From Rhodothermales bacterium (lineage in GTDB: Bacteria > Bacteroidota > Rhodothermia > Rhodothermales > Bin80), in the NCBI GenBank assembly GCA_022822185.1, contig JAJECE010000048.1:7809-71808 (forward strand): a stretch of DNA of 64,000 nt. Reading direction: 5' to 3'. Numbering within the stretch: position 1 is the first letter of the stretch; every line of letters starts with the position of its first letter. The translations under genes were made by a program, and so were the position numbers. Under the pieces are notes generated by a model, which was given only the letters and a program-made list of their open reading frames with translations, ran no database searches and was not told where the DNA came from. This document shows positions 1 through 64,000 of this stretch, piece by piece.

Positions 1-277
1 ATCCGTCAGTATACAGTCTAACTGTTGTCGCATACTGGAGTCTCATTGCGCAAGTTGTCAATGAGTACAGGCATGGGAGATTGTTTGACTTTTTTCCAAA
101 AGAACCTTATATTTGTCTAATACTGAACTGGCGTGCATCTGAAGATGCGGCTCACTCGTTGTATAGGTGCTTTATTTTTTCATGCAACAGTCTTCTCGTT
201 TTTTTTTTGCGGGAGGTTCCCCGATGTTGGGGTGTGCGTATGCGTTCGTCTAATTTCAAAAACAAATTTCATTCAAA

Positions 278-3190
278 ATGAAACAAATCGTTACTTTATC
301 AACACTAGCACTTGGTTTGCTGGTCGCCCCCCTTGTGGCGGCGCAGGTTACCATAACCGGTACGGTAGTGGATGCTGAGACAAATCAGCCATTCCCGGGT
401 GTACAGGTAATTGTTCAGGGTACCCTGGAGGGTACTGTCACGGATTCTGATGGCATGTATTCCATCTCGGATGTTGTTGTCGGCAGCACATTGGAGTTCC
501 GCTTTGTGGGGTATAGAACCCACGAAGTACTCGTCCTGGAGGATATGAGTGAGGTCAATGTGCAACTGAGCGAGAGCATCCTGGAGATAGATGAATTCGT
601 TGTGGTCGGAACACGTCGATTGCCAAGGCTTGTGAAAGATTCTGCTGTTCCGGTTGATGTGTTTGGTCCCAGGGACTTGGCTTCTCAGACCAGTTCGGAT
701 CTTGATGAGATCCTCCGTACCCAGATTCCTTCTTACAATGTGCAGCGCCACGGGATTGATGATGAGGCCACATTAGTGCGTCCCATTACGCTTCGCGGGC
801 TTTCCCCTGATAATGTCGTGGTCTTAGTCAATGGTAAGCGACGTCATCGTTCGGCATCCATGGCTCTTCTTGGCAGTTCCCTCAATACGGGATCCCAGGG
901 AGCGGATATGAATATGATTCCGAGTATTGCACTGAAGCAGGTTGAGGTACTCCGGGATGGTGCTGCTGCACAGTACGGTGCGGATGCCGTAGCCGGTGTG
1001 TTCAATATGCAGCTTCGTGATAATAATCAAGGGGTCCACGTACGGTTGCAGGGTGGCCAGTATGCCGGTGGAAGTGATTTAGAGCCAACGGGAATTAACG
1101 CTGCAAAAGGGCTCAGTGAACATGACTATTCAGGGGTTGGCAGAAATTTCCTGGCCGCCGCAAATGTGGGACTTCCTCTTACAGAAAGAGGCTTTCTTAA
1201 TCTAAGCCTTGAGTATCGTGATGCGGATCCAACCATTCGCAGTGGACTCCGCCGGGACGAAGATGCATTGATTAAAGGGGGGTATCCGGTCAATAATCCT
1301 GCCCAGGTATGGGGAAGTCCAGACGTAAGTAATTCAGTGGTTGGCTTTGTTAACGCTGGAATTGACGTAGGTGAAAATGCACAGGTCTACGCATTTGGAG
1401 GCTATGGAAATCGCACCTCCGAAGGCGGGTTCTATTATCGTGCTCCCGGGACAGGCAGTGCCAGAGGATCTGTATTCCGGTTTGGGAGCGGTGACAATGC
1501 GGTAAGAGCGGTGGCGGACCTCAATGAAAGCGACGATGTGGTCTGCAGTGAGGTCGTGCCCGGTTTAGATTCGGATTTTGCATCGGTCAACAATTTCATT
1601 TCCCAGTACAAGGGCCAGTGCTTTCTCTTCAATGAATTGTTTCCCGGCGGCTTTACCCCACGCTTTGGTGCGGACATCTACGATTTGAGTGTCACCACAG
1701 GGATTCGTGGCGGGGCCGATGCCGGGTTTCGCTGGGATCTGAGTTTTTCCTATGGAAACAGTGACATAGACTATTTCATCTACAACACGATCAATGCGTC
1801 TATGGGGCCGGACACGCCCACCTCGTTCAAGCCTCGTGGATATGAGCAGGAGGAGATTACCATTTCTGCATCCGGAGTCATCCCGGTTGATGTAAATGCT
1901 TTTGCTACTCCGCTGAGTGTAGCGTTCGGACTGGAATGGCACACCGAGCAGTTCACCACGGAAGGTGGAGATGAGGATTCCTACCGTGTGGGGAAATATG
2001 GAGCGCAGGGATTTAGTGTCGGTTCCAATGGTTATCAGGGGCTGAATCCAAAATTTGCCATTTCGGAGGATCGTCCGAATGTCTCTCTTTACCTTGATCT
2101 GGAGACGGACGTAACCTCTAGTTTTACGCTGGGGGTTGCATCACGCTATGAGAATTATTACAATGACTTTGGACAAACGCTGACCGGTAAAATTGCCGCG
2201 CTGTATCGCGTGACCAGTGGGTTCCGTCTTCGTGGGACGGTTTCAACGGGCTTCCGCGCTCCCACACCTGGTCAGGCAAATCTCTGGGCGTTACAGACAG
2301 CACTTTCCGGTACGGGGGACCAGCTGGTGGAAACAGGACAGCTTCCGCCAACCCATGCGATTTCTGCTGCTCTGGGGGGACAGGAACTCACCGAGGAAAC
2401 CGCTCGCAGTATATCATTGGGCACCATCATTGATCTTTCATCAAAGTTGACGCTGACCCTTGATTACTTCGACATTTCGTTGCAGGACAGGATTTCTCTT
2501 ACCGGTAACATTGCTATCACCGATGAGATTCAAGATATTATAGATGAACAATCGGAGGATCTTCTGGGTGGTGTAGAAAATTTAAAGGAAATAAAATTCT
2601 TCTCGAATGATTTTGATACCCGTACCCGCGGAATTGATCTTCTCTTGGCGTACGACACAGAGAGTGAAGCAGGAAATGCAACCCAGGCCTCCATTGCCTG
2701 GAACTGGACAGCGACTTCCTTAGAAAAATTCTCTGCGCCCCGGCAGATCAACGAATTTCTGGGAACGACGCTCAGCAGTCCATTTACGCTCAGTCTTCTG
2801 ACACCGCGGCGGCAGTTGGAAACCGAGGATCTGAATCCGAAACATCGCATCGTTGTTATGGGACGTCATATACGTGGTTCTGTCAGTGGAATGCTGCGCC
2901 TCAATTATTATGATGGATGGTTTGCCTGCCGCAATAACAGCAATGCATGTGTTAATGGTTCTGCAAGTTTATTGGATGAGTATGACTCGGCGGTCATTGT
3001 TGATGCTGAGGTTGGGTATCGTTTTCTTGACAATTATCGTGTCTCTCTTGGGATAGACAATCTGTTTGATACGGTGCCGGACTCACATTCCGATGAGACC
3101 GGAAGTCAGGGCAATATCCGCCCGGAAAGTACTCCATGGGATTATAATGGACGTGCTTATGTGCTTCGTCTGAGCGCAGATCTATTCTAG
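278..3190 (+). CDS. TonB-dependent outer-membrane receptor with N-terminal carboxypeptidase-regulatory-like domain
   Basis: 970-aa ORF. Signal peptide MKQIVTLSTLALGLLVAPLVAAQ. CarboxypepD_reg-like segment TGTVVDAETNQPFPGVQVIVQG...FRFVGY. Plug-like segment (RGLSPDNVVVLVNGKR). Long Gly/Tyr-rich barrel ending in a terminal aromatic residue (LRLSADLF). Confidence 0.9.
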   Translation: MKQIVTLSTLALGLLVAPLVAAQVTITGTVVDAETNQPFPGVQVIVQGTLEGTVTDSDGMYSISDVVVGSTLEFRFVGYRTHEVLVLEDMSEVNVQLSESILEIDEFVVVGTRRLPRLVKDSAVPVDVFGPRDLASQTSSDLDEILRTQIPSYNVQRHGIDDEATLVRPITLRGLSPDNVVVLVNGKRRHRSASMALLGSSLNTGSQGADMNMIPSIALKQVEVLRDGAAAQYGADAVAGVFNMQLRDNNQGVHVRLQGGQYAGGSDLEPTGINAAKGLSEHDYSGVGRNFLAAANVGLPLTERGFLNLSLEYRDADPTIRSGLRRDEDALIKGGYPVNNPAQVWGSPDVSNSVVGFVNAGIDVGENAQVYAFGGYGNRTSEGGFYYRAPGTGSARGSVFRFGSGDNAVRAVADLNESDDVVCSEVVPGLDSDFASVNNFISQYKGQCFLFNELFPGGFTPRFGADIYDLSVTTGIRGGADAGFRWDLSFSYGNSDIDYFIYNTINASMGPDTPTSFKPRGYEQEEITISASGVIPVDVNAFATPLSVAFGLEWHTEQFTTEGGDEDSYRVGKYGAQGFSVGSNGYQGLNPKFAISEDRPNVSLYLDLETDVTSSFTLGVASRYENYYNDFGQTLTGKIAALYRVTSGFRLRGTVSTGFRAPTPGQANLWALQTALSGTGDQLVETGQLPPTHAISAALGGQELTEETARSISLGTIIDLSSKLTLTLDYFDISLQDRISLTGNIAITDEIQDIIDEQSEDLLGGVENLKEIKFFSNDFDTRTRGIDLLLAYDTESEAGNATQASIAWNWTATSLEKFSAPRQINEFLGTTLSSPFTLSLLTPRRQLETEDLNPKHRIVVMGRHIRGSVSGMLRLNYYDGWFACRNNSNACVNGSASLLDEYDSAVIVDAEVGYRFLDNYRVSLGIDNLFDTVPDSHSDETGSQGNIRPESTPWDYNGRAYVLRLSADLF

Positions 3191-3207
3191 ATTTTTCATT
3201 ATAACTG

Positions 3208-3243
3208 AAAAAAAGCCCCAGATCCTCTGGGGCTTTTTTTTTG
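3208..3243 (+). terminator. Rho-independent terminator after the TonB receptor gene
   Basis: Stem AGCCCCA (3214-3220) / TGGGGCT (3228-3234) with a 7-nt loop, followed by a T9 run and preceded by an A-run. It starts about 20 nt after the stop codon at 3188-3190. Confidence 0.7.
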
Positions 3244-3636
3244 CCGCGGGCGGACGGCGGAATTGGCAGTAACCGAGAGCACGGCCTGCCTTTCACAGGT
3301 GGATAAATCTTCACAGAGATGTGTCTTCCTGATTCGTGGAGTAAGCGCAACTCTGTCGGTCCAACGTTTTGACCATGTTGTTCAATAAACGGATTCAGGC
3401 ACAGAATTTCTTCAGGGGCAGGTAAGGAAATGCCGCCCCGTTGTCAGATTCTATACGGCTTAAAGGTTGCAAGCCGAAATTCTCTGAGGGGGAAGCGTGA
3501 CAAAATTTTAGTGAGTGCGTATGATGGCCTGTGACCGGGGTTTTAATCTAAGACAGTCAGCGCAGAACGTAACGCTGCACAGATAAAATACAACGGTAGA
3601 AATAGGGAGTTAAACGGATCATGATTTGAACACAGA

Positions 3637-4164
3637 ATGGCCTTGAGCAAATTTAGTCCAACCCTCGTGAAGCGTGCTCAGGACGGCGACGAAGCCGCCA
3701 GGAATTTACTCCTGGGACGGTTAGGGAAGGTCTTTAAGAATTACTTCCAGGCGAAAATCGGTAATCAGGCGGTTGCAGATGACTTGGTGCAGTGTTCGCT
3801 GTTGCGAGTTCATTCCGGCCTGGCTGCATTAAAACAGCCGGATAAGTTCAAAGCATTTGCGATGAAGGCGGCCCTGTTTGAATTGCATGATTACTATCGG
3901 GGACGGCATTCGCCCAAGGAAAAGATCTATGAGCCGCAGATGCTTCCCGAAAAACAAAATTCATCGGATGAATGGTCAGGGAGCAAATTTGATGTAGAAC
4001 GAGCGCTGGAGACACTCACTCCACACGCCAGACGCATCCTGGAACTTCGTGAGCATGGATACAAATACAGAGAGATTGCCGAGATACTAGAGACGACCGA
4101 AACCGCCGTCAAAATGCAGGTCAAACGTGCGTTTGAAAAAATGAGATCTATATTTGCAGATTAG
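3637..4164 (+). CDS. ECF-type RNA polymerase sigma-70 family factor
   Basis: 175 aa. Region-2-like DLVQCSLLRVH...FKAFAMKAALFELHDYYR and a region-4 HTH (RRILELREHGYKYREIAEILETTETAVKMQVKRA). Sits directly upstream of a FecR-like gene. Confidence 0.9.
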   Translation: MALSKFSPTLVKRAQDGDEAARNLLLGRLGKVFKNYFQAKIGNQAVADDLVQCSLLRVHSGLAALKQPDKFKAFAMKAALFELHDYYRGRHSPKEKIYEPQMLPEKQNSSDEWSGSKFDVERALETLTPHARRILELREHGYKYREIAEILETTETAVKMQVKRAFEKMRSIFAD

Positions 4165-4200
4165 TCGTTACCTTTCGTACCTTTCCCGCGTCCTAAGCGT

Positions 4201-5331
4201 ATGGATCCCTGTTTTGGAATGGACCAATCTGAGTTAATACAAAAAGTGCTTTGTGAAGAAGCACTCACCGCCGAAGAAAGAAAGGCGCACACCGAGAATC
4301 TGGAAGCGGATCCACGTCTGGCGCGTTCGCTGGCGGGCTGGTACCGACTCCGGACCTCTCTGCGGAACCGAATTCCCAGCGCCCGTGATTTTGTGCTCCA
4401 TGCATTTGCACTTGGAGGGCATGCAGAGGATTTGAGTGATGAGGAGGCACAAGAGGTAAGTGAGAAGTGGAAAAATCTTGATCCGGTGATCCAGTCGCAT
4501 CCAGGCTTTTCGGAAGTCTGTACCCAGATTGAACAGGATCGAGAAGATTTTCTTGAGTGCTGGGAAGCTGAGGATCAACCGTCCTTTTCTGGCGTGTTCC
4601 TGCTGCGGATGCCTCGAATGTCTCGGATCGCCGCCGCCATTGCCGTGCTGGTGGTCTCTGCGATTACGGTTATTTTTCTGCTGAATCGGGGAGATACTAC
4701 GCTCTGGATGGTGGACGCAGATCCAGGCGAATATGAGCGTGTCCTTCTTCCAGATGGCTCGGTTGCACATCTCAATGGACCGGCAACGCTCCAATTTGAG
4801 GATGGAGAGAGTTTTGCGCGTTCGGTCGCGTTGACGGGGAGTGCATTTTTTGATATTATGCATAAGCCGGATCAATTTTCGGTTCAGACCGGAGAAGCGG
4901 TTGCCCGAGTACTCGGTACACGCTTTGGGGTGCGTTCAATGAATGGATTGACCCAGATTATTTTAGAGAGCGGACGGCTAGAGGTCGCTTCCATCACCAA
5001 AACCCCGCAGAGTGTTGTGCTTGTGCCCGGACAGATGACGAGCGTAGCGCAGGGGGCCACCACGCCAACTTCGCCCGTAAAGGTGAGTATAGAAGATCAA
5101 CTGGGATGGACCGGGTTTATTTTTTTCAGGGAAACCCCGTTGCGGAAGGCGGCGGTACTGCTTTCTTCAAGCCGAAGTGTGCGAGTTGAGGTGGACCCGT
5201 CTCTCGTTAATGAAATGGTCACCGGCACTTTCGAGCCAGATATGACGGTGGAAGAGATCCTGAATGCACTTGCGCTTACCCTGAATGCCAGAATTCTGTC
5301 CGAAGCAGGGACCTATCACATCGTTCCATAA
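4201..5331 (+). CDS. FecR-family anti-sigma factor / transmembrane sensor
   Basis: 376 aa. Central TM helix (IAAAIAVLVVSAITVIFLL). FecR-like periplasmic domain (LPDGSVAHLNGPATLQFE...GSAFFDI...F.VQTGEAVARVLGTRFGV). Flanked by the ECF sigma gene and an STN-domain TonB receptor. Confidence 0.85.
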   Translation: MDPCFGMDQSELIQKVLCEEALTAEERKAHTENLEADPRLARSLAGWYRLRTSLRNRIPSARDFVLHAFALGGHAEDLSDEEAQEVSEKWKNLDPVIQSHPGFSEVCTQIEQDREDFLECWEAEDQPSFSGVFLLRMPRMSRIAAAIAVLVVSAITVIFLLNRGDTTLWMVDADPGEYERVLLPDGSVAHLNGPATLQFEDGESFARSVALTGSAFFDIMHKPDQFSVQTGEAVARVLGTRFGVRSMNGLTQIILESGRLEVASITKTPQSVVLVPGQMTSVAQGATTPTSPVKVSIEDQLGWTGFIFFRETPLRKAAVLLSSSRSVRVEVDPSLVNEMVTGTFEPDMTVEEILNALALTLNARILSEAGTYHIVP

Positions 5332-5379
5332 GGGTCGGTTTGGAACACAGATGGCGGTGACGTGTAATGCGCACATGAA

Positions 5380-8070
5380 ATGCACATTACACTTCGGCAG
5401 TGTTTTTTGGGGAAGCAATCCCTTTGTCTGTATCTGGTCGCGGTCTGTGCAGGTATTAGCCTGATAAGGACCTCCTGTGCTCAGGATATTTCGGTGGATA
5501 TCTCCGAAGAGACTCTCTCGCAGGCTCTGGATGACTTTGCAAGTTCGTATCGCGTGAACCTTGTCTACGCCCGGCGGCAGGTAGACGGGTTTCGGGTTAC
5601 ATGTAACTATCGCGGCACGGATCTGCAAGCCGCATTGATGTGCATTCTGTCCGGACAGAATCTTCGCGTGATCCGGTTAAAAAGGCGGCAGTATGTACTT
5701 GTGGACACGGATAGAGGAGAGTCTGAGAATTCCGCAGAAGTCCGTTTGGGGACGCTAAATGGATTTGTGGTGGATTCCCTGTCCAAAGAGACGCTGCCGG
5801 GGGCGCACATATATCTGCCCAGACTCGTTATCGGTGGAGCAACCAATGAAGCGGGATACTATGCAATCCCATCCCTGCCACTCGGTCAGTCTTATCAGGC
5901 AAGGATCTCCTTTCTGGGCTATACCCCCCTGGATACACTACTTGAAATTTCCGGAGAGCCAGCCACGATTCAATTGAGCCGTCAGACATTGGAAGGGAAA
6001 ACCGTTCTGGTCAGTTCAGATCGCCGTACCCCGTATGAGGTAGCGCCAGGTATTCGCCAGATTCCAGTGAACCGGATCAGTAAGCTGCCGGGTTTCCCTG
6101 GAGAGGCTGACCTGCTTCAATCTCTTCGCTGGCTTCCCAGTGTCCAGCGGGTACGCACCAATCAGGGGGGCTTGGTTGTTCGCGGTGGAGAGCCGGATCA
6201 GGTGCAGTATTTGATTGACGGCGCTCCCATCTATCACATGTGGCACATTGCAGGCCTGCTCTCAGTCTATCAGTCCGAAGCGTTCAAAGATGTGCGGTTA
6301 TATCGGGGAACCTTTCCGGCGGAGCACGGCGGGCGCCTGTCTGCAGTTCTGGATGCAGAACTGAAAGATGGGTCCATGGATCAGATCACAGGACTGGTCG
6401 GCGTAGGTCTGGTCAGTGCACGCGCATTTGTTGAGGGGCCAATCACGAAAAAACTGTCCTTTATGGTATCAGGACGGCGATCCTATCTGGATCGGATTAT
6501 TGGGCACACGCATGTGGTTGTTGATGGGGGGGTACAGGATACCATGCGTACAGGTGTCTACCTGTATGATATCAGTATGAAGCTGGCATGGCGCCCCTCT
6601 CCGAGGCAACGGCTCACCGTGGGAATCTACGGGAGTTCGGATGATCTGGATATTCGGCTGCCGGTAGATCTGACCGCTTTGGGTTCCGCCAGCTCGATCC
6701 TTCCCCTAGGCAGTTGGTTACGCCCCTCAAATCTTTTTTTTGAGTTTGATACCCGATGGAGTAATCGCCTGATCAGTGCACGCTACCGGTATCTGCACGC
6801 AGATCGTCTATTCGTGAGCGCAACATCGTATGCGACCTCCTATCGGGCGCATGAACGCATCTTTGTTCGTCCAACGACCAGTTCGTCCGTGAATTCGGAG
6901 TATGGGGTGAGTATACTGGATATTGGCGTGAAACTGGACATTGATTATTATATCTCTCTGGCAAATCATATTCGGGCAGGCATCTCACTGGTCCAGCGTA
7001 CCTTCTCCAGTGAATTAGATGCATTTATTTTGCAAACCAATATCATCTCCGAAAGCATAGATGAGGACAGTTCACTGGATAACACCGAGATTATCCTGTA
7101 CGCACAGAATACCTGGACTCCAACGCCAAGGTTGCAGATCCAGCCGGGGGTTCGTGTCAGTCAATTGCGGGGGCGTAAAGATTTTCGACTAAGCCCCCGT
7201 CTGGGAATTCAATATGACCTGAATCAGGCGAGTATCTGGATGGCAACCGGTGTGAATGTACAGTATCTGCATCAGGTGCGGGATCGTTACTCGGTACTGT
7301 ATGACTTGATTTCCTACCGTTGGGTGCCTGCCAGCCGCTCCGTAAAGCCTTCCTACAGTTACCACGCCTCCGCGGGCGGCAGTATATTCTGGGGGACCTC
7401 CTTTACGGCAGATATAGGCCTTTACCTTCATCGGACACATGGGCTTTTACTTCCGCGGAATGAAGGGCAAAGCGGAGACAGGTTACTTGGTCCCGGCATT
7501 GAACTAGGTACGATACTCGGCCAGTATACCCGGGGGAAGGCAGTGGCACACGGACTGGAGGTCAATCTTCAGTATGAGCGGGGGAGTTCTCTCGTCTGGA
7601 TCAGTTATGCTGCCGGCAGATCTCGCAGCCGAGCACCTGAACTCGGAGAAAGGCAGTTCCGTCCGGGACGGTTTGATGTCCCGCAGCAATTTCAGATTGC
7701 CCTGCAGCGCACGAAAACAAAGTGGTCGTACGGGGTGAACGGGAACTGGCGCAGCGGGTATCCCATTACAGTTCCCGAGGCCCGCTATGCAGTAGGGGAT
7801 CCCCTATCGGAAATGCCCGAGCGGTTTCTTTACTTCCCCACCATTAATAATGGCCGATTGCCCGCATATATAAATTTTGGGGTACAGGGAGGCTATCAAT
7901 TGAATGTGGGTAATGTTGCCGTGCAATTCCGGCTGGAAGTCAATAATATCACCTTTCGCCGGAATGTGATTGGGCGTGTATATGATCCCACCCTCCCCGA
8001 CGAGGTCTTCGTTACATCCAGAAAGGGACTCCCCCTGTATCCACTATTTGAAATCACTGCACGATTTTAG
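5380..8070 (+). CDS. TonB-dependent transducer (STN signalling domain + carboxypeptidase-regulatory-like domain + plug/barrel)
   Basis: 896 aa. N-terminal STN-like segment (LSQALDDFASSYRVNLVYARRQV...LQAALMCILSGQNLRV), then GTLNGFVVDSLSKETLPGAHIYL...ISFLGYTP, then plug (RGGEPDQVQYLIDGAPIY). Barrel ends in ...FEITARF. Confidence 0.85.
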   Translation: MHITLRQCFLGKQSLCLYLVAVCAGISLIRTSCAQDISVDISEETLSQALDDFASSYRVNLVYARRQVDGFRVTCNYRGTDLQAALMCILSGQNLRVIRLKRRQYVLVDTDRGESENSAEVRLGTLNGFVVDSLSKETLPGAHIYLPRLVIGGATNEAGYYAIPSLPLGQSYQARISFLGYTPLDTLLEISGEPATIQLSRQTLEGKTVLVSSDRRTPYEVAPGIRQIPVNRISKLPGFPGEADLLQSLRWLPSVQRVRTNQGGLVVRGGEPDQVQYLIDGAPIYHMWHIAGLLSVYQSEAFKDVRLYRGTFPAEHGGRLSAVLDAELKDGSMDQITGLVGVGLVSARAFVEGPITKKLSFMVSGRRSYLDRIIGHTHVVVDGGVQDTMRTGVYLYDISMKLAWRPSPRQRLTVGIYGSSDDLDIRLPVDLTALGSASSILPLGSWLRPSNLFFEFDTRWSNRLISARYRYLHADRLFVSATSYATSYRAHERIFVRPTTSSSVNSEYGVSILDIGVKLDIDYYISLANHIRAGISLVQRTFSSELDAFILQTNIISESIDEDSSLDNTEIILYAQNTWTPTPRLQIQPGVRVSQLRGRKDFRLSPRLGIQYDLNQASIWMATGVNVQYLHQVRDRYSVLYDLISYRWVPASRSVKPSYSYHASAGGSIFWGTSFTADIGLYLHRTHGLLLPRNEGQSGDRLLGPGIELGTILGQYTRGKAVAHGLEVNLQYERGSSLVWISYAAGRSRSRAPELGERQFRPGRFDVPQQFQIALQRTKTKWSYGVNGNWRSGYPITVPEARYAVGDPLSEMPERFLYFPTINNGRLPAYINFGVQGGYQLNVGNVAVQFRLEVNNITFRRNVIGRVYDPTLPDEVFVTSRKGLPLYPLFEITARF

Positions 8071-8072
8071 GG

Positions 8073-8972
8073 ATGAAGTTCAGGTGCCTGCTGCTTGCAA
8101 GTATGATTCTGGGCGGATGCGATGCCATTCAGCCAGAGGCGACTTCACTTCTGGTTGTGGAAGCCTTTGTGGTGTCTGAGCGGCCGCTGCCTGCAATCAC
8201 ACTGAGGCAGGCAGTTCCCATCCAGGACCCCTATGACCTGGATGCGTCTACGGCGGCCACGGGTGCTCAGGTAGCACTCGTGATGCAGGGGGCGAGCATC
8301 CCGTACACAATGCAGCGCCCCGGGGTGTATGTGCCGTTCGATTCGGTGTTGGCGGTCCCTGGGGCCGAACTTGAATTAAGCGTTGTATGGAATCATCAAT
8401 CGGTCACCGCCCGGAGTCGAATTCCTCCGCGCATCTCTCTGGACAGCCTTGATATTGTGGTTTCGGACACTCCAATGCCCGGATTACTGTTGGAGTCGTT
8501 ATTCATTGATCCATCTCTGGTGGATTCTCTGGGGCTGCGGGCACTCGGTCAGATTGCGCAGGAAGGATTGATTCATCTCATAGAGGCGACGTTGTACTGG
8601 AAGGGGAGTGCGACACGGGCTGGGGATGACTGGTGGATGCGATTGCAACTGCTTCCCGCGCTTGGAGGGGATCAGCGGCTCGGTAATTATTTTTTGAGTC
8701 CAGAGGTGTTGCGGCGGGAAACCGAGATTCCCTATATCTATACAAGTTTTCGGTCATGGTCGGGATCCTACGCGGTTCAGGTAACCAGCGAGACGGATCC
8801 CGTTCCCGCGCATGCTCTTCGGGTCAGTATTATCCGATGCACGCAGGCATATGCAGACTTTGTGTCGGGGAGTTTGAATCCAGGGGAGGTTGAGCCTCCA
8901 TCTAATATATCGGGAGGGCGCGGGATTTTTGCGGGGATCGCTCTGGATACAATGACCGTACAAATTCGGTGA
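8073..8972 (+). CDS. Lipoprotein, DUF4249-like partner of the TonB transducer
   Basis: 299 aa. Lipoprotein signal MKFRCLLLASMILGGC. Starts 2 nt after the receptor stop codon. The family call rests on size and context and is tentative. Confidence 0.55.
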   Translation: MKFRCLLLASMILGGCDAIQPEATSLLVVEAFVVSERPLPAITLRQAVPIQDPYDLDASTAATGAQVALVMQGASIPYTMQRPGVYVPFDSVLAVPGAELELSVVWNHQSVTARSRIPPRISLDSLDIVVSDTPMPGLLLESLFIDPSLVDSLGLRALGQIAQEGLIHLIEATLYWKGSATRAGDDWWMRLQLLPALGGDQRLGNYFLSPEVLRRETEIPYIYTSFRSWSGSYAVQVTSETDPVPAHALRVSIIRCTQAYADFVSGSLNPGEVEPPSNISGGRGIFAGIALDTMTVQIR

Positions 8973-9652
8973 TGGGCAGCACGAAGAGACATTCCTTTAA
9001 GGCCGGCACAATCACTGCATTAAGTCCACAGGCCAGGGATCGCAACCGGACATCTGTCTTTATTGACGGAGAGTTTTCCTTTGGGATATTGACGGATCTG
9101 GTTGGTCAGAATAAATTATATGTAGGCAAGGAACTGGATGAAACGCAGATAAGGACCCTGTTGCGGAACGAAACGGTACTCCAGGCAAGGTCCACGGCAT
9201 TGGCTTATCTGGCGTATGTGCCGCGGACGGTTTACCAGATACGAAAACATTTAGTGGAGCGGGGATGCTCAGAGCACGACATTCAGAAGGTACTTCAGGA
9301 TCTTACGGAGCTCGGCTATGTGAATGACCGTAAGTATGCGACGGATTATGCGACTGCGCGGTTTAATCACAAGGGATATGGGCCGGAGCGGATTCGCCGT
9401 GAATTGTCGGCGGACGGGGTTTCACCGGAGGATATCTCGGAGGCGATTAACGCCAATATCCCCCTGGAAGCCTTTGAGGAGCGTGCAAAAAGTATGGTGG
9501 AGCGATTTCAGGATCGGGTGCAGGGCAGCGGTCCGAAGCGAAAAAAGAAACTGATTGATTACCTGACAAGGCGGGGATACGGGTATACAATGGCAAGGGA
9601 ACTAGTTCAAGAGGTACTGTATCAAAGTGAGTCAGGTAAAAATCACAGGTAG
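8969..9652 (+). CDS. recX: Recombination regulator RecX
   Basis: 227 aa. Repeated three-helix RecX motifs (ARSTALAYLAYVPRTVYQIRKHLVERGCSEHDIQKVLQDLTELGYVNDRKYATDYA...GYGPERIRRELSADGVSPEDISEAI...KKKLIDYLTRRGYGY). The GTG at 8969 overlaps the upstream stop codon; the ATG at 8972 is an alternative start. Confidence 0.85.
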   Translation: MMGSTKRHSFKAGTITALSPQARDRNRTSVFIDGEFSFGILTDLVGQNKLYVGKELDETQIRTLLRNETVLQARSTALAYLAYVPRTVYQIRKHLVERGCSEHDIQKVLQDLTELGYVNDRKYATDYATARFNHKGYGPERIRRELSADGVSPEDISEAINANIPLEAFEERAKSMVERFQDRVQGSGPKRKKKLIDYLTRRGYGYTMARELVQEVLYQSESGKNHR

Positions 9653-10400
9653 CGTACTACGGGATCATCTCGGCGGAGTCCAGCCCTCAGTTGCGATGAT
9701 TTTGGGGTCAGGGTGCGGAGTTGAACTGGATCATGTTCACTGGGAGTTTGCAGTTTCGGACATCCCCGGATTCGTATCTCCTTCGGTTGCCGGACATTTG
9801 GGGCGGATCACCGCGGGAACCTTTGCAGGCCGGGAAGTGCTCTTAATTCAGGGTCGGGTTCACTGCTATGAGGGAATATCCATGTATGGTGTGACCTTTC
9901 AGGTAAGACTTATCCATGAGTTGGGGATTCGAAACATTATTTTCATCAGTGCGGCAGGGGCAATACGGGCAACATTGAGCACGGGCGAGATGATGTTAGT
10001 GGAAGACCACATCTGTGCGCAACCCCTGACTGCAACTTATCGGACACGTTCGGTGTATGATACGCCTTGGAGGGAGCGCGTGATTGAAGTTTGTTACGGT
10101 TCGCCCGTTTCCAGTGGTGTCTATGTTTGGACCATTGGGCCAAGTTATGAAACTCCAGCAGAGATTGCCGCATTTGAACGTAGAGGCGGTGACGTAGTTG
10201 GAATGAGTTTAGTACCCGAAGCGATGGAAGCTTCCGCTTTAGATATGCATGTGCTGGCAGCCACGGTGATCACCAACGGTGCGGCCGGCTTGGAGGGCAG
10301 GGAGTTAAAGCACGAAGACGTTCTTCGTGTTGCCGGGGCTGCACATGCGAATCTTACAGATTTACTAGTCAAAGCAGTAGTCCAGGCACCTCAGTTCTGA
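9627..10400 (+). CDS. Purine nucleoside phosphorylase (PNP/MTAP family)
   Basis: 257 aa. MILGSGCG...VAGHLGRITAGTFAGREVLLIQGRVHCYEG...IFISAAGAI...GPSYETPAEIAAFERRGGDVVGMSLVPEA. GTG start overlaps the recX 3' end. Confidence 0.85.
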   Translation: MSQVKITGSVLRDHLGGVQPSVAMILGSGCGVELDHVHWEFAVSDIPGFVSPSVAGHLGRITAGTFAGREVLLIQGRVHCYEGISMYGVTFQVRLIHELGIRNIIFISAAGAIRATLSTGEMMLVEDHICAQPLTATYRTRSVYDTPWRERVIEVCYGSPVSSGVYVWTIGPSYETPAEIAAFERRGGDVVGMSLVPEAMEASALDMHVLAATVITNGAAGLEGRELKHEDVLRVAGAAHANLTDLLVKAVVQAPQF

Positions 10401-10459
10401 AAAAACAGTTAACTTACCGCTAACATGATATTTTTATCACAAAACCAAATTGCAGCGCA

Positions 10460-10819
10460 ATGAACGACGATTATGGGCATAGCAGTGGCGATTGGGATGA
10501 TGCGCCGCATTCAGGCGGAGAATCCCGATACCGCGACGAAGTATTTTCAAGGAGGGTCCCCGCAGGGCGACGTACCTATTTCTTCGATGTTAAGGCAACC
10601 CGCTCCGGTGAAGATTTTTTTATCGTCATCACCGAAAGCAAGCGGGTTGGTGAACATCGTCACGAGAAGCACAAGATTTTCGTGTACAAGGAAGACTTTG
10701 CCAAGTTTATGAGGGGTTTGTATGAGGCTATGGAGGATGTACGGACCGAACGTCTGCCTGACTACGAATTCTACGGCTACCCATCTGTTGATTTTCCGCC
10801 GAGGGACGACGACAGGTAA
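10460..10819 (+). CDS. PUR-alpha-like nucleic-acid-binding protein (DUF3276 family)
   Basis: 119 aa. RRTYFFDVKATRSGEDFFIVITESKR...HKIFVYKEDFAKFMRGL is the characteristic PUR-like repeat of the Bacteroidota DUF3276 family. Confidence 0.7.
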   Translation: MNDDYGHSSGDWDDAPHSGGESRYRDEVFSRRVPAGRRTYFFDVKATRSGEDFFIVITESKRVGEHRHEKHKIFVYKEDFAKFMRGLYEAMEDVRTERLPDYEFYGYPSVDFPPRDDDR

Positions 10820-10831
10820 CTTGGTGGAGCC

Positions 10832-12097
10832 ATGATCCGCTTGATTGCACCAGATCAGTGGAGACGCAAGCCGGTCAGTTTGGATTCTGTACTGGAAGCG
10901 CAGGTTGCGAAGGTGATCAAGAAGGTCGTAGAATACGGTGATGCGGCTCTGTTGGAGTACACGAGCCGGTTTGACCGTGTTCAGCCCAAATCTATCGTGG
11001 TTCCCGTAGCGGACTTGGAATCGGCCTGGGAAGAAGCGTCACCGGCGTGGCAGACCGCATTCCAGAACGCTTCGAACAACATACGCCGGTTCCATACGCG
11101 ACAATGCCGCGAGAGCTGGTATGTGGATGACGGCGATGGGGTTCGTCTGGGGCAGCGCATTCTGCCGATAGATACAGCGGGTCTGTATGTACCCGGTGGC
11201 ACCGCGGCGTATCCGTCCAGTGTTTTGATGACCGCAATCCCTGCGCAGGTAGCCGGGGTCGGCAGTCTTCACCTTGCAAGCCCTCCGGATCCCTCTACCG
11301 GACTACCCCGCCAGGAGGTGCTGGCCGCTGCCTGCATGTTAGGGATTGAACATGTGTACGCAGTTGGCGGTGCACAGGCCATTGCCGCATTTGCATTCGG
11401 GACGGAGTCCGTCCCCCGTGTGGACAAGATCGTAGGTCCCGGCAGTGCATATGTTACAGCCGCCAAGAAATTGGTCTATGGTCATGTAGATATTGACAGC
11501 CTTGCCGGTCCCAGTGAACTGGTGGTGCTGGCGGATGCAACGGCTAGACCGGACTGGATTGCCTGTGATCTGCTCGCTCAGGCCGAGCACGACAGGCTTG
11601 CTTCCGCAATTCTGGTTACCCCGGATGAAGTGATTGCAAAGGCAGTTTGTCAGGCACTGGAAGAGGCACTGCAGATGATTCCGCGCAGTGAGATTGCATG
11701 TTCTGCACTCAAGGAACACGGGGTTGCCGTGATTGCTTCATCCATGGAGGAGGCGATCTGTATGGTGAATACCATTGCTCCAGAGCATTTGGAACTCATG
11801 GTGGCAGATGCATGGGATGTTTTGGAGAAGATTCGTCATGTCGGCGCAGTCTTTGTCGGTCCCTGGTCTCCGGAGGCGGTCGGAGATTACTATGCAGGCC
11901 CGAACCATGTGCTGCCGACAGGCGGGGCAGCAAGATTTTCATCGGCTTTGGGAGTAGACGATTTTATTCGGCAGCAGAGTGTGATCGGCTACAGCGAGCA
12001 GCGTTTGGGGAATGTTGCACATGAAATTGCTCTGATGGCACACAGTGAAGGGCTTGATGCACACGCACGCAGCATAGAAGTTCGGATGGAAGATTGA
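10832..12097 (+). CDS. hisD: Histidinol dehydrogenase
   Basis: 421 aa. GLYVPGGTAAYPSSVLMTAIPAQVAGV, VYAVGGAQAIAAFAFGT, IVGPGSAYVTAAKK, AGPSELVVLAD, LLAQAEHD, VGDYYAGPNHVLPTGGAARF. Confidence 0.95.
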   Translation: MIRLIAPDQWRRKPVSLDSVLEAQVAKVIKKVVEYGDAALLEYTSRFDRVQPKSIVVPVADLESAWEEASPAWQTAFQNASNNIRRFHTRQCRESWYVDDGDGVRLGQRILPIDTAGLYVPGGTAAYPSSVLMTAIPAQVAGVGSLHLASPPDPSTGLPRQEVLAAACMLGIEHVYAVGGAQAIAAFAFGTESVPRVDKIVGPGSAYVTAAKKLVYGHVDIDSLAGPSELVVLADATARPDWIACDLLAQAEHDRLASAILVTPDEVIAKAVCQALEEALQMIPRSEIACSALKEHGVAVIASSMEEAICMVNTIAPEHLELMVADAWDVLEKIRHVGAVFVGPWSPEAVGDYYAGPNHVLPTGGAARFSSALGVDDFIRQQSVIGYSEQRLGNVAHEIALMAHSEGLDAHARSIEVRMED

Positions 12098-13191
12098 TGT
12101 CAATCGAAAATCAAGCACTTCTACAGGTCAGGCGTGAAATCCAAAGGCAGCGACCGTACAAGGTCGGTGTTCCGTCTGGGCAGATCACGGTTAAACTCAA
12201 TCAGAATGAGAGCCCATTTGAGCTGCCGGATGAACTCAAGGAAGCGGTATTTGAGAACTGGAAAGAGATCGCCTTTCACCGGTATCCGCTGGAACAGCCG
12301 GATAAACTTGCAAAGTTGATTGCAGCGCAGGTTGGATGGGATTCCGATGGGATCATTATTGGGAACGGATCCAACGAACTGACTTACACGCTGGGATTAA
12401 CCTTTATTTCACCCAATGCCAAAGTGGTACTGCCCCGCCCGATGTTTTCGTTTTATGAGCGGGTTGTAGATATTTTCGGGGGGACTGCGGTGTCCATTGC
12501 TCCCCGGGAGAACCTGCAGTTTAACACCGAAGGGATTCTTCAGGCAGTGCAGCAGTCGGCTCCTGCAGTTGTGGTCATCACCTCGCCCAATAATCCCACA
12601 GGTCTGGCACTTCCTCTGGCGGAGATTAAAAAGATTGCCGGAGCGGCACCGGGATTGGTGCTGATTGACGAAGCATATATAGAGTTTGCTGATGAACCAA
12701 GTATGTTGACAATATTGCGAGACTATCCGCATGTGATTCTTCTAAGAACATTCTCCAAGGCATTTGGCTTGGCGGGGATACGTATGGGGTATCTTGTCGG
12801 GGATCCCGCATTAATGCGGGAGATGATGAAGGTGCGGCCCCCGTTCATGATTGATCGCTTCAGTATTGCTGCAGTAAAAGCAGTTCTTTCGAAATCCCGA
12901 TTGATTCGTGACCGGGTGGACAGGATTCGTTCCGAAACGAAGCGCTTAATTCAGGCGTTGCAGCAGATAAAAGGGGGGCATGTGCTTGCCGGACAAGCAA
13001 ATTTTGTTACCTTTCGGGTTCCTGGCAACAGTAAAGAAGTGTTTATGAAACTTGCAGAATGCGGTATCTTGGTCCGTGACATGAGCGGGTACCCGGAATT
13101 GGCGGGTTTTTTGCGCGTGAGTGCAGGGACACCGGAAGAGAACAGTGCGTTTCTACGTGCGTTAACGCAGTTATTGAGCATTACAGTCTGA
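12094..13191 (+). CDS. hisC: Histidinol-phosphate aminotransferase
   Basis: 365 aa. Overlaps the hisD stop codon by 4 nt. LNQNESPFELP, GNGSNEL, ITSPNNPTGL, LIDEAYIEF, and the PLP-lysine motif RTFSKAFGLAGIRMGY. Confidence 0.9.
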   Translation: MMSIENQALLQVRREIQRQRPYKVGVPSGQITVKLNQNESPFELPDELKEAVFENWKEIAFHRYPLEQPDKLAKLIAAQVGWDSDGIIIGNGSNELTYTLGLTFISPNAKVVLPRPMFSFYERVVDIFGGTAVSIAPRENLQFNTEGILQAVQQSAPAVVVITSPNNPTGLALPLAEIKKIAGAAPGLVLIDEAYIEFADEPSMLTILRDYPHVILLRTFSKAFGLAGIRMGYLVGDPALMREMMKVRPPFMIDRFSIAAVKAVLSKSRLIRDRVDRIRSETKRLIQALQQIKGGHVLAGQANFVTFRVPGNSKEVFMKLAECGILVRDMSGYPELAGFLRVSAGTPEENSAFLRALTQLLSITV

Positions 13192-13196
13192 AAACG

Positions 13197-13763
13197 ATGG
13201 CAATGCAGGAAGAACTTATTCCAGTGGAAATTGTCGGGTTGTCAACCAGCCCCAAGAGTGGCGGTGCGTTTGTTTTGATGCTGGGAGAAATATCTGGAAC
13301 ACGAAAACTCCCGGTCGTGGTCGGCGAAAATGAAGCCACCGCCATTGCAGTTGGTGTTGAGAAGAAAACCCCGCCCCGTCCTATGTCGCATGATCTTCTG
13401 TGCAATCTGATGAGGCATGTGGGGGCAGAGGTGAGTGACATTCTGATTGACGGGTTGGCAGATGGCACCTTTTTCGCCAAAATTCGATTTTTTTTGAATG
13501 GAGAGCATCTTGCACTGGATTCGCGTCCAAGTGATGCGGTTGCGATTGCGGTGCGTCTGGATGTGGACATTTTGGTGTCCGAATCAATCCTTGAAGAGGC
13601 GGGAATCCCATTAGGCGAAGGGGAGTCTGCCGCCCCCGTGGAGCCCGCGGTGCCGGCATCTCCAGTCGAACAGCTGGAAGCAAAACTTGCACGGGCCATT
13701 GAGGAGGAGGATTATGAGGAAGCGGCACGGGTACGTGATGCTTTGGCGAAGTTGAGAGAGTAG
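13197..13763 (+). CDS. Bifunctional nuclease (BFN/DUF151) domain protein with C-terminal UVR motif
   Basis: 188 aa. KLPVVVGENEATAIA...RPMSHDLLCNLM...DGTFFAKI...DSRPSDAVAIAVRLDVDILV, then a UVR-like segment EEEDYEEAARVRDAL. Confidence 0.8.
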   Translation: MAMQEELIPVEIVGLSTSPKSGGAFVLMLGEISGTRKLPVVVGENEATAIAVGVEKKTPPRPMSHDLLCNLMRHVGAEVSDILIDGLADGTFFAKIRFFLNGEHLALDSRPSDAVAIAVRLDVDILVSESILEEAGIPLGEGESAAPVEPAVPASPVEQLEAKLARAIEEEDYEEAARVRDALAKLRE

Positions 13764-13799
13764 TTCAAGATCGGATTGCCAGTCAGTCATTCGGTCAAA

Positions 13800-15398
13800 A
13801 TGGCACAAAAAATGATTCCCTCCAAGGGAATAAAGGGCAGATCACGGCTTTTCTCTGCGTACATAACGGACTATCCCCGACTGGCGGACTATTATGCCGG
13901 AGACTGGCGTGAGGACAGTAGTTACAAAGCAGTTGCCCAAAAACTCACTGCAAGCCCAGTGGACCGCCGGATACTGGTAGATGTTCTGGAGGAGCAGAAT
14001 GCAAACTGGGAGAATGGGACCCTCGCCACGCAGCTGCGAGACCCGGATTCACTGGCCGTGGTTACCGGTCAACAGGTTGGAATTTTTGGGGGACCTCTCT
14101 ACACATTTTACAAGGCCCTGTCTGCGGTTCGGTTGGCAGAGCGCCTGACCAGAATGCTTGCACGGCCGGTCATTCCGGTTTTCTGGATTGAGGGGGGAGA
14201 CCATGATCTTGATGAGGTGCGGCAGATCAGCCTGATCGGTACAAAGATCTGGTACGAGGGGCATCGCCCTCCCGATACCGGCAATCTTGGCAGCGTCGGT
14301 TCTCTGGTGTTCGATGCAGACATGGATCGTGTCCGGGCAGAACTGATCGGCCATTTGCCGGGGAGTGAATTCCGGGATCAGGTACTGGGAAACTATTATT
14401 CCGCATATCGACAGGGGGGCACCTTTACCGATGCATTTGCACATACCTTAAAATCTCTGTTGGGCAGGGGGACGATGGTGTTCATGAACCCGGAGGACTG
14501 CCGACTGAAAGAACTGACGGCGCCGCTGCTTCGGCGTGAATTAAGAGAGTATGCAATCACCTACACCGCCCTGAAAACGACCAGCGATACGCTGAAAAAC
14601 AGTTATCATGCGCAGGTACATGTCCGCCCCGGAAACGTATTCCGGCTCCGCGGTTCGCTGCGGGAATCACTACATCCGAGCAGCGAGGGTTATCGCCCGC
14701 AATTCTCCGAGGCGGAACTCATTCCCATTGGTCAGATCCACAAAATTCCGCCATGCAGTCTGAGTCCCAATGTAGTGATGCGACCACTGGTACAGGATTC
14801 GCTTTTGCCCACGGTGGCCTATGTAGCAGGTCCGGGCGAAATTGCCTATTTTGCGCAACTTAAAGCGCTCTATCGGTGGGCCAAACGCCCCATGCCCATC
14901 ATTTTTCCACGGGCGAGTCTTACGATCATTGAGCCGAGGATTGCGAAAATGATGGAGCGTTACGCGTTGACGGTGGAGGAGTTGGCTGACGAGATTTCAG
15001 AACTCATGCGTAGACGTGTTCTGGAAGGGTCCGAGTTTGCACAGGCATTCGACACGGCCGGGCAGATGCTTGATGCGTGTGCAGATGGGGTAAGACCTGC
15101 CGTGACCCGGGTAGATGTGACCCTGCGACCTACGGTAGAGGCGACGCTGGCGCAATGGAGGAAAGCGCTGGCGAAGTTGCGGCAGCGCACCGAGCGTGCA
15201 GAGAAGCGGCATCACGAACAACTGATGACGCAAATTGAGCACTGTAAAGCTGCGCTATATCCCAATGGAAATGTTCAGGAGCGGGAATTACCTGCACTCT
15301 ATTACTTGACGAAGTACGGCGACAGTTTCGTTGAGCAGGTACGCGCCCAGCTTCGTATTGATCACGACGGAGCGCATCAATTATTGATGCTGGCGTAA
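13800..15398 (+). CDS. bshC: Bacillithiol biosynthesis cysteine-adding enzyme BshC
   Basis: ORF open from the TTG at 13776; the first ATG is at 13800. BshC-type motif VVTGQQVGIFGGPLYTFYKALSAVRLAERL...PVIPVFWIEGGDHDLDEV, plus VAGPGEIAYFAQL and a C-terminal coiled coil. Confidence 0.8.
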   Translation: MAQKMIPSKGIKGRSRLFSAYITDYPRLADYYAGDWREDSSYKAVAQKLTASPVDRRILVDVLEEQNANWENGTLATQLRDPDSLAVVTGQQVGIFGGPLYTFYKALSAVRLAERLTRMLARPVIPVFWIEGGDHDLDEVRQISLIGTKIWYEGHRPPDTGNLGSVGSLVFDADMDRVRAELIGHLPGSEFRDQVLGNYYSAYRQGGTFTDAFAHTLKSLLGRGTMVFMNPEDCRLKELTAPLLRRELREYAITYTALKTTSDTLKNSYHAQVHVRPGNVFRLRGSLRESLHPSSEGYRPQFSEAELIPIGQIHKIPPCSLSPNVVMRPLVQDSLLPTVAYVAGPGEIAYFAQLKALYRWAKRPMPIIFPRASLTIIEPRIAKMMERYALTVEELADEISELMRRRVLEGSEFAQAFDTAGQMLDACADGVRPAVTRVDVTLRPTVEATLAQWRKALAKLRQRTERAEKRHHEQLMTQIEHCKAALYPNGNVQERELPALYYLTKYGDSFVEQVRAQLRIDHDGAHQLLMLA

Positions 15399-15421
15399 CC
15401 GGATTTACAGGCCGGAGGGGA

Positions 15422-16810
15422 TCACTGTGAGCGCAGTGAGTCCAGTGCCTGTATCATCGAGGAGGCAATATCAGGATATGCTTCATATTGATTGGTTGTC
15501 TCTGCCGGATCCTCATCAAGATTGTACAACTGCCGGGGCGGAGCATCCGGGGGAATCTCAACATTGGTGAAACCGCCGGATCCCTGCCCGTCAATCAGTT
15601 TCCAGTCCCCCTGTCGAATGGCTAACATGCCATGGATGGATTGGTGTACAGCTTCCTTGCGGGTGCTGGATCCGCCATATAGAACGGGTAACATGCTGAA
15701 ACTGTCTATGGCCCGGTGCCGGGTTCCGGTAAAGTCGGCAAGGGTTGCAAAGAAGTCAGTGTGTATCACGAGTTCATCGGTGGTGGAACCGGCCTCTATC
15801 ACGCCCGGCCACCGGGCAATAAACGGGACGCGATGCCCGCCCTCATGTATATCTGCCTTCATTCCCCGCCAGGGATGATTAGGTTCATGTTCAAAGATAT
15901 CAGAAACTGCCCTTGGCCAATACGCTCCATTATCGCTGGTCACGATCAGGAGTGTATGATCTGCCTGATTATTTTCGGCCAGTGCTTCAATGATTTGCCC
16001 AATCGCATCATCCACCATCACGACAAAATCCCCGTATTCGCCTGCCTGACTGCTTCCAATAAATTCTTCGGTGGGGAGCCAGGGTGTGTGTGGGGCCGCT
16101 AGCGGCACATAGAGAAAGAAAGGCTCTTCGTTTTGAGAGCGTTCGGTGATGTAATCAACTGCCCGCTGTGCGATTACGGGTAGCACATCTATATGATCAA
16201 AATCGGGGGCCATTGGGCCGGATCGCCAAAAATTTCCAATGCAGCAGCTATCGGGATTGTCACCATATTCCGTGGGGAGTGCGGTAGGATGCTCATTTTC
16301 CACCCAGACATAGGGGGCCATATCCAGTGATGCAGGAATGCCGAAAAAGTAATCGAAGCCCAGCGCACGCGGGCCGGGGGCAAGGGGGACATTATAATCT
16401 GTAGAATCCGCATTTCCAAGCCCTAGATGCCATTTACCGATGGCGGCGGTATGATAGCCTGCCTCGGACATGATGTCGGCAATGGTAACACGGCTGGTAT
16501 CAATGATCAGGGGCGAGTATCCTTCGGTGACACCGGATGCCAACTGCGGCAAGCGCCATGCGTAGCGACCGGTTAACAGCCCGTACCGCGTAGGTGTACA
16601 GACTGCAGAGGGGGAGTGCGCATCGGTAAACCGCATCCCTTCTGCGGCAATGGCATCCATGTATGGGGTTGGCGTTGCCGAATTGGCGTTATAACTCCCC
16701 AAGTCTCCCATTCCCATGTCATCGGCCATAATGAATACGACATTGGTTTTTTCGGGTGAATTGCAACTTACGAGAAAGACTAGAAGGACAAACAGGGGTA
16801 TACGTGTCAT
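15422..16810 (-). CDS. Arylsulfatase (Cys-type, formylglycine-dependent)
   Basis: Sulfatase signature CTPTRYGLLTGR, N-terminal VVFIMADDMGMGDLG, GKWHLG. Lipoprotein-type signal MTRIPLFVLLVFLVSC starts at the ATG at 16810. The ORF is open up to 16849. Confidence 0.9.
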   Translation of the reverse strand: MTRIPLFVLLVFLVSCNSPEKTNVVFIMADDMGMGDLGSYNANSATPTPYMDAIAAEGMRFTDAHSPSAVCTPTRYGLLTGRYAWRLPQLASGVTEGYSPLIIDTSRVTIADIMSEAGYHTAAIGKWHLGLGNADSTDYNVPLAPGPRALGFDYFFGIPASLDMAPYVWVENEHPTALPTEYGDNPDSCCIGNFWRSGPMAPDFDHIDVLPVIAQRAVDYITERSQNEEPFFLYVPLAAPHTPWLPTEEFIGSSQAGEYGDFVVMVDDAIGQIIEALAENNQADHTLLIVTSDNGAYWPRAVSDIFEHEPNHPWRGMKADIHEGGHRVPFIARWPGVIEAGSTTDELVIHTDFFATLADFTGTRHRAIDSFSMLPVLYGGSSTRKEAVHQSIHGMLAIRQGDWKLIDGQGSGGFTNVEIPPDAPPRQLYNLDEDPAETTNQYEAYPDIASSMIQALDSLRSQ

Positions 16811-17026
16811 TTGCTGAGTTAGCAGATCAAAGTTGTACATTTTTGGCACGGACCAAGGTTGCGAATTGGGTATTTGTGGAGCCGTGAAATAAAATCCACT
16901 GCCATGTTAAGTTACTGCGTGCAGCCGATCCAGTGCAGGGGGTATTTTGCAGGAATTTGGATTGCGTCATATTTCATCGAATCATCGTATTCAGAACTAG
17001 ACAGAGACAGATTCGTCAGGATACGG

Positions 17027-17728
17027 CTACTTGCATACTACGCCTTGTTCAACCCATCCGAGTGCGGTTGGTGCATTGGCGGCGGGAGGCTCTATACAGC
17101 CGGTCTTTATGGTATGTGGTTCGGATGAAATCGTGCGCCATTGCGTACTCTTACGGACAGGATCTGATTTGTGTGGCATCCTGTCCACGCATTTTGGGCG
17201 TTCCATCTCTACGTTCGGGCAATTTCGCAGAATTCCGGATAGTGCATCGGCTTCTTTACGATCCATTGTAAGGCCGTATTTTCGCTTGATTTCCACGATT
17301 CGGTTCGCATACCAGCAACGGTTGTGACGCGGGAGCCATTCGCTCGCATCATAGGCAATCTTCTGGCGGCGATTGAGCAGCGGGGCGGCGTGGGTGAGAT
17401 TCAACAGATCTTCTGCAAACTCTTCGCGAACCTGGGATGAAGCGGCACACAGGCCGGAATCGTGCGCTTCGGAACGTGCCACAATATGTTCAATGTCGGT
17501 TTGCCGGATGGAGACAAAGCATCTCATGCTGTAGGGAGAGAACAGTCCACCCTGATAGATCGAAATTTCCGGTTCTATGGATTGAGAGTAGGGGTAGTCT
17601 CTGCTGCTGTAGGAACTGCAGCGATCTTCGGGGCGGATCGGGATTCCCCGAAAGGTGTCTGCGGCAGATTGTGAGATGGCGGCAGACGGCAGAAAAAACA
17701 ATCCTGTAAGGAAAAATGCCCCTGCCAT
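17027..17728 (-). CDS. Secreted HNH/DUF1524-like (GmrSD C-terminal type) endonuclease family protein
   Basis: Signal peptide MAGAFFLTGLFFLPSAAISQS starts at the ATG at 17728; the ORF is open up to 17857. His-Me finger-like segment TDIEHIVARSEAHDSG...NLTHAAPLLNRRQK... Confidence 0.6.
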   Translation of the reverse strand: MAGAFFLTGLFFLPSAAISQSAADTFRGIPIRPEDRCSSYSSRDYPYSQSIEPEISIYQGGLFSPYSMRCFVSIRQTDIEHIVARSEAHDSGLCAASSQVREEFAEDLLNLTHAAPLLNRRQKIAYDASEWLPRHNRCWYANRIVEIKRKYGLTMDRKEADALSGILRNCPNVEMERPKCVDRMPHKSDPVRKSTQWRTISSEPHTIKTGCIEPPAANAPTALGWVEQGVVCK

Positions 17729-17898
17729 CTGCAGGCTTCTTTTCTTGAGTATGGTCAGGAAACGAAAACTCCACAGCAACCGCGTATCCAAGCGGATACA
17801 CATTCCCGTTTGATCAAGTGCCATGACTGTAGCTGTTTTTTTTCTTTGACACCGCAAATTTAGTCCGGTTGGATGTCATGGATAGGGGGAAGACAAAA

Positions 17899-19461
17899 TC
17901 ATCGTTCACAGGCGATCCCGTCTTGGTCACCGTCAAGTTTCATTGCGTCATCTGAAGTGGCATTGAATCTTCGATAGGGGAGTTTTTTGCAGCCGCCCCA
18001 GAAATTTTCAGGGATACACACGAACCAGTCCGGGTAACTGGAATGACATGTTATGGGTTGCATCAGGGGGTAAATTTTCTTCAGATTCTCATATTTGTGC
18101 GCGGCAATGATTCGATGGGGCGGCAGCTTGGGGAGGGGAGGGCGCCCCGTCTGGCATCCAGGGTCCCGGATATCTGCCAAGTCATCAAAATCATTGTCAA
18201 CTCCATCGGTGCATGCGGATCCAGATTCGTAGGATTCGGGGTCCGGATGTGCTCCTTTCTGCATCCACTTTTCGGGGATGCTTTGCCAGATGTCTTCGTA
18301 GTATGTATCAAACTGCCGTGTCAATTCGGGTGAGTTGATCAGGAGGGTATTCTCGTCGTTGGCCCATTCTCCGGCAGATGTCCAATTCATAGAACCCAGG
18401 ACCAGATATTGATCATCAATAGAGGCCGCCTTCATGTGCATCTTGCTGCCCCAGTTCTCAATCTTGACCGGGATTCCAGCTTCCCGCAGTATTTCGTGTT
18501 TGGAATACTCATTTTTGGCGGAGGTTGCATCAATAATGACCCGAACGTCTACGCCGCGCTGGTGTGCGGCAATCAGATCCGCCGTGAGATACTTTGCGGT
18601 AAGGAAGAAGACGGCGACATGGATGCGCGTTTCGGCTTTTGCAAGCAGTCCGCGTACACCGTAGCGGAGTGAATGATCCTGTGGAGAGAACCATGTTGTC
18701 ACCTTTCCAGATCCGAGTTGGAACTCTTCAATCCCATTCGCGGATTTTGAACAATTCCCGTCTCTTCCCCAGAGTTGTTCAAATTCCTGTGTATAGACGG
18801 ATGCAACCCGTTTGGAGTGAAGGATTACGACTGCATTGGCATTGTAGCCACCCGTACCGGAATTAGACAGGTTGGCCGAACCGGTCCAGATGTGTTCGTT
18901 ATCAATCACAAAGAACTTGTTGTGCATGATACTTGCAGCGGCAAATTCCTTTTTTGCGGCGTGACCGGTGACGAGGATGCGTTCCTGTCCCAGATTATAG
19001 GCCAGACACTGGAGTGGGCCACTGAATCCGGAGGGTCTTTGCCGCTCACAGGGAGACACTTGCGTAAACTCATCCCGGCATTTTTTCTCCCGCACAAAAT
19101 CATCCCGAATATTCCCGATCTCCCGTTCCCATACATGGGTGGAACTGTAATAGTTTTTGTTCTGGGCATCCTTGTCTACATACCCTCGCAGGGTGACTCC
19201 CCGTTCCTGTGCCCGGAGGACTGCCTGCAGGAGTCCAGATTGCATGCGTGTGCCATAGACGGCAAAGTCAATCGTCTCCTCCGCCTGATCAATCAGTTTT
19301 ACCAGAGATGTACAGAGTTTACTGTCACACTGATCAAGGGGTTGATCAAATTCTCGTGGGTCCTGCAGGACGAGTTCAAGATCAGGTCCGGTAATGCATC
19401 CGAGCAGGATGAAACCGGCAAGGGCGGCCCACTTTAGAAGAGCATTGCCGAACAGGTTCAT
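17899..19461 (-). CDS. Phospholipase D / Nuc-like nuclease family lipoprotein with C-terminal Cys-rich and Excalibur-like Ca-binding motifs
   Basis: Two HKD motifs (MHNKFFVIDNEHIWTGSANLSNSG and MHMKAASIDDQYLVLGSMNWTSAG). Lipoprotein signal MNLFGNALLKWAALAGFILLGC starts at the ATG at 19461. C-terminus has CTDGVDNDFDDLADIRDPGC and DGDQDGIACE. Confidence 0.85.
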   Translation of the reverse strand: MNLFGNALLKWAALAGFILLGCITGPDLELVLQDPREFDQPLDQCDSKLCTSLVKLIDQAEETIDFAVYGTRMQSGLLQAVLRAQERGVTLRGYVDKDAQNKNYYSSTHVWEREIGNIRDDFVREKKCRDEFTQVSPCERQRPSGFSGPLQCLAYNLGQERILVTGHAAKKEFAAASIMHNKFFVIDNEHIWTGSANLSNSGTGGYNANAVVILHSKRVASVYTQEFEQLWGRDGNCSKSANGIEEFQLGSGKVTTWFSPQDHSLRYGVRGLLAKAETRIHVAVFFLTAKYLTADLIAAHQRGVDVRVIIDATSAKNEYSKHEILREAGIPVKIENWGSKMHMKAASIDDQYLVLGSMNWTSAGEWANDENTLLINSPELTRQFDTYYEDIWQSIPEKWMQKGAHPDPESYESGSACTDGVDNDFDDLADIRDPGCQTGRPPLPKLPPHRIIAAHKYENLKKIYPLMQPITCHSSYPDWFVCIPENFWGGCKKLPYRRFNATSDDAMKLDGDQDGIACER

Positions 19462-19591
19462 AGGTTTGGAAGGCGGTCTGCACTCCAAAGATAAGTACTT
19501 TGGGGATTATCACGGATGAATCGGGGGTCCCGTCACAAATGAAAATCCGGGCATTCACCGCGGTCCATTCCATTCCATTGAATCGTATTCC

Positions 19592-20386
19592 CTAATTACC
19601 GGAAGCTTTGGCCTCGAGTTCTTCCAGGGTGATCAGCAGTTCCTCGGCCACCCAGCCATATTGCGGGTTAATTTCCAGTGCCTGTTCAAATGCATCCCGT
19701 GCCTCTTGCAGGTCTCCCCGATCCATGTATACCACTCCGAGTCGTGCATGAACTTCATCGTGTCCCCACGAGGGCTGGAATGGATGGATGATATTTTCTT
19801 CTTCAAAAATTTTCAGCGCCTCGTCAAATTCTGCCTCTGCGATTGCCTTGTCTCCACCTACAAAGCCGGGAAGGTTATAGTTGATGATCCCCTTCATCAA
19901 TTTGACGCGTGGATTATTGGGTTCCAGTTCAAATGCGAGGTCTCTAGCCCGGCGATATTTGCGGCTCAGGCCGACGGCCCGAAGTGGTCTCACAGAAATT
20001 TTGTGAACATATGAACTTGAGAGCAGCATCCATGCGTCTGCAAATGTCGGATCAATCGCTACTGCCGCCTCCAGATGTTCAATGGAGTTATTGATATGGT
20101 CTAAGCGGATACGATTGCCGGCATCCTTAACTCCTTCCCGGATCATATTGGCCATTGCACTTGAGGCGGCGGCAGCATAGTAGTGGGCCCAGATGGCAAG
20201 GCTGTCATCATCGGTTAAAGGTTCGAGCAGTGCCCTAGCTTTTAGAATCTGATCATAGTCCCGTTTGTCTGATCCGTCATCTAAAACATCCATTCCCTCC
20301 CGAAGGAGATCCCGATTTGATTGTGCCTGGGATGTTGTAATGCAGAGAAAAAAGCACGCCAGCGTAATTATGCCTAAGTAGTTCAT
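19592..20386 (-). CDS. Secreted TPR-repeat protein
   Basis: Signal peptide MNYLGIITLACFFLCITTSQAQS starts at the ATG at 20386. TPR-like helical repeats (ARLGVVYMDRGDLQEARDAFEQALEINPQYGW). Confidence 0.65.
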   Translation of the reverse strand: MNYLGIITLACFFLCITTSQAQSNRDLLREGMDVLDDGSDKRDYDQILKARALLEPLTDDDSLAIWAHYYAAAASSAMANMIREGVKDAGNRIRLDHINNSIEHLEAAVAIDPTFADAWMLLSSSYVHKISVRPLRAVGLSRKYRRARDLAFELEPNNPRVKLMKGIINYNLPGFVGGDKAIAEAEFDEALKIFEEENIIHPFQPSWGHDEVHARLGVVYMDRGDLQEARDAFEQALEINPQYGWVAEELLITLEELEAKASGN

Positions 20387-20486
20387 CGGATTCAGGTGGA
20401 TACAGTGAGGTTCTTGCTTAATCAACTCAAACCACATTCTACTCATTACTGGTTCAAAGGTTAATCAAGGTGGGGATGCACCATGA

Positions 20487-21447
20487 TTAGTGGAATTTTC
20501 TAAAGCTTTTTAGGGATGCAGGATAGTGTTTTTTGATTTGACCATGTCGTTTTAGTGCTCGGAGCAGTCCCTCCCACTGCCAGTCCTGTGGAATGGAGTT
20601 GAGCGAATGCTCTTCAATCTTCAGGCACGCCGCGGCAATCCATCGCTGGCGCTGATTTGAATTACACCATCGGGTCACTTTGCGGGTCGTGTGTGCAAGT
20701 GCGCCGTTGATGCTCACAATCATGTTCGTGGTTCGGAGCCGATCCCGCAGTAATTTGGGCACGCCCGGTTTATGGAGCGTCAGCGTTTCTTCCAATCCTT
20801 CTCGTAAACTGGCCGCCGCCTTGGGACATCGGTCGTCCAGTGTTTCCATCAGGGGCAGCAATTGTCCTTTTGCCTGGTCATAGGTATCGGCGGCAAATTC
20901 GGGATCCTGGATCTTGGAGGTCACATTTTCCCGCTTGTGCCACTGACAGCACTGAATCAGTGCCTGCTCTCCAATGACCTCAAGAACGCCTTTTGCGCAA
21001 TCCCTTCCCGCCATCAAGTAACACCAGCAATGTCATCGCCGTCTGGAAGCCGCGTTCCTGTAAATCCTGCAGCAGCGCAACGACACAGGAATGGGACTCG
21101 GTTTTGGCCTCTACGAACCCCAGGATGATCTTTTCTCCCTTGGTAGTCAATCCCGCCGCTAACAGAATCTGCTCTTCCCGGAGTGTCTTCCCGTTAATCA
21201 GGAACGCAACAAACTCCAGATCATCAAATCGCCGCGTCATGAAGTGCTTCAGGGCTTTCTCGGTCTCCTCTTTGAACACGCGTCCAGTGGTGGAGCCGCT
21301 GCGCCCAAAACTCTCGGCCACATGCTCTGCCGTTTGGCCAAATTTGCGCTGGGAGATTCCATACAGCACACTCCGCATGAGGTTCTTCGCATGAAAACTC
21401 TTATAGGCCCCCGGCGGACAGGAGAATAATCCATGCCCGTAGCGCAA
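20487..21447 (-). pseudogene. IS256-family (mutator-type) transposase, frameshifted and N-terminally truncated
   Basis: Two overlapping ORFs in different frames (20980-21447 and 20487-21017). The first ends ...LLVLLDGGKGLRK. The second continues with GVLEVIGEQALIQCCQWHKRENV, the IS256 D..G/CxxH..RN region. About 100 N-terminal residues have no counterpart upstream. Confidence 0.8.
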
Positions 21448-21572
21448 GTGACTGTGAAGTCTTGATCCAACCCCGAGACACGAAAATTATTTCACTGATC
21501 AACTATTTTTTATGCAGCACACTGGTGATCTTAAAGTTCAGGAACTATCGTACGGTTTTAGTGCAGTAAAAA

Positions 21573-22718
21573 TCATGAATCATGTAACAGTTCAACTGAC
21601 AATACACGTACAAGAGGTACTCCATTACGGTAATCTGTGATAAATAGTCTATTACCCAAACCAGGATATATCAATACTGGAACGAAAGGGTCTTCGTTTA
21701 CGGGATCGGCTAACCAGTCAATGCTGTGCCCTCCGACAAGATTTCGGTTCTTGTCAAACATTTCAACAAAAATGATTTTACCACCACCCTTCTGGCGTAC
21801 AGAGAAATGAGCAAGTATATCATCATGTGTTACACTGAGACCGACAGACCAACAATTTACCAAAGCTGCATCCCTTTCATTAGAATAGTTCAACACAAAA
21901 GCAGCGGGATTGCGATCAATTTCTGATTCGCTAAGGCTAACGATGGGTGGTTTATTTGGGGGCGTTCCCTTCATCCGATAGCTGGGTTCAGGAGCCGCTA
22001 AATCAAGGTCATATGCCAATAGATCCCCGTTGCATACGGGCGGAGCCATGATTAGGTGTTTACGCCATATTATGATTCGGCCAAGGTTAAAATAAGTTAG
22101 TGTATTCATAAAAGACATACTTGAGAGCGGCCAATCTTCGAAATCTACAAATCGGTCTCGGAGGGTAGAAAAAGTGGAATCCCAACGATGAACGAGTCTG
22201 CTACTTGAAGAGATACGGTACAGGCCAAGGTAATCGCCATTATATGAGACAAGGTCACGCAACCATAGAATAGAATTCGGCAAGGTACGAATAGTTTTAA
22301 TTTCTCCCGTTGGAAAGATTGTCGTAATCCTGGTATTGAATTGATCATATACGAGAATTTTTCCCTGTGGTGTAACCCAACCTGCAGAGATACTGTGGAA
22401 TTCTCCGGGCCCACTCCCCCTTTCACCTAGCGCTCCTAATGCGTGGCCATTAGAATCAAATACTTTGATCCGCATTGACAGTTGATCAAACACGTATATA
22501 CTGCCAGAATTGTCAGATCGCACTACAACAGGATCACCAAACATATTAATGGGATCTTCTTCAGATGTACCCAGCACGAAATGTTCTTTCAATTCCATGC
22601 GAATTTCTTGCGCACCAGCAAGTGGTGTACCGCCCTTCAATGCAACCAGCAATACAGCAGTCAACAGCAACCAATGCTGCAAACATGATTTATAGTTGTT
22701 TATCCCATAAAAAAACAT
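21573..22718 (-). CDS. Secreted 6-bladed beta-propeller protein (Bacteroidota BF3164/DUF5128-like)
   Basis: 381 aa. Signal peptide (WLLLTAVLLVALKGGTPLAGAQE). Hallmark GERGSGPGEF motif and repeated beta-strand blades (IYVFDQLSMRIKVFDSNG, ILVYDQFNTRI, LFITDYRNG). Confidence 0.6.
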   Translation of the reverse strand: MFFYGINNYKSCLQHWLLLTAVLLVALKGGTPLAGAQEIRMELKEHFVLGTSEEDPINMFGDPVVVRSDNSGSIYVFDQLSMRIKVFDSNGHALGALGERGSGPGEFHSISAGWVTPQGKILVYDQFNTRITTIFPTGEIKTIRTLPNSILWLRDLVSYNGDYLGLYRISSSSRLVHRWDSTFSTLRDRFVDFEDWPLSSMSFMNTLTYFNLGRIIIWRKHLIMAPPVCNGDLLAYDLDLAAPEPSYRMKGTPPNKPPIVSLSESEIDRNPAAFVLNYSNERDAALVNCWSVGLSVTHDDILAHFSVRQKGGGKIIFVEMFDKNRNLVGGHSIDWLADPVNEDPFVPVLIYPGLGNRLFITDYRNGVPLVRVLSVELLHDS

Positions 22719-22862
22719 TTTAATATATAATTAAATAGTCGGGTAACCCTTCACTCCCCCACGCCCAATTCATATGAGGGTACAAGCGGAGGCGTGAAAG
22801 TGGGTTCGGATGTCTGGAAAGAACGAACTAATTGAACAAGCAACAACCCAAGAATATTTCGT

Positions 22863-23144
22863 TCAACGGACTTTTTTACGACCTGATGCGGTACAACTGC
22901 CGCCCCCAAAGCCGCAGTGTTTATATCCTCTAGCACAGCCGCTCCAACCTGAACCTGAGGACGGAGCACATCTGTTATCGGGTGTACCATCATTCATACA
23001 GAAATAGCAACCGCTCAATGCCGGCTGAGTAAGTTGCTCAACCGGTACTATCGTTGCAGCAACAAGCACCAATATGGCAATGACCCACAGCCAAATCATT
23101 AGACGACTTTTCGGTTTTATATACATATGATAGAGAGATTTCAT
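22863..23144 (-). CDS. Small signal-anchored cysteine-rich protein (93 aa, 6 Cys)
   Basis: N-terminal TM/signal anchor LMIWLWVIAILVLVAATIV. C-terminal Gly/Ser/Cys-rich region GCYFCMNDGTPDNRCAPSSGSGWSGCARGYKHCGFGGGSC. Lies between, and on the same strand as, the CxxC protein and the propeller. Confidence 0.45.
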   Translation of the reverse strand: MKSLYHMYIKPKSRLMIWLWVIAILVLVAATIVPVEQLTQPALSGCYFCMNDGTPDNRCAPSSGSGWSGCARGYKHCGFGGGSCTASGRKKVR

Positions 23145-23170
23145 GGTGTTATAAGTTTGGTGATCTTTTA

Positions 23171-23770
23171 CTACCGATTTAAACGCAGGAAGGCAAGTTT
23201 GTTATCAATTGAGGTCGGGGTCGAAGATACGAATGCATGTCTCGTCACGCGACCATTCCTCGAATCTACAAGTGCAGCAATTTGTCTACTGGCTTGATCT
23301 TCCCGAAATCCAAAGGCTTTCATTAGGTCAGGATCAGAAGTTGGTATGGTTATAGCCGATAGTTCGGCCACTTTAGCGAATCTTTTTGCATCTGAGAGGG
23401 ATTCGGACAGACAAAGAACCAAAGGAGTAATGTTATTGTCATTAATTGCACCAGTAAAATTTGTACGGACTACATCTGTGAATCCGTCAATTTCACCGAG
23501 GCATCCATAGCAGACTTTAATTCCTATTGCAAACACCAAGAGTGTACTACTCTCATAGCTCCATTCGTAGCCAGTTTGCTCAACAGCAGAACGAAGTGCT
23601 GTCATCGGAACTTTATCAGTGATATCCTCTGCTTCAATCCATTCCTTTTGCTGTGGCGGTTTAGACCAAATCCCCGCCCTAAACTGTAGGATAACCAAAG
23701 CAAGGCCAATCAATAGAAGTGGTCCGGCGCGGCTTAGCAAGTTCATAATTCCAGTCTTTCCCATTCTCAT
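23171..23770 (-). CDS. Membrane-anchored thioredoxin-fold-like protein with CxxC motif
   Basis: 199 aa. TM helix AGPLLLIGLALVILQF. LLVFAIGIKVCYGCLGEIDGF resembles the beta1-CxxC-alpha1 element of TlpA/redoxin-type proteins. The family assignment is tentative. Confidence 0.4.
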   Translation of the reverse strand: MRMGKTGIMNLLSRAGPLLLIGLALVILQFRAGIWSKPPQQKEWIEAEDITDKVPMTALRSAVEQTGYEWSYESSTLLVFAIGIKVCYGCLGEIDGFTDVVRTNFTGAINDNNITPLVLCLSESLSDAKRFAKVAELSAITIPTSDPDLMKAFGFREDQASRQIAALVDSRNGRVTRHAFVSSTPTSIDNKLAFLRLNR

Positions 23771-23905
23771 CTAAGGGTACATCCGCTCTGGCCACCGATA
23801 AGTTAATCACTGTAGGAGTAAAAAACAAACGAGACGGCCCATCTTCGTCAATTGAGATGTTATTGCAAAACTAATAATCCAGCTAAAAACGCTCCCGGAT
23901 GCACT

Positions 23906-25355
23906 CATGTGAACAAAAATCTTCAAGACTGGGAATTTTGCAAGAACCTCCATTTCCAAAGAAGACTGGGAAAAACTCACTCAATGCGCCGTTTCCCGGC
24001 TTAAAGGGCAAGATGTCCTCTCCCACAAAGAGGACGATGAAGATTTCCAGAAGGCCCTGGATCTCATCGTGAAACGAATCTAGGAAAAAGGCTACGATGT
24101 CTATGCGATGCCGCCGGATTCCCGGGACAAGATCCTCCCCAATGAGATCCGCCATACACAGTCTCGCACGGTTGCCGGGGAGCGGATGGCACTGGAAGCG
24201 ATCAAGCAAGTCAAGTTCCTGCAGATTCTTCGGGATCTGAATCCCTCGGAAAATCACATCAAACAGGTCTGTGCACTCATTGTCGGGCGATTACTTTATC
24301 TTGGAAGTGACCGGGCCACGCACCGCTGGATGACGGAAAGTTCCAGTATTCTGGACTTGCTTGGAATTGATGTTAGACAGCTGCGAGGATTGCCACTGAG
24401 GAGAATCTGGCCGGTCTGCGGGAGCAGGGATTAGATTATGTCTGTGTAGAGCGGGCAAAAACTCCACCGGTTCCCACCGGGGACCCCGCTCACATGTTTA
24501 CCACGGCCGGGAAGAAGATCAAGGCCTAGCGGCTTCCAGATCCGAAAAAGGTGCAGGAAGGGGAAGATGAACCGAAACCGCAGCAGGAAGCCTCGAAGCA
24601 ACAGCGGGTCTATATCCATAGTGAAGCGAAGAAGTACACCGAGGAGCAGATTCGGGACACGAAATGCAGCAAGTATGAAGCCGAACTGACGGGGTTGAAT
24701 AACGGCTTCTCCAAGTCTGGATATCTTAAGGATCTGGGGAAAGTACACATCAAATTCGGGCGCTTGAAGCAAAAGCATAAAGATGTATCTCACTTGTATG
24801 AGGTGGTCATCACGGACAAATCGGGCCCTCGAAAAGGGCAGCGGTATGTCACAAGTCTGACCTTTACCCGGAAAGTGACACATGAACAAAAATGTCGGGC
24901 TTCCGGTGCATATGTGATCCGTACCACGCATCTCGACTGGAGCGTCGAACAGGTAGCACGAATGTACTGGCGACTCACGGAGATTGAGAGTGCCTTCCAT
25001 GCCATGAAATCGGACCTCGGACTCCATCCTCTGTATCACCGCAAAAAAGACCGGATTGAGTCGCACATGTTCCTCACCATTCTAGCGTATCCTGTCTCCC
25101 ATTTGATCCGTTTCCAACTCAAACAGGCGGGACATCATCACAGTTGGGATACAATCCCGAACGGAACTCAACCAGATGCGGCGGGTCACCACAAGCCTGC
25201 CCAAAAGTAAACACTGCTACATGATCACCGAAATTGATCAGGATTTATCGCCGTTACTGGCGGAGCTCTTTCACATTCCCGGATTCCGGTACGATCCTGA
25301 TGAAACCCGAACCCGAACCGAAACCGAATACATCAAAGAACCCGCATGGATATGA
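23906..25355 (+). pseudogene. IS1634/IS4-family DDE transposase, multiply disrupted
   Basis: The reading frame is broken into at least 4 pieces on the + strand. Pieces include ...ISKEDWEKLTQCAVSRLKGQDV...; AGERMALEAIKQVKFLQILRDLNP...LGSDRATHRWM; and the C-terminal DDE region with the Y-x2-R-x3-E-x6-K signature (VARMYWRLTEIESAFHAMKSDLGLHPLYH). The tail LFHIPGFRYDP is in another frame. Confidence 0.7.
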
Positions 25356-25557
25356 TTTTTCTTTTCATGGTGGCCGTACGGTTCATTTTTCGAACATGAT
25401 CTCTGTGATGTGAGGATGAGCCCGATGGAACCTTTGCGCATGGAATGGGATATACGCCTGGCCGAGTTCAAATTCTGGGCCTGGCCGGTCTTGTCTAGGC
25501 AGCGACGAATGCCGAAATGAGGCATTTTTACACCTAAAACCAATTCATTTATGAACA

Positions 25558-25989
25558 ATGAGCAATCTCGTATTTTCCCATGCAGGTGAAAGCAAAAACG
25601 CCACCAAGTTTGTTGGCGAGTCAAGAAGTTTTCAAATTACCATTGATGAACCCCCTTCGCTGGGAGGGAAGGATGAAGCTGCCAATCCAGTTGAGTACAC
25701 ACTCGCTTCTTTGGCAGGCTGCTTGAATGTTGTAGCTCATCTGGTCGCGGAAGAGTTCGGGATTCAAATCGAATCTCTCAAAATTAACGTTGAGGGTGAC
25801 CTGAATCCTGGTAAGTTGTTGAGTGGGGATTCTACTGAAAGAGCCGGGTTTTCTGATATTCGTGTGAAACTTGATCTGGAATCTGATGCCGAGCCGAAAC
25901 TTCTGGATCAGTGGCTGACCGTTGTGAGGGATAGATGCCCTGTAACAGATAACCTCGCAAATGCGACCAATGTTGTCATTGCGCTCTGA
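25558..25989 (+). CDS. OsmC-family peroxiredoxin-like protein
   Basis: 143 aa. NPVEYTLASLAGCLNVVAHLVAEEFGI and C-terminal RDRCPVTDNL, giving the two conserved Cys of OsmC/Ohr-like proteins. Confidence 0.85.
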   Translation: MSNLVFSHAGESKNATKFVGESRSFQITIDEPPSLGGKDEAANPVEYTLASLAGCLNVVAHLVAEEFGIQIESLKINVEGDLNPGKLLSGDSTERAGFSDIRVKLDLESDAEPKLLDQWLTVVRDRCPVTDNLANATNVVIAL

Positions 25990-26040
25990 AGCGTCGGCAG
26001 TCATACAGATAGTGGTTGCGCCCGGATAGTCTAGAGAATT

Positions 26041-26394
26041 ATGCCTGAAGACCGCCGAATTGACTACATCGAGTTCCCGTCCGGAGATTTTGAACGCACC
26101 AAAGGCTTTTACCAAAGTGTGTTTGGGTGGACATTCGAGGACTATGGTGAGAACTATACCGCCTTCAATGATGGTCGGCTGGACGGTGGTTTCTATCGCT
26201 CCCCGCTGAAATCTGACACTTCTCTCGGTGCCGTACTGGTCGTTCTTTATGCAGATGACTTAGAGGGAACCATGGAGCGGGTTACCGATGCAGGCGGGCA
26301 GATAAGCACACAGATTTTTTCTTTTCCCGGTGGTCGGAGGTTTCACTTCCTTGATCCCAGCGGGAATGAATTGGCAGTATGGAGTGATCAGTAG
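26041..26394 (+). CDS. VOC (glyoxalase/bleomycin-resistance) family protein
   Basis: 117 aa. IDYIEFPSGDFERTKGFYQSVFGW...GRRFHFLDPSGNELAVWS. Confidence 0.8.
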   Translation: MPEDRRIDYIEFPSGDFERTKGFYQSVFGWTFEDYGENYTAFNDGRLDGGFYRSPLKSDTSLGAVLVVLYADDLEGTMERVTDAGGQISTQIFSFPGGRRFHFLDPSGNELAVWSDQ

Positions 26395-26439
26395 CTGGTC
26401 AAAGGGCTTGGATCTCTATTCAATGCCTTGAATTACTCT

Positions 26440-27099
26440 CTACAGGGGGGTACAGAAAAGCCTGACTTGAGTGTCTATTTTTGCAATGTGCAGGTCCGCA
26501 ATTGAGTTTACAATCAGATCGGCCTCTTTCAGGTCATCCGGCAGATTGGTTGTCTGAACCGCAATCACTTGTGCCCCGGCAGACTTGCCGGACTGGATGC
26601 CTGCGGGTGCATCTTCGATAACGATGCAGTGCTTAATATGTTGGCTTAACCCCCATGCAGCACGCAGGTAGGGGTATGGAGCCGGTTTTCCCTGACCAAT
26701 ATCGTCTCCGCTGACAAACACCTTTGGCATCGGCAATCCGACATGGCGAAGCATCCGCAGGGCGGATGTGCGCGGTGCACTTGTTGCAATTGCCCAGCGG
26801 TCTGCAGGGAGCTGCCGAAGCAGGGAGGCAACGCCTGGAAACAATCGCACATGTTCCAGATGACGATTGGCGGCCAGTCCCTCCCGGTAAGCCTCAGCTT
26901 CTATGATCGGGTTCAGATGGGGAGCCACCAGTCGGATCGTTTCCGTAACCGGGCGGCCATGATGAATTTCCAGAATATGGTCCAGCGATACGCGCCGCTC
27001 CTTTGCCCAGATTGCCCAGTGTGCTTCGTAGACATGGTTGGAATCTATAAGCACACCGTCAAGATCAAACAGTAATGCGTCACAGGTAAGAGTTATCAC
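26440..27099 (-). CDS. HAD-superfamily hydrolase (subfamily IA)
   Basis: 219 aa. Motif I ALLFDLDGVLIDS, motif II ATSAPR, motif III/IV GKPAPYPY...VIEDAPAGIQSGKSAG. Confidence 0.85.
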   Translation of the reverse strand: MITLTCDALLFDLDGVLIDSNHVYEAHWAIWAKERRVSLDHILEIHHGRPVTETIRLVAPHLNPIIEAEAYREGLAANRHLEHVRLFPGVASLLRQLPADRWAIATSAPRTSALRMLRHVGLPMPKVFVSGDDIGQGKPAPYPYLRAAWGLSQHIKHCIVIEDAPAGIQSGKSAGAQVIAVQTTNLPDDLKEADLIVNSIADLHIAKIDTQVRLFCTPL

Positions 27100-27216
27100 A
27101 GTGCAATAAGAAATGAATAGAGGTGCTTCAACGATCTGATATATTATTCGGTTGGGATGGTATAAAGCGCCGGCTTGAGTATCTTCATATTTTCAGGAAC
27201 ATAAAACAGAACGGTT

Positions 27217-28398
27217 GTGCCCATACCTTCACGATCAGAGCGCATGATGTCGGTGCAAATGCCCGTAATGGGATTTGTGGCAGATCTTATGCGGGATAAT
27301 CCAGGAACCATTTCGCTCGGACAGGGCGTGGTTCATTATGCTCCCCCGGCGGCAGCGCTCAAAGCCGCCGCCGAAGCAGTCATCCGTCCAGATACCCATG
27401 GTTATGGGTATGTCATCGGCAGGCAAGAACTTCGAAGTGCATTTGCACAGAAACTCAATGCAGAAAATCAATTAGATCCCGGCTATGAAGTTGTTGTGAC
27501 GGCAGGCAGCAACATGGCGTTCTTTGCATCGCTATTGGCGGTGACGAGCCCGGGCGATGAGGTGATTTTACTTGTTCCGTACTATTTCAATCACGAAATG
27601 GCAGCGCGTATTGCCGGCTGCAAGCCGGTATTTGTAAAACTTGGCGATTCGTTGATCCCGGATGCAGCTGCCATTGAGCATGCAATCACGCCCAGAACCC
27701 GCGTAGTCGTTACGATCTCACCGAATAATCCAACCGGGATTGTATACCCCCCGGATGTGCTCAAGTCCATCAATGACCTGTGTGCTGCAAACGGCATCTA
27801 TCATATGTCCGATGAGGCATATGAATACTTCACGTTTGCAGGGGCCAGGCATTATTCGCCGGGGAGTGCTCCCGGTGCACATACGCATACCATTTCACTT
27901 TTTTCCATGAGCAAAGCGTACGGGATGGCAGGTTGGCGACTGGGATATATGGCGATCCCGCCGCATATTCTGTCCGATGTTCGGAAAATTCAGGATACGA
28001 ATCAGATTTGTCCAGCAATGCTGAGTCAGGTTGTAGCACTCCAGGCGTTAGAAGAAGGGAGTAACTATTGCAGGCAGTATCTGAGTTCCATGGCCGAAGT
28101 ACGTGCGATGGTTTTACAGCGTCTGCAGAACATACAGGCCCCCGTTAAGATTTCTGCTTCAGAGGGTGCGTTTTATTTTCTGTTAACGGTGTGTCCAGAC
28201 ACTTTGGACTCGCCGCTTGACGCGAAGACACTCACAACGCGTTTAATCCGGGAGTATGGCGTGGCTGTAATTCCTGGAGATACATTTGGGCTGGAAGGGG
28301 AGACCAGTCTTCGGATTGCGTATGGCGCCCTTCAGGAATCAACATTGACCGAGGCATTGAATCGTCTGGTCCGGGGGCTCGAAGGGCTGACAGGCTAA
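27217..28398 (+). CDS. PLP-dependent aminotransferase, class I/II
   Basis: 393 aa, GTG start. TAGSNMAF, SPNNPTG, DEAYEYF, and the PLP-lysine motif SMSKAYGMAGWRLGY. Confidence 0.9.
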   Translation: MPIPSRSERMMSVQMPVMGFVADLMRDNPGTISLGQGVVHYAPPAAALKAAAEAVIRPDTHGYGYVIGRQELRSAFAQKLNAENQLDPGYEVVVTAGSNMAFFASLLAVTSPGDEVILLVPYYFNHEMAARIAGCKPVFVKLGDSLIPDAAAIEHAITPRTRVVVTISPNNPTGIVYPPDVLKSINDLCAANGIYHMSDEAYEYFTFAGARHYSPGSAPGAHTHTISLFSMSKAYGMAGWRLGYMAIPPHILSDVRKIQDTNQICPAMLSQVVALQALEEGSNYCRQYLSSMAEVRAMVLQRLQNIQAPVKISASEGAFYFLLTVCPDTLDSPLDAKTLTTRLIREYGVAVIPGDTFGLEGETSLRIAYGALQESTLTEALNRLVRGLEGLTG

Positions 28399-28463
28399 CC
28401 AATTATCCATACGTGCAAACTTTTAGGTAACGGCGCATGTCTCTAAAAAAACACCGATCTCCT

Positions 28464-29798
28464 TCAGTCTTCGGATTGAATCGGAGGCAGTGCAGGCATG
28501 TGGCTTAGGACCGCCTGCAGTTTATTTTTTGCTCGTTGAGTCTGCTCGTCAAGCGTAGAGTCCGCCCAGTTCCGTAATTCATCCGGGTCCTGGGTCCAGT
28601 TGACAAACCTGCCATCTCCATAGAGCTTCCATGTATGGTCTTGCACCCATCTTGCGGGTGTAAACCGCCCCCATTTCGGATCATAATGGCAATAGATCCA
28701 ACTGCGTACGGTATCTGCCTGGCCAATCAACTGGCCATAAAAACTCAGTCCATCTGACCTGAAGTCGTCAGGAATAACCATCCCTGCCGTTTCCATCAGG
28801 GTTGGCAGGAAATCCGTAAAATCTATCAACGCATGATTGATTGTATTCTCCGGGATCGTTTCAGGCCAGTAAGCAATGAGGGGTACGTGTGTCCCGGCCG
28901 TTACGGGATAGGCTTTTCTGCCCTGAATAAGACCTGTTTTATGCCGGGAGGAGATGCCTCGGTGCGTTCCATTGTCGGTTGTGAATAAAACCAGTGTATT
29001 GCGATCAAGTCCTAACTCATGCAGTTTGCCGGTAATGCGGCCAACCAGTTGATCCACATACCCCACCATGGGAGCGAAGTACGCGGGATCACTATGTGCA
29101 GTTCGAACCTCAAGGCGGTCAAAATCAGGATGATCGGGCGGTGGCAGAAATGGGTCATGTGGCAGAGCCATCGGGAAATACATAAAGAAGGGTTCATCCT
29201 GATGCCGTTCAAAGAATTCCTCAATGTAATCGGTATAGAGATCCGGTCCATACAGATCGGGGAATATTTCAGGCGCCTGCCCAGCGTAATGTATGGTAGG
29301 GGACTTGTAGCGGCTGCCGCGCTCTATATATTGCCAGAGTGCAAATTCCTGAAATCCCGCTTCATCTGGAGTCGCACCGCCCCGTCCTGCGAGTTCCCGC
29401 TGATAGGTATTCCCGTATAACTGCCATTTTCCTGCAATGCCGGTTTTGTAACCGGCATCCTGAAGCAAATGGGCAAATGTCCGTTCGGTTGGATCCAGCA
29501 GCCCAAATCCAATGTAATTTCGAAAATTATATTTGCCGGTCATCAACTGCACCCTCGTCGGTGTGCAGAGCGGTGTAGAAAATGCGTGTGTGAAGCGCAT
29601 TCCGTGTTGGGCGAGAGAATCTAGATGTGGTGTATCATAACTCAAACCATCATTAATTCCCAGCGTCTCGTAGCCCATATCATCGGCCATAATGAGTACA
29701 ATATTCGGCGGATGCTCTGGTGCACAGGCAGCAAGCAGCAGCAAAGGCAGAAAACGAACGACCAAGGTGGAAGGAATAACAGATTCAAAATTCATCAT
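28464..29798 (-). CDS. Sulfatase (Cys-type)
   Basis: 444 aa. Signal peptide, IVLIMADDMGYE, signature CTPTRVQLMTGKYNFR, GKWQL. Confidence 0.9.
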   Translation of the reverse strand: MMNFESVIPSTLVVRFLPLLLLAACAPEHPPNIVLIMADDMGYETLGINDGLSYDTPHLDSLAQHGMRFTHAFSTPLCTPTRVQLMTGKYNFRNYIGFGLLDPTERTFAHLLQDAGYKTGIAGKWQLYGNTYQRELAGRGGATPDEAGFQEFALWQYIERGSRYKSPTIHYAGQAPEIFPDLYGPDLYTDYIEEFFERHQDEPFFMYFPMALPHDPFLPPPDHPDFDRLEVRTAHSDPAYFAPMVGYVDQLVGRITGKLHELGLDRNTLVLFTTDNGTHRGISSRHKTGLIQGRKAYPVTAGTHVPLIAYWPETIPENTINHALIDFTDFLPTLMETAGMVIPDDFRSDGLSFYGQLIGQADTVRSWIYCHYDPKWGRFTPARWVQDHTWKLYGDGRFVNWTQDPDELRNWADSTLDEQTQRAKNKLQAVLSHMPALPPIQSED

Positions 29799-29882
29799 TG
29801 TCCAGATATTTGCCGGATCAGGATAAGAATCAGATATTGGTTCAAACGGACAGGGGAAGCCGTGATGAAAGCATGCTGCGGG

Positions 29883-32819
29883 TTATTCGGATAGCAGCCA
29901 GGTTCGCGCATTTGCAACGATACGTTTGTAGGCAGCAAGGTCATGGGCGCGTTCATCGTGGCCAAGCGTATTCACGACAATTCTGGCATCCCCAACCTGA
30001 CGGGCCCAGATTACTGGATATATCTCGCCGGTTTCATGGGAGCGTCCGATAGCGAGAATACTTGCATTCGCATCCGGCAGGAGTTCTGTTCGGTACAGTT
30101 CATCGGTGATCTCAAATCTGTCCGGCAATCCATCCATGAGCGGATGATTGGGCTGGAGTACCTCAACCGAAAAAGCCTGTAGAGTTTCGTGGCTGCGGGC
30201 ACCGCCGCCAACCAGAAATTCGTTGTAGGTAGGCCAATCTTCCCAGTTATACCAGGAGGCAGGGTGAGTAATCATGAGTGGTCGGCCGGCCTTCACATGC
30301 TGCATGATTGCCTGACGGCTCTCTGGCCTCTCGATCGGTTTATTGTTTGCAAGTGCGAGCAAGGAGGCATTTTGCAGCAGTTCGTCAAATGTTCTGTCGG
30401 GAGTTTCGGTGTATACATAGGTTCGATCTCCCGCTCCAAACAGGATCTGGCCATCCGAAAAACCAAATACCCTTGAGTGATAATGGGACTGGGAACTGCG
30501 ACTGGCGCTCCCTGCCAGATACACAATAGGGGCGAGGTCGGCGTTGGAACCCGCCCATGACCAGCCTGCGTCATTGCGCCGCAACAGTGGAGGATCTAAA
30601 ATCTCCAGGATCCCTTGCATCAGCGCCCAGTGTCCAGGTACGGTACACAGGAAGGGGTAGGTCCCCTTGGAAAGTGGCCCAATGCCAAAGGCCGCAGATT
30701 CACTTTGCGATAATACACCGGTAGATCCGAGAACCTGTTCGGATCGGAAAGGCGGGATATATTCGGTGTCGGCACTGGAAGGGTTGGTCATGTAACGATC
30801 CAAATCCTGCCCGAATGCCTGCACATCGATCCCCGGATGCAGAAGAACAACATTGTGGAGGTCGGGATGCAGGTTCATAAAATCAATTGTGATCTCCTGC
30901 CCCGCAAAGGCCTTCAGGGTTGAAGTGCTAAATCGCATAAGGCCGTCTGGTGCCCTCAGTATGAGACGGGCAGGGGGGAAGCCGCTCGGCTCCCTTTTTT
31001 CAATCGGATCGGGTTCACGCTTGACCATTCCAATGGGTGCCATGGCATCATAGGCCGCTACAATCCATGCATCTCCACCTTGTATCGCTCTGCGTGCTTC
31101 GGTGAGCATTCGGGGATGTGAAAAGGGACCAAAATCCCGTGCTGCCAGAAGAGCAGTCAGACGAATATGAAGATCTTCATCTCGAAAAACACCGTGCTCA
31201 ATCAGGAGTTCTGCACTCTGACGGGTCGGAGGGAGTGTCTGGATTCCAGCTTTGCGCACCGCAGGAGATGGATGGGTCAACGCCGCGGCAGAAACGCTTG
31301 CCAGTGCATCCTCGGCTCCCAGCCCCTTCAGTACCCACAGCGCATGCACTGCACCCGGATCAAAGCCGGTTTCATCCAAAGCATGGCGGGTAACGAACTC
31401 AGTCAGATCGTCTTCCAGCCCCTCTGCGGCGCTTTCAACCAGCATTCGCTGGGCGGTAAGGCGCCAGAATTGGTTGGTACTCTGAAGGGCTTCCAGTAGA
31501 CCTTTGGGATCGTCATAAGATAGACTTTCCGGGGAAGACGATTCCCCAAACGTGATGACATAGACGCGCCCATGCTCCCGGTCACGCAGGGGATTCAAGT
31601 GCGCATTGCCAGGACCGGGGTTGTCGTTCCAGATTTGATTGACCATGCCCCGCCGGTCAGGATTGTGCTGGATCACCGGGTTATACCAGTCTGCAACCCA
31701 CAGATTCTCGTCAGGACCGATATCGGCAAAAACTGGCGCGACCCACTCATCACTACTGGCTAGAATATTCAAAATTTCCCCTTCAGGCTCTCGCTCCACA
31801 CTTCCATCCGGCTCCATTTGATTTGCATGCACGACATGAGCAGTAGGTTCGGCCACCATCAGGGCCCCCCAGTACTGAGATGGAAAGCGGCGACCATTGT
31901 AGGGGAATGCTCCCGCAGCGGCCGTGTAGCCATCCCGAAAATCCACCTGCTGAAGTTGGCGCGGTGATGAATGTCGTACCAGATAATGACTTTGAACATT
32001 GGCGACATTCATACTCGCTTTGTGTCGCAGCGGGATCCCCACGACAATCGCATGATTATTATTGGCGGTTGATCCATAGATCATGTTATCCTCCCCGATC
32101 CCGAGCCCCCATGTATTGTTGTTGAATTCTGCAATAGGTTCCAGGCTGGTTCCATCTGTTCGTACACGGAATACGCCTCTGCGCAGGATCAGCGCCTCTG
32201 GATCAGGGGCGCGTTCAGGTTCAAAGAGTCCACTGTACCCAACCGCTCCCCAGAGGAAATTATCAATGCCGATTTTCAGATTACTCATCACAGCGTGGGT
32301 ATCGTACGTGCCGAAGGCATTCTCCAGAACCACATGCTTTTTGTCTGCGCGGTCATCACCATCTGTATCTTCCAGAAATACCAAGTCCGGTGCCTGCCCA
32401 ACGATGGCCCCTCCTTTGATCAGAGCAATCCCGGTAGTTAAAGGAAGATTTTCTGCAAATCGTAGAAACCGGTCTGCTCTGTAATCCCCGTCTGTGTCTT
32501 CGCAGATGGTAATCCGATCCGTACCGGACTCTTCACCAACATGGTCGTGTGGGTAGTTGGTTGACTCCACAACCCACAGTCGTCCACGCTCATCCCAGGT
32601 GAGTGCAATTGGGTTTATAATATCCGGTTCATGTGCGAACACATGAATATTAAAACCGCTGGGCACCTCTAGACGCGTCAATGTTTCTTCAGGGGCTAGG
32701 GGGGCCTGGAGTTCATGGGTGGTTACGCTGTTGCTTGTGGAGAAATAATGCAGGCTGGCCTCTCCAGAGCAGCTGCACAGGAGCAGGAGAATCAAAAAAG
32801 ATGGTGTGAAGGAGTTCAT
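29883..32819 (-). CDS. Multidomain lipoprotein: membrane-bound-dehydrogenase-like beta-propeller + HEAT repeats + cupredoxin + ThuA-like domain
   Basis: 978 aa. Lipoprotein signal FLILLLLCSC. PVC-type dehydrogenase-domain motifs (FAHEPDIINPIALTWDERGRLWVVES). HEAT-like segment (LTHPSPAVRKAGIQTL). Type-1 copper site-like H...C-x2-P-G-H-x4-M (NLHPDLHNVV ... FLCTVPGHWALMQG). C-terminal ThuA-like region. Confidence 0.7.
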   Translation of the reverse strand: MNSFTPSFLILLLLCSCSGEASLHYFSTSNSVTTHELQAPLAPEETLTRLEVPSGFNIHVFAHEPDIINPIALTWDERGRLWVVESTNYPHDHVGEESGTDRITICEDTDGDYRADRFLRFAENLPLTTGIALIKGGAIVGQAPDLVFLEDTDGDDRADKKHVVLENAFGTYDTHAVMSNLKIGIDNFLWGAVGYSGLFEPERAPDPEALILRRGVFRVRTDGTSLEPIAEFNNNTWGLGIGEDNMIYGSTANNNHAIVVGIPLRHKASMNVANVQSHYLVRHSSPRQLQQVDFRDGYTAAAGAFPYNGRRFPSQYWGALMVAEPTAHVVHANQMEPDGSVEREPEGEILNILASSDEWVAPVFADIGPDENLWVADWYNPVIQHNPDRRGMVNQIWNDNPGPGNAHLNPLRDREHGRVYVITFGESSSPESLSYDDPKGLLEALQSTNQFWRLTAQRMLVESAAEGLEDDLTEFVTRHALDETGFDPGAVHALWVLKGLGAEDALASVSAAALTHPSPAVRKAGIQTLPPTRQSAELLIEHGVFRDEDLHIRLTALLAARDFGPFSHPRMLTEARRAIQGGDAWIVAAYDAMAPIGMVKREPDPIEKREPSGFPPARLILRAPDGLMRFSTSTLKAFAGQEITIDFMNLHPDLHNVVLLHPGIDVQAFGQDLDRYMTNPSSADTEYIPPFRSEQVLGSTGVLSQSESAAFGIGPLSKGTYPFLCTVPGHWALMQGILEILDPPLLRRNDAGWSWAGSNADLAPIVYLAGSASRSSQSHYHSRVFGFSDGQILFGAGDRTYVYTETPDRTFDELLQNASLLALANNKPIERPESRQAIMQHVKAGRPLMITHPASWYNWEDWPTYNEFLVGGGARSHETLQAFSVEVLQPNHPLMDGLPDRFEITDELYRTELLPDANASILAIGRSHETGEIYPVIWARQVGDARIVVNTLGHDERAHDLAAYKRIVANARTWLLSE

Positions 32820-32824
32820 GTGAA

Positions 32825-33232
32825 TCAGGAATTACGGGGCCGAAGCGTACTCCATGGTTTCTGGTCGGATAAATCTTCAGCGAGCGGTTGGTTAAGTTCC
32901 GTCGGGGTTAATGTCACAAAGAGGGTCGCAGGGGTCTTTCCGATATTGAAGGAGGCGTGAGGTACTCCTGCGGGGATCACTGCCGCATCTCCAGGGCCTA
33001 AACGTTGACAGGTATCGTTAACCCATTGTTCAACGGTTCCCTCTAGGATGAGGATCAATTCTTCACGGCCGGGATGCCGGTGAAAGTCATGTCCCTTGCC
33101 AGGATGAATCTCAGCTTTTGCAGCAAAGAGGCCTGGGGTAACGGGGGCTGGATAATTGATCCAGATGTTGGTTCCCTGATCAACAGGTTCCGCAAAATGG
33201 GAATTTTCAGGTAGAAAGAATTGTCGGGACAT
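32825..33232 (-). CDS. Cupin domain protein
   Basis: 135 aa. Cupin motifs GKGHDFHRHPGREELILILEGTV and GDAAVIPAGVPH. Confidence 0.75.
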   Translation of the reverse strand: MSRQFFLPENSHFAEPVDQGTNIWINYPAPVTPGLFAAKAEIHPGKGHDFHRHPGREELILILEGTVEQWVNDTCQRLGPGDAAVIPAGVPHASFNIGKTPATLFVTLTPTELNQPLAEDLSDQKPWSTLRPRNS

Positions 33233-34122
33233 TAGCGTTTATGGGCTGCTGGACACGGGATCTGTTTGAACTCGTTGGTGATCTGGATCAGTGATTCTTC
33301 AACCCCCATGCGCTCAAGGCTGCTGGCTCCCACAAATCCAACTGTGTCGGAATGTTCATTGATGTAGGCAGCGTCTGATGGCGTACAGATGGGGCCTCCG
33401 TGACTTAGGAAGAGAATGTCTGGCCGGGCGCTGCGGGCGGCTTCGATAATTTCCTGCGTGCGTGTGGCCGCTTCTTCAAGTGTACAACTGGCATCGGTTA
33501 CGCCAATAGATCCCCCGATAGTACAGCCTACATGCGCAATGATCACATCCGCGCCCGCTTCAGCCATCTTTCGGGATTCTTCCGGTGTGGCAACATAGAC
33601 GATCGAGAACAGATCAATTCCATCCTTTTGTGCCAAGCCTATCATGTCTATCTCATGTTGTACACTCATGCCGGTTTCCTCAAGCACTTGCCGGAACAGG
33701 CCATCCACGATTGCGTGAGTGGGAAAATTATTGATTCCGCTAAATCCCATGTCCTTCACTTTCAGGAGATGATGCCAGATGCGCCGGCGCGGATCAGAAG
33801 CATGGACTCCGCAGATTACAGGGATCTCCTTTACCACCGGAAGTACTTCAAATTCACCGATTTCCATGGCGACTGCATTCGCATCTCCATAGGCCATGAG
33901 TCCAGCGGTTGATCCATGTCCCGACATACGAAAACGTCCCGAATTATAGATAATCAGAAGATCCGCACCGCCCTTCTCAATAAATTTGGCACTGATTCCC
34001 GTACCGGCCCCGGCAGCGATAATCGGTTCCCCGTGATCCAGTGTGGCATGTAATCGTTCAAGAACTTCGGTACGTGTGTATGGATTACCAATTCCGGTCC
34101 AAGGATTGGGCATAAGGATCAT
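33232..34122 (-). CDS. Phosphoenolpyruvate hydrolase-like TIM-barrel protein (Tm-1 C-terminal-like family)
   Basis: 296 aa. PIIAAGAGTGISAKFIEKGGADLLIIYNSGRFRMSGHGSTAGLMAYGDAN, GFSGINNFPT, LEETGM, AGADVIIAHVGCTIGGSIG, FLSHGGPI, GFVGASSLERM. Confidence 0.7.
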   Translation of the reverse strand: MILMPNPWTGIGNPYTRTEVLERLHATLDHGEPIIAAGAGTGISAKFIEKGGADLLIIYNSGRFRMSGHGSTAGLMAYGDANAVAMEIGEFEVLPVVKEIPVICGVHASDPRRRIWHHLLKVKDMGFSGINNFPTHAIVDGLFRQVLEETGMSVQHEIDMIGLAQKDGIDLFSIVYVATPEESRKMAEAGADVIIAHVGCTIGGSIGVTDASCTLEEAATRTQEIIEAARSARPDILFLSHGGPICTPSDAAYINEHSDTVGFVGASSLERMGVEESLIQITNEFKQIPCPAAHKR

Positions 34123-34251
34123 GGGTCAGTTGTGGCTATAAGATAAGGGCAGATCAGGATCATTGTGCCCATTTTGCAAGAACATCATTCTTTGAGTAGG
34201 TAATCATCATCACAAAATCTTATATTACGGGTTTGTGCAACACAGAAACAG

Positions 34252-35574
34252 ATGAAATCTAGAACATTTACCCGTCGCAGTTTTTTGAAAGGTATGGGAG
34301 GCGCAGCCGCGCTCCCCGTCATTATACCTGCATCCGCACTTGGGCGAGGCCATCGCCCCGCTCCCAGTGAACGAATCAATATGGGGTTTATTGGAATGGG
34401 CAGTATGGGGATCAATAACCTGCGGGGGTTCATTGAAAAACCGGATGTTCAGGTCTTGGCGGTATGTGATGTGAATACCGCCGGGGATAACTATGCCGGA
34501 AGTGGACTGAAAGGGCGTGAGCCAGCCCGGGAACTTGTTGAATCAACCTATGCCGAGAACCGTGAGATGGCCTCGTATGCTGGCTGTGCCGGGTATAAAT
34601 TTTTCTGGCAGATCCTGGAACGGGAGGATATTGATGCCGTGTGTCTCGCACTTCCAGATCACTGGCACGCGTACATGGCCGTGGCAACTGCCAAGGCAGG
34701 GAAGGATATGTACAGTGAAAAGCCACTGGCTCGGACAATTCGTGAAGGCAGGTTGATGGTAGAAGCGGTGAGGAAATATGGATCCGTTTTTCAGACGGGG
34801 AGTCAGCAGCGTTCGGATCAGCGGTTTCGTCATGGATGCGAGTTGGTCCGCAATGGATATATCGGAGAGATTCAGAAGGTGTATGCACAGGTGGGGGGGA
34901 TATCCCGTTCCTTCCCGCATGGGGAGGAACCGGTGCCGGATGGATTTCTGTATGAGTTATGGCTTGGCAATGCTCCACCCGCCCGGTACCACAGTAAGCG
35001 GGTCAGTGGGGGATACAATACAGAAGAAGGGGCTTGGCGGGCCTGGAGGCCCTATTCTGCAGGGCATGTAGCAGACTGGGGAGCACACAATTTTGATATT
35101 TCTCTCTGGGGGCTGGGGCTTGACCGATCTGGTCCAATGCAGATTGTTCATGCGAACGATGCCGAAGAAGAGGAACTCACACTGATGTATGCAGATCACC
35201 CGCCGATCATCAAGAAAAAGGGGCCGCATGATGGAATGATTCAGTTTATCGGTACCGATGGATGGGTTGGGGTTAGCCGAGGGGATATCTGGGTTTCGAA
35301 TGAACGTCTGCTGACGCTAGAAATGAAACCCAGCGATACGCGCCTATATCATAGTGATGATCATCGAAGAGACTTTTTAAATTGCATCAAGACGCGAAGC
35401 CAGCCGATATGCGATGTTGAAATTGGTCACAGTTCATCGGTTGCCTGCTTGACCAGTGAGATCTGTATGCGCCTGGAGCGCACCTTGGAGTTTGATCCGG
35501 TGAAAGAGAAGTTTCACGATGAAGAAGCCAATCGCCTAGTGGGCAGGAAGATGCGGGGGCCATGGTCATTGTAA
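34252..35574 (+). CDS. Gfo/Idh/MocA-family oxidoreductase with twin-arginine (Tat) signal
   Basis: 440 aa. Tat-like signal TRRSFLKGMGGAAALPVI. Rossmann motif MGFIGMGSMG. EKPLA motif (DMYSEKPLARTI). Confidence 0.9.
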   Translation: MKSRTFTRRSFLKGMGGAAALPVIIPASALGRGHRPAPSERINMGFIGMGSMGINNLRGFIEKPDVQVLAVCDVNTAGDNYAGSGLKGREPARELVESTYAENREMASYAGCAGYKFFWQILEREDIDAVCLALPDHWHAYMAVATAKAGKDMYSEKPLARTIREGRLMVEAVRKYGSVFQTGSQQRSDQRFRHGCELVRNGYIGEIQKVYAQVGGISRSFPHGEEPVPDGFLYELWLGNAPPARYHSKRVSGGYNTEEGAWRAWRPYSAGHVADWGAHNFDISLWGLGLDRSGPMQIVHANDAEEEELTLMYADHPPIIKKKGPHDGMIQFIGTDGWVGVSRGDIWVSNERLLTLEMKPSDTRLYHSDDHRRDFLNCIKTRSQPICDVEIGHSSSVACLTSEICMRLERTLEFDPVKEKFHDEEANRLVGRKMRGPWSL

Positions 35575-35740
35575 TCAGGGATGCCGGATATGCTGAGGAT
35601 TGCAGTTGGCGCGTTGTTATTTCAGCCACCTAAATTCCCATCACTTTGATGATTACGCAGACAGCCCAGAAAGATTGTATTGCGATTTCGTGCAGGTGTG
35701 CCGACGTGGATTGTTTCTTGATCTCAGCAGGGAAAGCTTC

Positions 35741-36115
35741 ATGACGGTCAGGACCACTCGCCCTCCACTTGACGCGACGGGCATTACTCTTTCAGCCCTC
35801 TGTTTTCTGCACTGCCTTGCTGTGCCGCTCATTGCTACAGGAATGTTGGCATGGATGGCATCTGAAGTCATTCATATCGGCTTAACAATCGCCCTTGCCG
35901 GGGTCGTTGTGTTTGTGGCGTGGCCCAGTTATCAGCGGCACCGCCGTGCGGTGGTGCCTGCCCTGTTGGGGGTGGGCCTTACCGTGCTCATCGTCGCTGT
36001 CCTCGGTGAGGATGTACTGGGCGAATACGCCGAGACAGCCCTGACGGCGCTTGGCTCGGTGGCTCTCATACTTGGCCATATCCTGAATCTGCGCTTTCGG
36101 AAGTCATGTGTGTGA
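35741..36115 (+). CDS. MerC-like small membrane protein
   Basis: Start taken at the internal ATG at 35741; the ORF is open from 35600. LSALCFLHCLAVPLIATG is the MerC-type motif. About 4 predicted TM helices. Confidence 0.5.
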   Translation: MTVRTTRPPLDATGITLSALCFLHCLAVPLIATGMLAWMASEVIHIGLTIALAGVVVFVAWPSYQRHRRAVVPALLGVGLTVLIVAVLGEDVLGEYAETALTALGSVALILGHILNLRFRKSCV

Positions 36116-36745
36116 CGGTCTTACGCAAGTATTTCCCGTCCAGGTCATAACAGACTTTTTTGTCTGAGCATTACGGATCAACCCCACCACCATCGGTGCT
36201 GATGCGACTAGACGGCGGCGGACCCTGATGGTCAGTAATTTTCGGGATCATTTATTCTGATCCTCTGGAGGTCTCTGTGAATTCAGCCGTTGTAAGTTCG
36301 TTGATTTTAATTTCAATTTCTGTTTCAGAGGCCCGGATCATGTAAGATCTTTTCGATTTTCATCTACTAGGCTCCCCCAAAGAGAATAAAAGCCTGTAGT
36401 ATCAGAAGGTGTATAATCGGAAAATATTTGAATCGCACTGCGATCCAAATAGCCCATGTCGGCTTGATATCCCATCACTTCATTGGAGTTGGTTACGCGT
36501 TCAGTTCTAAAGATTATTGTCTAGCGTCAGCAACTTTTTTTCTCGATGACACTTATGCCTCCGTTAATATTTGCACCATGGGTGATGAATTTTGCGGACA
36601 CCGTTAAATTGAGAATGTCGGACTTGCGAAAAGGAACTTCCATGCTGCATCTCTATCTGGCGTAGTGACAGAGTTTCTGTTTTGTGTTTTCATGCTCTCT
36701 TGATCAGAGAGAAGTCTATGACCTCCGTTTGAGATTCCGTAGATC

Positions 36746-37966
36746 CTATTTCCTTGCGATGGGAATCTGGGTCAAATGCTGCTGAATCGCACCAATCATG
36801 CTTTGTGTAAGCGCAAGATTGTTTTTCTCTGCCGTCCATACTTCGTGGAATCTTGCGACTGTCTCGGCAGCTACATTCAGTACAAGTTTTTGCGGCAGGC
36901 GTGCTTTTGCTGCAAGATGGGAAAGTTCATCCTGGGAAAATTCTGCAAAACGTTTTGTACGGCTGAATTTTAGTGCAAAAGACTCATCAGGGATGTAACA
37001 GATGGTTGAGACAAAATCATAGGAGGGAGCCAGGGATGCAGTATGTTGATTCCGATAGATGAGTGACCAATTCTTCAGATGCGCATCTGCATTACCGATG
37101 AGCACATTAAAAACCAGTCGCCGGATCAATTCCTCAATGTCCGCCTGTTCGCTCTCCACGCCCACAACATGTGCGATAGTCCGCATGGAGGCTTTGTCGT
37201 ATTTGTATTCTGGATAGATTCGGAAAATCTGTGCGAAGTCCTCAACATGAACAGAGGTTCTATCGATCATCCGGTCAAACCGGTCAATCACAAACGCGTG
37301 GATACCGAAGGCTTCAATGCCAGAAGGCAGGTTTTCGATCTGATCAACCTTGATCAATTCGGTATGCGGTACATCGATTCCAATTGCCCGTGCGAACTCC
37401 ATCATGCTATACTCGTTTTGGGGGAGTGCATTGAATTGTTGAGACGGCAACTTAAGGATCCGGTCGCCACCGATGCCCTGTACGGGAATGGTGATCCCTT
37501 TGCCTGTATTCTTTATTGCAGAGAGTTTTAACTGCATGCCTGCCAGAGAAAACCGCAAGATCTTTTCCTGAAATCTTTTTTGCTCCGCCCCACTCGTTGC
37601 AGTGGGCGGGAATTCCTGCCCGTCAGCAGGTTGCACGATCACTGCCCCCGGCAAATCCTGTCCGAGTATCCAAAGAAGAAAGAACTCACGCACACTCTTG
37701 ACCCGCGCCTGTTCTGCCAAATAATGACGCAAAGGCCCTTCCGGTAACAGATTAGAGAACCAGGGAATGAGCCGTGTCTGAGTCGTACCAAAATTAGTCA
37801 TTAACTGCCCAAGCGAGTCCTTGAATCCCAGTCCAAGAAGCGGACGGCCTGGATCGTTGATATAGTCCTGCGTGAAGGCAAAGAGGCTGCGGTCTGCACC
37901 AATGTGAGTCAGCGTTCCAATTCGTTTTCCATGGAGAAGCACTTCCAGGATGGAAACATCAGACAT
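36746..37966 (-). CDS. hipA: HipA-family serine/threonine kinase toxin
   Basis: Start at the ATG at 37966 (MSDVSILEVLLHGKRIGTL, the HipA N-terminal coupling domain). Kinase catalytic motif GNADAHLKNWSLIY. Overlaps the stop codon of the upstream HTH gene by 8 nt. Confidence 0.9.
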   Translation of the reverse strand: MSDVSILEVLLHGKRIGTLTHIGADRSLFAFTQDYINDPGRPLLGLGFKDSLGQLMTNFGTTQTRLIPWFSNLLPEGPLRHYLAEQARVKSVREFFLLWILGQDLPGAVIVQPADGQEFPPTATSGAEQKRFQEKILRFSLAGMQLKLSAIKNTGKGITIPVQGIGGDRILKLPSQQFNALPQNEYSMMEFARAIGIDVPHTELIKVDQIENLPSGIEAFGIHAFVIDRFDRMIDRTSVHVEDFAQIFRIYPEYKYDKASMRTIAHVVGVESEQADIEELIRRLVFNVLIGNADAHLKNWSLIYRNQHTASLAPSYDFVSTICYIPDESFALKFSRTKRFAEFSQDELSHLAAKARLPQKLVLNVAAETVARFHEVWTAEKNNLALTQSMIGAIQQHLTQIPIARK

Positions 37967-38558
37967 GACCATCCTCTTCGTCAAGAGAATAGGCGGGTTT
38001 TTCGGATAGACTTTGATTGCGTGGTGATTGTGAGCGTTCAATTTGGTTTCGCAGGGCTTCGGTTCGCTTCAAAAGGGCTTCAAATTTTTCAGCATCAATT
38101 GGCATAGCATGAAGCCGTTCCAGATATTTGACCCATCGGGTATAGTTTTTCGTCTGATCCGCCGGAATACGAATCCGCTCAAAAAAACGGATCAGTTCCT
38201 GCAGGTATTGAACCTGCTTTGCGGTTTGATCTAGTTGAGTAAGTCCCTGCATTACATGATCAACGGCAATTTTGCCCCGGGCAGAGAGTTTACGGCTAAT
38301 CGTACTCTTTGGCAATGTGGTCCGAATAATTGACTGAACGGCGGGGAGGCATGTTCGGGGCACAAGTTCCAGTTCCAGTTCCAGTGATCGAAACAGTGCC
38401 ACCAAACTCGAAAGCCGCAGATCAACGGCACCGTTTTCAAATTTTGAAATTTGCGCCTGCTGTACACCGGAGATTTCACTCAATTCCCGTTGACTCAGTC
38501 CCAACCTCACTCTCGCTTTTCGGAGAGCAGTACGGAGATGATCGAATTCGTAACTCAT
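37959..38558 (-). CDS. hipB: XRE-family HTH antitoxin (HipB-like) with about 120-aa C-terminal extension
   Basis: 199 aa. HTH LGLSQRELSEISGVQQAQISKFENG in the first ~70 residues. Coupled to hipA. Confidence 0.75.
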   Translation of the reverse strand: MSYEFDHLRTALRKARVRLGLSQRELSEISGVQQAQISKFENGAVDLRLSSLVALFRSLELELELVPRTCLPAVQSIIRTTLPKSTISRKLSARGKIAVDHVMQGLTQLDQTAKQVQYLQELIRFFERIRIPADQTKNYTRWVKYLERLHAMPIDAEKFEALLKRTEALRNQIERSQSPRNQSLSEKPAYSLDEEDGHV

Positions 38559-38824
38559 ATCAATAGTTGATTAGACATCAATTCAGTCATTGATATAGTA
38601 TTGTATGTCAAAAAATGCATTCAGGTTCCAAGCGTATGGGCAGGTGAAATTTTTGCATGGAGGTCACTTTGATGTAAGCCGCCGTAATAAGGATGGAACT
38701 GCTACCAATGCATTTACAGATTTACCAATCTGTTTCACGGCGGTAATTCTTGTCTCTCCTGTTTGCAGAACGGCGCTCGGAGCGTGATCGACTTCTTTGA
38801 CTTCTCCCAGGGGAGAGGCTTGGG

Positions 38825-40150
38825 TTACTGCCAGGGTATTCGGCCGCTGTCCTGTATATACTGTCGCAATGCGGCGGCGAGTTGACGGAAGATCTCCGGT
38901 TCGGTTGTGGACAGGTCTGTGGTTTCAAGCGGGTCCCGCTCCAGGTTATACAGTTCCAGTGGAGCATAGGGGCTGTTATGCAGCAGTTTCCAGGGGCCCT
39001 TGCGAACGGCTTCAATGGTTTTGCCGCTAAAGCGAACCCCTCCTTCGCGTCTGGAGAAAAAGATGGTCCGCTCCGTGTCCGGCGGGGAACCGCCACGAAA
39101 TGAATCAAAAAAACTGAGTCCGTCGATCTTGTGCGGAATCCGAATTCCAGCTGCTTCAAGGATTGTCGGATAAATATCCATTGTCGTTAGTACAGTATTA
39201 TTCTCGCTGCCGGCAGAGGTATGCTCTGGGAAGGAGGCAATTGCCGGAACCCGAATCCCCCCTTCATATACTGTGCCCTTTCCCTCTCGCAGGGGCCCGT
39301 TATTCGCCCCTGCATTCAGCTGTCCGCCATTATCACTGACAAACATCACGAGCGTATTTTCGTCAAATCCGTTTTCATGTAAGGATTGAAGAACCTGCCC
39401 AATACCTTCGTCCATGTGCTCAATCAGGGCGACAAGTCTAGCTCTTGTGGTATCGACGCCTGTCTCTCGGCGCAGAACGTGATCAACCCATTCATCCGGC
39501 GGCTGAATGGGGGTATGCGGAGCATTATAGGAGAGGTACAGGAAGAACGGTGCGGAGGAATGGGTACGGCTTTCAATGTAACGCACTGCCCAGTTGGAGA
39601 ACAGTTCGGTTGCGTGTCCTTCCGGATGAATCGTTTCCTCGCCGCGGCGCATGTAATTGAGACCATGCCGCCGGTGATGGTAGTAATCATCCATCATGTC
39701 TCCCAGAAACCCCTCAAAATGCTCAAATCCCCGATCTATTGGGCGGTCGGGGGCCTTCAGGCCGAGATGCCATTTGCCGACCATTGCAGTGTGATATCCG
39801 TGGCTTCGAAGCATTTCCGGCAGCAGGTTTGCATCCTCTGCGAGGTTCCCCCAATTATCTGCGGCATGGGTACGAATGACTCCGGGGACACCGACCAGCG
39901 GGGGATAGCGGCCGGAGAGAAGGGAGGCTCTGGTGGGGGAGCAGACGGGGGAGTTCGCATAGAACTGTGTGAAGCGAACGCCATCGGCAGCCAGACTGTC
40001 CAGAGCCGGTGAGTGCAGATCGTCAGCCCCGTATGCCGACAGATCGCCGTGTCCAAGATCGTCCGCTAAAATGAGGACAATATTCGGTTTTTGGGCGACA
40101 GTAGCACTGGTCCAAAAGAAAATTAGAAGTATTAACAAAAACCTTCGCAT
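38825..40150 (-). CDS. Arylsulfatase (Cys-type)
   Basis: Signal peptide MRRFLLILLIFFWTSATVAQ starts at the ATG at 40150; the ORF is open up to 40213. IVLILADDLGHGDL, signature CSPTRASLLSGRY, GKWHLG. Confidence 0.9.
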   Translation of the reverse strand: MRRFLLILLIFFWTSATVAQKPNIVLILADDLGHGDLSAYGADDLHSPALDSLAADGVRFTQFYANSPVCSPTRASLLSGRYPPLVGVPGVIRTHAADNWGNLAEDANLLPEMLRSHGYHTAMVGKWHLGLKAPDRPIDRGFEHFEGFLGDMMDDYYHHRRHGLNYMRRGEETIHPEGHATELFSNWAVRYIESRTHSSAPFFLYLSYNAPHTPIQPPDEWVDHVLRRETGVDTTRARLVALIEHMDEGIGQVLQSLHENGFDENTLVMFVSDNGGQLNAGANNGPLREGKGTVYEGGIRVPAIASFPEHTSAGSENNTVLTTMDIYPTILEAAGIRIPHKIDGLSFFDSFRGGSPPDTERTIFFSRREGGVRFSGKTIEAVRKGPWKLLHNSPYAPLELYNLERDPLETTDLSTTEPEIFRQLAAALRQYIQDSGRIPWQ

Positions 40151-40448
40151 ATCACGGAAGTGCAAGGTTGAGATTTTAATTCCAGATTGGGTCCCGAATT
40201 TGGTAACCCTCACAAGTAATCACGAATCACCTTATATTGTTGGCTAGAACTCTGGATGAACTAAATCTCCCTTGCATAGTTCGCATGTTGATGACGTTGA
40301 ATATGGTTTTGCTCTTTTTGCCGAGAAAATTGTTCTATCATAGCGAAGTTTCAATGGGCGGCATGTCAGGTTACCCTGAACGGGGGCTTGATTTGAGGGC
40401 AATTTGTTTATCGTCAGTTAGAGCCATAGTTTGCAATTTTATTAAAAA

Positions 40449-40937
40449 ATGAGTAACCATACAGAGTCAAATGGTATTCGGGATCCGCAAAGTTCCGTTT
40501 TAGTGGCACGCCAGATATTGTGGTTAGCACATAGACATGGCAGGGTCCTTACGCCGATGCAATTGCTTAAGTTAGTATATATCGGACATGGCTGGATGTT
40601 GGCCTTGTATGGTCGTTCATTATTTTATGAATCGGTGGAGGCTTGGAGATATGGCCCTGTTGAGCCTAATGTCTATAATGCATTCAAGAAGTTTGGAGGT
40701 AATCAGATTACGGAACCCCTGAAGGATTACAGTGATCATTTTGATGAGTACGAATTAGATATTATGGAACAAGTTGTCAGCGTCTACAGCGACTATACCG
40801 GCATCCAACTATCAAGTCTCACCCATAAGAATGGCAGCCCTTGGGACACAACGATTAAGATGCTGGGGCAAAAAGCGATAATTTCCAACGATTTGATTAA
40901 GCAGCATTATCGCAATCTTTTATCATCCTCCAAATAG
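40449..40937 (+). CDS. Panacea (DUF4065, SocA/GepA-like) domain protein, putative antitoxin
   Basis: 162 aa. LTPMQLLKLVYIGHGWMLALYGRSLFYESVEAWRYGPVEPNVYNAFKKFG ... LSSLTHKNGSPW matches the DUF4065 core (lKLqKLlY...feAW.yGPV...vY). Confidence 0.8.
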   Translation: MSNHTESNGIRDPQSSVLVARQILWLAHRHGRVLTPMQLLKLVYIGHGWMLALYGRSLFYESVEAWRYGPVEPNVYNAFKKFGGNQITEPLKDYSDHFDEYELDIMEQVVSVYSDYTGIQLSSLTHKNGSPWDTTIKMLGQKAIISNDLIKQHYRNLLSSSK

Positions 40938-40949
40938 CATTATCTAACA

Positions 40950-41285
40950 GTGAGTGAGAGACACAGAAAAATTCTGAAGGAGGATGCTCCAGAGCGTCCT
41001 ACCCGTGAATCTCTGGAGGAGTCTCAGTTTCTCCATGAAGCAAGACGGAATGAATCTTCCCGCAACCATATTCACACGGCTATGTTGGTTGTTTTATGGG
41101 GTGTTATCGGAGCATTTTTGGTTTCAGGTCTAACTTGGCTGTATCATCAGTTATCTCCCGTAGGTTGGCATTATCTTCCAGATGAACAGGTTGCCTATTT
41201 GGGCACGATTCTTTTTAGTGGAGCAGGATCAGCGCTCTTAACCAACCAATTCTCAGCATGGTTGCGAAAGAACACGAAAACTTGA
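40950..41285 (+). CDS. Small two-TM membrane protein (candidate toxin partner of the Panacea protein)
   Basis: 111 aa. GTG start 12 nt after the Panacea stop codon. Charged N-terminus, then two hydrophobic helices (AMLVVLWGVIGAFLVSGLTWLY; LGTILFSGAGSALL). No recognisable family. Confidence 0.45.
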   Translation: MSERHRKILKEDAPERPTRESLEESQFLHEARRNESSRNHIHTAMLVVLWGVIGAFLVSGLTWLYHQLSPVGWHYLPDEQVAYLGTILFSGAGSALLTNQFSAWLRKNTKT

Positions 41286-41337
41286 TCGCTGCTGTAATAT
41301 GGGCCATGCGGTATGCATTCTCTGATGATGTGGTGAA

Positions 41338-42444
41338 TCATGTGCAGTCATAGGGCTGGCGGAACATGGAATCCCAGCCTTCTAGGATTTGTTCTTGGGT
41401 AACTTTGCTGGTGATATACGCGTTTCCAATCTCCTGGAGGAGGATGAGGCGAAGGCTGCCAGATTGAACTTTCTTATCGTAGTACATCGCCCGGAGCAGT
41501 TCTTTGGGATCAAGGTGGCGGATTGAGTTCCGTACGGGCAGTCGTTGCAGGAGAGAATGGATGATTTCGTGCGGTAGATCCGGGTTGAGCATGGCAGATA
41601 CTCTGGCGGCGGCACGCATGCCAAGGGCAACGGCCTCTCCGTGTGTGAACTCTCCGTATCCTGCAATCCGCTCAATTGCATGCGCGAAGGTGTGTCCAAA
41701 GTTCAGGATTGCCCGCCTGGAGGCCTCCCGTTCATCTTCACTGACCACCTCTGCTTTGATCTCGGCTGCCCGCAGGACCATGCGCCGGATGATGGCTGGG
41801 TCCCGACGAAGAATGCGGTCCCAGTTCACAGACAATTCCTCTGCAAAACCTGCATCCGCAATCAATCCATGTTTAACGACCTCCGCAAGCCCGCTTCGCC
41901 ATTCCAGTTCTGGAAGACTCTGGAGCAGATCCAGATCGGTGAGTACCAGTTTTGGCTGATAAAATGCTCCGATCAGGTTCTTGCCCAGAGCATGATTAAT
42001 TCCGGTCTTCCCTCCGATAGAGCTATCTACTTGTGCAATCAGAGATGTTGGCAGGTGCACCAGTGGCAGGCCGCGAAGCAGGGTAGCTGCAGCAAAGCCC
42101 GCCAGATCTCCAATCACGCCTCCGCCAAGTGCAAGAACCGGGGTTTGGCGATCAATACCTGCGCCTAAAGCTTGATCATAGATACGCTGCAGCAGGTTGG
42201 GCTGTTTAGACGACTCCCCCGGCGGAAGGAGGATTGTCGTAAGATCTCTCCAGCCGGATTCGTGGAGGATATCCTGAAGTGTTTCCAGATAAAGTGCAGC
42301 CACATTGGTATCGGTCACAATGATGCAAGGTCCCTTTCGAAGTCCATTTGCATCTAACAGGGACGGCAGCGCCTGCAGGCCGGAAAACTGAATCGGGTAC
42401 GCACGCCCGTGATCCAGCTGTACCTGCACAATAGCTTCGCTCAT
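41338..42444 (-). CDS. aroB: 3-dehydroquinate synthase
   Basis: 368 aa. LGGGVIGDLAGFAAATLLRG, PTSLIAQVDSSIGGKTGINH, KNLIGAFYQP, LNFGHTFAHAIE, HGEAVALGM. Confidence 0.95.
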   Translation of the reverse strand: MSEAIVQVQLDHGRAYPIQFSGLQALPSLLDANGLRKGPCIIVTDTNVAALYLETLQDILHESGWRDLTTILLPPGESSKQPNLLQRIYDQALGAGIDRQTPVLALGGGVIGDLAGFAAATLLRGLPLVHLPTSLIAQVDSSIGGKTGINHALGKNLIGAFYQPKLVLTDLDLLQSLPELEWRSGLAEVVKHGLIADAGFAEELSVNWDRILRRDPAIIRRMVLRAAEIKAEVVSEDEREASRRAILNFGHTFAHAIERIAGYGEFTHGEAVALGMRAAARVSAMLNPDLPHEIIHSLLQRLPVRNSIRHLDPKELLRAMYYDKKVQSGSLRLILLQEIGNAYITSKVTQEQILEGWDSMFRQPYDCT

Positions 42445-42455
42445 AGGATCCGGGT

Positions 42456-42491
42456 CCGAATTCCGGGGCCGCAGCCGGCCCCGGAATTCGG
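42456..42491 (-). terminator. Perfect 16-bp GC-rich hairpin between htrA and aroB (possible U-tract-less terminator or attenuator)
   Basis: CCGAATTCCGGGGCCG (42456-42471), loop CAGC, CGGCCCCGGAATTCGG (42476-42491). Lies 37 nt downstream of the htrA stop codon on the minus strand. There is no T-run on the minus strand; a T-rich stretch follows on the plus strand only. Confidence 0.4.
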
Positions 42492-42527
42492 TTCGTTTTA
42501 GTTTGCCCTGTTTCGTGAGCAGGCTGA

Positions 42528-44078
42528 CTATTCAGGCTTCGTGAGTGCAGTCATTAGAGGCAGGAACTCATTCGTATCTTCGGTGACCGGCTGAATCCGC
42601 AGCACCTTGACTAAAAAGGTTGCGCCCGGTTTAATGTCTTTGTATACACGCCGGAAGTCTCGAATATTTTTCACGGGCTCCCGATTGATTTCCACGATGA
42701 CATCGTTCGGGCGCAGGTCTGACTCATCAAACGCTCTACTGCTTTCATCAATGGATTGAATCCAGACCCCTTCAATCTCTTCAGAGACATAAAAGCGCTC
42801 TTCCAGCGTTTCCTGATCCAGATTCTGAAGCTTAAGTCCAAGTTCGTCCAGATTCCCCTGATCGTCACGCTCCGTCTCATCCGGCTCGTCATTGCGCGAA
42901 AGATTTTCAGGGAGGGATCCCAGCGTGACTTCAATTTGAATTCGTTCCTCTCCACGGATAATATCAAGCAGGACCTGATCTCCAGGGGCTTTATTTCCGA
43001 TGGTCGCTCTCAAAAGCAGGTAGTCAGCGAGTTCTACCCCGTCAATGCCTGCAATGATGTCACCGGCTTTCACGCCGGCCTTATCGGCGGCGGTATCTTT
43101 CTCTACCCGTCTGACCTGTGCAGAGCCTGGAGGTGCATCCATTGCGGTGGCGAGAGATTGGGATACACGGTCAAATTGTATGCCGAGGAATCCGCGCTCT
43201 ACGCGCCCCTTATCAATGAGCTGTGTTGCCACATTGCTCACAATGGAGACGGGAATCGCGAACCCAATCCCGGCATTATTGCCTGTGGGGGAGAGGATCG
43301 CGGAATTGATGCCGACCAACTGCCCACTCATGTTGACCAGAGGCCCTCCCGAATTGCCCCGATTGATTGCGGCATCAGTTTGAATAAAGTCTGAGTAAAG
43401 GTTGATCCGGGCGAGCCGGTTACTGGTGCGCCCGACAGCACTCACGATGCCCGCGGTGACGGTATTATCCAAGGCTTCGTCCAGTGGGGATCCGAATGCC
43501 ATCACCCACTGCCCGACACGCACATTGCCTGATGGAGCAAGGGTCACGGTTGGCAGATCGGTTTCATTAATCCGGATCACTGCCAGATCAGAATCCTGGT
43601 CACGGCCGATCACTTCTGCGGTGAGGGTGCGGCCGTCATAGAGCAGGACCTGTAACTTGTCTGCACTCCCGACTACATGGTCATTGGTCACAATGTACCC
43701 GTCAGAGCGGATCAGGACTCCTGAACCCAGCCCTTGACGGACTTGTGGAAGGCCTGGAATACCATTATTCGGCATGAACTGCTCAAATGGTGTGCCCTCC
43801 CACGGATTACTATTGCTCTGGAGTTCAAGCTTCTCTGTGGAGCGAATCTGTACGACAGAGGGGTTCACCGCCTCCGCAACATCCACAAAGGCCTCCTCCC
43901 ATTCCAGACGTGCACTTTCAGATGGAGCCTGCAGGATGGTGGAGCTGCCGGCCTGCAGATCTGTGCCGACCTTGTGCCCCTGATCAAATAAGTTAACCCC
44001 GAGGGTTGCCGCAAGGACACCGGCAACAAATACACTGACGGTCAGAATGATGGTTGGAACAACACGGATTTTGTTCAT
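42528..44078 (-). CDS. htrA: Do/DegP/HtrA-family periplasmic serine protease with two PDZ domains
   Basis: 516 aa. N-terminal TM/signal. Catalytic triad contexts TNDHVV, DLAVIRI, GNSGGPLVN. Two PDZ-like segments (GFLGIQ... and GVWIQSI...). Confidence 0.9.
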   Translation of the reverse strand: MNKIRVVPTIILTVSVFVAGVLAATLGVNLFDQGHKVGTDLQAGSSTILQAPSESARLEWEEAFVDVAEAVNPSVVQIRSTEKLELQSNSNPWEGTPFEQFMPNNGIPGLPQVRQGLGSGVLIRSDGYIVTNDHVVGSADKLQVLLYDGRTLTAEVIGRDQDSDLAVIRINETDLPTVTLAPSGNVRVGQWVMAFGSPLDEALDNTVTAGIVSAVGRTSNRLARINLYSDFIQTDAAINRGNSGGPLVNMSGQLVGINSAILSPTGNNAGIGFAIPVSIVSNVATQLIDKGRVERGFLGIQFDRVSQSLATAMDAPPGSAQVRRVEKDTAADKAGVKAGDIIAGIDGVELADYLLLRATIGNKAPGDQVLLDIIRGEERIQIEVTLGSLPENLSRNDEPDETERDDQGNLDELGLKLQNLDQETLEERFYVSEEIEGVWIQSIDESSRAFDESDLRPNDVIVEINREPVKNIRDFRRVYKDIKPGATFLVKVLRIQPVTEDTNEFLPLMTALTKPE

Positions 44079-44157
44079 TGGACTGGATTAAGATGTTAGA
44101 ATTTTGTTTGTAAGCAGATACGAAATGCAAACAACGGGCCAAAGCCTTTTCGTAGTA

Positions 44158-45549
44158 TTATTGGCCGCCGGGAATGCCGGGTTGTGTCATATTTCGCACA
44201 TCAAGTAGTGCATCAAGTGTCGTTTCGTCCAGAATGTCCATATCCCGAACGATATCTCGCACCGTACGCCCGGAGGCGACCGCTTCTTTGGCAATTTTGG
44301 CGGCCATATCATATCCAATTGCACTGTTGAGCGCAGTTGCAAGAGATGGGTTCAATTCCAGAAGTTCCTGACAGCGGGCACGGTTGGCTTCCAGATCAGA
44401 GAGGCATTTATCAACGAATGCATTGCTTGCACCGGTGAGCAATTCAATACTCTCCAGAAGCGTAACCGCCATGACCGGCATCATTACGTTCAATTCCAGA
44501 TTTCCATGCTGTCCACAAACGGTCAGGGTTGTATGATTGCCCATGACCCGTGCACAGACCATCATCATTGCCTCACAGAGTACTGGGTTCACTTTCCCGG
44601 GCATGATGGAGGAACCGGGTTGGAGGGGCTTGAGGGAGAGTTCGGCAATACCACTGGTAGGACCACTGGAGAGGATTCGGATGTCGTTCGCAATCTTCAT
44701 GAGCGAAACCGCAACGGTATTGAGTGCGCCGGATGCCGACACAATTGCATCCCGCGCAGATTGTGCCTCAAAATGGTTTTCTGCTTCCCGAAAGGGTACC
44801 CCGGTTGACTCACTGACATAGGCGAGGGTCCGTTCGGGGAATTCTAGGTGACGATTAATGCCGGAGCCGGTTGCTGTCCCCCCCAGAGGCACCTCACACA
44901 GTTCCGCCTGTCCAGCCCGCACACGACTGATTCCCCGTGTCACCTGCATGGCATAACCGCCGAACTCCTGCCCCATCGTGATGGGGGTCGCATCCATAAG
45001 ATGGGTGCGTGCACTCTTGACTACATCATCAAAATTTTGACTTTTCTCCTGTAATGCATGCTCAAGTCGGGTGAGAGCGGGGATGAGATGATCCTCAATC
45101 TCACACGCAGCAGCGACCTGTATAGATGTGGGCACCACATCATTCGAAGATTGGCACATGTTCACATGATCATTCGGATGAACCTCCTGATCTGTGAGCA
45201 TTTTGGTGGCCAGCCGGGCAATGACTTCATTGGCGTTCATGTTGCTGGATGTGCCGCTTCCTGTCTGGTAGACATCAAGCGGGAACTGATCGTCAAGGTC
45301 ACCGGCAATCACAGTTTCTGCCGATTTACAGATGGCATCTGCCACAGAGTGATCCAGCATTTCCGTATCCGCGTTCGCCTTTGCGGCCGCATATTTGATT
45401 TGCCCCAGTGCCCGGATGAATGCACGCGGCATGCGTTGTCCGCTGATCGGGAAGTTGTCTATCGCCCGCTGCGTTTGTGCGCCATAGATTGCATTGGAAG
45501 GGACGCGCACCTCCCCAAGTGAATCTGTTTCAATTCGAAAGTCACTCAT
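44158..45549 (-). CDS. fumC: Class II fumarate hydratase
   Basis: 463 aa. GAQTQRA, TGSGTSSNMNANEV, signature GSSIMPGKVNP, C-terminal region typical of FumC. Confidence 0.95.
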   Translation of the reverse strand: MSDFRIETDSLGEVRVPSNAIYGAQTQRAIDNFPISGQRMPRAFIRALGQIKYAAAKANADTEMLDHSVADAICKSAETVIAGDLDDQFPLDVYQTGSGTSSNMNANEVIARLATKMLTDQEVHPNDHVNMCQSSNDVVPTSIQVAAACEIEDHLIPALTRLEHALQEKSQNFDDVVKSARTHLMDATPITMGQEFGGYAMQVTRGISRVRAGQAELCEVPLGGTATGSGINRHLEFPERTLAYVSESTGVPFREAENHFEAQSARDAIVSASGALNTVAVSLMKIANDIRILSSGPTSGIAELSLKPLQPGSSIMPGKVNPVLCEAMMMVCARVMGNHTTLTVCGQHGNLELNVMMPVMAVTLLESIELLTGASNAFVDKCLSDLEANRARCQELLELNPSLATALNSAIGYDMAAKIAKEAVASGRTVRDIVRDMDILDETTLDALLDVRNMTQPGIPGGQ

Positions 45550-46160
45550 GGTGTACAGATGAAGGTACAGAAATAACTAATATACAACGAAGGCTGTGGG
45601 AATACTATCCAAAAGCAGCAATGAGGGGAAACTTTCCCATTCAGGTGGACAAAACGGGTACAACCGGGGAGTATAGTGCCTCCCCGATTGCTTACACAGC
45701 ACCATCCGCTTGATGCTGTGCCCGTTTAAGGATTATAAGACAAAGTCCCCCGTTGGTTCAAGGAAGCGGCAGCATGTGACGATCCGCTTTCGTCTGCGAG
45801 GCGACAGGAAGAATCGTGAGTTCCCAAATGCGAACTCACGATTCTGTGCGGGGGGCCTGGGGAAACCCGGTTCCCTGCCGCGATGTCCGAGTTTCTATGT
45901 CTGGCGTGCGGGTACCAGGCGAATGCGTCCGTAAATATCCGGGTATCGGGGATGGCGTTCTGACACGAATTGTGCCGGACGGGTTGGGAGTCTGTGGTTG
46001 ACCTGTGTTGCGGAGCGCAAGCCCGCAATGACAGGCAATGGGCGATGAAACACCAAAAAGATCATGAGAGTTGTTGCTCATGGAAATAATTCCCAAGGCT
46101 ATAAACGAATTCTATATCTTGTTGTAATATATAAATTCAAAACAAATCGCAGGGGTTCCC

Positions 46161-47033
46161 GTGAAGATTATTCGGACAGTTCCAGAAATGCAGGTATACG
46201 CGGAGATGCAGCGTATGCATGGTCACAAATTAGCACTGGTCCCAACCATGGGCAGCCTGCATAAGGGGCATTTGTCTCTTGTAAAACGTGCGCAGGTGGA
46301 AGCAGACCATGTTACGGTGTCTATCTTTGTCAATCCGACCCAGTTTGGGCCTAGTGAAGACTTTGAAGCCTATCCGCGTGATTTTCAGAGAGATTGTGCG
46401 TTGCTGGAGGAGTTAGGCGGGGTCAGTGCGGTCTTCGCTCCGAGCGAGGCAACGCTCTATCCTGCGGGATCCGACCAGCAGCGTGTATGGATCACTTGCC
46501 CGGAAATGTCCAGCCAACTGTGCGGCAAATATAGATCGGGGCATTTCAGGGGAGTTCTGACGGTGGTCATGAAACTGTTCGCAGCGTGCAATCCCCACAT
46601 CGGGGTATTCGGTCTTAAGGACATTCAGCAGTTTGTTCTGCTGAAGAAGATGATTGGGGATTTGTCGCTGAACATAAAAATTATTGGAGGCGATACAGTT
46701 CGTGAAGCGAATGGCCTGGCGTATTCTTCCCGTAATGAGTACCTCACGGCGGAGGAGCGTCATCAGGCAGGGATAATTTCGGAGGCGATCTACTCGGCAG
46801 TCCAGATGATTGAAGCAGGGGAGAAAAATCTTGAAACGGTAACCGGCAAAATACACGAGATGATTGGCAGCGTGCAGCAGGCAAACTTACAGTATGCAGA
46901 GATTGTCACCGCCGGTACACTCCAGCCGATTGAACAATTCATGCCGGGCATGCAGGTGATTGTCGCGCTTGCGGTATATTTTCGGCAGATTCGGCTCATT
47001 GATAATGCTTTTGCTCTTGTTCCGGCGCAGTAG
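46161..47033 (+). CDS. panC: Pantoate--beta-alanine ligase
   Basis: 290 aa, GTG start. LVPTMGSLHKGHLSLV, VSIFVNPTQF, GHFRGVLTVV, FGLKDIQQ. Confidence 0.95.
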   Translation: MKIIRTVPEMQVYAEMQRMHGHKLALVPTMGSLHKGHLSLVKRAQVEADHVTVSIFVNPTQFGPSEDFEAYPRDFQRDCALLEELGGVSAVFAPSEATLYPAGSDQQRVWITCPEMSSQLCGKYRSGHFRGVLTVVMKLFAACNPHIGVFGLKDIQQFVLLKKMIGDLSLNIKIIGGDTVREANGLAYSSRNEYLTAEERHQAGIISEAIYSAVQMIEAGEKNLETVTGKIHEMIGSVQQANLQYAEIVTAGTLQPIEQFMPGMQVIVALAVYFRQIRLIDNAFALVPAQ

Positions 47034-48048
47034 GTTTTCGATCTATGTATGCTTTGGCTGTCTGATTGCGGCCTATCATCCGGCCTATGGCCAGAAAGAT
47101 ACCATGTATCCAATTCTGGAGGATGGTTTATTTGGATTTATCAACAGCAGCGGTGAGGTTATCATTGAACCGAAATATGACGGAGCAAAAATGTCTTCCG
47201 AAGGGCTTGCTGCGGTGCGACTTGGCTACTCGTGGGGATTCGTTGATCTACAGGATTCCGTACGTATCGCGCCGCAATTCTCGTCTGTTTTCCCGTTTTC
47301 GGACGGTATTGCCCGTGTACAGTCTGGGCAGTACTGGACTTTTATTGACAGGAATGGAGAGCGGATTACCGATGAGTATTTCATGTCTGCGTTGGATTTC
47401 AGCAGCGGTTTAGCGCCGGTACGTGTGCGACCGGGCACGGTTGCCGGACTTGAGCCCAAGTGGGGGTTCATTGACCGGGAGGGCGAGATGGTTGTACCGG
47501 ACCGATTTGTTCGTGCGCTCCCGTTCTCGGATGGAATGGCCGCCGCTGAGGTTACCCGAAAGGTGATTGTGATCAGCATTAACACGCGTTGGGGCTTACT
47601 TGCTCCAGACGGTTCATGGATTGTTGAACCGGAATTTCACTCCATGCGGAATCCCTCGGAAGGTCTTGCCCTTGTCCGCAAGGGCCGGCAGCGCGGGTTC
47701 ATTGATGCCACCGGGGCCTTTGTGCTGGAACTGGACTATGAACAGGTTTTTTCGTTCAAAGAAAACCGGGCGCGGGTGAATGAAGGGGGTTTATGGGGAT
47801 TTATTAACCGGAAGGGCGAGGTTGTGGTTGCGCCCGGTTACCAGAGGGCGGATGATTTTTCAAATGGCCGTGCACTGGTGTTAACGGGGGACGGATATGG
47901 ATTTCTGGATTCAACGGGAACCATGGTGATTCCCCCTCAATACGAGAAGGCATCTTCCTTTGATCGGGGGCTTGCCTGGGTCACTCTGGACGGGCAGTCA
48001 GGATACATTGATACGACCGGGATTTTCGTGTGGAGGGAGGACGAGTAG
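47005..48048 (+). CDS. WG-repeat (KWG) protein, secreted
   Basis: Hydrophobic N-terminus from the ATG at 47005; the ORF is open from 46960. At least 6 repeats of the type WGFIDREGEMVVPDRF / WGFINRKGEVVVAPGY / YGFLDSTGTMVIPPQY. Confidence 0.75.
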   Translation: MLLLLFRRSRFSIYVCFGCLIAAYHPAYGQKDTMYPILEDGLFGFINSSGEVIIEPKYDGAKMSSEGLAAVRLGYSWGFVDLQDSVRIAPQFSSVFPFSDGIARVQSGQYWTFIDRNGERITDEYFMSALDFSSGLAPVRVRPGTVAGLEPKWGFIDREGEMVVPDRFVRALPFSDGMAAAEVTRKVIVISINTRWGLLAPDGSWIVEPEFHSMRNPSEGLALVRKGRQRGFIDATGAFVLELDYEQVFSFKENRARVNEGGLWGFINRKGEVVVAPGYQRADDFSNGRALVLTGDGYGFLDSTGTMVIPPQYEKASSFDRGLAWVTLDGQSGYIDTTGIFVWREDE

Positions 48049-48200
48049 GCTCAATCAGAACAGAATATCTTTTCTCTGGCTCACTCAGCAAAGGCTGGGG
48101 CATAACCCTCGGTGACACAAAAGATCAGGGAAGGGCGCGAGCATTGGGCTGTCTTGTTCCCCCTACAGTCTCGGAAACGTATCGTTGTAACCGGTCCGCC

Positions 48201-49244
48201 TCATCGTTCGTTACGATTCTGTATGACAGTGTCCACGAACTCCAACACCGCTGAGCATGTTTTTTCCCATTCTTTACTATTCTTGAAGGACAGCGAGTGG
48301 CCGCCGTGCGGCCATTCCCTGAGATCGACTGACTCACCAAGTCGGCCAAGTGCATCGTCTCCGCCCAACTGCCCGGCTTGCGGCAGTATGCTCACGCTAT
48401 AGATGCCTTCCCCGAGGTAACCGGCCTGCACGCCGAAATAGCCTTTCCAACTCTTTGAACCATTGGGCCCCGGGTCCATAAATCGGAAACTGATCCCTGT
48501 TTTGCCTATCTGTTCCCGTGGGTCCTGCTGTGGTAGACGCTCTCGAATGTCGTTGCACAAACGATCAAAGAACTGTTCGTAGCTGTGCTCTTTCAAGTAG
48601 TGTCGCAAGGCTTGGCGTTGCTCAGCCGCAGTGACGGCACGAGGGCGCATCTGGTTTCCGCCATCTGGGGTCACCTCTATTTGCCGAGCCAATAAGGTCT
48701 CGCCATCCCGACAGTATCCATGAAAGGTGATGACCGAGAGTTCAACTGCTCCTGCTGACACGAATTGCGCCATTCGTTCGGTGGCTTCATCAATGCCAAA
48801 ACCGACCAAGGCCATCCGCGGCGGTAACAAGCGGGACAGATCATCATCTCCGAACATGTCGGCGTACCACTGTTCGAAGTTCTCAATTCGCGGAATACCA
48901 GCTTCCCCCGAGCGATTCGAGATGTGTTTGGCAACTTGTGCCGGGGTCATGGAATTCAGTGCCGAAGCATAATCCAGGATCTGCGTCACGGCATCCCGTG
49001 CGAGGTTGCCACGCTTTAGTTCGTAGACTACCAGACGTCCGTCGCCGTCAACCGCAAGCAAATCCAACCATCCTCCAGCGGTTGGTGTCTGTCGCCCAAC
49101 CAACTGTAGCCCAGGCTCAAGCATTTCTGGATTGGAAACCAGAACGTTCTCAAACTCCCATTCGGTAGGCATCTGTGAGAGCTTTGGAACGAATTCGATT
49201 CTGTTTGATCCGTCTACAGCCCACAACTTGAGTTCCTGAATCAT
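48201..49244 (-). CDS. NucS/DUF91-like PD-(D/E)xK nuclease-domain protein with uncharacterised C-terminal half
   Basis: 347 aa. LVSNPEMLEPGLQLVGRQTPTAGGWLDLLAVDGDGRLVVYELKRGNLARDAVTQILDYA is the D...E-x-K core plus following helix typical of the NucS C-terminal/DUF91 fold. Confidence 0.55.
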   Translation of the reverse strand: MIQELKLWAVDGSNRIEFVPKLSQMPTEWEFENVLVSNPEMLEPGLQLVGRQTPTAGGWLDLLAVDGDGRLVVYELKRGNLARDAVTQILDYASALNSMTPAQVAKHISNRSGEAGIPRIENFEQWYADMFGDDDLSRLLPPRMALVGFGIDEATERMAQFVSAGAVELSVITFHGYCRDGETLLARQIEVTPDGGNQMRPRAVTAAEQRQALRHYLKEHSYEQFFDRLCNDIRERLPQQDPREQIGKTGISFRFMDPGPNGSKSWKGYFGVQAGYLGEGIYSVSILPQAGQLGGDDALGRLGESVDLREWPHGGHSLSFKNSKEWEKTCSAVLEFVDTVIQNRNER

Positions 49245-49605
49245 CGCTTGGTAACCCGCTGATAAAGTACTCGTTTCGGTGTCGTGTTTCCAATAATATC
49301 AATTATGCCCGTACTGAATCTCTTTTCCATTGGTTTAAGGATCAAGTGCCACAATATACTTCACCCGTCTGAAAAGATCAGTTGCACCTCCATCAAACTG
49401 TACAACCATAGTGTCAACACACAATTTTTAGAGCCACTAATTCAGTGACCACATAGCCTCGGAGGGGGTTTTGAAATTCATTGCTTAATCTAAGTCGTCA
49501 ACGTTGCCAGGTTGAAAATCTGCCTGATCATGGGTCTATCGGGAGTGGAACCGAACCTCCAAAAAGGTACTATGGTATACAAATTTATAAAATTAGGTAT
49601 CTTTT

Positions 49606-50886
49606 ATGCAAAACTTCCATCGAACACATGTCAAACGCTTGATAGAATTTATATCAGGTACCTCCGACATGCGGCTTATCGCCATTATTGGTCCTCGTCA
49701 GGCTGGCAAAACGACCATTGCACTTCAGGCTCGCCAGAAGTTGGTTGAAGCAGGGTTTACAAGTCAGTACATTGCCATCGACAATCCACATCTAAATCAG
49801 CCGGACTGGCCTGGAGATACAGGCATCTCTGATACCACGCTGATCGAGAAATTTGCGAATTCAAAGACTCTTGTGAACATATGGGAGAGTGCCCGTGAGG
49901 CTTCGCTAAAGTCTCTCCGGGGGCATGTTTTGTTTCTGGATGAAGTTCAACTCATTCCACAGTGGTCAAATTATGTGAAGGGGCTGTGGGACAGAGATCG
50001 TATGGACGGCTATCCCCTCCGCGTGGTAATTCTGGGATCAGCAGTCTGGCAGATGCTTGTTGGCCGTAACGATAGTCTCACGGGTCGTTTCCGTGAGTTA
50101 CCCGTCAGTCACTGGTCATTTAAAGAAATGACCAAGGTATTCGGTCTGACGGCTGAGCAATTTATGTTTTATGGCGGTTATCCTGCCTCCCTGCCCGACG
50201 AATCGGGAAAATCGCTGTTTGATTATTGGCGTGACTATATTGCAAAAACAATTGTGGACTCAGTGATTGGTCGGGACATATTGGGGCTTAAACAGATCAA
50301 GAAACCTGCCCTGATACGCCAATTAATTGACATCGCCCCCCACTACTCTGGCCGAATCATGGCATACAATAAGTTCTTGGGGCTACTTCAAGATAAGGGC
50401 AATGCAACGACGGTTAAACATTACCTGAACCTGCTTTCTAATGCAGGCCTGATTACTACGTTGTCGAGATACACTCCAATGCCACACCTGGGCATCGCCT
50501 CACGCCCCAAGTTTAATGTTCTGAACACGGCACTGATGACGGCACTGTCCGGTTATTCGTTTGAGGAGATACAAATTGACCGGTCTTTTTGGGGCCGTGT
50601 TGTAGAGAGTGCCGTGGGGGCCCATCTATGTAACACGCGGAATACGGCTACCTACATTCATTATTGGCGTGACAAGAATGGCGATTATGAGGTTGATTTT
50701 GTCATCTCACGCGGCCCCCAGCTTGTCGGCGTGGAGGTTAAGAGCAGCAAACAACGGACACACCGTGGATTAGAGGCATTCAAGGATCGTTTTCCGCATG
50801 CCAAAACAATGATCGTGGGCCCAGGTGGCCTTCCGTTCCATGAGTTTTTGTCGTTGAATACCGACGAGTGGATTGAATATCTGTGA
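49606..50886 (+). CDS. AAA+ ATPase (AAA_14-type) with C-terminal DUF4143 nuclease-like domain
   Basis: 426 aa. Walker A IIGPRQAGKTT, Walker B VLFLDEVQ. C-terminal IHYWRDKNGDYEVDFVISRGPQLVGVEVKSSK is restriction-endonuclease-like (D...E-x-K). Confidence 0.85.
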   Translation: MQNFHRTHVKRLIEFISGTSDMRLIAIIGPRQAGKTTIALQARQKLVEAGFTSQYIAIDNPHLNQPDWPGDTGISDTTLIEKFANSKTLVNIWESAREASLKSLRGHVLFLDEVQLIPQWSNYVKGLWDRDRMDGYPLRVVILGSAVWQMLVGRNDSLTGRFRELPVSHWSFKEMTKVFGLTAEQFMFYGGYPASLPDESGKSLFDYWRDYIAKTIVDSVIGRDILGLKQIKKPALIRQLIDIAPHYSGRIMAYNKFLGLLQDKGNATTVKHYLNLLSNAGLITTLSRYTPMPHLGIASRPKFNVLNTALMTALSGYSFEEIQIDRSFWGRVVESAVGAHLCNTRNTATYIHYWRDKNGDYEVDFVISRGPQLVGVEVKSSKQRTHRGLEAFKDRFPHAKTMIVGPGGLPFHEFLSLNTDEWIEYL

Positions 50887-53800
50887 ATCCAATCATGCAG
50901 CGTATATCTCGTACGGTCACACTCCTTGAACCCCAAAATGATCCGCGTTTTGGGAAAGCTGGACTGTCATTGCGAGATTTTGATTCTGATCATGGGTATG
51001 TTCTTCTGGGGGAGCCGGGAATGGGCAAGAGCACAGAGTTTGAATCTGCAATTGATGGATTTGATGGTAGACATTGTATTTCGGCCCGAAGATTTATCCG
51101 GGCCAATTTTGACCGTCACCCAGAATGGCGAACCAAAACAATTTTCATTGACGGGCTTGATGAAATGCGTGTTGGTGGGGGAGATCCAAGAGCAGTATTG
51201 GATAAAATCATTTATGGTATGGAAACATTGGGGATACCTAAATTCCGGTTGTCCTGCCGCTCTGCCAACTGGTTGGGTGCTGGTGACCGGAATGAGCTCA
51301 ATTCGCTTTTAGGCCCAGACAAAATTCCCGTACTCCAATTGGACCCGCTGAATTATGAGGACATTCGGGAGATCGTTTCTCAACGGGAGCAGGATGCAAA
51401 TACGTTCATTCAACAAGCCCATGAGTACGGCATGGATGCCTTACTCGGGAATCCGCAACTGCTTGACTTCTTGATCACATCCGTCAAGGCAAAGGGCTGG
51501 CCTGACAGCCAGTTGAAAATGCTTGAAAATGCATGTCGGGAGCTCGTCCGAGAAAAAAACATTGAGCATCTTGATGCCCAATCATCCAGTTCACTGCAAC
51601 CCCGGGAAGCAATCTTAACTGCAGCCGGAAAGCTTTGTGCGTGCATGCTGATCGCAAACAGGACTGGTTGGGCGGGCAATGATACGGATGACTCCGAGAT
51701 TCTATCTATCCGTGATTTGGAAGGCGACCAAGGTTTCCCCATCCAGGCAGCATTTGATTCAGGGATCTTTGAAGGTTCGCCCAGTTTCAAAGTTCCGATC
51801 CATCGACTTATCGCCGAATTCCTTGGTGCACGCTATCTGCACAAAAAAATCCAGAGAGGCCTAAGCGTCCGGCGTGCTCTCGCCCTTCTCATGGAGCACA
51901 ATGGAATTCTTTTGCCCGATCTAAGAGGACTGGCTGCCTGGCTTGCTGCGCTGAATAATGAGGCGAGAGCAATTCTGATACAGGTCGCTCCAATGACGGT
52001 GGCCTTCCACGGAGATACCAGCAGTTTCAATCCCATTGAGCGAAGTAAACTACTTGCGAAACTGGAACAACAAATCCATTTGAACTCCGACTGGCCTTCC
52101 GCTGCTGCCCTTCGTGCTTTAACCGGCAATGAAGGCATACCAATTATCCAGGATTTAACGAATTCACATGAACGTTCAAAAAACAGGCAAACGCTGGTTT
52201 ATTTGCTCCTTCGGGGATGCTCACAAATGTATCTCGATACGAGCATGTCAGACTGGGAGACCGATCACGAAAGCCTGCTGAATATTGTTCATGATCATAG
52301 TTGGCAATCAAGTGTTCGTTGTGAGGCACTCGGAGCTTTGAGCCGGGTATCTCATCAGATTCCGCAGTGTAGCACTCTATTGAGAGATCTCCTTGAGGAT
52401 GTGCAGGAAAAACGTATATCGGACGAAGAACACGATCTGCGGGGCACATTACTTCATCTTATGTACCCTGACAGACTACGCCCTGCGGAGATATGGGATT
52501 ACCTCGTGGCGGGGCCGGTGACTGCTTATTTGGGTGGTTATCGAAACTTCTTTGCAAGCCTCGTTGATAGGTCAAATGAGAGCGATGTCAAAGAATTACT
52601 CAACTCTCTTTGCGATCGTGCCTCCGAAGCCATTCCAAAATTAGAGGATCAAAAACTTGCAGATGTTGTGCTCCGGCTTCTTGCAAGGGGGTTGGAATTA
52701 TTTGGATGTAAATTGAGTATCCCTGAGTTGTATCAATGGTTTACGCTAGTTGAATTCTACCATAATTCGTTACAACTGTCCTCGGTTCACACTTTAAACT
52801 CAAGTTTTAGCCAGCACGATGAAGCGGACAGTGCAATCCGTAATTGGCTGAATCAGCATAAGCGTATCCAGTACAGTCTTATTGAACTTGGTCTATCCAT
52901 TGAAGAAGCGAGCATTGGGAGCAAAGTTCTTATTGAAACTATAGGATGCAAATTTGTGGGCAGGAATGCGCCAGAAGGATTTCGATTGTGGTGTCTTGAG
53001 CGTGCGGTACAGCTCTGGGACTCAAATCAAAATGTGGCAAGAGAACTCGCATCATGGTCCGTCTCTAATCTGATACAAGTGGGCGGGGAGCCTCCCCTCT
53101 CGGATAAGGAGGTCAGTTCCGTAGTGTCTGGTACGTCTGGATTGGTCAAGTGGAATGATCAACGTCTGAAGGAAAGGGCGAAGTCTGAACTTGAGTTCAG
53201 TGAGATCAGGAAGAAGCAGAAGGAAATCCAAAGTGTCCATCAAAAAGAAAAGCAGGGAAAACTTAAAACTCTTCGCCTACAACAAACTGCATTGGCAAAG
53301 GGGCAGTGCATGCCTGTAATTCTTGATGAACTTGCTCATGTATACTTTGATAATCCCGGCATAAGTGATCATAATCCGAAGACTTGTCTGCGGTCATACT
53401 TTGAAGGAGATGAGGAACTCTTAGAGGCAACGCTGGATGGGTTTCGCAGCCTGCTGGACCGGGATGATCTCCCGGATCTTGGTCAAATTGCCCAGTTCTA
53501 TGAAGATGGTCATCGATCCTATTTTGCACTCCCTTTTCTTGCAGGAATGGAAGAGGCATATAAGGTTAATAAGGATCTGAGCCATCTCTCCGAAACGGGG
53601 ATTCGGCGTGCATTGGGATTTTATCTGACTACAGACTCTCCTCGTCAGCACTACTATCATTTAATCAATTATATGGGCGGTGACAGCACATCTCCCGCAT
53701 GGTATAAGCAGGCATTAAAGCACTATCCAGAGGCTGTGGCTGATTCGTTGGTTTCTGTGCACAACGCAACGGTTCGCTCCAAAAACCCGCCGAGTGTCCA

Positions 53801-55097
53801 CATGCATGAGATGGTCTATGACCGGGCCTACGCTGATGTGGCAAAACTTGCGGTGTCCCGAATGTTTACCGTATTCCCGTCCAGATGCAATGCACGTAAG
53901 CTGGAATCTCTGAGTTTGGTCATTTGGAGTGCGATTCGGAACAACGGAATGTCTAAAAAAGAATTGCGGAGTATTATTTCAAAACGACTCAATCGTAAGC
54001 GGATGGATATAGGCCAACAAGCCCAATGGCTAGGTGCAGGACTATTCGTCGACAGAGACATCTATATTCCAATGCTGATCGACTTTCTCTCTACAGGAGA
54101 GGAAGTTCGTATGCACCATGTTATTCATTTTCTCGTTCCTACGAACTATAAACTGCTTACTCCGCAAAACATCAGTGAATGGAATTCTGATGAGATTCGC
54201 CAGCTTATCCAAACATTCGGGAGACGAATGTACCCGCCTATTTCTCAAGAACGTGCAGGTATTGTTAGGGGTGAGCAGAGAATCAGAATGGAATTTCAGT
54301 TTCTCCTTACACACTGGCTCGGAGAACTAAAAAAACGTACATGTGATGATGCAAGGAAGAATCTGGATATGCTGGTATCCGATCCTAGTCTATCGGTATG
54401 GAAGCAAGAGATTGTACTCGCTCAGGAAGAACAAGCAAAACATCGCCGTACGGCAAAACATTCGGATCTAAGCTTAGAGAAAATTCAGAAAACACTGAAT
54501 TGTGGCTTCCCAGCAAATGCTGCAGACGTTGTAGGCCTGACGCTTGATGCCCTTGAAAAGTTGGCAGGCGATATACGTAATGGTCCAGCCAGTGCATGGC
54601 GTCAGTACTGGGACTGGCACCAGAATCCTCGTATTCCCTCAAACCCAAAGCCCGAAAACGACTGCCGGGATCTATTACTTTCGGCCTTAGCAGCGATGCT
54701 TGAAAGATATCAAGTTGATGCACAGCCGGAGGGTCGCTACGCAGATGAACGAAGGGCGGATATCCGAATATCGTACGGCTCCGATCTAGCGATCCCAATT
54801 GAAATCAAGAGAAATTTAAGCATAGATTTGTGGCGCGGCATCTCTGAGCAACTTGTACCAAAATACACAGGAGATCCAAAGTCTCATGGCTATGGAATTT
54901 ATCTGGTGTTCTGGTTTGGAGCAGACTACATGAAGATTGGGGCCCCAGATGGAGGGATTCCCGAAGAAGTAATAGAACTAAAGGATTCACTGGAAAAGCG
55001 AGTTGATCCAAAACTTCGCAAAAGAATCCATGTCGTGATCATTGATGTGGCTCCGTCTGGAAGATTTGCGGAGAATCAGCCATCAAAGAATTGCTAG
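50883..55097 (+). CDS. Giant NACHT/STAND P-loop NTPase with long helical middle region and C-terminal PD-(D/E)xK nuclease-like domain
   Basis: 1404 aa. The GTG at 50883 overlaps the upstream stop codon (GTGA); the alternative ATG is at 50895. Walker A GEPGMGKST (aa 43-51). NACHT-type Walker B TIFIDGLDE (aa 86-94). HEAT-like and coiled-coil segments. C-terminal RADIRISYGSDLAIPIEIKR (D1293, E1307, K1309) followed by GYGIYLVFWFG. Confidence 0.7.
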   Translation: MNPIMQRISRTVTLLEPQNDPRFGKAGLSLRDFDSDHGYVLLGEPGMGKSTEFESAIDGFDGRHCISARRFIRANFDRHPEWRTKTIFIDGLDEMRVGGGDPRAVLDKIIYGMETLGIPKFRLSCRSANWLGAGDRNELNSLLGPDKIPVLQLDPLNYEDIREIVSQREQDANTFIQQAHEYGMDALLGNPQLLDFLITSVKAKGWPDSQLKMLENACRELVREKNIEHLDAQSSSSLQPREAILTAAGKLCACMLIANRTGWAGNDTDDSEILSIRDLEGDQGFPIQAAFDSGIFEGSPSFKVPIHRLIAEFLGARYLHKKIQRGLSVRRALALLMEHNGILLPDLRGLAAWLAALNNEARAILIQVAPMTVAFHGDTSSFNPIERSKLLAKLEQQIHLNSDWPSAAALRALTGNEGIPIIQDLTNSHERSKNRQTLVYLLLRGCSQMYLDTSMSDWETDHESLLNIVHDHSWQSSVRCEALGALSRVSHQIPQCSTLLRDLLEDVQEKRISDEEHDLRGTLLHLMYPDRLRPAEIWDYLVAGPVTAYLGGYRNFFASLVDRSNESDVKELLNSLCDRASEAIPKLEDQKLADVVLRLLARGLELFGCKLSIPELYQWFTLVEFYHNSLQLSSVHTLNSSFSQHDEADSAIRNWLNQHKRIQYSLIELGLSIEEASIGSKVLIETIGCKFVGRNAPEGFRLWCLERAVQLWDSNQNVARELASWSVSNLIQVGGEPPLSDKEVSSVVSGTSGLVKWNDQRLKERAKSELEFSEIRKKQKEIQSVHQKEKQGKLKTLRLQQTALAKGQCMPVILDELAHVYFDNPGISDHNPKTCLRSYFEGDEELLEATLDGFRSLLDRDDLPDLGQIAQFYEDGHRSYFALPFLAGMEEAYKVNKDLSHLSETGIRRALGFYLTTDSPRQHYYHLINYMGGDSTSPAWYKQALKHYPEAVADSLVSVHNATVRSKNPPSVHMHEMVYDRAYADVAKLAVSRMFTVFPSRCNARKLESLSLVIWSAIRNNGMSKKELRSIISKRLNRKRMDIGQQAQWLGAGLFVDRDIYIPMLIDFLSTGEEVRMHHVIHFLVPTNYKLLTPQNISEWNSDEIRQLIQTFGRRMYPPISQERAGIVRGEQRIRMEFQFLLTHWLGELKKRTCDDARKNLDMLVSDPSLSVWKQEIVLAQEEQAKHRRTAKHSDLSLEKIQKTLNCGFPANAADVVGLTLDALEKLAGDIRNGPASAWRQYWDWHQNPRIPSNPKPENDCRDLLLSALAAMLERYQVDAQPEGRYADERRADIRISYGSDLAIPIEIKRNLSIDLWRGISEQLVPKYTGDPKSHGYGIYLVFWFGADYMKIGAPDGGIPEEVIELKDSLEKRVDPKLRKRIHVVIIDVAPSGRFAENQPSKNC

Positions 55098-57582
55098 TCT
55101 CAGACAAAACTGGGGGTATAGGCCCCGGCGACACTAAGCATTGACTAAAACAATCCAAAAGGGATAAACACGCTCAACGAAGGCCGGGGCATAAACACCC
55201 CAGCGGCGTTTATTCTAAGGTGTAGCCAATCGGTTCAATGCCTCGGTGAAGTCTGGTGCGTATTCAGATGAATGCACAGATGGGACATAAACCCCGGCGA
55301 CACTCCTGGGTGCAGGAACAACCTGCGCTACGCAAACAGCCGCTCAACGAAGGCCGGGGCATAAACCCCGGCGACACGCGCATCCTCGGTCAGATTCCGG
55401 GCCCAGCCGTTTTCCGCTCAACGAAGGCCGGGGCATAAACCCCGGCGACACTAGGCCTGTACGGGCCTGTAGAGATGCTGTAGGCCTCGCTCAACGAAGG
55501 CCGGGGCATAAACCCCGGCGACACTGGTGAACCACACTGAGAGACCGTTAGACTATGACGCGCTCAACGAAGGCCGGGGCATAAACCCCGGCGACACCCC
55601 CGTGCCGCTGCGGCAACGTACACTCGCGCCAGGCGCGCTCAACGAAGGCCGGGGCATAAACCCCGGCGACACAATAAGGCACGAAAGCAGAAGGATGAGT
55701 AAGGTCATCGCTCAACGAAGGCCGGGGCATAAACCCCGGCGACACCAGCGGCCTGTAGCGGCCTGTAGGACTCTACCACACTCGCTCAACGAAGGCCGGG
55801 GCATAAACCCCGGCGACACAACAATGCCCACAGGGCACCATACACAATGAAAGACGCTCAACGAAGGCCGGGGCATAAACCCCGGCGACACCTTCCGGCA
55901 GTCTATGATTTCCCTGGTTATAAGGTCGCTCAACGAAGGCCGGGGCATAAACCCCGGCGACACTACACGGATCGGTTCAACACACAGCAGGGAGTTTGCA
56001 TCGCTCAACGAAGGCCGGGGCATAAACCCCGGCGACACGAGGGGTTGCAGGCAGAGTCAGAGAGACTGGCAGTAGACGCTCAACGAAGGCCGGGGCATAA
56101 ACCCCGGCGACACTTCCCTTTGGATGTCCACTCCATAACCTGCTTTGAGCGCTCAACGAAGGCCGGGGCATAAACCCCGGCGACACATTCCTTCTGCATA
56201 ATCAACAACCGAATGATTTTAGCGCTCAACGAAGGCCGGGGCATAAACCCCGGCGACACCCAAGAATTTCGACCTGCCTAGCCACATTAGGAGGAACGCT
56301 CAACGAAGGCCGGGGCATAAACCCCGGCGACACCCATTTCGGTGATTCCGAGAAGCAGCGCATTGTTGGCGCTCAACGAAGGCCGGGGCATAAACCCCGG
56401 CGACACCGGGATTGTGCGAAAATCCAGGTTGCGAAAGCGCCCGCTCAACGAAGGCCGGGGCATAAACCCCGGCGACACGCCCACGCTTCCGGATCGTCAA
56501 CATGAGCAACCTCAATCGCTCAACGAAGGCCGGGGCATAAACCCCGGCGACACACCAACCGCCCAGAGGGGCACCAAACACATGACACGCCGCTCAACGA
56601 AGGCCGGGGCATAAACCCCGGCGACACTCCGTAGTCGTCTTCAAATGCATCGCAGTACTGCGTCGCTCAACGAAGGCCGGGGCATAAACCCCGGCGACAC
56701 GTCATCTGCAGACGATTACAAGCAGCAGGTGAACACGCTCAACGAAGGCCGGGGCATAAACCCCGGCGACACCGGAAGTACTGCACAAACCGCACGGTGG
56801 ATGTCAGGACGCTCAACGAAGGCCGGGGCATAAACCCCGGCGACACCCGCTTGTGCGCCCAATGTGGTCGACTGCATGTCGCCCGCTCAACGAAGGCCGG
56901 GGCATAAACCCCGGCGACACACCCAGAGCTCACGCCCAAGTTCTACGGTCCTAGTCACGCGCTCAACGAAGGCCGGGGCATAAACCCCGGCGACACTCGC
57001 TCATCGGCAAGAAATTGATGTTTACCGCAAACACGCTCAACGAAGGCCGGGGCATAAACCCCGGCGACACGGCTTGGTAGGGCTTGGTAGGGCGCTGTAG
57101 GGCGCTCGCTCAACGAAGGCCGGGGCATAAACCCCGGCGACACCTATTCAAGCCCTGGGAGTCATTAATTCGGATCCGGCGCTCAACGAAGGCCGGGGCA
57201 TAAACCCCGGCGACACTTCCGTCTAAGATCATGGGGGATAAATTCTCAGTGTACGCTCAACGAAGGCCGGGGCATAAACCCCGGCGACACATCCTGGGCA
57301 TGATGAGAAACTGCCCGCTTAGACACCGCTCAACGAAGGCCGGGGCATAAACCCCGGCGACACTGGACAAACTCCAGCGTTTCCGCCGTTTCTTTGCCTC
57401 GCTCAACGAAGGCCGGGGCATAAACCCCGGCGACACCCGGATTAGTCTCCTTCACCAGCGCCATTGATGCTCGCTCAACGAAGGCCGGGGCATAAACCCC
57501 GGCGACACAGCCTGAGTTCCTTCGGGCAATCTGCAATTATGGGTACGCTCAACGAAGGCCGGGGCATAAACCCCGGCGACAC
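55098..57582 (-). CRISPR. CRISPR array: 31 intact 37-bp repeats, 30 spacers of 35-39 bp, plus 3 degenerate trailer repeats
   Basis: Plus-strand repeat CGCTCAACGAAGGCCGGGGCATAAACCCCGGCGACAC. Minus-strand repeat GTGTCGCCGGGGTTTATGCCCCGGCCTTCGTTGAGCG with internal stem GCCGGGG/CCCCGGC. Intact copies run from 55341 to 57582 at a 72-76 bp period. Degenerate copies lie at 55098-55134, 55171-55207 and 55267-55303. Orientation is inferred from the cas2-proximal AT-rich leader and from repeat decay at the far end. Confidence 0.97.
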
Positions 57583-57752
57583 CCCTAAATGTACGATAAA
57601 GACCATTTTAAGGAGATAATGCATGTAGTTTGAGAAATTATGCGGCTTATGATTGCCGTTATTCTGTCAGCAGGCATACTAAAAGGAGAAATATACCATA
57701 CATGGCCACAGTTTAACAATCAATTGCAGGGATCACCGGAGGTTCGCAAAAT
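57583..57752 (-). promoter_or_regulatory. CRISPR leader
   Basis: 170-bp AT-rich non-coding stretch between the cas2 stop codon (57753) and the first intact repeat (57582). The opposite end of the array carries the degenerate repeats. Confidence 0.6.
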
Positions 57753-58043
57753 TTATATTACCCAGGGATCTCCTAATCCGTGAGATTGAGTGACACCGAA
57801 TCTCGTCTTCGAGTCATCAATATCACCGGGAAACCGATATATGATCACGGAGTCTTTTCGCTTATCAATTACATCCTCAATCTCAACGGTCATTCTGGCG
57901 AAGCGAGTGGGGGACAGTCTGCATTCAAAGACTGAAAATTGTGTTCGCTGGCCATATTTTTCGCAAATCTCCGCAATGCGTCGCAATCTTGAAGCCCCAG
58001 AGTTTTCTGTATCGGCAATGTCATATGTTACGAGAATGTCCAT
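57753..58043 (-). CDS. cas2: CRISPR-associated endoribonuclease Cas2
   Basis: Start at the ATG at 58043 (MDILVTYDIADTENSGASRLRRIAEICEKYGQRTQFSVFECRLS), the canonical Cas2 ferredoxin-fold N-terminus. The ORF is open further upstream, but that part overlaps cas1. Confidence 0.9.
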   Translation of the reverse strand: MDILVTYDIADTENSGASRLRRIAEICEKYGQRTQFSVFECRLSPTRFARMTVEIEDVIDKRKDSVIIYRFPGDIDDSKTRFGVTQSHGLGDPWVI

Positions 58044-58048
58044 CGCTT

Positions 58049-59065
58049 CTATGGCAAGACAAATGGAGGATATGACGGTAGATCTTTCCGCAGATAACGT
58101 GCCAGTAAAGTAGCCTGTACAGATGGTAATGCCCAACGACCTACATGTCTATTCAATAGTTGATGGCGAATTTCGGATCCCTTATGCTCCTCCCATATTT
58201 TTATCAGTTTTGTTCGTCCATTATCATTGAGGTACACTCCTCCGCCCGGTGTTTCAACAAAATGGGATTGAATGATTTGTCTTCGCCGAATCAATGACAC
58301 GACAAATCGATCAGTAAGTGCACGAAACTCCTCGGCAAGATCAAGCGCAAGCGATGGCCGTCCAGATCTTGGACGATGGAAAAACCCCATTTGATAATCA
58401 AGACCGACAGATTCAGCGGCCCCAATACATTCAGTCACAAGCATTCCATAGCAAAATCCAAGTAACGCGTTAACAGGGTCACGCGGCGGTCTGCGAGATC
58501 TCGCTGGAAATTTAAAGTCATATGGGGTGACTATCTGATTAAGAACACGGAAATAAATTCTTGCTGCGTCGCCCTCAATGCCGCGAACATGGTCACTAGT
58601 TGATGCTTGCGCCAAGCGTTCAACTCGTTTGTGTATCAACTTACCCTGTCTAGCAAGTTTCTCAGAATCTTGCGGATTGCTTGCATCCCGTGACCATCTT
58701 TCCACTACCTTCCGGCTGTTTTGAATTTTAGCTGCAACAATATTTTTCGAAAGTTCAAGCGACAGTGACTCATTCGCTACTACTTGAAATAATGCCGTTC
58801 GTAAGTGAATATTGCCACTGGTTCCAGCATGGACTACGAATCGGATTTTTCCGCTCATCTGCATAGAAGATACGCGAACGCCATGGCGAACGCACGCATC
58901 AATAGCCTGTGTGGTAATCTGTGCACCGCCCAGTAATACTAACGCATCAATTGCTTCCAGTGGAATACGCTGTCTTCCTTCAGGCGAAGACACCATGAGA
59001 GCGCCTCTACGGTGCTTAATGCGTGCACGGTGATTGCGAACATATGCTGTACTCAAGTATCGCAT
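58049..59065 (-). CDS. cas1: CRISPR-associated integrase Cas1
   Basis: 338 aa. Typical N-terminal beta domain (ARIKHRRGALMV...IPLEAIDALVLLGGAQITTQAIDACVRHGVRV). C-terminal catalytic region (NALLGFCYGML...GLDYQMGFFHRPRSGRPSLALDLAEEFR). Confidence 0.95.
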   Translation of the reverse strand: MRYLSTAYVRNHRARIKHRRGALMVSSPEGRQRIPLEAIDALVLLGGAQITTQAIDACVRHGVRVSSMQMSGKIRFVVHAGTSGNIHLRTALFQVVANESLSLELSKNIVAAKIQNSRKVVERWSRDASNPQDSEKLARQGKLIHKRVERLAQASTSDHVRGIEGDAARIYFRVLNQIVTPYDFKFPARSRRPPRDPVNALLGFCYGMLVTECIGAAESVGLDYQMGFFHRPRSGRPSLALDLAEEFRALTDRFVVSLIRRRQIIQSHFVETPGGGVYLNDNGRTKLIKIWEEHKGSEIRHQLLNRHVGRWALPSVQATLLARYLRKDLPSYPPFVLP

Positions 59066-59670
59066 CCAAAAACGAGTTCCGTCAGGTACTTATTTACTCT
59101 GTTTGGCGAACTCGTCAGTTCGGGTAGGCAGTATTGGAGAAATTGGCACTGGCTACATCTTTTGTCATTCGGTGCTTCTGGGAGTTCTGCGGTCAGAATT
59201 TGCTCTCGAATTTGTTGAACAATTTCTTTAACTTCTTCCCTGAGGGTAGATGTAAAGTCAATCTGGACGCGACGCCTGGGGCCACCATACCATATAAAAC
59301 CATAAGAAATGTTAGTGTTGAGCATTTCTTCAAGACATAATGCTTGTGCACACAACTGAAGATCTGCAGTTACTCCATGACGTACACCTGACTTATATTC
59401 AACGGGATGAATGTTTTCACCCACTATCTCGACCGCATCGGCACGTCCAGACAGCCCCAATGCTTCGGACCAAAGGGGTATAGCCCGAAGAACCTGTCGT
59501 CCTCTTTCTTGGCGATGTTGTCCGCTATCTACTCTGCGATGTGCTCGTTTTCCGTGAGTGGTATGTGGGTTATCACTCCATATGCTGTCGCAATGAATTA
59601 AAGCACATTGCCTCGGACAATAGGCAAAATGCTCAATGGCTGATATCAGAATAACAGGATCAGAATTCAC
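59053..59670 (-). CDS. cas4: CRISPR-associated exonuclease Cas4 (stand-alone)
   Basis: 205 aa, GTG start. ISAIEHFAYCPRQCALIH, plus a C-terminal Cys cluster CSQCQFLQYC (four-Cys Fe-S pattern) and a RecB-like core (DAVEI...HPVEYKSG). Confidence 0.9.
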   Translation of the reverse strand: MNSDPVILISAIEHFAYCPRQCALIHCDSIWSDNPHTTHGKRAHRRVDSGQHRQERGRQVLRAIPLWSEALGLSGRADAVEIVGENIHPVEYKSGVRHGVTADLQLCAQALCLEEMLNTNISYGFIWYGGPRRRVQIDFTSTLREEVKEIVQQIREQILTAELPEAPNDKRCSQCQFLQYCLPELTSSPNRVNKYLTELVFGCDT

Positions 59671-60569
59671 AGTCTTTCGCTGCCAAATGCCCTTGTAGGA
59701 TCATTATCCACTTTTCTTTCGAACTGAACACTCCGCCAGCCCTCATGAATTCCCAACAGATCCCATGATGGCTTGTCTTTGGGATCCCAGATGTCCATGA
59801 GTGCGTCTATGGCGTTATAGTCAAGGGGCTGGCTCCATGCTGGCCAATAAAACTGAAGGTCTTTTTGGTTTGATGTATTTTTCCGCCATCCCCGCTGTCG
59901 TTTTCCAGTTTTTGTTTTTCGCCGATCTAATTGTTGATCAATCCCGTTTCCGCGAACCGGGAACATGGAAAGACCAAAAAATGCAAGTATTTCAATAATG
60001 GGGTCAGTCATAGGATTGGTGTCATCAGACAATGACCCAAGTCGAGTTTGATCAAAGCCTAAGCCATTTTTCTTAATTCGAGTAGCATAGCCCCTCAGTG
60101 ACTCTTGTACTCGAGTTTCTGAAAGGTCTAATTTTTTCTGAAGAGAGAATAATCTATCGTGTAATGTTAGCCCTTTTGGCGCGGATGGATCAAAGGGAGC
60201 ATGTTCAACATTGCCCTCTTTGTTGATACAGAGATCGGACATTGTTGACGATAATGTCCACGAGTGAGGATGTGGACGGGCCATTTTCGCTCTCTGCCTG
60301 AACACTTCTGCCGGAACATTTCGCTTCATCTGCTCAGTATCCCTCCAATGCTTAGCTATCGGTAGGTCATTGAGTACATCTCTGGATGGCCACGACTCGA
60401 CAAGAGTATTAACTGGATGGGTTATATCTGTTGTTAATACAGCTGTTGGTTCCGAATCTGCTGTCCAGTGCAGGCGAATTCTAGCATCCAGAAAGGTAGT
60501 TCCAACTGCTGCAAGCCAGGCATTAATCCATTTAGCAGGCAATCCTGGGCAGATAATTTCCTGAAGCAT
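59667..60569 (-). CDS. Type I-G (I-U) accessory/large-subunit candidate, Csb3-like
   Basis: 300 aa. Coupled on both sides (GTGA overlap with cas4; 2 nt after the cas3 stop codon). The N-terminus CPGLPAKWINAWLAAVG recalls the Csx17/Csb3 N-terminal motif. Assignment rests mainly on position and is tentative. Confidence 0.5.
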   Translation of the reverse strand: MLQEIICPGLPAKWINAWLAAVGTTFLDARIRLHWTADSEPTAVLTTDITHPVNTLVESWPSRDVLNDLPIAKHWRDTEQMKRNVPAEVFRQRAKMARPHPHSWTLSSTMSDLCINKEGNVEHAPFDPSAPKGLTLHDRLFSLQKKLDLSETRVQESLRGYATRIKKNGLGFDQTRLGSLSDDTNPMTDPIIEILAFFGLSMFPVRGNGIDQQLDRRKTKTGKRQRGWRKNTSNQKDLQFYWPAWSQPLDYNAIDALMDIWDPKDKPSWDLLGIHEGWRSVQFERKVDNDPTRAFGSERL

Positions 60570-60571
60570 TA

Positions 60572-63397
60572 TTAATCTGTGTTTGAAGGTATATTTATTC
60601 CGGCAGAGACTGCATGGTCTGAAAGCCTCAATATGGCTTCAAGTAAAGCCAATCCCCATGGCCCGAAATGTTCATTGAGTTTCTGGAAGCGGGAAGGCTG
60701 TTCCCAGTCCACGATTCTGAGGTCAGCCGGAGCACTCACAATCTCACCTGTAATGGATTGATCAATCGTGAGTGATGTGTTATCTACAACCGGTTTGATA
60801 ATCGGCCGACCTTTTCCATGGTGGCTAATTATCAGATGCATTAGAAGTTTTCTTTTCATTGGATCTCCCCACTGTGGGTTCTTGTCGAGCCAGGCACGGA
60901 CCAAGTGCGCCGATAAGGCTTCGTGGCGGCCGTGTCTTGGCCATCCAGAAGCAATGCGCCTTGATTCGCGCTTATGGTAGGGGGTATCCGACTTGGCCAA
61001 GCAAGTATCTGGATTGTGCCAGTCAGGGTCAAGCCATCGCTGAAACCGCTCATCGGCTTTGCCAATATCGTGCAGTTTGCCGGCAAATCTCACAACCTCA
61101 GTCAATTCCCCCGATATTCCAATACGATCACAGATTGATTGAGTCAAACGAGACACGGCTTCACCATGCGGTTCCAGTTTAACTGCAGAGTATGCAAGAG
61201 ACCGCTCATCGTAATCATCATTTGGCTTTTCAGGCGGTGACTTCATCACTTTTAGACGAGACACCTCTTTGTAGGGAGTTAGAACTCCCGTTTTTACATC
61301 CAATGAATTGACAAATTCACCCCATTCTTCAGGGGCCCAGCCATGCGGGACTGACTCGGTGATCTTACGTAAAATTTTGGCCATTGCATCGATCTGTTCC
61401 TGGGGGGCAATCTCAATGGCATCATGAGGGGATTTTCCCAGCACAGTATTCAGTAGATCCTGTAGTAACGTATCCACTGTAATCCCTATACGCCCAAATG
61501 CTTCCGCATTAAGGGGCAGTCCGTGGCCATTTAGAGATACATCCAGAACCGGATCGGTTGCTTCGTGATTCCAACCGAATTCATCCATGAGCCCACAATC
61601 TGAACGCAACACTATTTGATCTCTTGGCCGGAGCAATCCTAGCTCAATCTCTTCTACGGTTATCCCGTCAGAGCCTAAACGAGATACCTTTTCGCTGCCC
61701 CAGCTCTTTTTCCAGGCATTGCGAAACTCGCCAATGGGGACATCAATTGATTCACGGTCACTAGCGCGTGGCCATAAACGGTTCCTGTCTTTTGGTACAT
61801 GGGCTCGCCAAATTACAGATACGAATTTTTGTGTGCCGCTGATACCGCTAAAATATGGTTCAACAGGGGCTTCTCCTTCTACCGGATAAGAAGTCTTTAT
61901 CCATTCCCACAGAATCCCAGGCAAGAGTTCAGGTGCGCTGCTGTTAAGACCATCACATGGTGAACCCAAGATAGTCTGCACATGCGCAGGGGATAAATTA
62001 ATCAATTTTGAAGCATTATTTTTGCGGTGGAGATCCAGTCTGCCAAGCAGGATCTGAGGTTCCTTCCCGTAGACCGGCCAGACATCATTTTTGCGGCTAT
62101 CTGTCGGTGTATGTACATATACGGCGTGAGCCTCTTCAAATCTTCCAAAGCGATTTAGCCGGCCAAGCCGTTGCGTAAGTGCGCGAACTCCGCATTGTTC
62201 TGTAACCAGATATTTCGCATCAATATCTGCCCCAACCTCCAGTGTCTGCGTAGCGACGACAATAAGGTGCTGAGTACGTTTACAGTTTTTATCATCTGAT
62301 GAATGCATTCCCTCAAGAATGCGTTGTCGCATTTGCCCTGCTTCCCGTTCTCGGATTCGCCCTGTTAGAAGCAACACCTCGGCATCTTTCATCAACTTCG
62401 TAACATGCCCAAACGTCATCCTCGCAATCCTGGGAGTGTTACAAAAAACGATGCAGGTTGCCGGGGGAGCATGTTGCAGTAGTTTAAATGTAGCTTCCGC
62501 CACAGGATTTTTATTTTTCTGTACGTTTTTGACAACTCTTATTTCAAGCAGCTTTGTAGCATTCAAGCGTTTTTTTATTTCTGGATGTTTCTCGTCTTCC
62601 TCATTGAGCAGGAATCTATCCTCGCTGGCTGGATCACCGGTAGCAGTCAATTGAACCAGTGTAGCCCGTAGACGAGCTTCATTCAGAATGGGATGTATGT
62701 CTGGTGTGCAGGCAGCAATCGCTGAGTGTAATGTCCTTAAATGCGGGGTTAAGTGGGCCTCGTCCAGCAAGATTAAACTATCGGTTCCTGCCATTGCGGC
62801 ATCAATTGATCGCATTCCTGAACTGGATCCATAGCCCCGAAATAATAACCGGGAACCATACATTGGAAGCGTTGCCAGAAGAATAGCCGGCTGAGAAGGA
62901 CTGCTAGGTCGATGAGACGCAATCCCTCCGCGAAGCCGAATTACCTCAAGCGGCTCTGCACTGCTATATCCGGCGATATGTCGTAACCGATCTGCTACGA
63001 TCTTGATAATTTGCCTCTCCTGTGGTTTAAGTTCAAAATTCTCGTGATCAGGATTACGAAGCATATGCCCTATTTTACATGCGTGGGCAAACGTTGAATC
63101 TACAAGCAATCTCCGGTTGACCACCCACCAGATGCGCGTTGGTGCAATTCGTTGGGCTGGTTCACATTCAGCTTGCGAGGCCAACCACCATATTGCAATA
63201 TCTAAACAGGTAGTTTTGCCGAGACCGGTAGGTATACCAATTTCAGAGTACCACCTACCCGTGGACGCAATTTGGTTGGCTAAGCGGGATTGCCATGGGA
63301 AGGGGGGGCGCCCGTTAATCGCTTTATAGAATTCGTCGAAAGTTGGCATCGCCGTGTGCATAAACATATCTCTCAATTTCAGAGATTTATGTAACAA
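60572..63397 (-). CDS. cas3: Cas3 helicase with C-terminal HD nuclease domain (type I-G/I-U architecture)
   Basis: 941 aa. The ORF starts at TTG 63397; the first ATG is at 63367. Helicase motif I GIPTGLGKTT, motif II LILLDEAHL, later helicase motifs (ATQTLEVGADID). HD domain at the C-terminus (AGKLHDIGKADERFQ ... ISHHG ... LRLSDH). Confidence 0.9.
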   Translation of the reverse strand: MLHKSLKLRDMFMHTAMPTFDEFYKAINGRPPFPWQSRLANQIASTGRWYSEIGIPTGLGKTTCLDIAIWWLASQAECEPAQRIAPTRIWWVVNRRLLVDSTFAHACKIGHMLRNPDHENFELKPQERQIIKIVADRLRHIAGYSSAEPLEVIRLRGGIASHRPSSPSQPAILLATLPMYGSRLLFRGYGSSSGMRSIDAAMAGTDSLILLDEAHLTPHLRTLHSAIAACTPDIHPILNEARLRATLVQLTATGDPASEDRFLLNEEDEKHPEIKKRLNATKLLEIRVVKNVQKNKNPVAEATFKLLQHAPPATCIVFCNTPRIARMTFGHVTKLMKDAEVLLLTGRIREREAGQMRQRILEGMHSSDDKNCKRTQHLIVVATQTLEVGADIDAKYLVTEQCGVRALTQRLGRLNRFGRFEEAHAVYVHTPTDSRKNDVWPVYGKEPQILLGRLDLHRKNNASKLINLSPAHVQTILGSPCDGLNSSAPELLPGILWEWIKTSYPVEGEAPVEPYFSGISGTQKFVSVIWRAHVPKDRNRLWPRASDRESIDVPIGEFRNAWKKSWGSEKVSRLGSDGITVEEIELGLLRPRDQIVLRSDCGLMDEFGWNHEATDPVLDVSLNGHGLPLNAEAFGRIGITVDTLLQDLLNTVLGKSPHDAIEIAPQEQIDAMAKILRKITESVPHGWAPEEWGEFVNSLDVKTGVLTPYKEVSRLKVMKSPPEKPNDDYDERSLAYSAVKLEPHGEAVSRLTQSICDRIGISGELTEVVRFAGKLHDIGKADERFQRWLDPDWHNPDTCLAKSDTPYHKRESRRIASGWPRHGRHEALSAHLVRAWLDKNPQWGDPMKRKLLMHLIISHHGKGRPIIKPVVDNTSLTIDQSITGEIVSAPADLRIVDWEQPSRFQKLNEHFGPWGLALLEAILRLSDHAVSAGINIPSNTD

Positions 63398-63406
63398 CCT
63401 TAGTTC

Positions 63407-64000
63407 TTATTTTGGCGGGATGCAAAGCCCGAATCCACGTTGCCGACCGGATCCGATTAGAACCGGACCATGAACTGGCTGGGCGAACCGTATCCAGATA
63501 TGAGAATAGGGCAAGGCAGGTTTGTTAGGTCGGTTTACTTCAACGGGTGCTAAGTCAACTGCACCTGAAATCAATGGTGTGCGAGAGGATTGGAAGTCAA
63601 TCGGTTTGGGTAGTCCTGCGTGACGGCACCATCTGGCTATTTCGCCTAAGTCGATAGTTCTGCGGCGCTCATGGATGGCAGGGAATGCGGTTATCCATTC
63701 CTCGGATAACTTGAGCCACCTCCATGAATTTGCAGCAATTGGACGGTCATTGTGGGTGTGAGGCTCAGGATGAGGCGCAACGGATACATTGAGCATTGTT
63801 CCAGTAATTTGCCTTATAGCAAGTGCTGCGTTACGAGATCGTTCACACTCTATTGGGCAGCTTTTGGGAGGCATCCATAATGCTATGCCATGAATTCGTC
63901 CTTTTGATGTTGGATAACCCACATCCGGAAGAGCCAGATATCGTGCAATCTCATAACCTTTGTCACGAAATCCGTGGCCATGCAGAACCTGGGGTGGTTC
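63407..64000 (-). CDS. csb2: Csb2 (Cas5/Cas6-fusion, GSU0054 family), 5'-truncated by the window edge
   Basis: The frame stays open to position 64000 (...HGHGFRDKGYEIARYLALPDVGYPTSKGRIHGIALWMPP). The C-terminus ends with the glycine-rich loop IGSGRQRGFGLCIPP, typical of Csb2/Cas6-like proteins. Confidence 0.65.
   Translation of the reverse strand, partial: EPPQVLHGHGFRDKGYEIARYLALPDVGYPTSKGRIHGIALWMPPKSCPIECERSRNAALAIRQITGTMLNVSVAPHPEPHTHNDRPIAANSWRWLKLSEEWITAFPAIHERRRTIDLGEIARWCRHAGLPKPIDFQSSRTPLISGAVDLAPVEVNRPNKPALPYSHIWIRFAQPVHGPVLIGSGRQRGFGLCIPPK

What the first reader, a model, noticed from the sequence alone, without database searches (positions are those of the whole stretch)
21573..23770. 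Three-gene module: membrane-anchored CxxC protein, six-cysteine signal-anchored peptide, 6-bladed beta-propeller
Seen. Three co-directional minus-strand genes are separated by 26 and 144 nt. The first is a 199-aa protein with one TM helix and a VCYGC motif in a thioredoxin-like beta-alpha context. The second is a 93-aa protein with a signal anchor, then VEQLTQPALSG, then a Gly/Ser-rich tail with Cys at positions 46, 49, 59, 70, 77 and 84. The third is a secreted propeller with the GSGPGEF motif. Established. In Bacteroidota, BF3164/DUF5128-type propellers commonly neighbour small signal-anchored NVEALA-family proteins of unknown function. Inference. The peptide here may be a divergent member, with VEQLTQ in place of NVEALA, whose cysteines are oxidised by the co-encoded CxxC protein. 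That would make a secreted disulfide-knotted peptide with a dedicated oxidoreductase and a binding or processing propeller. This function has not been described, and the reading is speculative.
Basis: partly seen in the sequence, partly recalled or inferred. Interest (0 to 1): 0.6.

Follow-up and report, generated by a model that had tools for sequence, protein, structure and literature searches.

The report
Cys-rich peptide, thioredoxin-like protein, propeller cassette
A sponge-associated Rhodothermales bacterium carries a small, mobile three-gene set, which recurs in distant bacteria but is described in no paper I could find: a tiny exported six-cysteine protein, a membrane-anchored thioredoxin-like enzyme and a propeller-shaped exported protein, which most likely fold or handle the peptide's disulfide bonds outside the cytoplasm.

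Summary
Three co-directional minus-strand genes, 26 and 144 nt apart, encode three proteins. The first is a 199-aa TM-anchored protein whose model is a ResA/TlpA-like thioredoxin fold with VCYGC at the N-cap of helix 1. The second is a 93-aa exported peptide with six invariant Cys. The third is a 381-aa NHL/DUF5128 propeller.

All three evolve under purifying selection (dN/dS 0.2-0.4). Sponge metatranscriptome contigs cover all three. The same trio was found in every related locus with enough flanking DNA, down to 15-25% identity, and once together with MauE-like genes. Gene callers missed the peptide gene in at least four of these loci.

The peptide is not an NVEALA (PF14055) member. In the thioredoxin-like family only the first Cys is invariant (CxxC, CxxS or CxxT). 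This argues against a DsbA-type oxidase and for thiol-disulfide exchange or isomerisation.

The best reading is a split counterpart of the fused Trx-NHL proteins NHLRC2/SOQ1, acting on a private Cys-rich client. The function is inferred, not shown.

The cassette is AT-richer than its flanks and bracketed by IS remnants. It is partly deleted in sister strains.

The parts
23171..23770 (-). 199-aa membrane-anchored (N-in, TM 7-34) periplasmic thioredoxin-fold protein of the ResA/TlpA type. Active site VC87YGC90LGE93.
   Evidence: ORF. AF2 model with pLDDT 87 and pTM 0.77. Foldseek matches to ResA, DsbE, Bcp and DipZ at E 2e-5 to 5e-4. In a 22-sequence family alignment C87 is the only invariant residue and E93 is nearly invariant. 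The HMM alignment to StoA puts C87/C90/E93 on WCPPCKKE. dN/dS is 0.22-0.26. An RNA contig covers 23096-23771.
22863..23144 (-). 93-aa exported mini-protein. It has a basic N-terminus, a hydrophobic helix (13-32), a linker, then a ~48-aa core C46-x2-C-x9-C-x10-C-x6-C-x6-C84 with an invariant SSGSGW and G(F/Y)GGG.
   Evidence: ORF. Orthologue alignments. dN/dS and the frame test. Relatives in metagenomes found through the motif patterns. An RNA contig covers 22802-23109. The AF2 model is weak: pLDDT 64.5, with a helix at 13-32 and a hairpin at 46-50/58-62.
21573..22718 (-). 381-aa exported six-bladed NHL/DUF5128-type beta-propeller. It has a signal peptide and the GSGPGEF motif in an NHL blade.
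   Evidence: PF17170 at E 4e-8, above the cut-off. PDB sequence matches to NHL domains: Thin at E 5.5e-25 in 4 stretches, plus TRIM71. Orthologues at 93, 69 and 51% identity. dN/dS is 0.29-0.33. RNA contigs cover 21720-22481.
20487..21447 (-). Two overlapping fragments of a Mutator-family transposase gene: a decayed IS that forms one border of the AT-richer islet.
   Evidence: PF00872 at E 2e-10 and 7e-5 on two ORFs. GC drops from about 0.51 to 0.43 across the module. The sister genome L004 has no such element at this side.
24551..25210 (+). Fragment of a DDE_Tnp_1 (IS4-like) transposase gene, forming the other border of the islet.
   Evidence: PF01609 at E 7e-7. The same remnant lies beside the module in L004, L005 and L006.

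Best explanation
This is a conserved, horizontally mobile envelope cassette. It makes and handles a small disulfide-rich exported protein.

The 93-aa precursor is exported by Sec. Its N-terminal helix is a signal peptide or anchor, and small residues follow the helix in all family members.

In the periplasm its six cysteines are brought into three defined disulfides with the help of the two co-encoded proteins, which work as a pair. The NHL/DUF5128 propeller binds the peptide. The membrane-anchored ResA/TlpA-like thioredoxin-fold protein uses its invariant N-terminal active-site Cys (C87, tuned by E93) for thiol-disulfide exchange. That means proof-reading or isomerisation, or holding the peptide through a mixed disulfide, rather than de novo oxidation.

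Functionally this is a split version of the fused Trx-like + NHL proteins NHLRC2/SOQ1. It also parallels MauD/MauE with the cysteine-rich MauA subunit.

Shown: the genes, the folds, conservation, linkage and transcription. Inferred: export, the disulfides, who acts on whom, and what the mature peptide is for.
For: (1) Linkage. The TM-anchored Trx-like gene lies next to a small Cys-rich exported-peptide gene in every locus examined, and next to a DUF5128/NHL propeller wherever the contig is long enough. The loci are the window, L001, L002 and L003, L015 and L016, L007, L008/L009 with three tandem units, L011, and L017/L018 and L019. Gene order differs between loci and Trx-like identity falls to 12-25%.

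(2) Thioredoxin fold of the ResA/TlpA type. C87 sits at the N-cap of helix 1 and the Glu lies at C+6. C87 is the only invariant residue among 22 sequences.

(3) The six Cys of the peptide are invariant in its orthologues, and the gene is under purifying selection.

(4) L008/L009 add MauE-like genes (PF07291, E 7e-15, CGC motif) to the same kit. MauE was shown to replace DsbB, and MauD/MauE mature the six-disulfide MADH small subunit (bioRxiv 10.64898/2026.03.05.709764).

(5) A TlpA-like Trx domain and an NHL propeller are fused in NHLRC2 and SOQ1, with the redox motif in the cleft between them (PMC6107167; 10.1101/2021.03.16.435614).

(6) Metatranscriptome contigs cover all three genes but not the immediate flanks.

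(7) In L017/L018 a MacB-type permease follows the trio. This is compatible with export of a periplasmically matured peptide.
Against: No experiment or structure shows contact between the three proteins.

The second active-site Cys is variable, and the usual cis-Pro is a Gln in this protein. Some members may therefore not be redox-active at all. By comparison, the NHLRC2 Trx domain lacks insulin-reductase activity (PMC6107167).

No MauE, DsbB or CcdA-like partner lies in the 64-kb window, and the rest of the genome could not be searched.

The peptide model is too weak to give a disulfide map.

Sister strains L004, L005 and L006 have lost the 3' half of the Trx gene and the peptide's signal but keep an intact propeller. 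The trio is therefore dispensable, and the propeller may have a role of its own.

The Logan RNA contigs carry no strand information and may contain some DNA.
Confidence: 0.45

Rival explanations
1. The CxxC protein is a dedicated DsbA-like oxidase that introduces the three disulfides de novo. The propeller binds or processes the product.
For: The window protein has a full CxxC, as do 12 of 22 family members. The L008/L009 units carry MauE-like genes, which could re-oxidise a CxxC partner.
Against: CxxS, CxxT and CxxQ variants occur in loci that keep six-Cys peptides: L001, L017 and L007. The fold class is ResA/TlpA/Prx-like, not DsbA-like: the model shows no inserted helical domain. No re-oxidising membrane partner lies in the window.
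Confidence: 0.15
2. The peptide and the propeller are the functional pair. They could be a small subunit and a large subunit, as in methylamine dehydrogenase, or a ligand with its receptor, carrier or immunity protein. The Trx-like protein would be only an accessory maturation factor. The end function could be antagonism (a bacteriocin-like peptide) or host/symbiont signalling in the sponge.
For: The layout matches mauB (propeller), mauE, mauD and mauA (a Cys-rich small subunit) (the gene layout is from general knowledge). The propeller stays intact where the other two genes are deleted. The peptide cores are hypervariable between distant loci while the propellers co-vary with them in tandem units. 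A MacB-type exporter lies in L017/L018.
Against: There is no MauG-like or other cofactor-forming gene. Trp and Tyr are not conserved in the distant peptides. If the propeller needed the peptide, it should decay together with it in L004-L006. No toxin or immunity signature was found in Pfam or NCBIfam.
Confidence: 0.2
3. This is a RiPP-like pathway. The propeller would be an enzyme that chemically modifies or cleaves the Gly/Ser/Cys-rich core. Examples are a lyase, a cyclase or a leader protease, as some six-bladed propellers are. The Trx-like protein would keep the cysteines reduced for that chemistry.
For: TlpA/ResA-type proteins are typically reductants (general knowledge; fold). The core is rich in Gly, Ser and Cys. 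The weak NCBIfam similarity of the blades to ScyF, a biosynthetic NHL protein, is sub-threshold at 45 bits against a cut-off of 350.
Against: No recognised maturase (radical SAM, YcaO or LanM) and no C39 transporter lies in or beside any of the loci read. The best sequence matches of the propeller are binding-type NHL domains, not enzymes. Six invariant Cys in even number fit disulfides.
Confidence: 0.1
4. In this genome the cassette is a decaying hitch-hiker on IS-rich DNA with no present function.
For: The islet is AT-richer than its flanks and lies between two transposase remnants. Sister strains carry a deletion across the Trx and peptide genes. The propeller is split in L003. The CYFC-type peptide genes in L007 and L008/L009 are frameshifted.
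Against: All three ORFs are intact in the window and in a 97%-identical strain. dN/dS is well below 1 for all three. RNA contigs cover them.
Confidence: 0.1

Closest known systems
NHLRC2 (animals, some bacteria) and SOQ1 (plant thylakoid lumen): TlpA/DipZ-like Trx domain fused to a six-bladed NHL propeller
   Same: It combines a TlpA/DipZ-class thioredoxin-fold domain with an NHL propeller in an extracytoplasmic or lumenal setting. SOQ1 is also membrane-anchored N-terminal to the Trx domain. DipZ-C, the closest structural relative of the NHLRC2 Trx domain (PMC6107167), is among the fold hits of the window protein.
   Different: Here the two domains are separate genes. The active site is VCYGC/CxxS, not CC(I/V)NC. 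There is no C-terminal beta-stranded domain. A Cys-rich peptide gene is always attached, whereas no conserved neighbour was found for bacterial NHLRC2 homologues. The propeller is closer in sequence to TRIM-type NHL domains.
MauD/MauE with MauA and MauB of the methylamine dehydrogenase cluster
   Same: It contains a thioredoxin-like CxxC protein, a Cys-rich small exported protein and a propeller protein. In L008/L009 it also has a MauE-family membrane protein with a CGC motif.
   Different: There is no MauE in the window. There is no MauG or other TTQ genes. The propeller is a six-bladed NHL type, not the seven-bladed MauB. The peptide core is about 48 aa with 6 Cys, against about 130 aa with 12 Cys.
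ResA / StoA / CcmG / TlpA membrane-anchored periplasmic thiol-disulfide oxidoreductases
   Same: It has an N-terminal membrane anchor, the same fold, and CxxC at the helix-1 N-cap with a Glu at C+6.
   Different: It reaches no Pfam or NCBIfam redoxin model. The second Cys is variable. The cis-Pro is replaced by Gln. The genomic partners are a peptide and a propeller, not cytochrome c or copper-centre maturation genes.
Bacteroidales NVEALA (PF14055) small proteins beside DUF5128/BF3164-type propellers
   Same: The propeller passes PF17170.
   Different: The peptide does not match PF14055 and has no NVEALA motif. No paper on either family was found.
Dedicated Dsb pairs for single clients (DsbL/DsbI with arylsulfate sulfotransferase; BdbA/BdbB with sublancin)
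   Same: A private thiol-disulfide enzyme is encoded next to its presumed Cys-containing exported client (general knowledge). In L002 an arylsulfotransferase-family propeller with a T9SS tail lies directly upstream of the trio.
   Different: Those enzymes are DsbA/DsbB-type oxidases with a membrane re-oxidant. Here the enzyme is TlpA-like, is often monothiol, and always comes with an NHL propeller.

Membership tests
Pfam PF17170 DUF5128 (6-bladed beta-propeller) | HMM score above the gathering threshold | tested here: met
   The score is 33.2 bits against a cut-off of 22.9, at E 4e-8. Only profile positions 53-147 of 321 are matched. The partner propellers in L007, L009, L017 and L019 also pass.
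NHL-repeat six-bladed propeller | Repeated NHL blades recognisable by sequence | tested here: met
   phmmer against the PDB gives the Thin NHL region at E 5.5e-25 in 4 stretches, and TRIM71 at about 1e-16.
Pfam PF14055 NVEALA | HMM match and the NVEALA motif after the N-terminal helix | tested here: not met
   No PF14055 hit was found at E<=1 for the window peptide, or at E<=10 for any of 11 family peptides. The motif position holds PVEQLT only in the closest relatives.
Thioredoxin-fold, ResA/TlpA/CcmG class | A beta-alpha-beta-alpha-beta-alpha-beta-beta-alpha fold with the redox motif at the N-terminus of helix 1 | tested here: met
   In the AF2 model (pLDDT 87) the strand is at 76-82, C87 follows, and the helix is at 88-105. 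Foldseek top hits are ResA, DsbE, Bcp, DipZ and DsbF, with probability 1.00 and TM 0.5-0.6 on the target.
Thioredoxin-fold, ResA/TlpA/CcmG class | CxxC with both cysteines conserved, and the Glu three residues after the second Cys | tested here: inconclusive
   C87 is invariant and E93 is nearly invariant, aligned to WCPPCKKE of StoA. The second Cys is S, T or Q in 10 of 22 members.
Thioredoxin-fold, ResA/TlpA/CcmG class | cis-Pro loop before strand 4; match to the Redoxin, AhpC-TSA or Thioredoxin_8 HMMs | tested here: not met
   Gln163 stands at that place, and Pro appears only in a few distant members. The window protein has no Pfam or NCBIfam redoxin hit. Relatives in L009 give only sub-threshold hits at E 0.04-0.06.
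MauD/MauE disulfide pathway | A MauE-family membrane protein with a CxC motif encoded with the Trx-like protein | tested here: not met
   A six-frame HMM search of the window found no MauE-like ORF. The feature is met in L008/L009 (PF07291, E 7e-15 and 5e-13, with CGC).
NHLRC2 / SOQ1 | Trx-like and NHL domains in one polypeptide with a CC(I/V)NC motif | tested here: not met
   The two domains are separate genes and the motif is VCYGC. The resemblance is functional and architectural only.
Class II / double-glycine bacteriocins and RiPPs | A C39-peptidase ABC exporter or a recognised maturase in the cluster | tested here: not met
   No such Pfam family occurs in the module or its neighbours in the window, L001, L002, L004, L009, L011, L017 or L019.

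The most novel reading that the evidence does not exclude
The trio would be one branch of a widespread, unannotated class of envelope systems in FCB-group and other diderm bacteria. In this class a membrane-anchored TlpA-like protein and an NHL/DUF5128 propeller form a two-protein periplasmic 'foldase/handler'. This would be the free-standing ancestor or counterpart of NHLRC2/SOQ1. Its private clients would be hypervariable disulfide-rich mini-proteins that gene callers routinely miss. In a sponge symbiont, the product could be one of the disulfide-rich peptides attributed to sponges. Solving the bacterial system would then also give the first biochemical handle on what the Trx-NHL pair of the human disease gene NHLRC2 does.
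Probability: 0.3. Interest if true: 0.8.

Novelty: new variant of a known kind. Interest (0 to 1): 0.6.

Why it matters
Three points.

1. It defines two protein families that no Pfam or NCBIfam model reaches. One is a six-Cys exported peptide family that gene callers missed in at least four related loci. The other is a TM-anchored thioredoxin-like family with no family model.

2. The strict linkage of a TlpA-like protein with an NHL propeller and a Cys-rich client gives a testable bacterial model for the Trx-NHL pairing. The function of that pairing is still unknown in NHLRC2 (FINCA disease) and only partly understood in SOQ1.

3. The natural CxxC/CxxS variation beside unchanged six-Cys peptides bears on how disulfide-rich peptides are matured in bacteria that lack classical DsbA/DsbB. 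This sits alongside the newly reported MauE pathway.

If instead the cassette is only a dispensable mobile accessory, it remains a useful annotation fix.

Tried and rejected
- The word-based homologue search with the peptide found nothing, because the gene is mostly uncalled. Motif-pattern scanning of metagenome contigs did work.
- L010, hit by the CYFC pattern, is an unrelated protein whose Cys/Gly-rich C-terminal tail (…CYFCLGDGGPGGRCFACGGTG…) matched only the pattern. I discarded it.
- P0008, a 51%-identical propeller, is not on record for context.
- The sigma-70 promoter and terminator scan gave no more than shuffles. These consensus patterns probably do not suit this phylum.
- The AF2 model of the peptide was too weak (pLDDT 64.5) to derive a disulfide map or to justify a fold search.
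- dN/dS cannot separate the sense frame from the antisense frame that shares its wobble positions. The sense frame was chosen because of the start codon, the signal sequence, the invariant Cys and protein-level conservation in distant loci. The antisense ORF is not conserved in L015.
- Literature searches for NVEALA, DUF5128, BF3164 and PF17170 found nothing useful.
- A peroxiredoxin reading was rejected. Prx keep the C-terminal position of the motif (TxxC, general knowledge), whereas this family keeps the N-terminal Cys.
Paralogues and redox partners elsewhere in the genome could therefore not be sought.
Full report
**1. What is there**

The window holds three co-directional minus-strand ORFs exactly as described:
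- 23171-23770, 199 aa
- 22863-23144, 93 aa
- 21573-22718, 381 aa

The gaps between them are 26 and 144 nt.

The block has 0.43 G+C against about 0.51 in the flanks. It lies between a broken Mutator-family transposase gene (20487-21447) and a DDE_Tnp_1 fragment (24551-25210).

The lineage is an uncultured Rhodothermales bacterium (record title of L006). The stretch is found in sponge metagenomes.

**2. The three proteins**

*The propeller.* It passes Pfam PF17170 (DUF5128), although only over two blades. It matches NHL-repeat domains of solved structures: Thin at E 5.5e-25 in four stretches, plus TRIM71. It starts with an ordinary signal peptide, not a lipobox.

*The 199-aa protein.* It has no Pfam or NCBIfam family. 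A profile search of 1.8 billion representatives found only 17 relatives.

With a 22-sequence alignment, AlphaFold2 gave a confident model (pLDDT 87, pTM 0.77). The model has a TM helix at 7-34 and then a beta-alpha-beta-alpha-beta-alpha-beta-beta-alpha domain, with C87 immediately before helix 88-105.

Foldseek against the PDB returns ResA, DsbE, Bcp/peroxiredoxins, the DipZ C-terminal domain and DsbF, all at probability 1.00. The family profile aligns weakly (E 0.15) to StoA, with C87, C90 and E93 lying on WCPPCKKE.

So it is a membrane-anchored, outward-facing thioredoxin-fold protein of the ResA/TlpA class. It is divergent: Gln replaces the cis-Pro.

*The 93-aa protein.* It has a basic N-terminus, a hydrophobic helix and a linker. 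The roughly 48-residue core follows the pattern C-x2-C-x9-C-x10-C-x6-C-x6-C.

**3. Is the small ORF a gene?**

Yes, on four lines of evidence.
- It is present, mostly uncalled, between the other two genes in L001, L002 and L003. All six Cys, SSGSGW and G(F/Y)GGG are invariant there.
- dN/dS is 0.25-0.43 in five of six pairs. This matches the neighbours (0.22-0.33). The overlapping +1 frame, which a gene caller chose in L004, gives pN/pS of 1.4-1.8 in five of six pairs and 0.92 in the sixth.
- Pattern scanning of metagenome contigs, and context look-ups, found the same core at 33-58% identity in unrelated, differently composed genomes: L007, L008/L009, L015 and L017.
- Contigs of a sponge metatranscriptome cover 22802-23109, 23096-23771 and three pieces of the propeller gene. 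None lies on 21300-21675 or beyond 24026. Those contigs carry no strand information and may contain some DNA.

**4. Linkage**

I could read eleven contexts of the Trx-like family. Each one has a small signal-bearing Cys-rich ORF next to it. Each contig that is long enough also has a DUF5128/NHL propeller.

| Locus | Trx active site | Peptide | Propeller and extras |
|---|---|---|---|
| L001 | CYGS | 89 aa | 383 aa |
| L002 | CFGC | ~94 aa | 382 aa |
| L003 | CYGC | 95 aa | split in two |
| L015 | CAGC | 87 aa | present |
| L016 | CPPC | 73 aa, six Cys | contig ends |
| L017/L018 | CGAS | CYFC type | 389 aa, then MacB-type permease and a CarboxypepD_reg protein |
| L019 | CVPC | 92 aa, nine Cys | DUF5128 lipoprotein |
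| L011 | CPPC | divergent 167-aa secreted Cys/Gly/Ser-rich protein | 404 aa, overlapping the Trx gene |
| L007 | CPPQ | CYFC type | first in the order propeller-Trx-peptide |
| L009 | CPPC, CRKC, CDDC | one or more per unit | three tandem units, each with a MauE-like gene (PF07291) |

A distant DUF5128 propeller chosen without regard to the Trx family (L013) has none of these neighbours. The linkage therefore belongs to this sub-family and not to DUF5128 in general.

**5. What the variation says**

In the Trx-like family only the first Cys is invariant. The Glu at C+6 is nearly invariant. The second Cys is S, T or Q in 10 of 22 members. These include orthologues that still neighbour peptides with all six Cys (L001, L017).

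A DsbA-like oxidase needs both cysteines. A single N-terminal nucleophilic Cys is enough for disulfide shuffling or for a mixed-disulfide hold (general knowledge of PDI/Dsb CxxS variants).

This, together with the ResA/TlpA fold class, moves the reading away from 'dedicated oxidase' and towards 'dedicated exchange, isomerisation or handling'.

**6. Comparison with the known**

- *NHLRC2 and SOQ1.* Both fuse a TlpA/DipZ-like Trx domain to a six-bladed NHL propeller, with the redox motif in the inter-domain cleft. Their function is unknown or only partly known (PMC6107167; 10.1101/2021.03.16.435614). The cassette looks like the same pair as two genes, with a client attached.
- *The mau cluster.* It offers a second parallel: propeller subunit, MauE, thioredoxin-like MauD, and a Cys-rich small subunit. 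MauE has just been shown to substitute for DsbB (10.64898/2026.03.05.709764). MauE-like genes occur in the L008/L009 units but not in this window.
- *NVEALA.* Membership fails the HMM test for all 11 peptides. No paper on NVEALA or DUF5128 was found.

**7. Mobility and decay**

The module is AT-richer than its surroundings here and in L001. It lies beside IS elements in both, at different chromosomal places.

Sister genomes L004, L005 and L006 share the window's synteny (OsmC ... TPR, PLD). They carry a deletion running from the middle of the Trx gene to the first Cys of the peptide, while the propeller stays intact at 93% identity.

The intact form is present in several sponge samples, including a 97%-identical strain without frame-breaking changes.

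**8. Earlier notes of this scan**

After forming the above reading I looked at earlier AI notes. They describe the same kind of trio in Bacteroidota, Gemmatimonadota, Cloacimonadota and Saccharicenans, and also point to NHLRC2/SOQ1. They are unchecked leads and not independent evidence. They agree with the loci I read myself.

**9. Limits**

- Only single chains could be modelled.
- The peptide model is weak.
- Export, the disulfides and all interactions are inferred.

**Verdict**

This is a real, conserved cassette with no description in the literature or family databases I could search. Its chemistry is probably thiol-disulfide exchange on a private six-Cys client. Its biological purpose is unknown.

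Noticed in passing
L004 7136-7999; L005 6001-6864; L006 4160-4656: Sister Rhodothermales genomes carry a deletion. It removes the 3' half of the Trx-like gene and the signal-coding part of the peptide gene, and leaves the propeller intact (93% identity). In L004 and L005 the remnant 'IKVCYGCLGEIDGFTDVVRTN' is fused to antisense transposase sequence and was called as a 178-aa gene. In L004 the gene caller also called the wrong (+1) frame over the peptide core (89 aa).
   Followed up: partly
L008 4900-5123 = L009 4258-4481; L007 2044-2279: The CYFC-type peptide genes of two unrelated AT-rich metagenome lineages each need a frameshift to join the signal peptide to the core. In L008/L009 it falls exactly after CYFC and is identical in two samples. 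In L007 it falls inside the signal. I could not tell whether this is sequencing error, decay or programmed shifting.
   Followed up: no
L009 1-8833: Three tandem units each combine a MauE-like membrane protein (CGC motif), a Cys-rich peptide, a DUF5128/NHL propeller and a TM-anchored CxxC protein. The peptide cores are very different between units, which looks like a diversifying multi-cassette array.
   Followed up: partly
L002 278-2014: Directly upstream of the trio lies a 578-aa arylsulfotransferase-family (PF05935) propeller with a T9SS Por_Secre_tail. In E. coli this enzyme family has its own DsbL/DsbI pair. Here it may be chance adjacency.
   Followed up: no
L017 4033-6863; L018 3438-6268; L001 10373-10792: In L017/L018 a MacB-type double FtsX permease and a CarboxypepD_reg-domain protein follow the propeller. 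In L001 a CarboxypepD_reg protein also follows it. These may be optional export or outer-membrane parts of the system.
   Followed up: no
window 23771: The metatranscriptome contig covering the Trx-like gene ends about 13 nt upstream of its ATG and runs straight into Illumina adapter sequence. This could mark a transcript 5' end with a very short leader.
   Followed up: no
L011 319-822 (-): A 167-aa secreted protein with more than 20 Cys in a Gly/Ser/Thr-rich context is divergently transcribed from a CPPC-Trx/propeller pair in a high-GC organism. It is a much larger possible client of the same kit.
   Followed up: no
window 17899-19488 and 19592-20446: An exported PLD-type (two HKD) nuclease with an Excalibur-like tail, and a TPR protein, flank the islet. 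They are syntenic in L004 and L005 and are not part of the cassette.
   Followed up: no

Follow-up and report, generated by a model that had tools for sequence, protein, structure and literature searches.

A probable divergent EruA/Avs10-type NACHT protein with a C-terminal nuclease-like domain, encoded directly behind a conserved AAA_14/DUF4143 gene

Erebus was reportedly defined by van den Berg et al. in 2024. Lee et al. (Nature 2026, PMC13581612) equate Erebus, Hypnos and bNACHT64 with Avs10, place HyoA in the same family and report that Avs10 senses the phage major capsid protein, which has the HK97 fold. In the Avs10 literature, the toxicity of the tested proteins was lost when the effector was mutated or deleted. 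C-terminal effectors have already been noted among bacterial NACHT proteins as a rarer arrangement, and their predicted location in space is equivalent to that of N-terminal effectors (Kibby et al.). Our search of the literature for the gene names EruA/HyoA and EruB/HyoB returned nothing relevant. Here we describe a two-gene locus in a window of 64,000 nt (the whole stretch of DNA that was analysed) from a Rhodothermales bacterium. Its second cistron probably specifies a divergent protein of the Erebus (EruA)/Avs10/bNACHT64 group of single-chain NLR-like antiphage receptors.

The open reading frame occupies positions 50883–55097 of the plus strand and encodes 1404 amino acids from a GTG codon, as the sequence-only reading had described. 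An in-frame ATG at 50895 provides an alternative start, yielding 1400 amino acids; this shorter form is used by the public gene call (P0001), which is 100% identical to the window protein. All of the strings quoted in that reading were found in the 1404-residue translation, where they could be assigned to positions 43 (GEPGMGKS), 90 (DGLDE), 477 (SVRCEALGALSRV), 763 (KERAKSELEF), 1258 (ENDCRDLL), 1291 (RADIRISY), 1306 (IEIKR) and 1336 (GYGIYLVFWFG). Its claim that there is no room for an N-terminal effector was borne out, as only 42 residues precede the Walker A motif at residue 43. Nor does an upstream start codon give access to a cryptic N-terminal effector, because the 4 nt at the start of the frame (GTGA, from 50883) overlap the stop codon of the preceding gene, a distinct one that is read in another frame. 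Across 84 related loci, the nearest upstream in-frame stop lies a median of 51 codons from Walker A. We also considered the upstream gene itself as a hidden N-terminal domain and rejected this idea; it is read in a different frame, ends at a stop codon of its own and stands as a separate gene in all loci. The window protein therefore departs from the canonical tripartite Avs/bNACHT layout, in which the effector is N-terminal to the NTPase.

The NCBIfam model antiphage_EruA (NF058535) matched the protein in a single stretch, with residues 31–1389 aligned to profile positions 19–1317 of 1318 (E = 2.4e-216, 721.7 bits). The architecture thus agrees from end to end, although the score falls below the equivalog cutoff of 1000 bits. 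Three relatives that share the upstream gene (P0130, P0136 and P0150) score 1023–1061 bits, above that cutoff, and are about 32% identical to the window protein. Since the score is 722 against 1000 bits, a function identical to that of the tested EruA/Avs10 proteins is not guaranteed. The full-length homologues carry Pfam PF28130/DUF8371, and more than 3,500 database proteins have equal length and layout.

The Walker A motif, or P-loop, GEPGMGKS (residues 43–50, positions 51009–51032) and the Walker B motif with the NACHT signature, DGLDE (residues 90–94, positions 51150–51164), were read from the sequence and lie on the plus strand within an N-terminal NTPase (NACHT) module that extends approximately over residues 1–400 (50883–52082). 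In 28 aligned homologues, the G, G and K of Walker A are invariant, as are D86, G87, L88, D89 and E90 (1400-residue numbering). The NACHT clade is defined by a D[GAS]hDE signature (Kibby et al.), and the window protein carries both Walker A and a Walker B of this form. Profile searches were less informative at this level: the Pfam NACHT model (PF05729) did not match the window protein above its gathering score, and Pfam, PADLOC and PDB-sequence searches did not recognise the NTPase. When the whole protein and four segments were scanned with Pfam and PADLOC, the only matches were the non-significant NPHP3_N (E = 0.22) and HEAT_PBS (E = 0.67). The HEAT_PBS match is the sole support here for the HEAT-like and coiled-coil character that the sequence-only reading gave to the middle region. 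The N-termini of homologues gave sub-threshold Pfam matches to NACHT (3 of 10; E = 0.024–0.16), NPHP3_N (3 of 10) and nSTAND. Mean pairwise identity is 0.46 in the NTPase, falls to 0.34–0.37 in the middle region (approximately residues 400–1249, positions 52083–54629), the least conserved part, and reaches 0.52 at the C-terminus, the most conserved. By analogy with Avs10, the variable middle region is presumed to be a helical sensor. Conservation is lowest in this presumed sensor, so something other than the major capsid protein may act as the trigger.

The C-terminal module covers residues 1250–1396 (positions 54630–55070). Two models of the C-terminal region (pLDDT 86.3 and pTM 0.85; pLDDT 81.6 and pTM 0.79) both show, by DSSP, an alpha-beta-beta-beta-alpha-beta core within a full order of alpha-beta-beta-beta-alpha-beta-alpha-beta, which reproduces the order proposed by the sequence-only reading. 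In these models, E1258 (54654–54656) lies in helix 1, D1293 (54759–54761) in strand 2, E1307 (54801–54803) and K1309 (54807–54809) form an ExK motif in strand 3, and Q1323 (54849–54851) lies in helix 2; these are the positions of the catalytic residues in PD-(D/E)xK nucleases, and we regard the five as putative catalytic residues. They are retained in 84, 80, 82, 82 and 83 of 84 homologues, respectively, a set that includes solo plasmid forms and in which overall identity is as low as about 27–31%. Judged from these alignments, such conservation is beyond chance. The D/E/K residues have been lost in a few paralogues (L006, L014/P0043, L022 and L040). The domain thus has the core topology of the PD-(D/E)xK superfamily together with a conserved acidic residue in strand 2 and a conserved (D/E)xK in strand 3.

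Searches against known folds and families gave a less decisive picture. A first Foldseek round with a 206-residue model returned matches to AAA+ lids mixed with nucleases, so a 147-residue core was remodelled. With the core-only model, most of the top PDB matches were PD-(D/E)xK nucleases, at E values not below 1e-3: PspGI, SfsA (probability 0.92), Hjc (probability 0.97), PaqCI, McrC, Can2, DdmD, Mus81, NucS, EcoO109I and EcoRV. No Foldseek match reached E < 1e-3, the best being 9e-3 in PDB and 3.5e-3 in BFVD, with TM scores of at most 0.48. When 17 C-terminal domains were scanned against Pfam with E values of up to 10 allowed, only noise was obtained; the full-length and C-terminal alignments, used as profiles against PDB sequences, found nothing meaningful; and the domain went unrecognised by Pfam, PADLOC and PDB-sequence searches. 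A nuclease effector is the most likely reading of the C-terminal domain.

These results support the proposed domain order of an NTPase, a long variable region and a C-terminal PD-(D/E)xK-like module, but not its novelty. The sequence-only reading took the order for an unusual inversion that would imply a different activation geometry. The end-to-end EruA match, the equivalence of Erebus with Avs10 and the abundance of proteins with the same layout show instead that this is a common annotated bNACHT clade, for which ATPase first and nuclease last is the normal arrangement. The inverted order is real, yet it is not new.

Directly upstream, at positions 49606–50886 of the plus strand, lies a gene for a 426-residue protein whose stop codon overlaps the STAND start. 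The protein matches Pfam AAA_14 (E = 2.6e-19) and DUF4143 (E = 5.4e-27), and PADLOC PDC-S01 (PDLC04791) covers it over its full length (residues 4–423; E = 7.4e-124), in keeping with PDC-S01/COG1373 proteins. DUF4143 is classed in the PD-(D/E)xK superfamily (PMC3424549). In the upstream protein, conservation is 90% or higher for Walker A, Walker B and an EVDFV...EVKS motif. The sequence-only reading did not include this gene, which is conserved and translationally coupled to the STAND gene.

An AAA_14/DUF4143 gene was found directly upstream in 81 of the 81 assessable related loci and in six more, with no change of order or strand, in loci that span many phyla and whose other neighbours are unrelated. 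In 62 of 84 loci the two genes share a 4-nt stop/start overlap, and their divergence is correlated (Mantel r = 0.92, a value reached by 0 of 999 permutations). Could the two nevertheless be independent defence genes that travel together, a stand-alone PDC-S01 candidate beside a self-sufficient single-gene Erebus? The upstream family is a PADLOC phage-defence candidate in its own right, the accessible Avs10 papers describe Avs activation and mention no partner gene, and six STAND homologues on plasmids of cultured Proteobacteria occur without the upstream gene. We consider independence unlikely all the same: constant adjacency across phyla, overlapping codons and correlated divergence amount to a fixed coupling that is not normal for unrelated defence genes in islands. 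Since those six plasmid homologues exist, the partner is not universally required. We tentatively suggest that the Erebus/Avs10-type receptor may usually be a two-gene system, with the coupled AAA_14-DUF4143 ATPase-nuclease as an obligate or modulating partner, and that the published single-gene picture may capture only a reduced, plasmid-type form. We found no description of an AAA_14/DUF4143 and EruA-like pairing in the accessible papers, among which van den Berg 2024, the paper defining Erebus, was not included.

The presence of a second nuclease-like protein raises the question of which of the two would be the effector. The upstream protein has intact Walker motifs and a textbook EVDFV...VEVK nuclease motif in a domain of the PD-(D/E)xK superfamily; it might thus act in trans as the true effector, leaving the C-terminus of the STAND protein as a non-catalytic DNA-binding or oligomerisation domain, a view to which the statistically weak fold matches and the loss of D/E/K residues in the paralogues listed above would lend themselves. 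We regard this as quite improbable, given that at least 80 of 84 homologues, the partnerless solo plasmid forms among them, preserve the E...D...ExK...Q constellation, that no block of the STAND protein is better conserved than its C-terminus and that the published toxicity of Avs10 depends on its own effector domain. A nuclease effector carried by the STAND protein itself remains our preferred reading.

In the window, the STAND gene has a NucS-like PDC-S11 gene on one side and, on the other, a CRISPR array accompanied by type I cas genes. The array begins about 240 nt past the STAND stop codon, with decayed repeats nearer still, and is followed by genes for Cas2, Cas1, Cas4 and Cas3. Such proximity, and the mention of CRISPR-associated STAND clades by Lee et al. 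(PMC13581612), would suit a CRISPR-associated accessory that works with the adjacent type I system. Among the fetched loci, however, Cas1 or a repeat occurs only in the window and its closest relative (L001/L005, one genome), and the other loci have unrelated neighbours. Assignment as a CRISPR-associated STAND protein was therefore rejected; the lack of conserved linkage contradicts an accessory role, which we consider extremely improbable. A promoter and terminator scan gave results at chance level.

The family is very abundant and multi-copy in uncultured marine genomes of many phyla, many of which resemble the genomes of sponge symbionts. A distant blastn search of E. coli genomes with the Pantoea plasmid gene gave no match. 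Many family copies sit among housekeeping genes; this setting, together with a score under the EruA equivalog cutoff and the interspersion of defence and non-defence STAND clades (Lee et al., PMC13581612), might indicate a signalling or regulatory NTPase, or some other non-defence STAND protein, that merely resembles antiphage NLR-like proteins. Such a role is very improbable in view of the full-length EruA homology and the retained nuclease-like residues of the C-terminal domain. The distribution also speaks against it: the family is spread over many phyla, on plasmids and beside transposases, with two or three paralogues in several genomes, and defence genes neighbour both the window gene and one plasmid copy, the latter next to Shedu and HEPN genes.

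An antiphage receptor of the Avs10 type would be expected to work as follows. Judging from tested Avs10 and other Avs/NLR proteins, the middle region would serve as a helical sensor that wraps around a conserved phage protein, which for Avs10 is the HK97-fold major capsid protein. Published Avs/NLR work suggests that ligand binding would release autoinhibition and that the NTPase would then drive oligomerisation, so that the clustered C-terminal nuclease domains could cut DNA and stop the infection at the cell's cost. Gene linkage suggests that the upstream ATPase-nuclease may cooperate with the receptor, whether as co-effector, regulator or assembly factor.

The domain order in itself adds little, being standard in a family already shown to be antiphage and capsid-sensing. 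The analysis does name individual residues that may form the nuclease active site (E1258, D1293, E1307, K1309 and Q1323), and it documents the abundance, copy number and phylum spread of the family in uncultured marine genomes. A concrete lead comes from the ATPase-nuclease gene conserved upstream. If the two-gene reading is true, the partner might, for instance, help the receptor to assemble, act as a brake, or be brought in upon activation as a second nuclease; models for the control of NLR-like proteins with C-terminal effectors would need a second component if it works with the receptor.

Compared with Avs1–4 and most bNACHT proteins, the window protein follows the same STAND logic, in which a P-loop NTPase serves as the switch and a large variable region as the sensor, and restriction-endonuclease-type effectors are common among those proteins. 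Their effector is N-terminal, whereas the window protein has about 40 residues before the P-loop and its nuclease-like domain at the C-terminus. EruA is its closest counterpart: the two are alike in length (about 1350–1400 residues), in an NTPase at the extreme N-terminus, in a long middle region and in the same conserved C-terminal domain, and the window locus shares the upstream AAA_14/DUF4143 gene with P0130, P0136 and P0150, which pass the EruA cutoff. The window protein differs in its score (722 against 1000 bits) and in its identity of about 32% to the passing proteins. Whereas the tested proteins had proteobacterial hosts, this one comes from a Rhodothermales-like genome of an uncultured organism, and its trigger and activity are only predicted. 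The accessible Avs10 text makes no mention of the partner gene found at this locus. HyoA is more distant; this second NACHT antiphage model (NF058534) matches the window protein at residues 146–791 only (E = 6.6e-41), far more weakly than EruA, and about 190 extra N-terminal profile positions are unmatched. In homologues, the match to HyoA continues to the C-terminus of the profile. Finally, the upstream gene matches the PDC-S01/COG1373 AAA_14-DUF4143 ATPases over its full length, but whereas PDC-S01 is listed alone as a candidate, the gene described here holds a fixed place ahead of an EruA-like gene, and the stop codon of the one overlaps the start codon of the other.

The STAND gene occupies 50883..55097 on the plus strand and comprises 1404 codons when read from a GTG; there, the gene and the TGA that ends its predecessor overlap by 4 nt. 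Starting instead from the in-frame ATG at 50895 yields a 1400-aa product identical to a public gene call (P0001 among the listed homologous proteins). The sequence-only reading had placed an NTPase at the extreme N-terminus and a nuclease at the extreme C-terminus, and the peptide strings that it quoted are all found in the translation where it located them: the Walker A motif GEPGMGKS at residue 43, DGLDE at residue 90, and, beginning at residue 1258, the C-terminal strings. Whichever start codon is used, at most 42 residues lie ahead of the P-loop. Since, in addition, the DNA 5′ of the gene belongs to another gene, read in another frame, and the in-frame stop nearest to Walker A is a median of 51 codons away across 84 related loci, a hidden N-terminal effector is excluded.

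To characterize the C-terminal domain, we modeled residues 1199–1404 (pLDDT 86.3, pTM 0.85) and then the core alone, residues 1250–1396 (pLDDT 81.6, pTM 0.79; 1404-aa numbering), each with a 17-sequence alignment. Both models have the order helix, strand, strand, strand, helix, strand, helix, strand, which reproduces the alpha-beta-beta-beta-alpha-beta order proposed from sequence. E1258 is placed at the start of the first helix, D1293 where the second strand begins, E1307-I-K1309 in the third strand, and Q1323 in the helix that follows it; this predicted placement is the canonical PD-(D/E)xK arrangement. The residues are kept in nearly all of 84 homologues (E1258 in 84, D1293 in 80, E1307 and K1309 in 82 each, Q1323 in 83), a set that includes plasmid copies only about 27–30% identical overall. 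Searches of Pfam and of PDB sequences with the domain gave no match, and Foldseek searches with the models gave none at E<1e-3, with TM-scores of at most 0.48. The top of the PDB list for the core-only model, in which all entries are non-significant, consists mostly of PD-(D/E)xK enzymes: SfsA (probability 0.92), Hjc (0.97), PaqCI (0.85), PspGI, McrC, BspD6I, Can2, DdmD and Mus81, with a CdiA-CT toxin, NucS/EndoMS, EcoO109I and EcoRV as further entries. Thus, the predicted topology and the residue conservation support well a restriction-endonuclease-type fold with an intact putative active site, and hence the nuclease proposed for the C-terminus, while the structural matches are weak and assignment to one particular nuclease family is not supported.

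Two kinds of variant of this domain were observed. In four loci (L006, L014, L022 and L040) at least one of the D/E/K residues is lost, the protein of L014 (P0043) reading HRRHHV...IIVRK; such paralogues may be decaying or regulatory copies. The last ~280 residues also match a 289-aa stand-alone 'hypothetical protein' on plasmid pAB510e of Azospirillum sp. B510 (L097, 4989..5858) and the C-terminus of a 1169-aa protein on a Vibrio campbellii plasmid (L098, 2283..5792). Judging from these alignments, the module may occur outside full-length EruA-like proteins, or the two may be gene remnants.

At the other end of the protein, no variation is seen among 28 aligned homologues in Walker A or in the D-G-L-D-E block of Walker B, and a D[GAS]hDE signature separates NACHT from other STAND NTPases (Kibby et al.). 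The Pfam NACHT model stays below threshold, and the N-termini of homologues give only sub-threshold matches to NACHT, NPHP3_N and nSTAND models. Mean pairwise identity is highest in the C-terminal domain (0.52), followed by the NTPase (0.46), and lowest in the middle region (0.34–0.37), where a weak HEAT_PBS match (E 0.67) in a Pfam scan of the protein in segments is the only support for the HEAT-like and coiled-coil labels of the sequence-only reading. Such low conservation would fit a diversifying sensor; Avs sensors are TPR-like helical domains that envelop their target (Lee et al., PMC12803255, PMC13581612).

Scans of the window protein against a local copy of Pfam and against PADLOC gave no match. 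By contrast, the NCBIfam model NF058535, 'NACHT domain-containing antiphage protein EruA', matches it end to end (E 2.4e-216, 721.7 bits), aligning residues 31–1389 with profile positions 19–1317 of 1318; the NCBIfam model for HyoA, the related Hypnos protein, matches more weakly. Because the score lies below the equivalog cutoff of NF058535, which is 1000 bits, we treat the protein as a divergent relative of EruA rather than an equivalog. At E<=1e-5 it matches 713 proteins, the best 120 of which are nearly all full-length at about 1400 aa, and a gammaproteobacterial relative has at least 3,545 matches at E<=1e-20. Pfam PF28130 (DUF8371) is present in most of the listed homologues, and the EruA-like family is represented by more than 560 loci in species-representative genomes. 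The fetched loci L005–L084 spread it across many phyla of metagenome-assembled genomes, including Rhodothermales, Gemmatimonadota/Palauibacter, Latescibacterota, Chloroflexota, Acidobacteriota, Nitrospinota, Dadabacteria, Binatia and Gammaproteobacteria; many of their isolate names resemble what we take to be those of sponge or coral microbiome studies. Several genomes have two or three EruA-like paralogues about 50% identical to each other, for example three in OZ244823.1 and, in CBDHCQ010000004.1, two fetched ranges separated by about 1.5 kb.

The gene directly upstream (49606..50886), on which the sequence-only reading is silent, encodes a 426-aa protein with Pfam AAA_14 and DUF4143 domains that also matches the PADLOC candidate PDC-S01 (E 7.4e-124); DUF4143 (COG1373) has been placed in the PD-(D/E)xK superfamily (Steczkiewicz et al. 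2012, PMC3424549). A homologue, 40–82% identical, immediately precedes the STAND gene in the same orientation in every one of the 81 related loci whose sequence extends far enough upstream, and the remaining neighbours are unrelated from locus to locus. Of 84 loci, 62 have a 4-nt overlap between the partner stop codon and the STAND start. The partners preserve, at 90% conservation or higher, a Walker A motif (GPRQxGKTT), a Walker B motif (VLxxDEVQ) and an EVDFV...EVKS nuclease motif, and the pairwise identities of the two genes are closely correlated (Mantel r 0.92; none of 999 permutations as high). Six more loci of a different branch have the same arrangement, and three of their six STAND proteins pass the EruA cutoff (1023–1061 bits). 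No partner gene was found, by annotation or tblastn, near six plasmid homologues from cultured Pantoea, Vibrio, Ralstonia, Bradyrhizobium, Agrobacterium and Rhizobium. One Pseudomonadales genome (L065), whose STAND protein passes the cutoff at 1006 bits, has a broken partner copy (2557..3668), truncated and split between two frames, which reflects decay or else a fault in the assembly. No NCBIfam model exists for the partner, and a literature search that did not extend to the paper defining Erebus returned no paper tying DUF4143 to it. We tentatively propose, and would stop short of calling it probable, that the gene encodes a functional, so far undescribed partner of the STAND receptor. This conserved two-gene arrangement is the only part of the locus that could repay further work.

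The window is chromosomal, with housekeeping genes for TonB-dependent receptors, BshC, AroB, fumarase, PanC and a sulfatase. Rhodothermales metagenome-assembled genomes supply the closest relatives, of which the best is 75% identical and keeps the gene order. A small defence cluster starts at about 48.2 kb in the window, in the order PDC-S11 gene, ATPase/STAND pair, CRISPR array, cas2, cas1, cas4, a further gene and cas3. The first gene, immediately upstream of the pair on the opposite strand (48201..49244, minus), encodes a 347-aa protein with a NucS C-terminal-like nuclease domain that matches PADLOC candidate PDC-S11 (E 4e-31). The array (55341..57582) consists of a 37-nt repeat, CGCTCAACGAAGGCCGGGGCATAAACCCCGGCGACAC, present 31 times at a period of 73–74 nt; decayed repeat remnants begin at about 55114, no more than some 20 nt past the STAND stop codon, so that the array borders the STAND gene with its old end. 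Type I cas genes follow on the minus strand (57753..63397), encoding Cas2 (within 57753..58136), Cas1 (58049..59065), Cas4 (59053..59670), an unassigned 300-aa protein (59667..60569) and a 941-aa Cas3 with the helicase ahead of the HD domain (60572..63397); an unassigned minus-strand ORF (63407..63922) adjoins them. We rejected a CRISPR-accessory role for the STAND gene because, among all fetched loci, such linkage is seen only in the window and in a single related genome. About 11 kb upstream of the cluster is a gene for a HipA-family kinase toxin (36746..38041, minus; HipA_C, E 2e-47). Downstream of panC (46161..47033, plus), the plus-strand ORF 46960..48048 encodes seven WG-containing beta-propeller repeats (E 2.8e-78); its real start is probably further downstream, since its mechanically called TTG start overlaps panC by 74 nt.

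Erebus, Hypnos and bNACHT64 form the family Avs10 (Lee et al., bioRxiv and Nature 2026, PMC12803255, PMC13581612), which causes cell death in response to the HK97-fold major capsid protein of phages and, in the capsid A-domain, binds the interface that forms pentons and hexons (Lee et al., PMC12803255, PMC13581612). What we observe here is a domain order, active-site-like residues, an operon structure and, by homology, a family membership. By analogy with the tested family, the middle region would bind a conserved protein of the phage, for which the major capsid protein is the likeliest candidate; oligomerisation of the NACHT module would follow, and the clustered C-terminal nuclease domains would degrade DNA and so abort infection. 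Architecture, family and this mechanism, taken jointly, make a reading that we regard as probable. The upstream ATPase-nuclease, to go by its linkage, might participate as a co-effector or regulator.

The domain observation and the C-terminal nuclease of the sequence-only reading thus stand, but its view of the layout as a novel inversion and as a sign of altered activation geometry does not. An NTPase followed by a C-terminal domain is the standard layout of the family, and the EruA profile itself runs in this order. A different activation geometry is neither required nor new, because the curved repeat region has been predicted to place an effector at the C-terminus where an N-terminal effector would lie in space (Kibby et al.). 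The STAND gene is a new, divergent member of an already known family.
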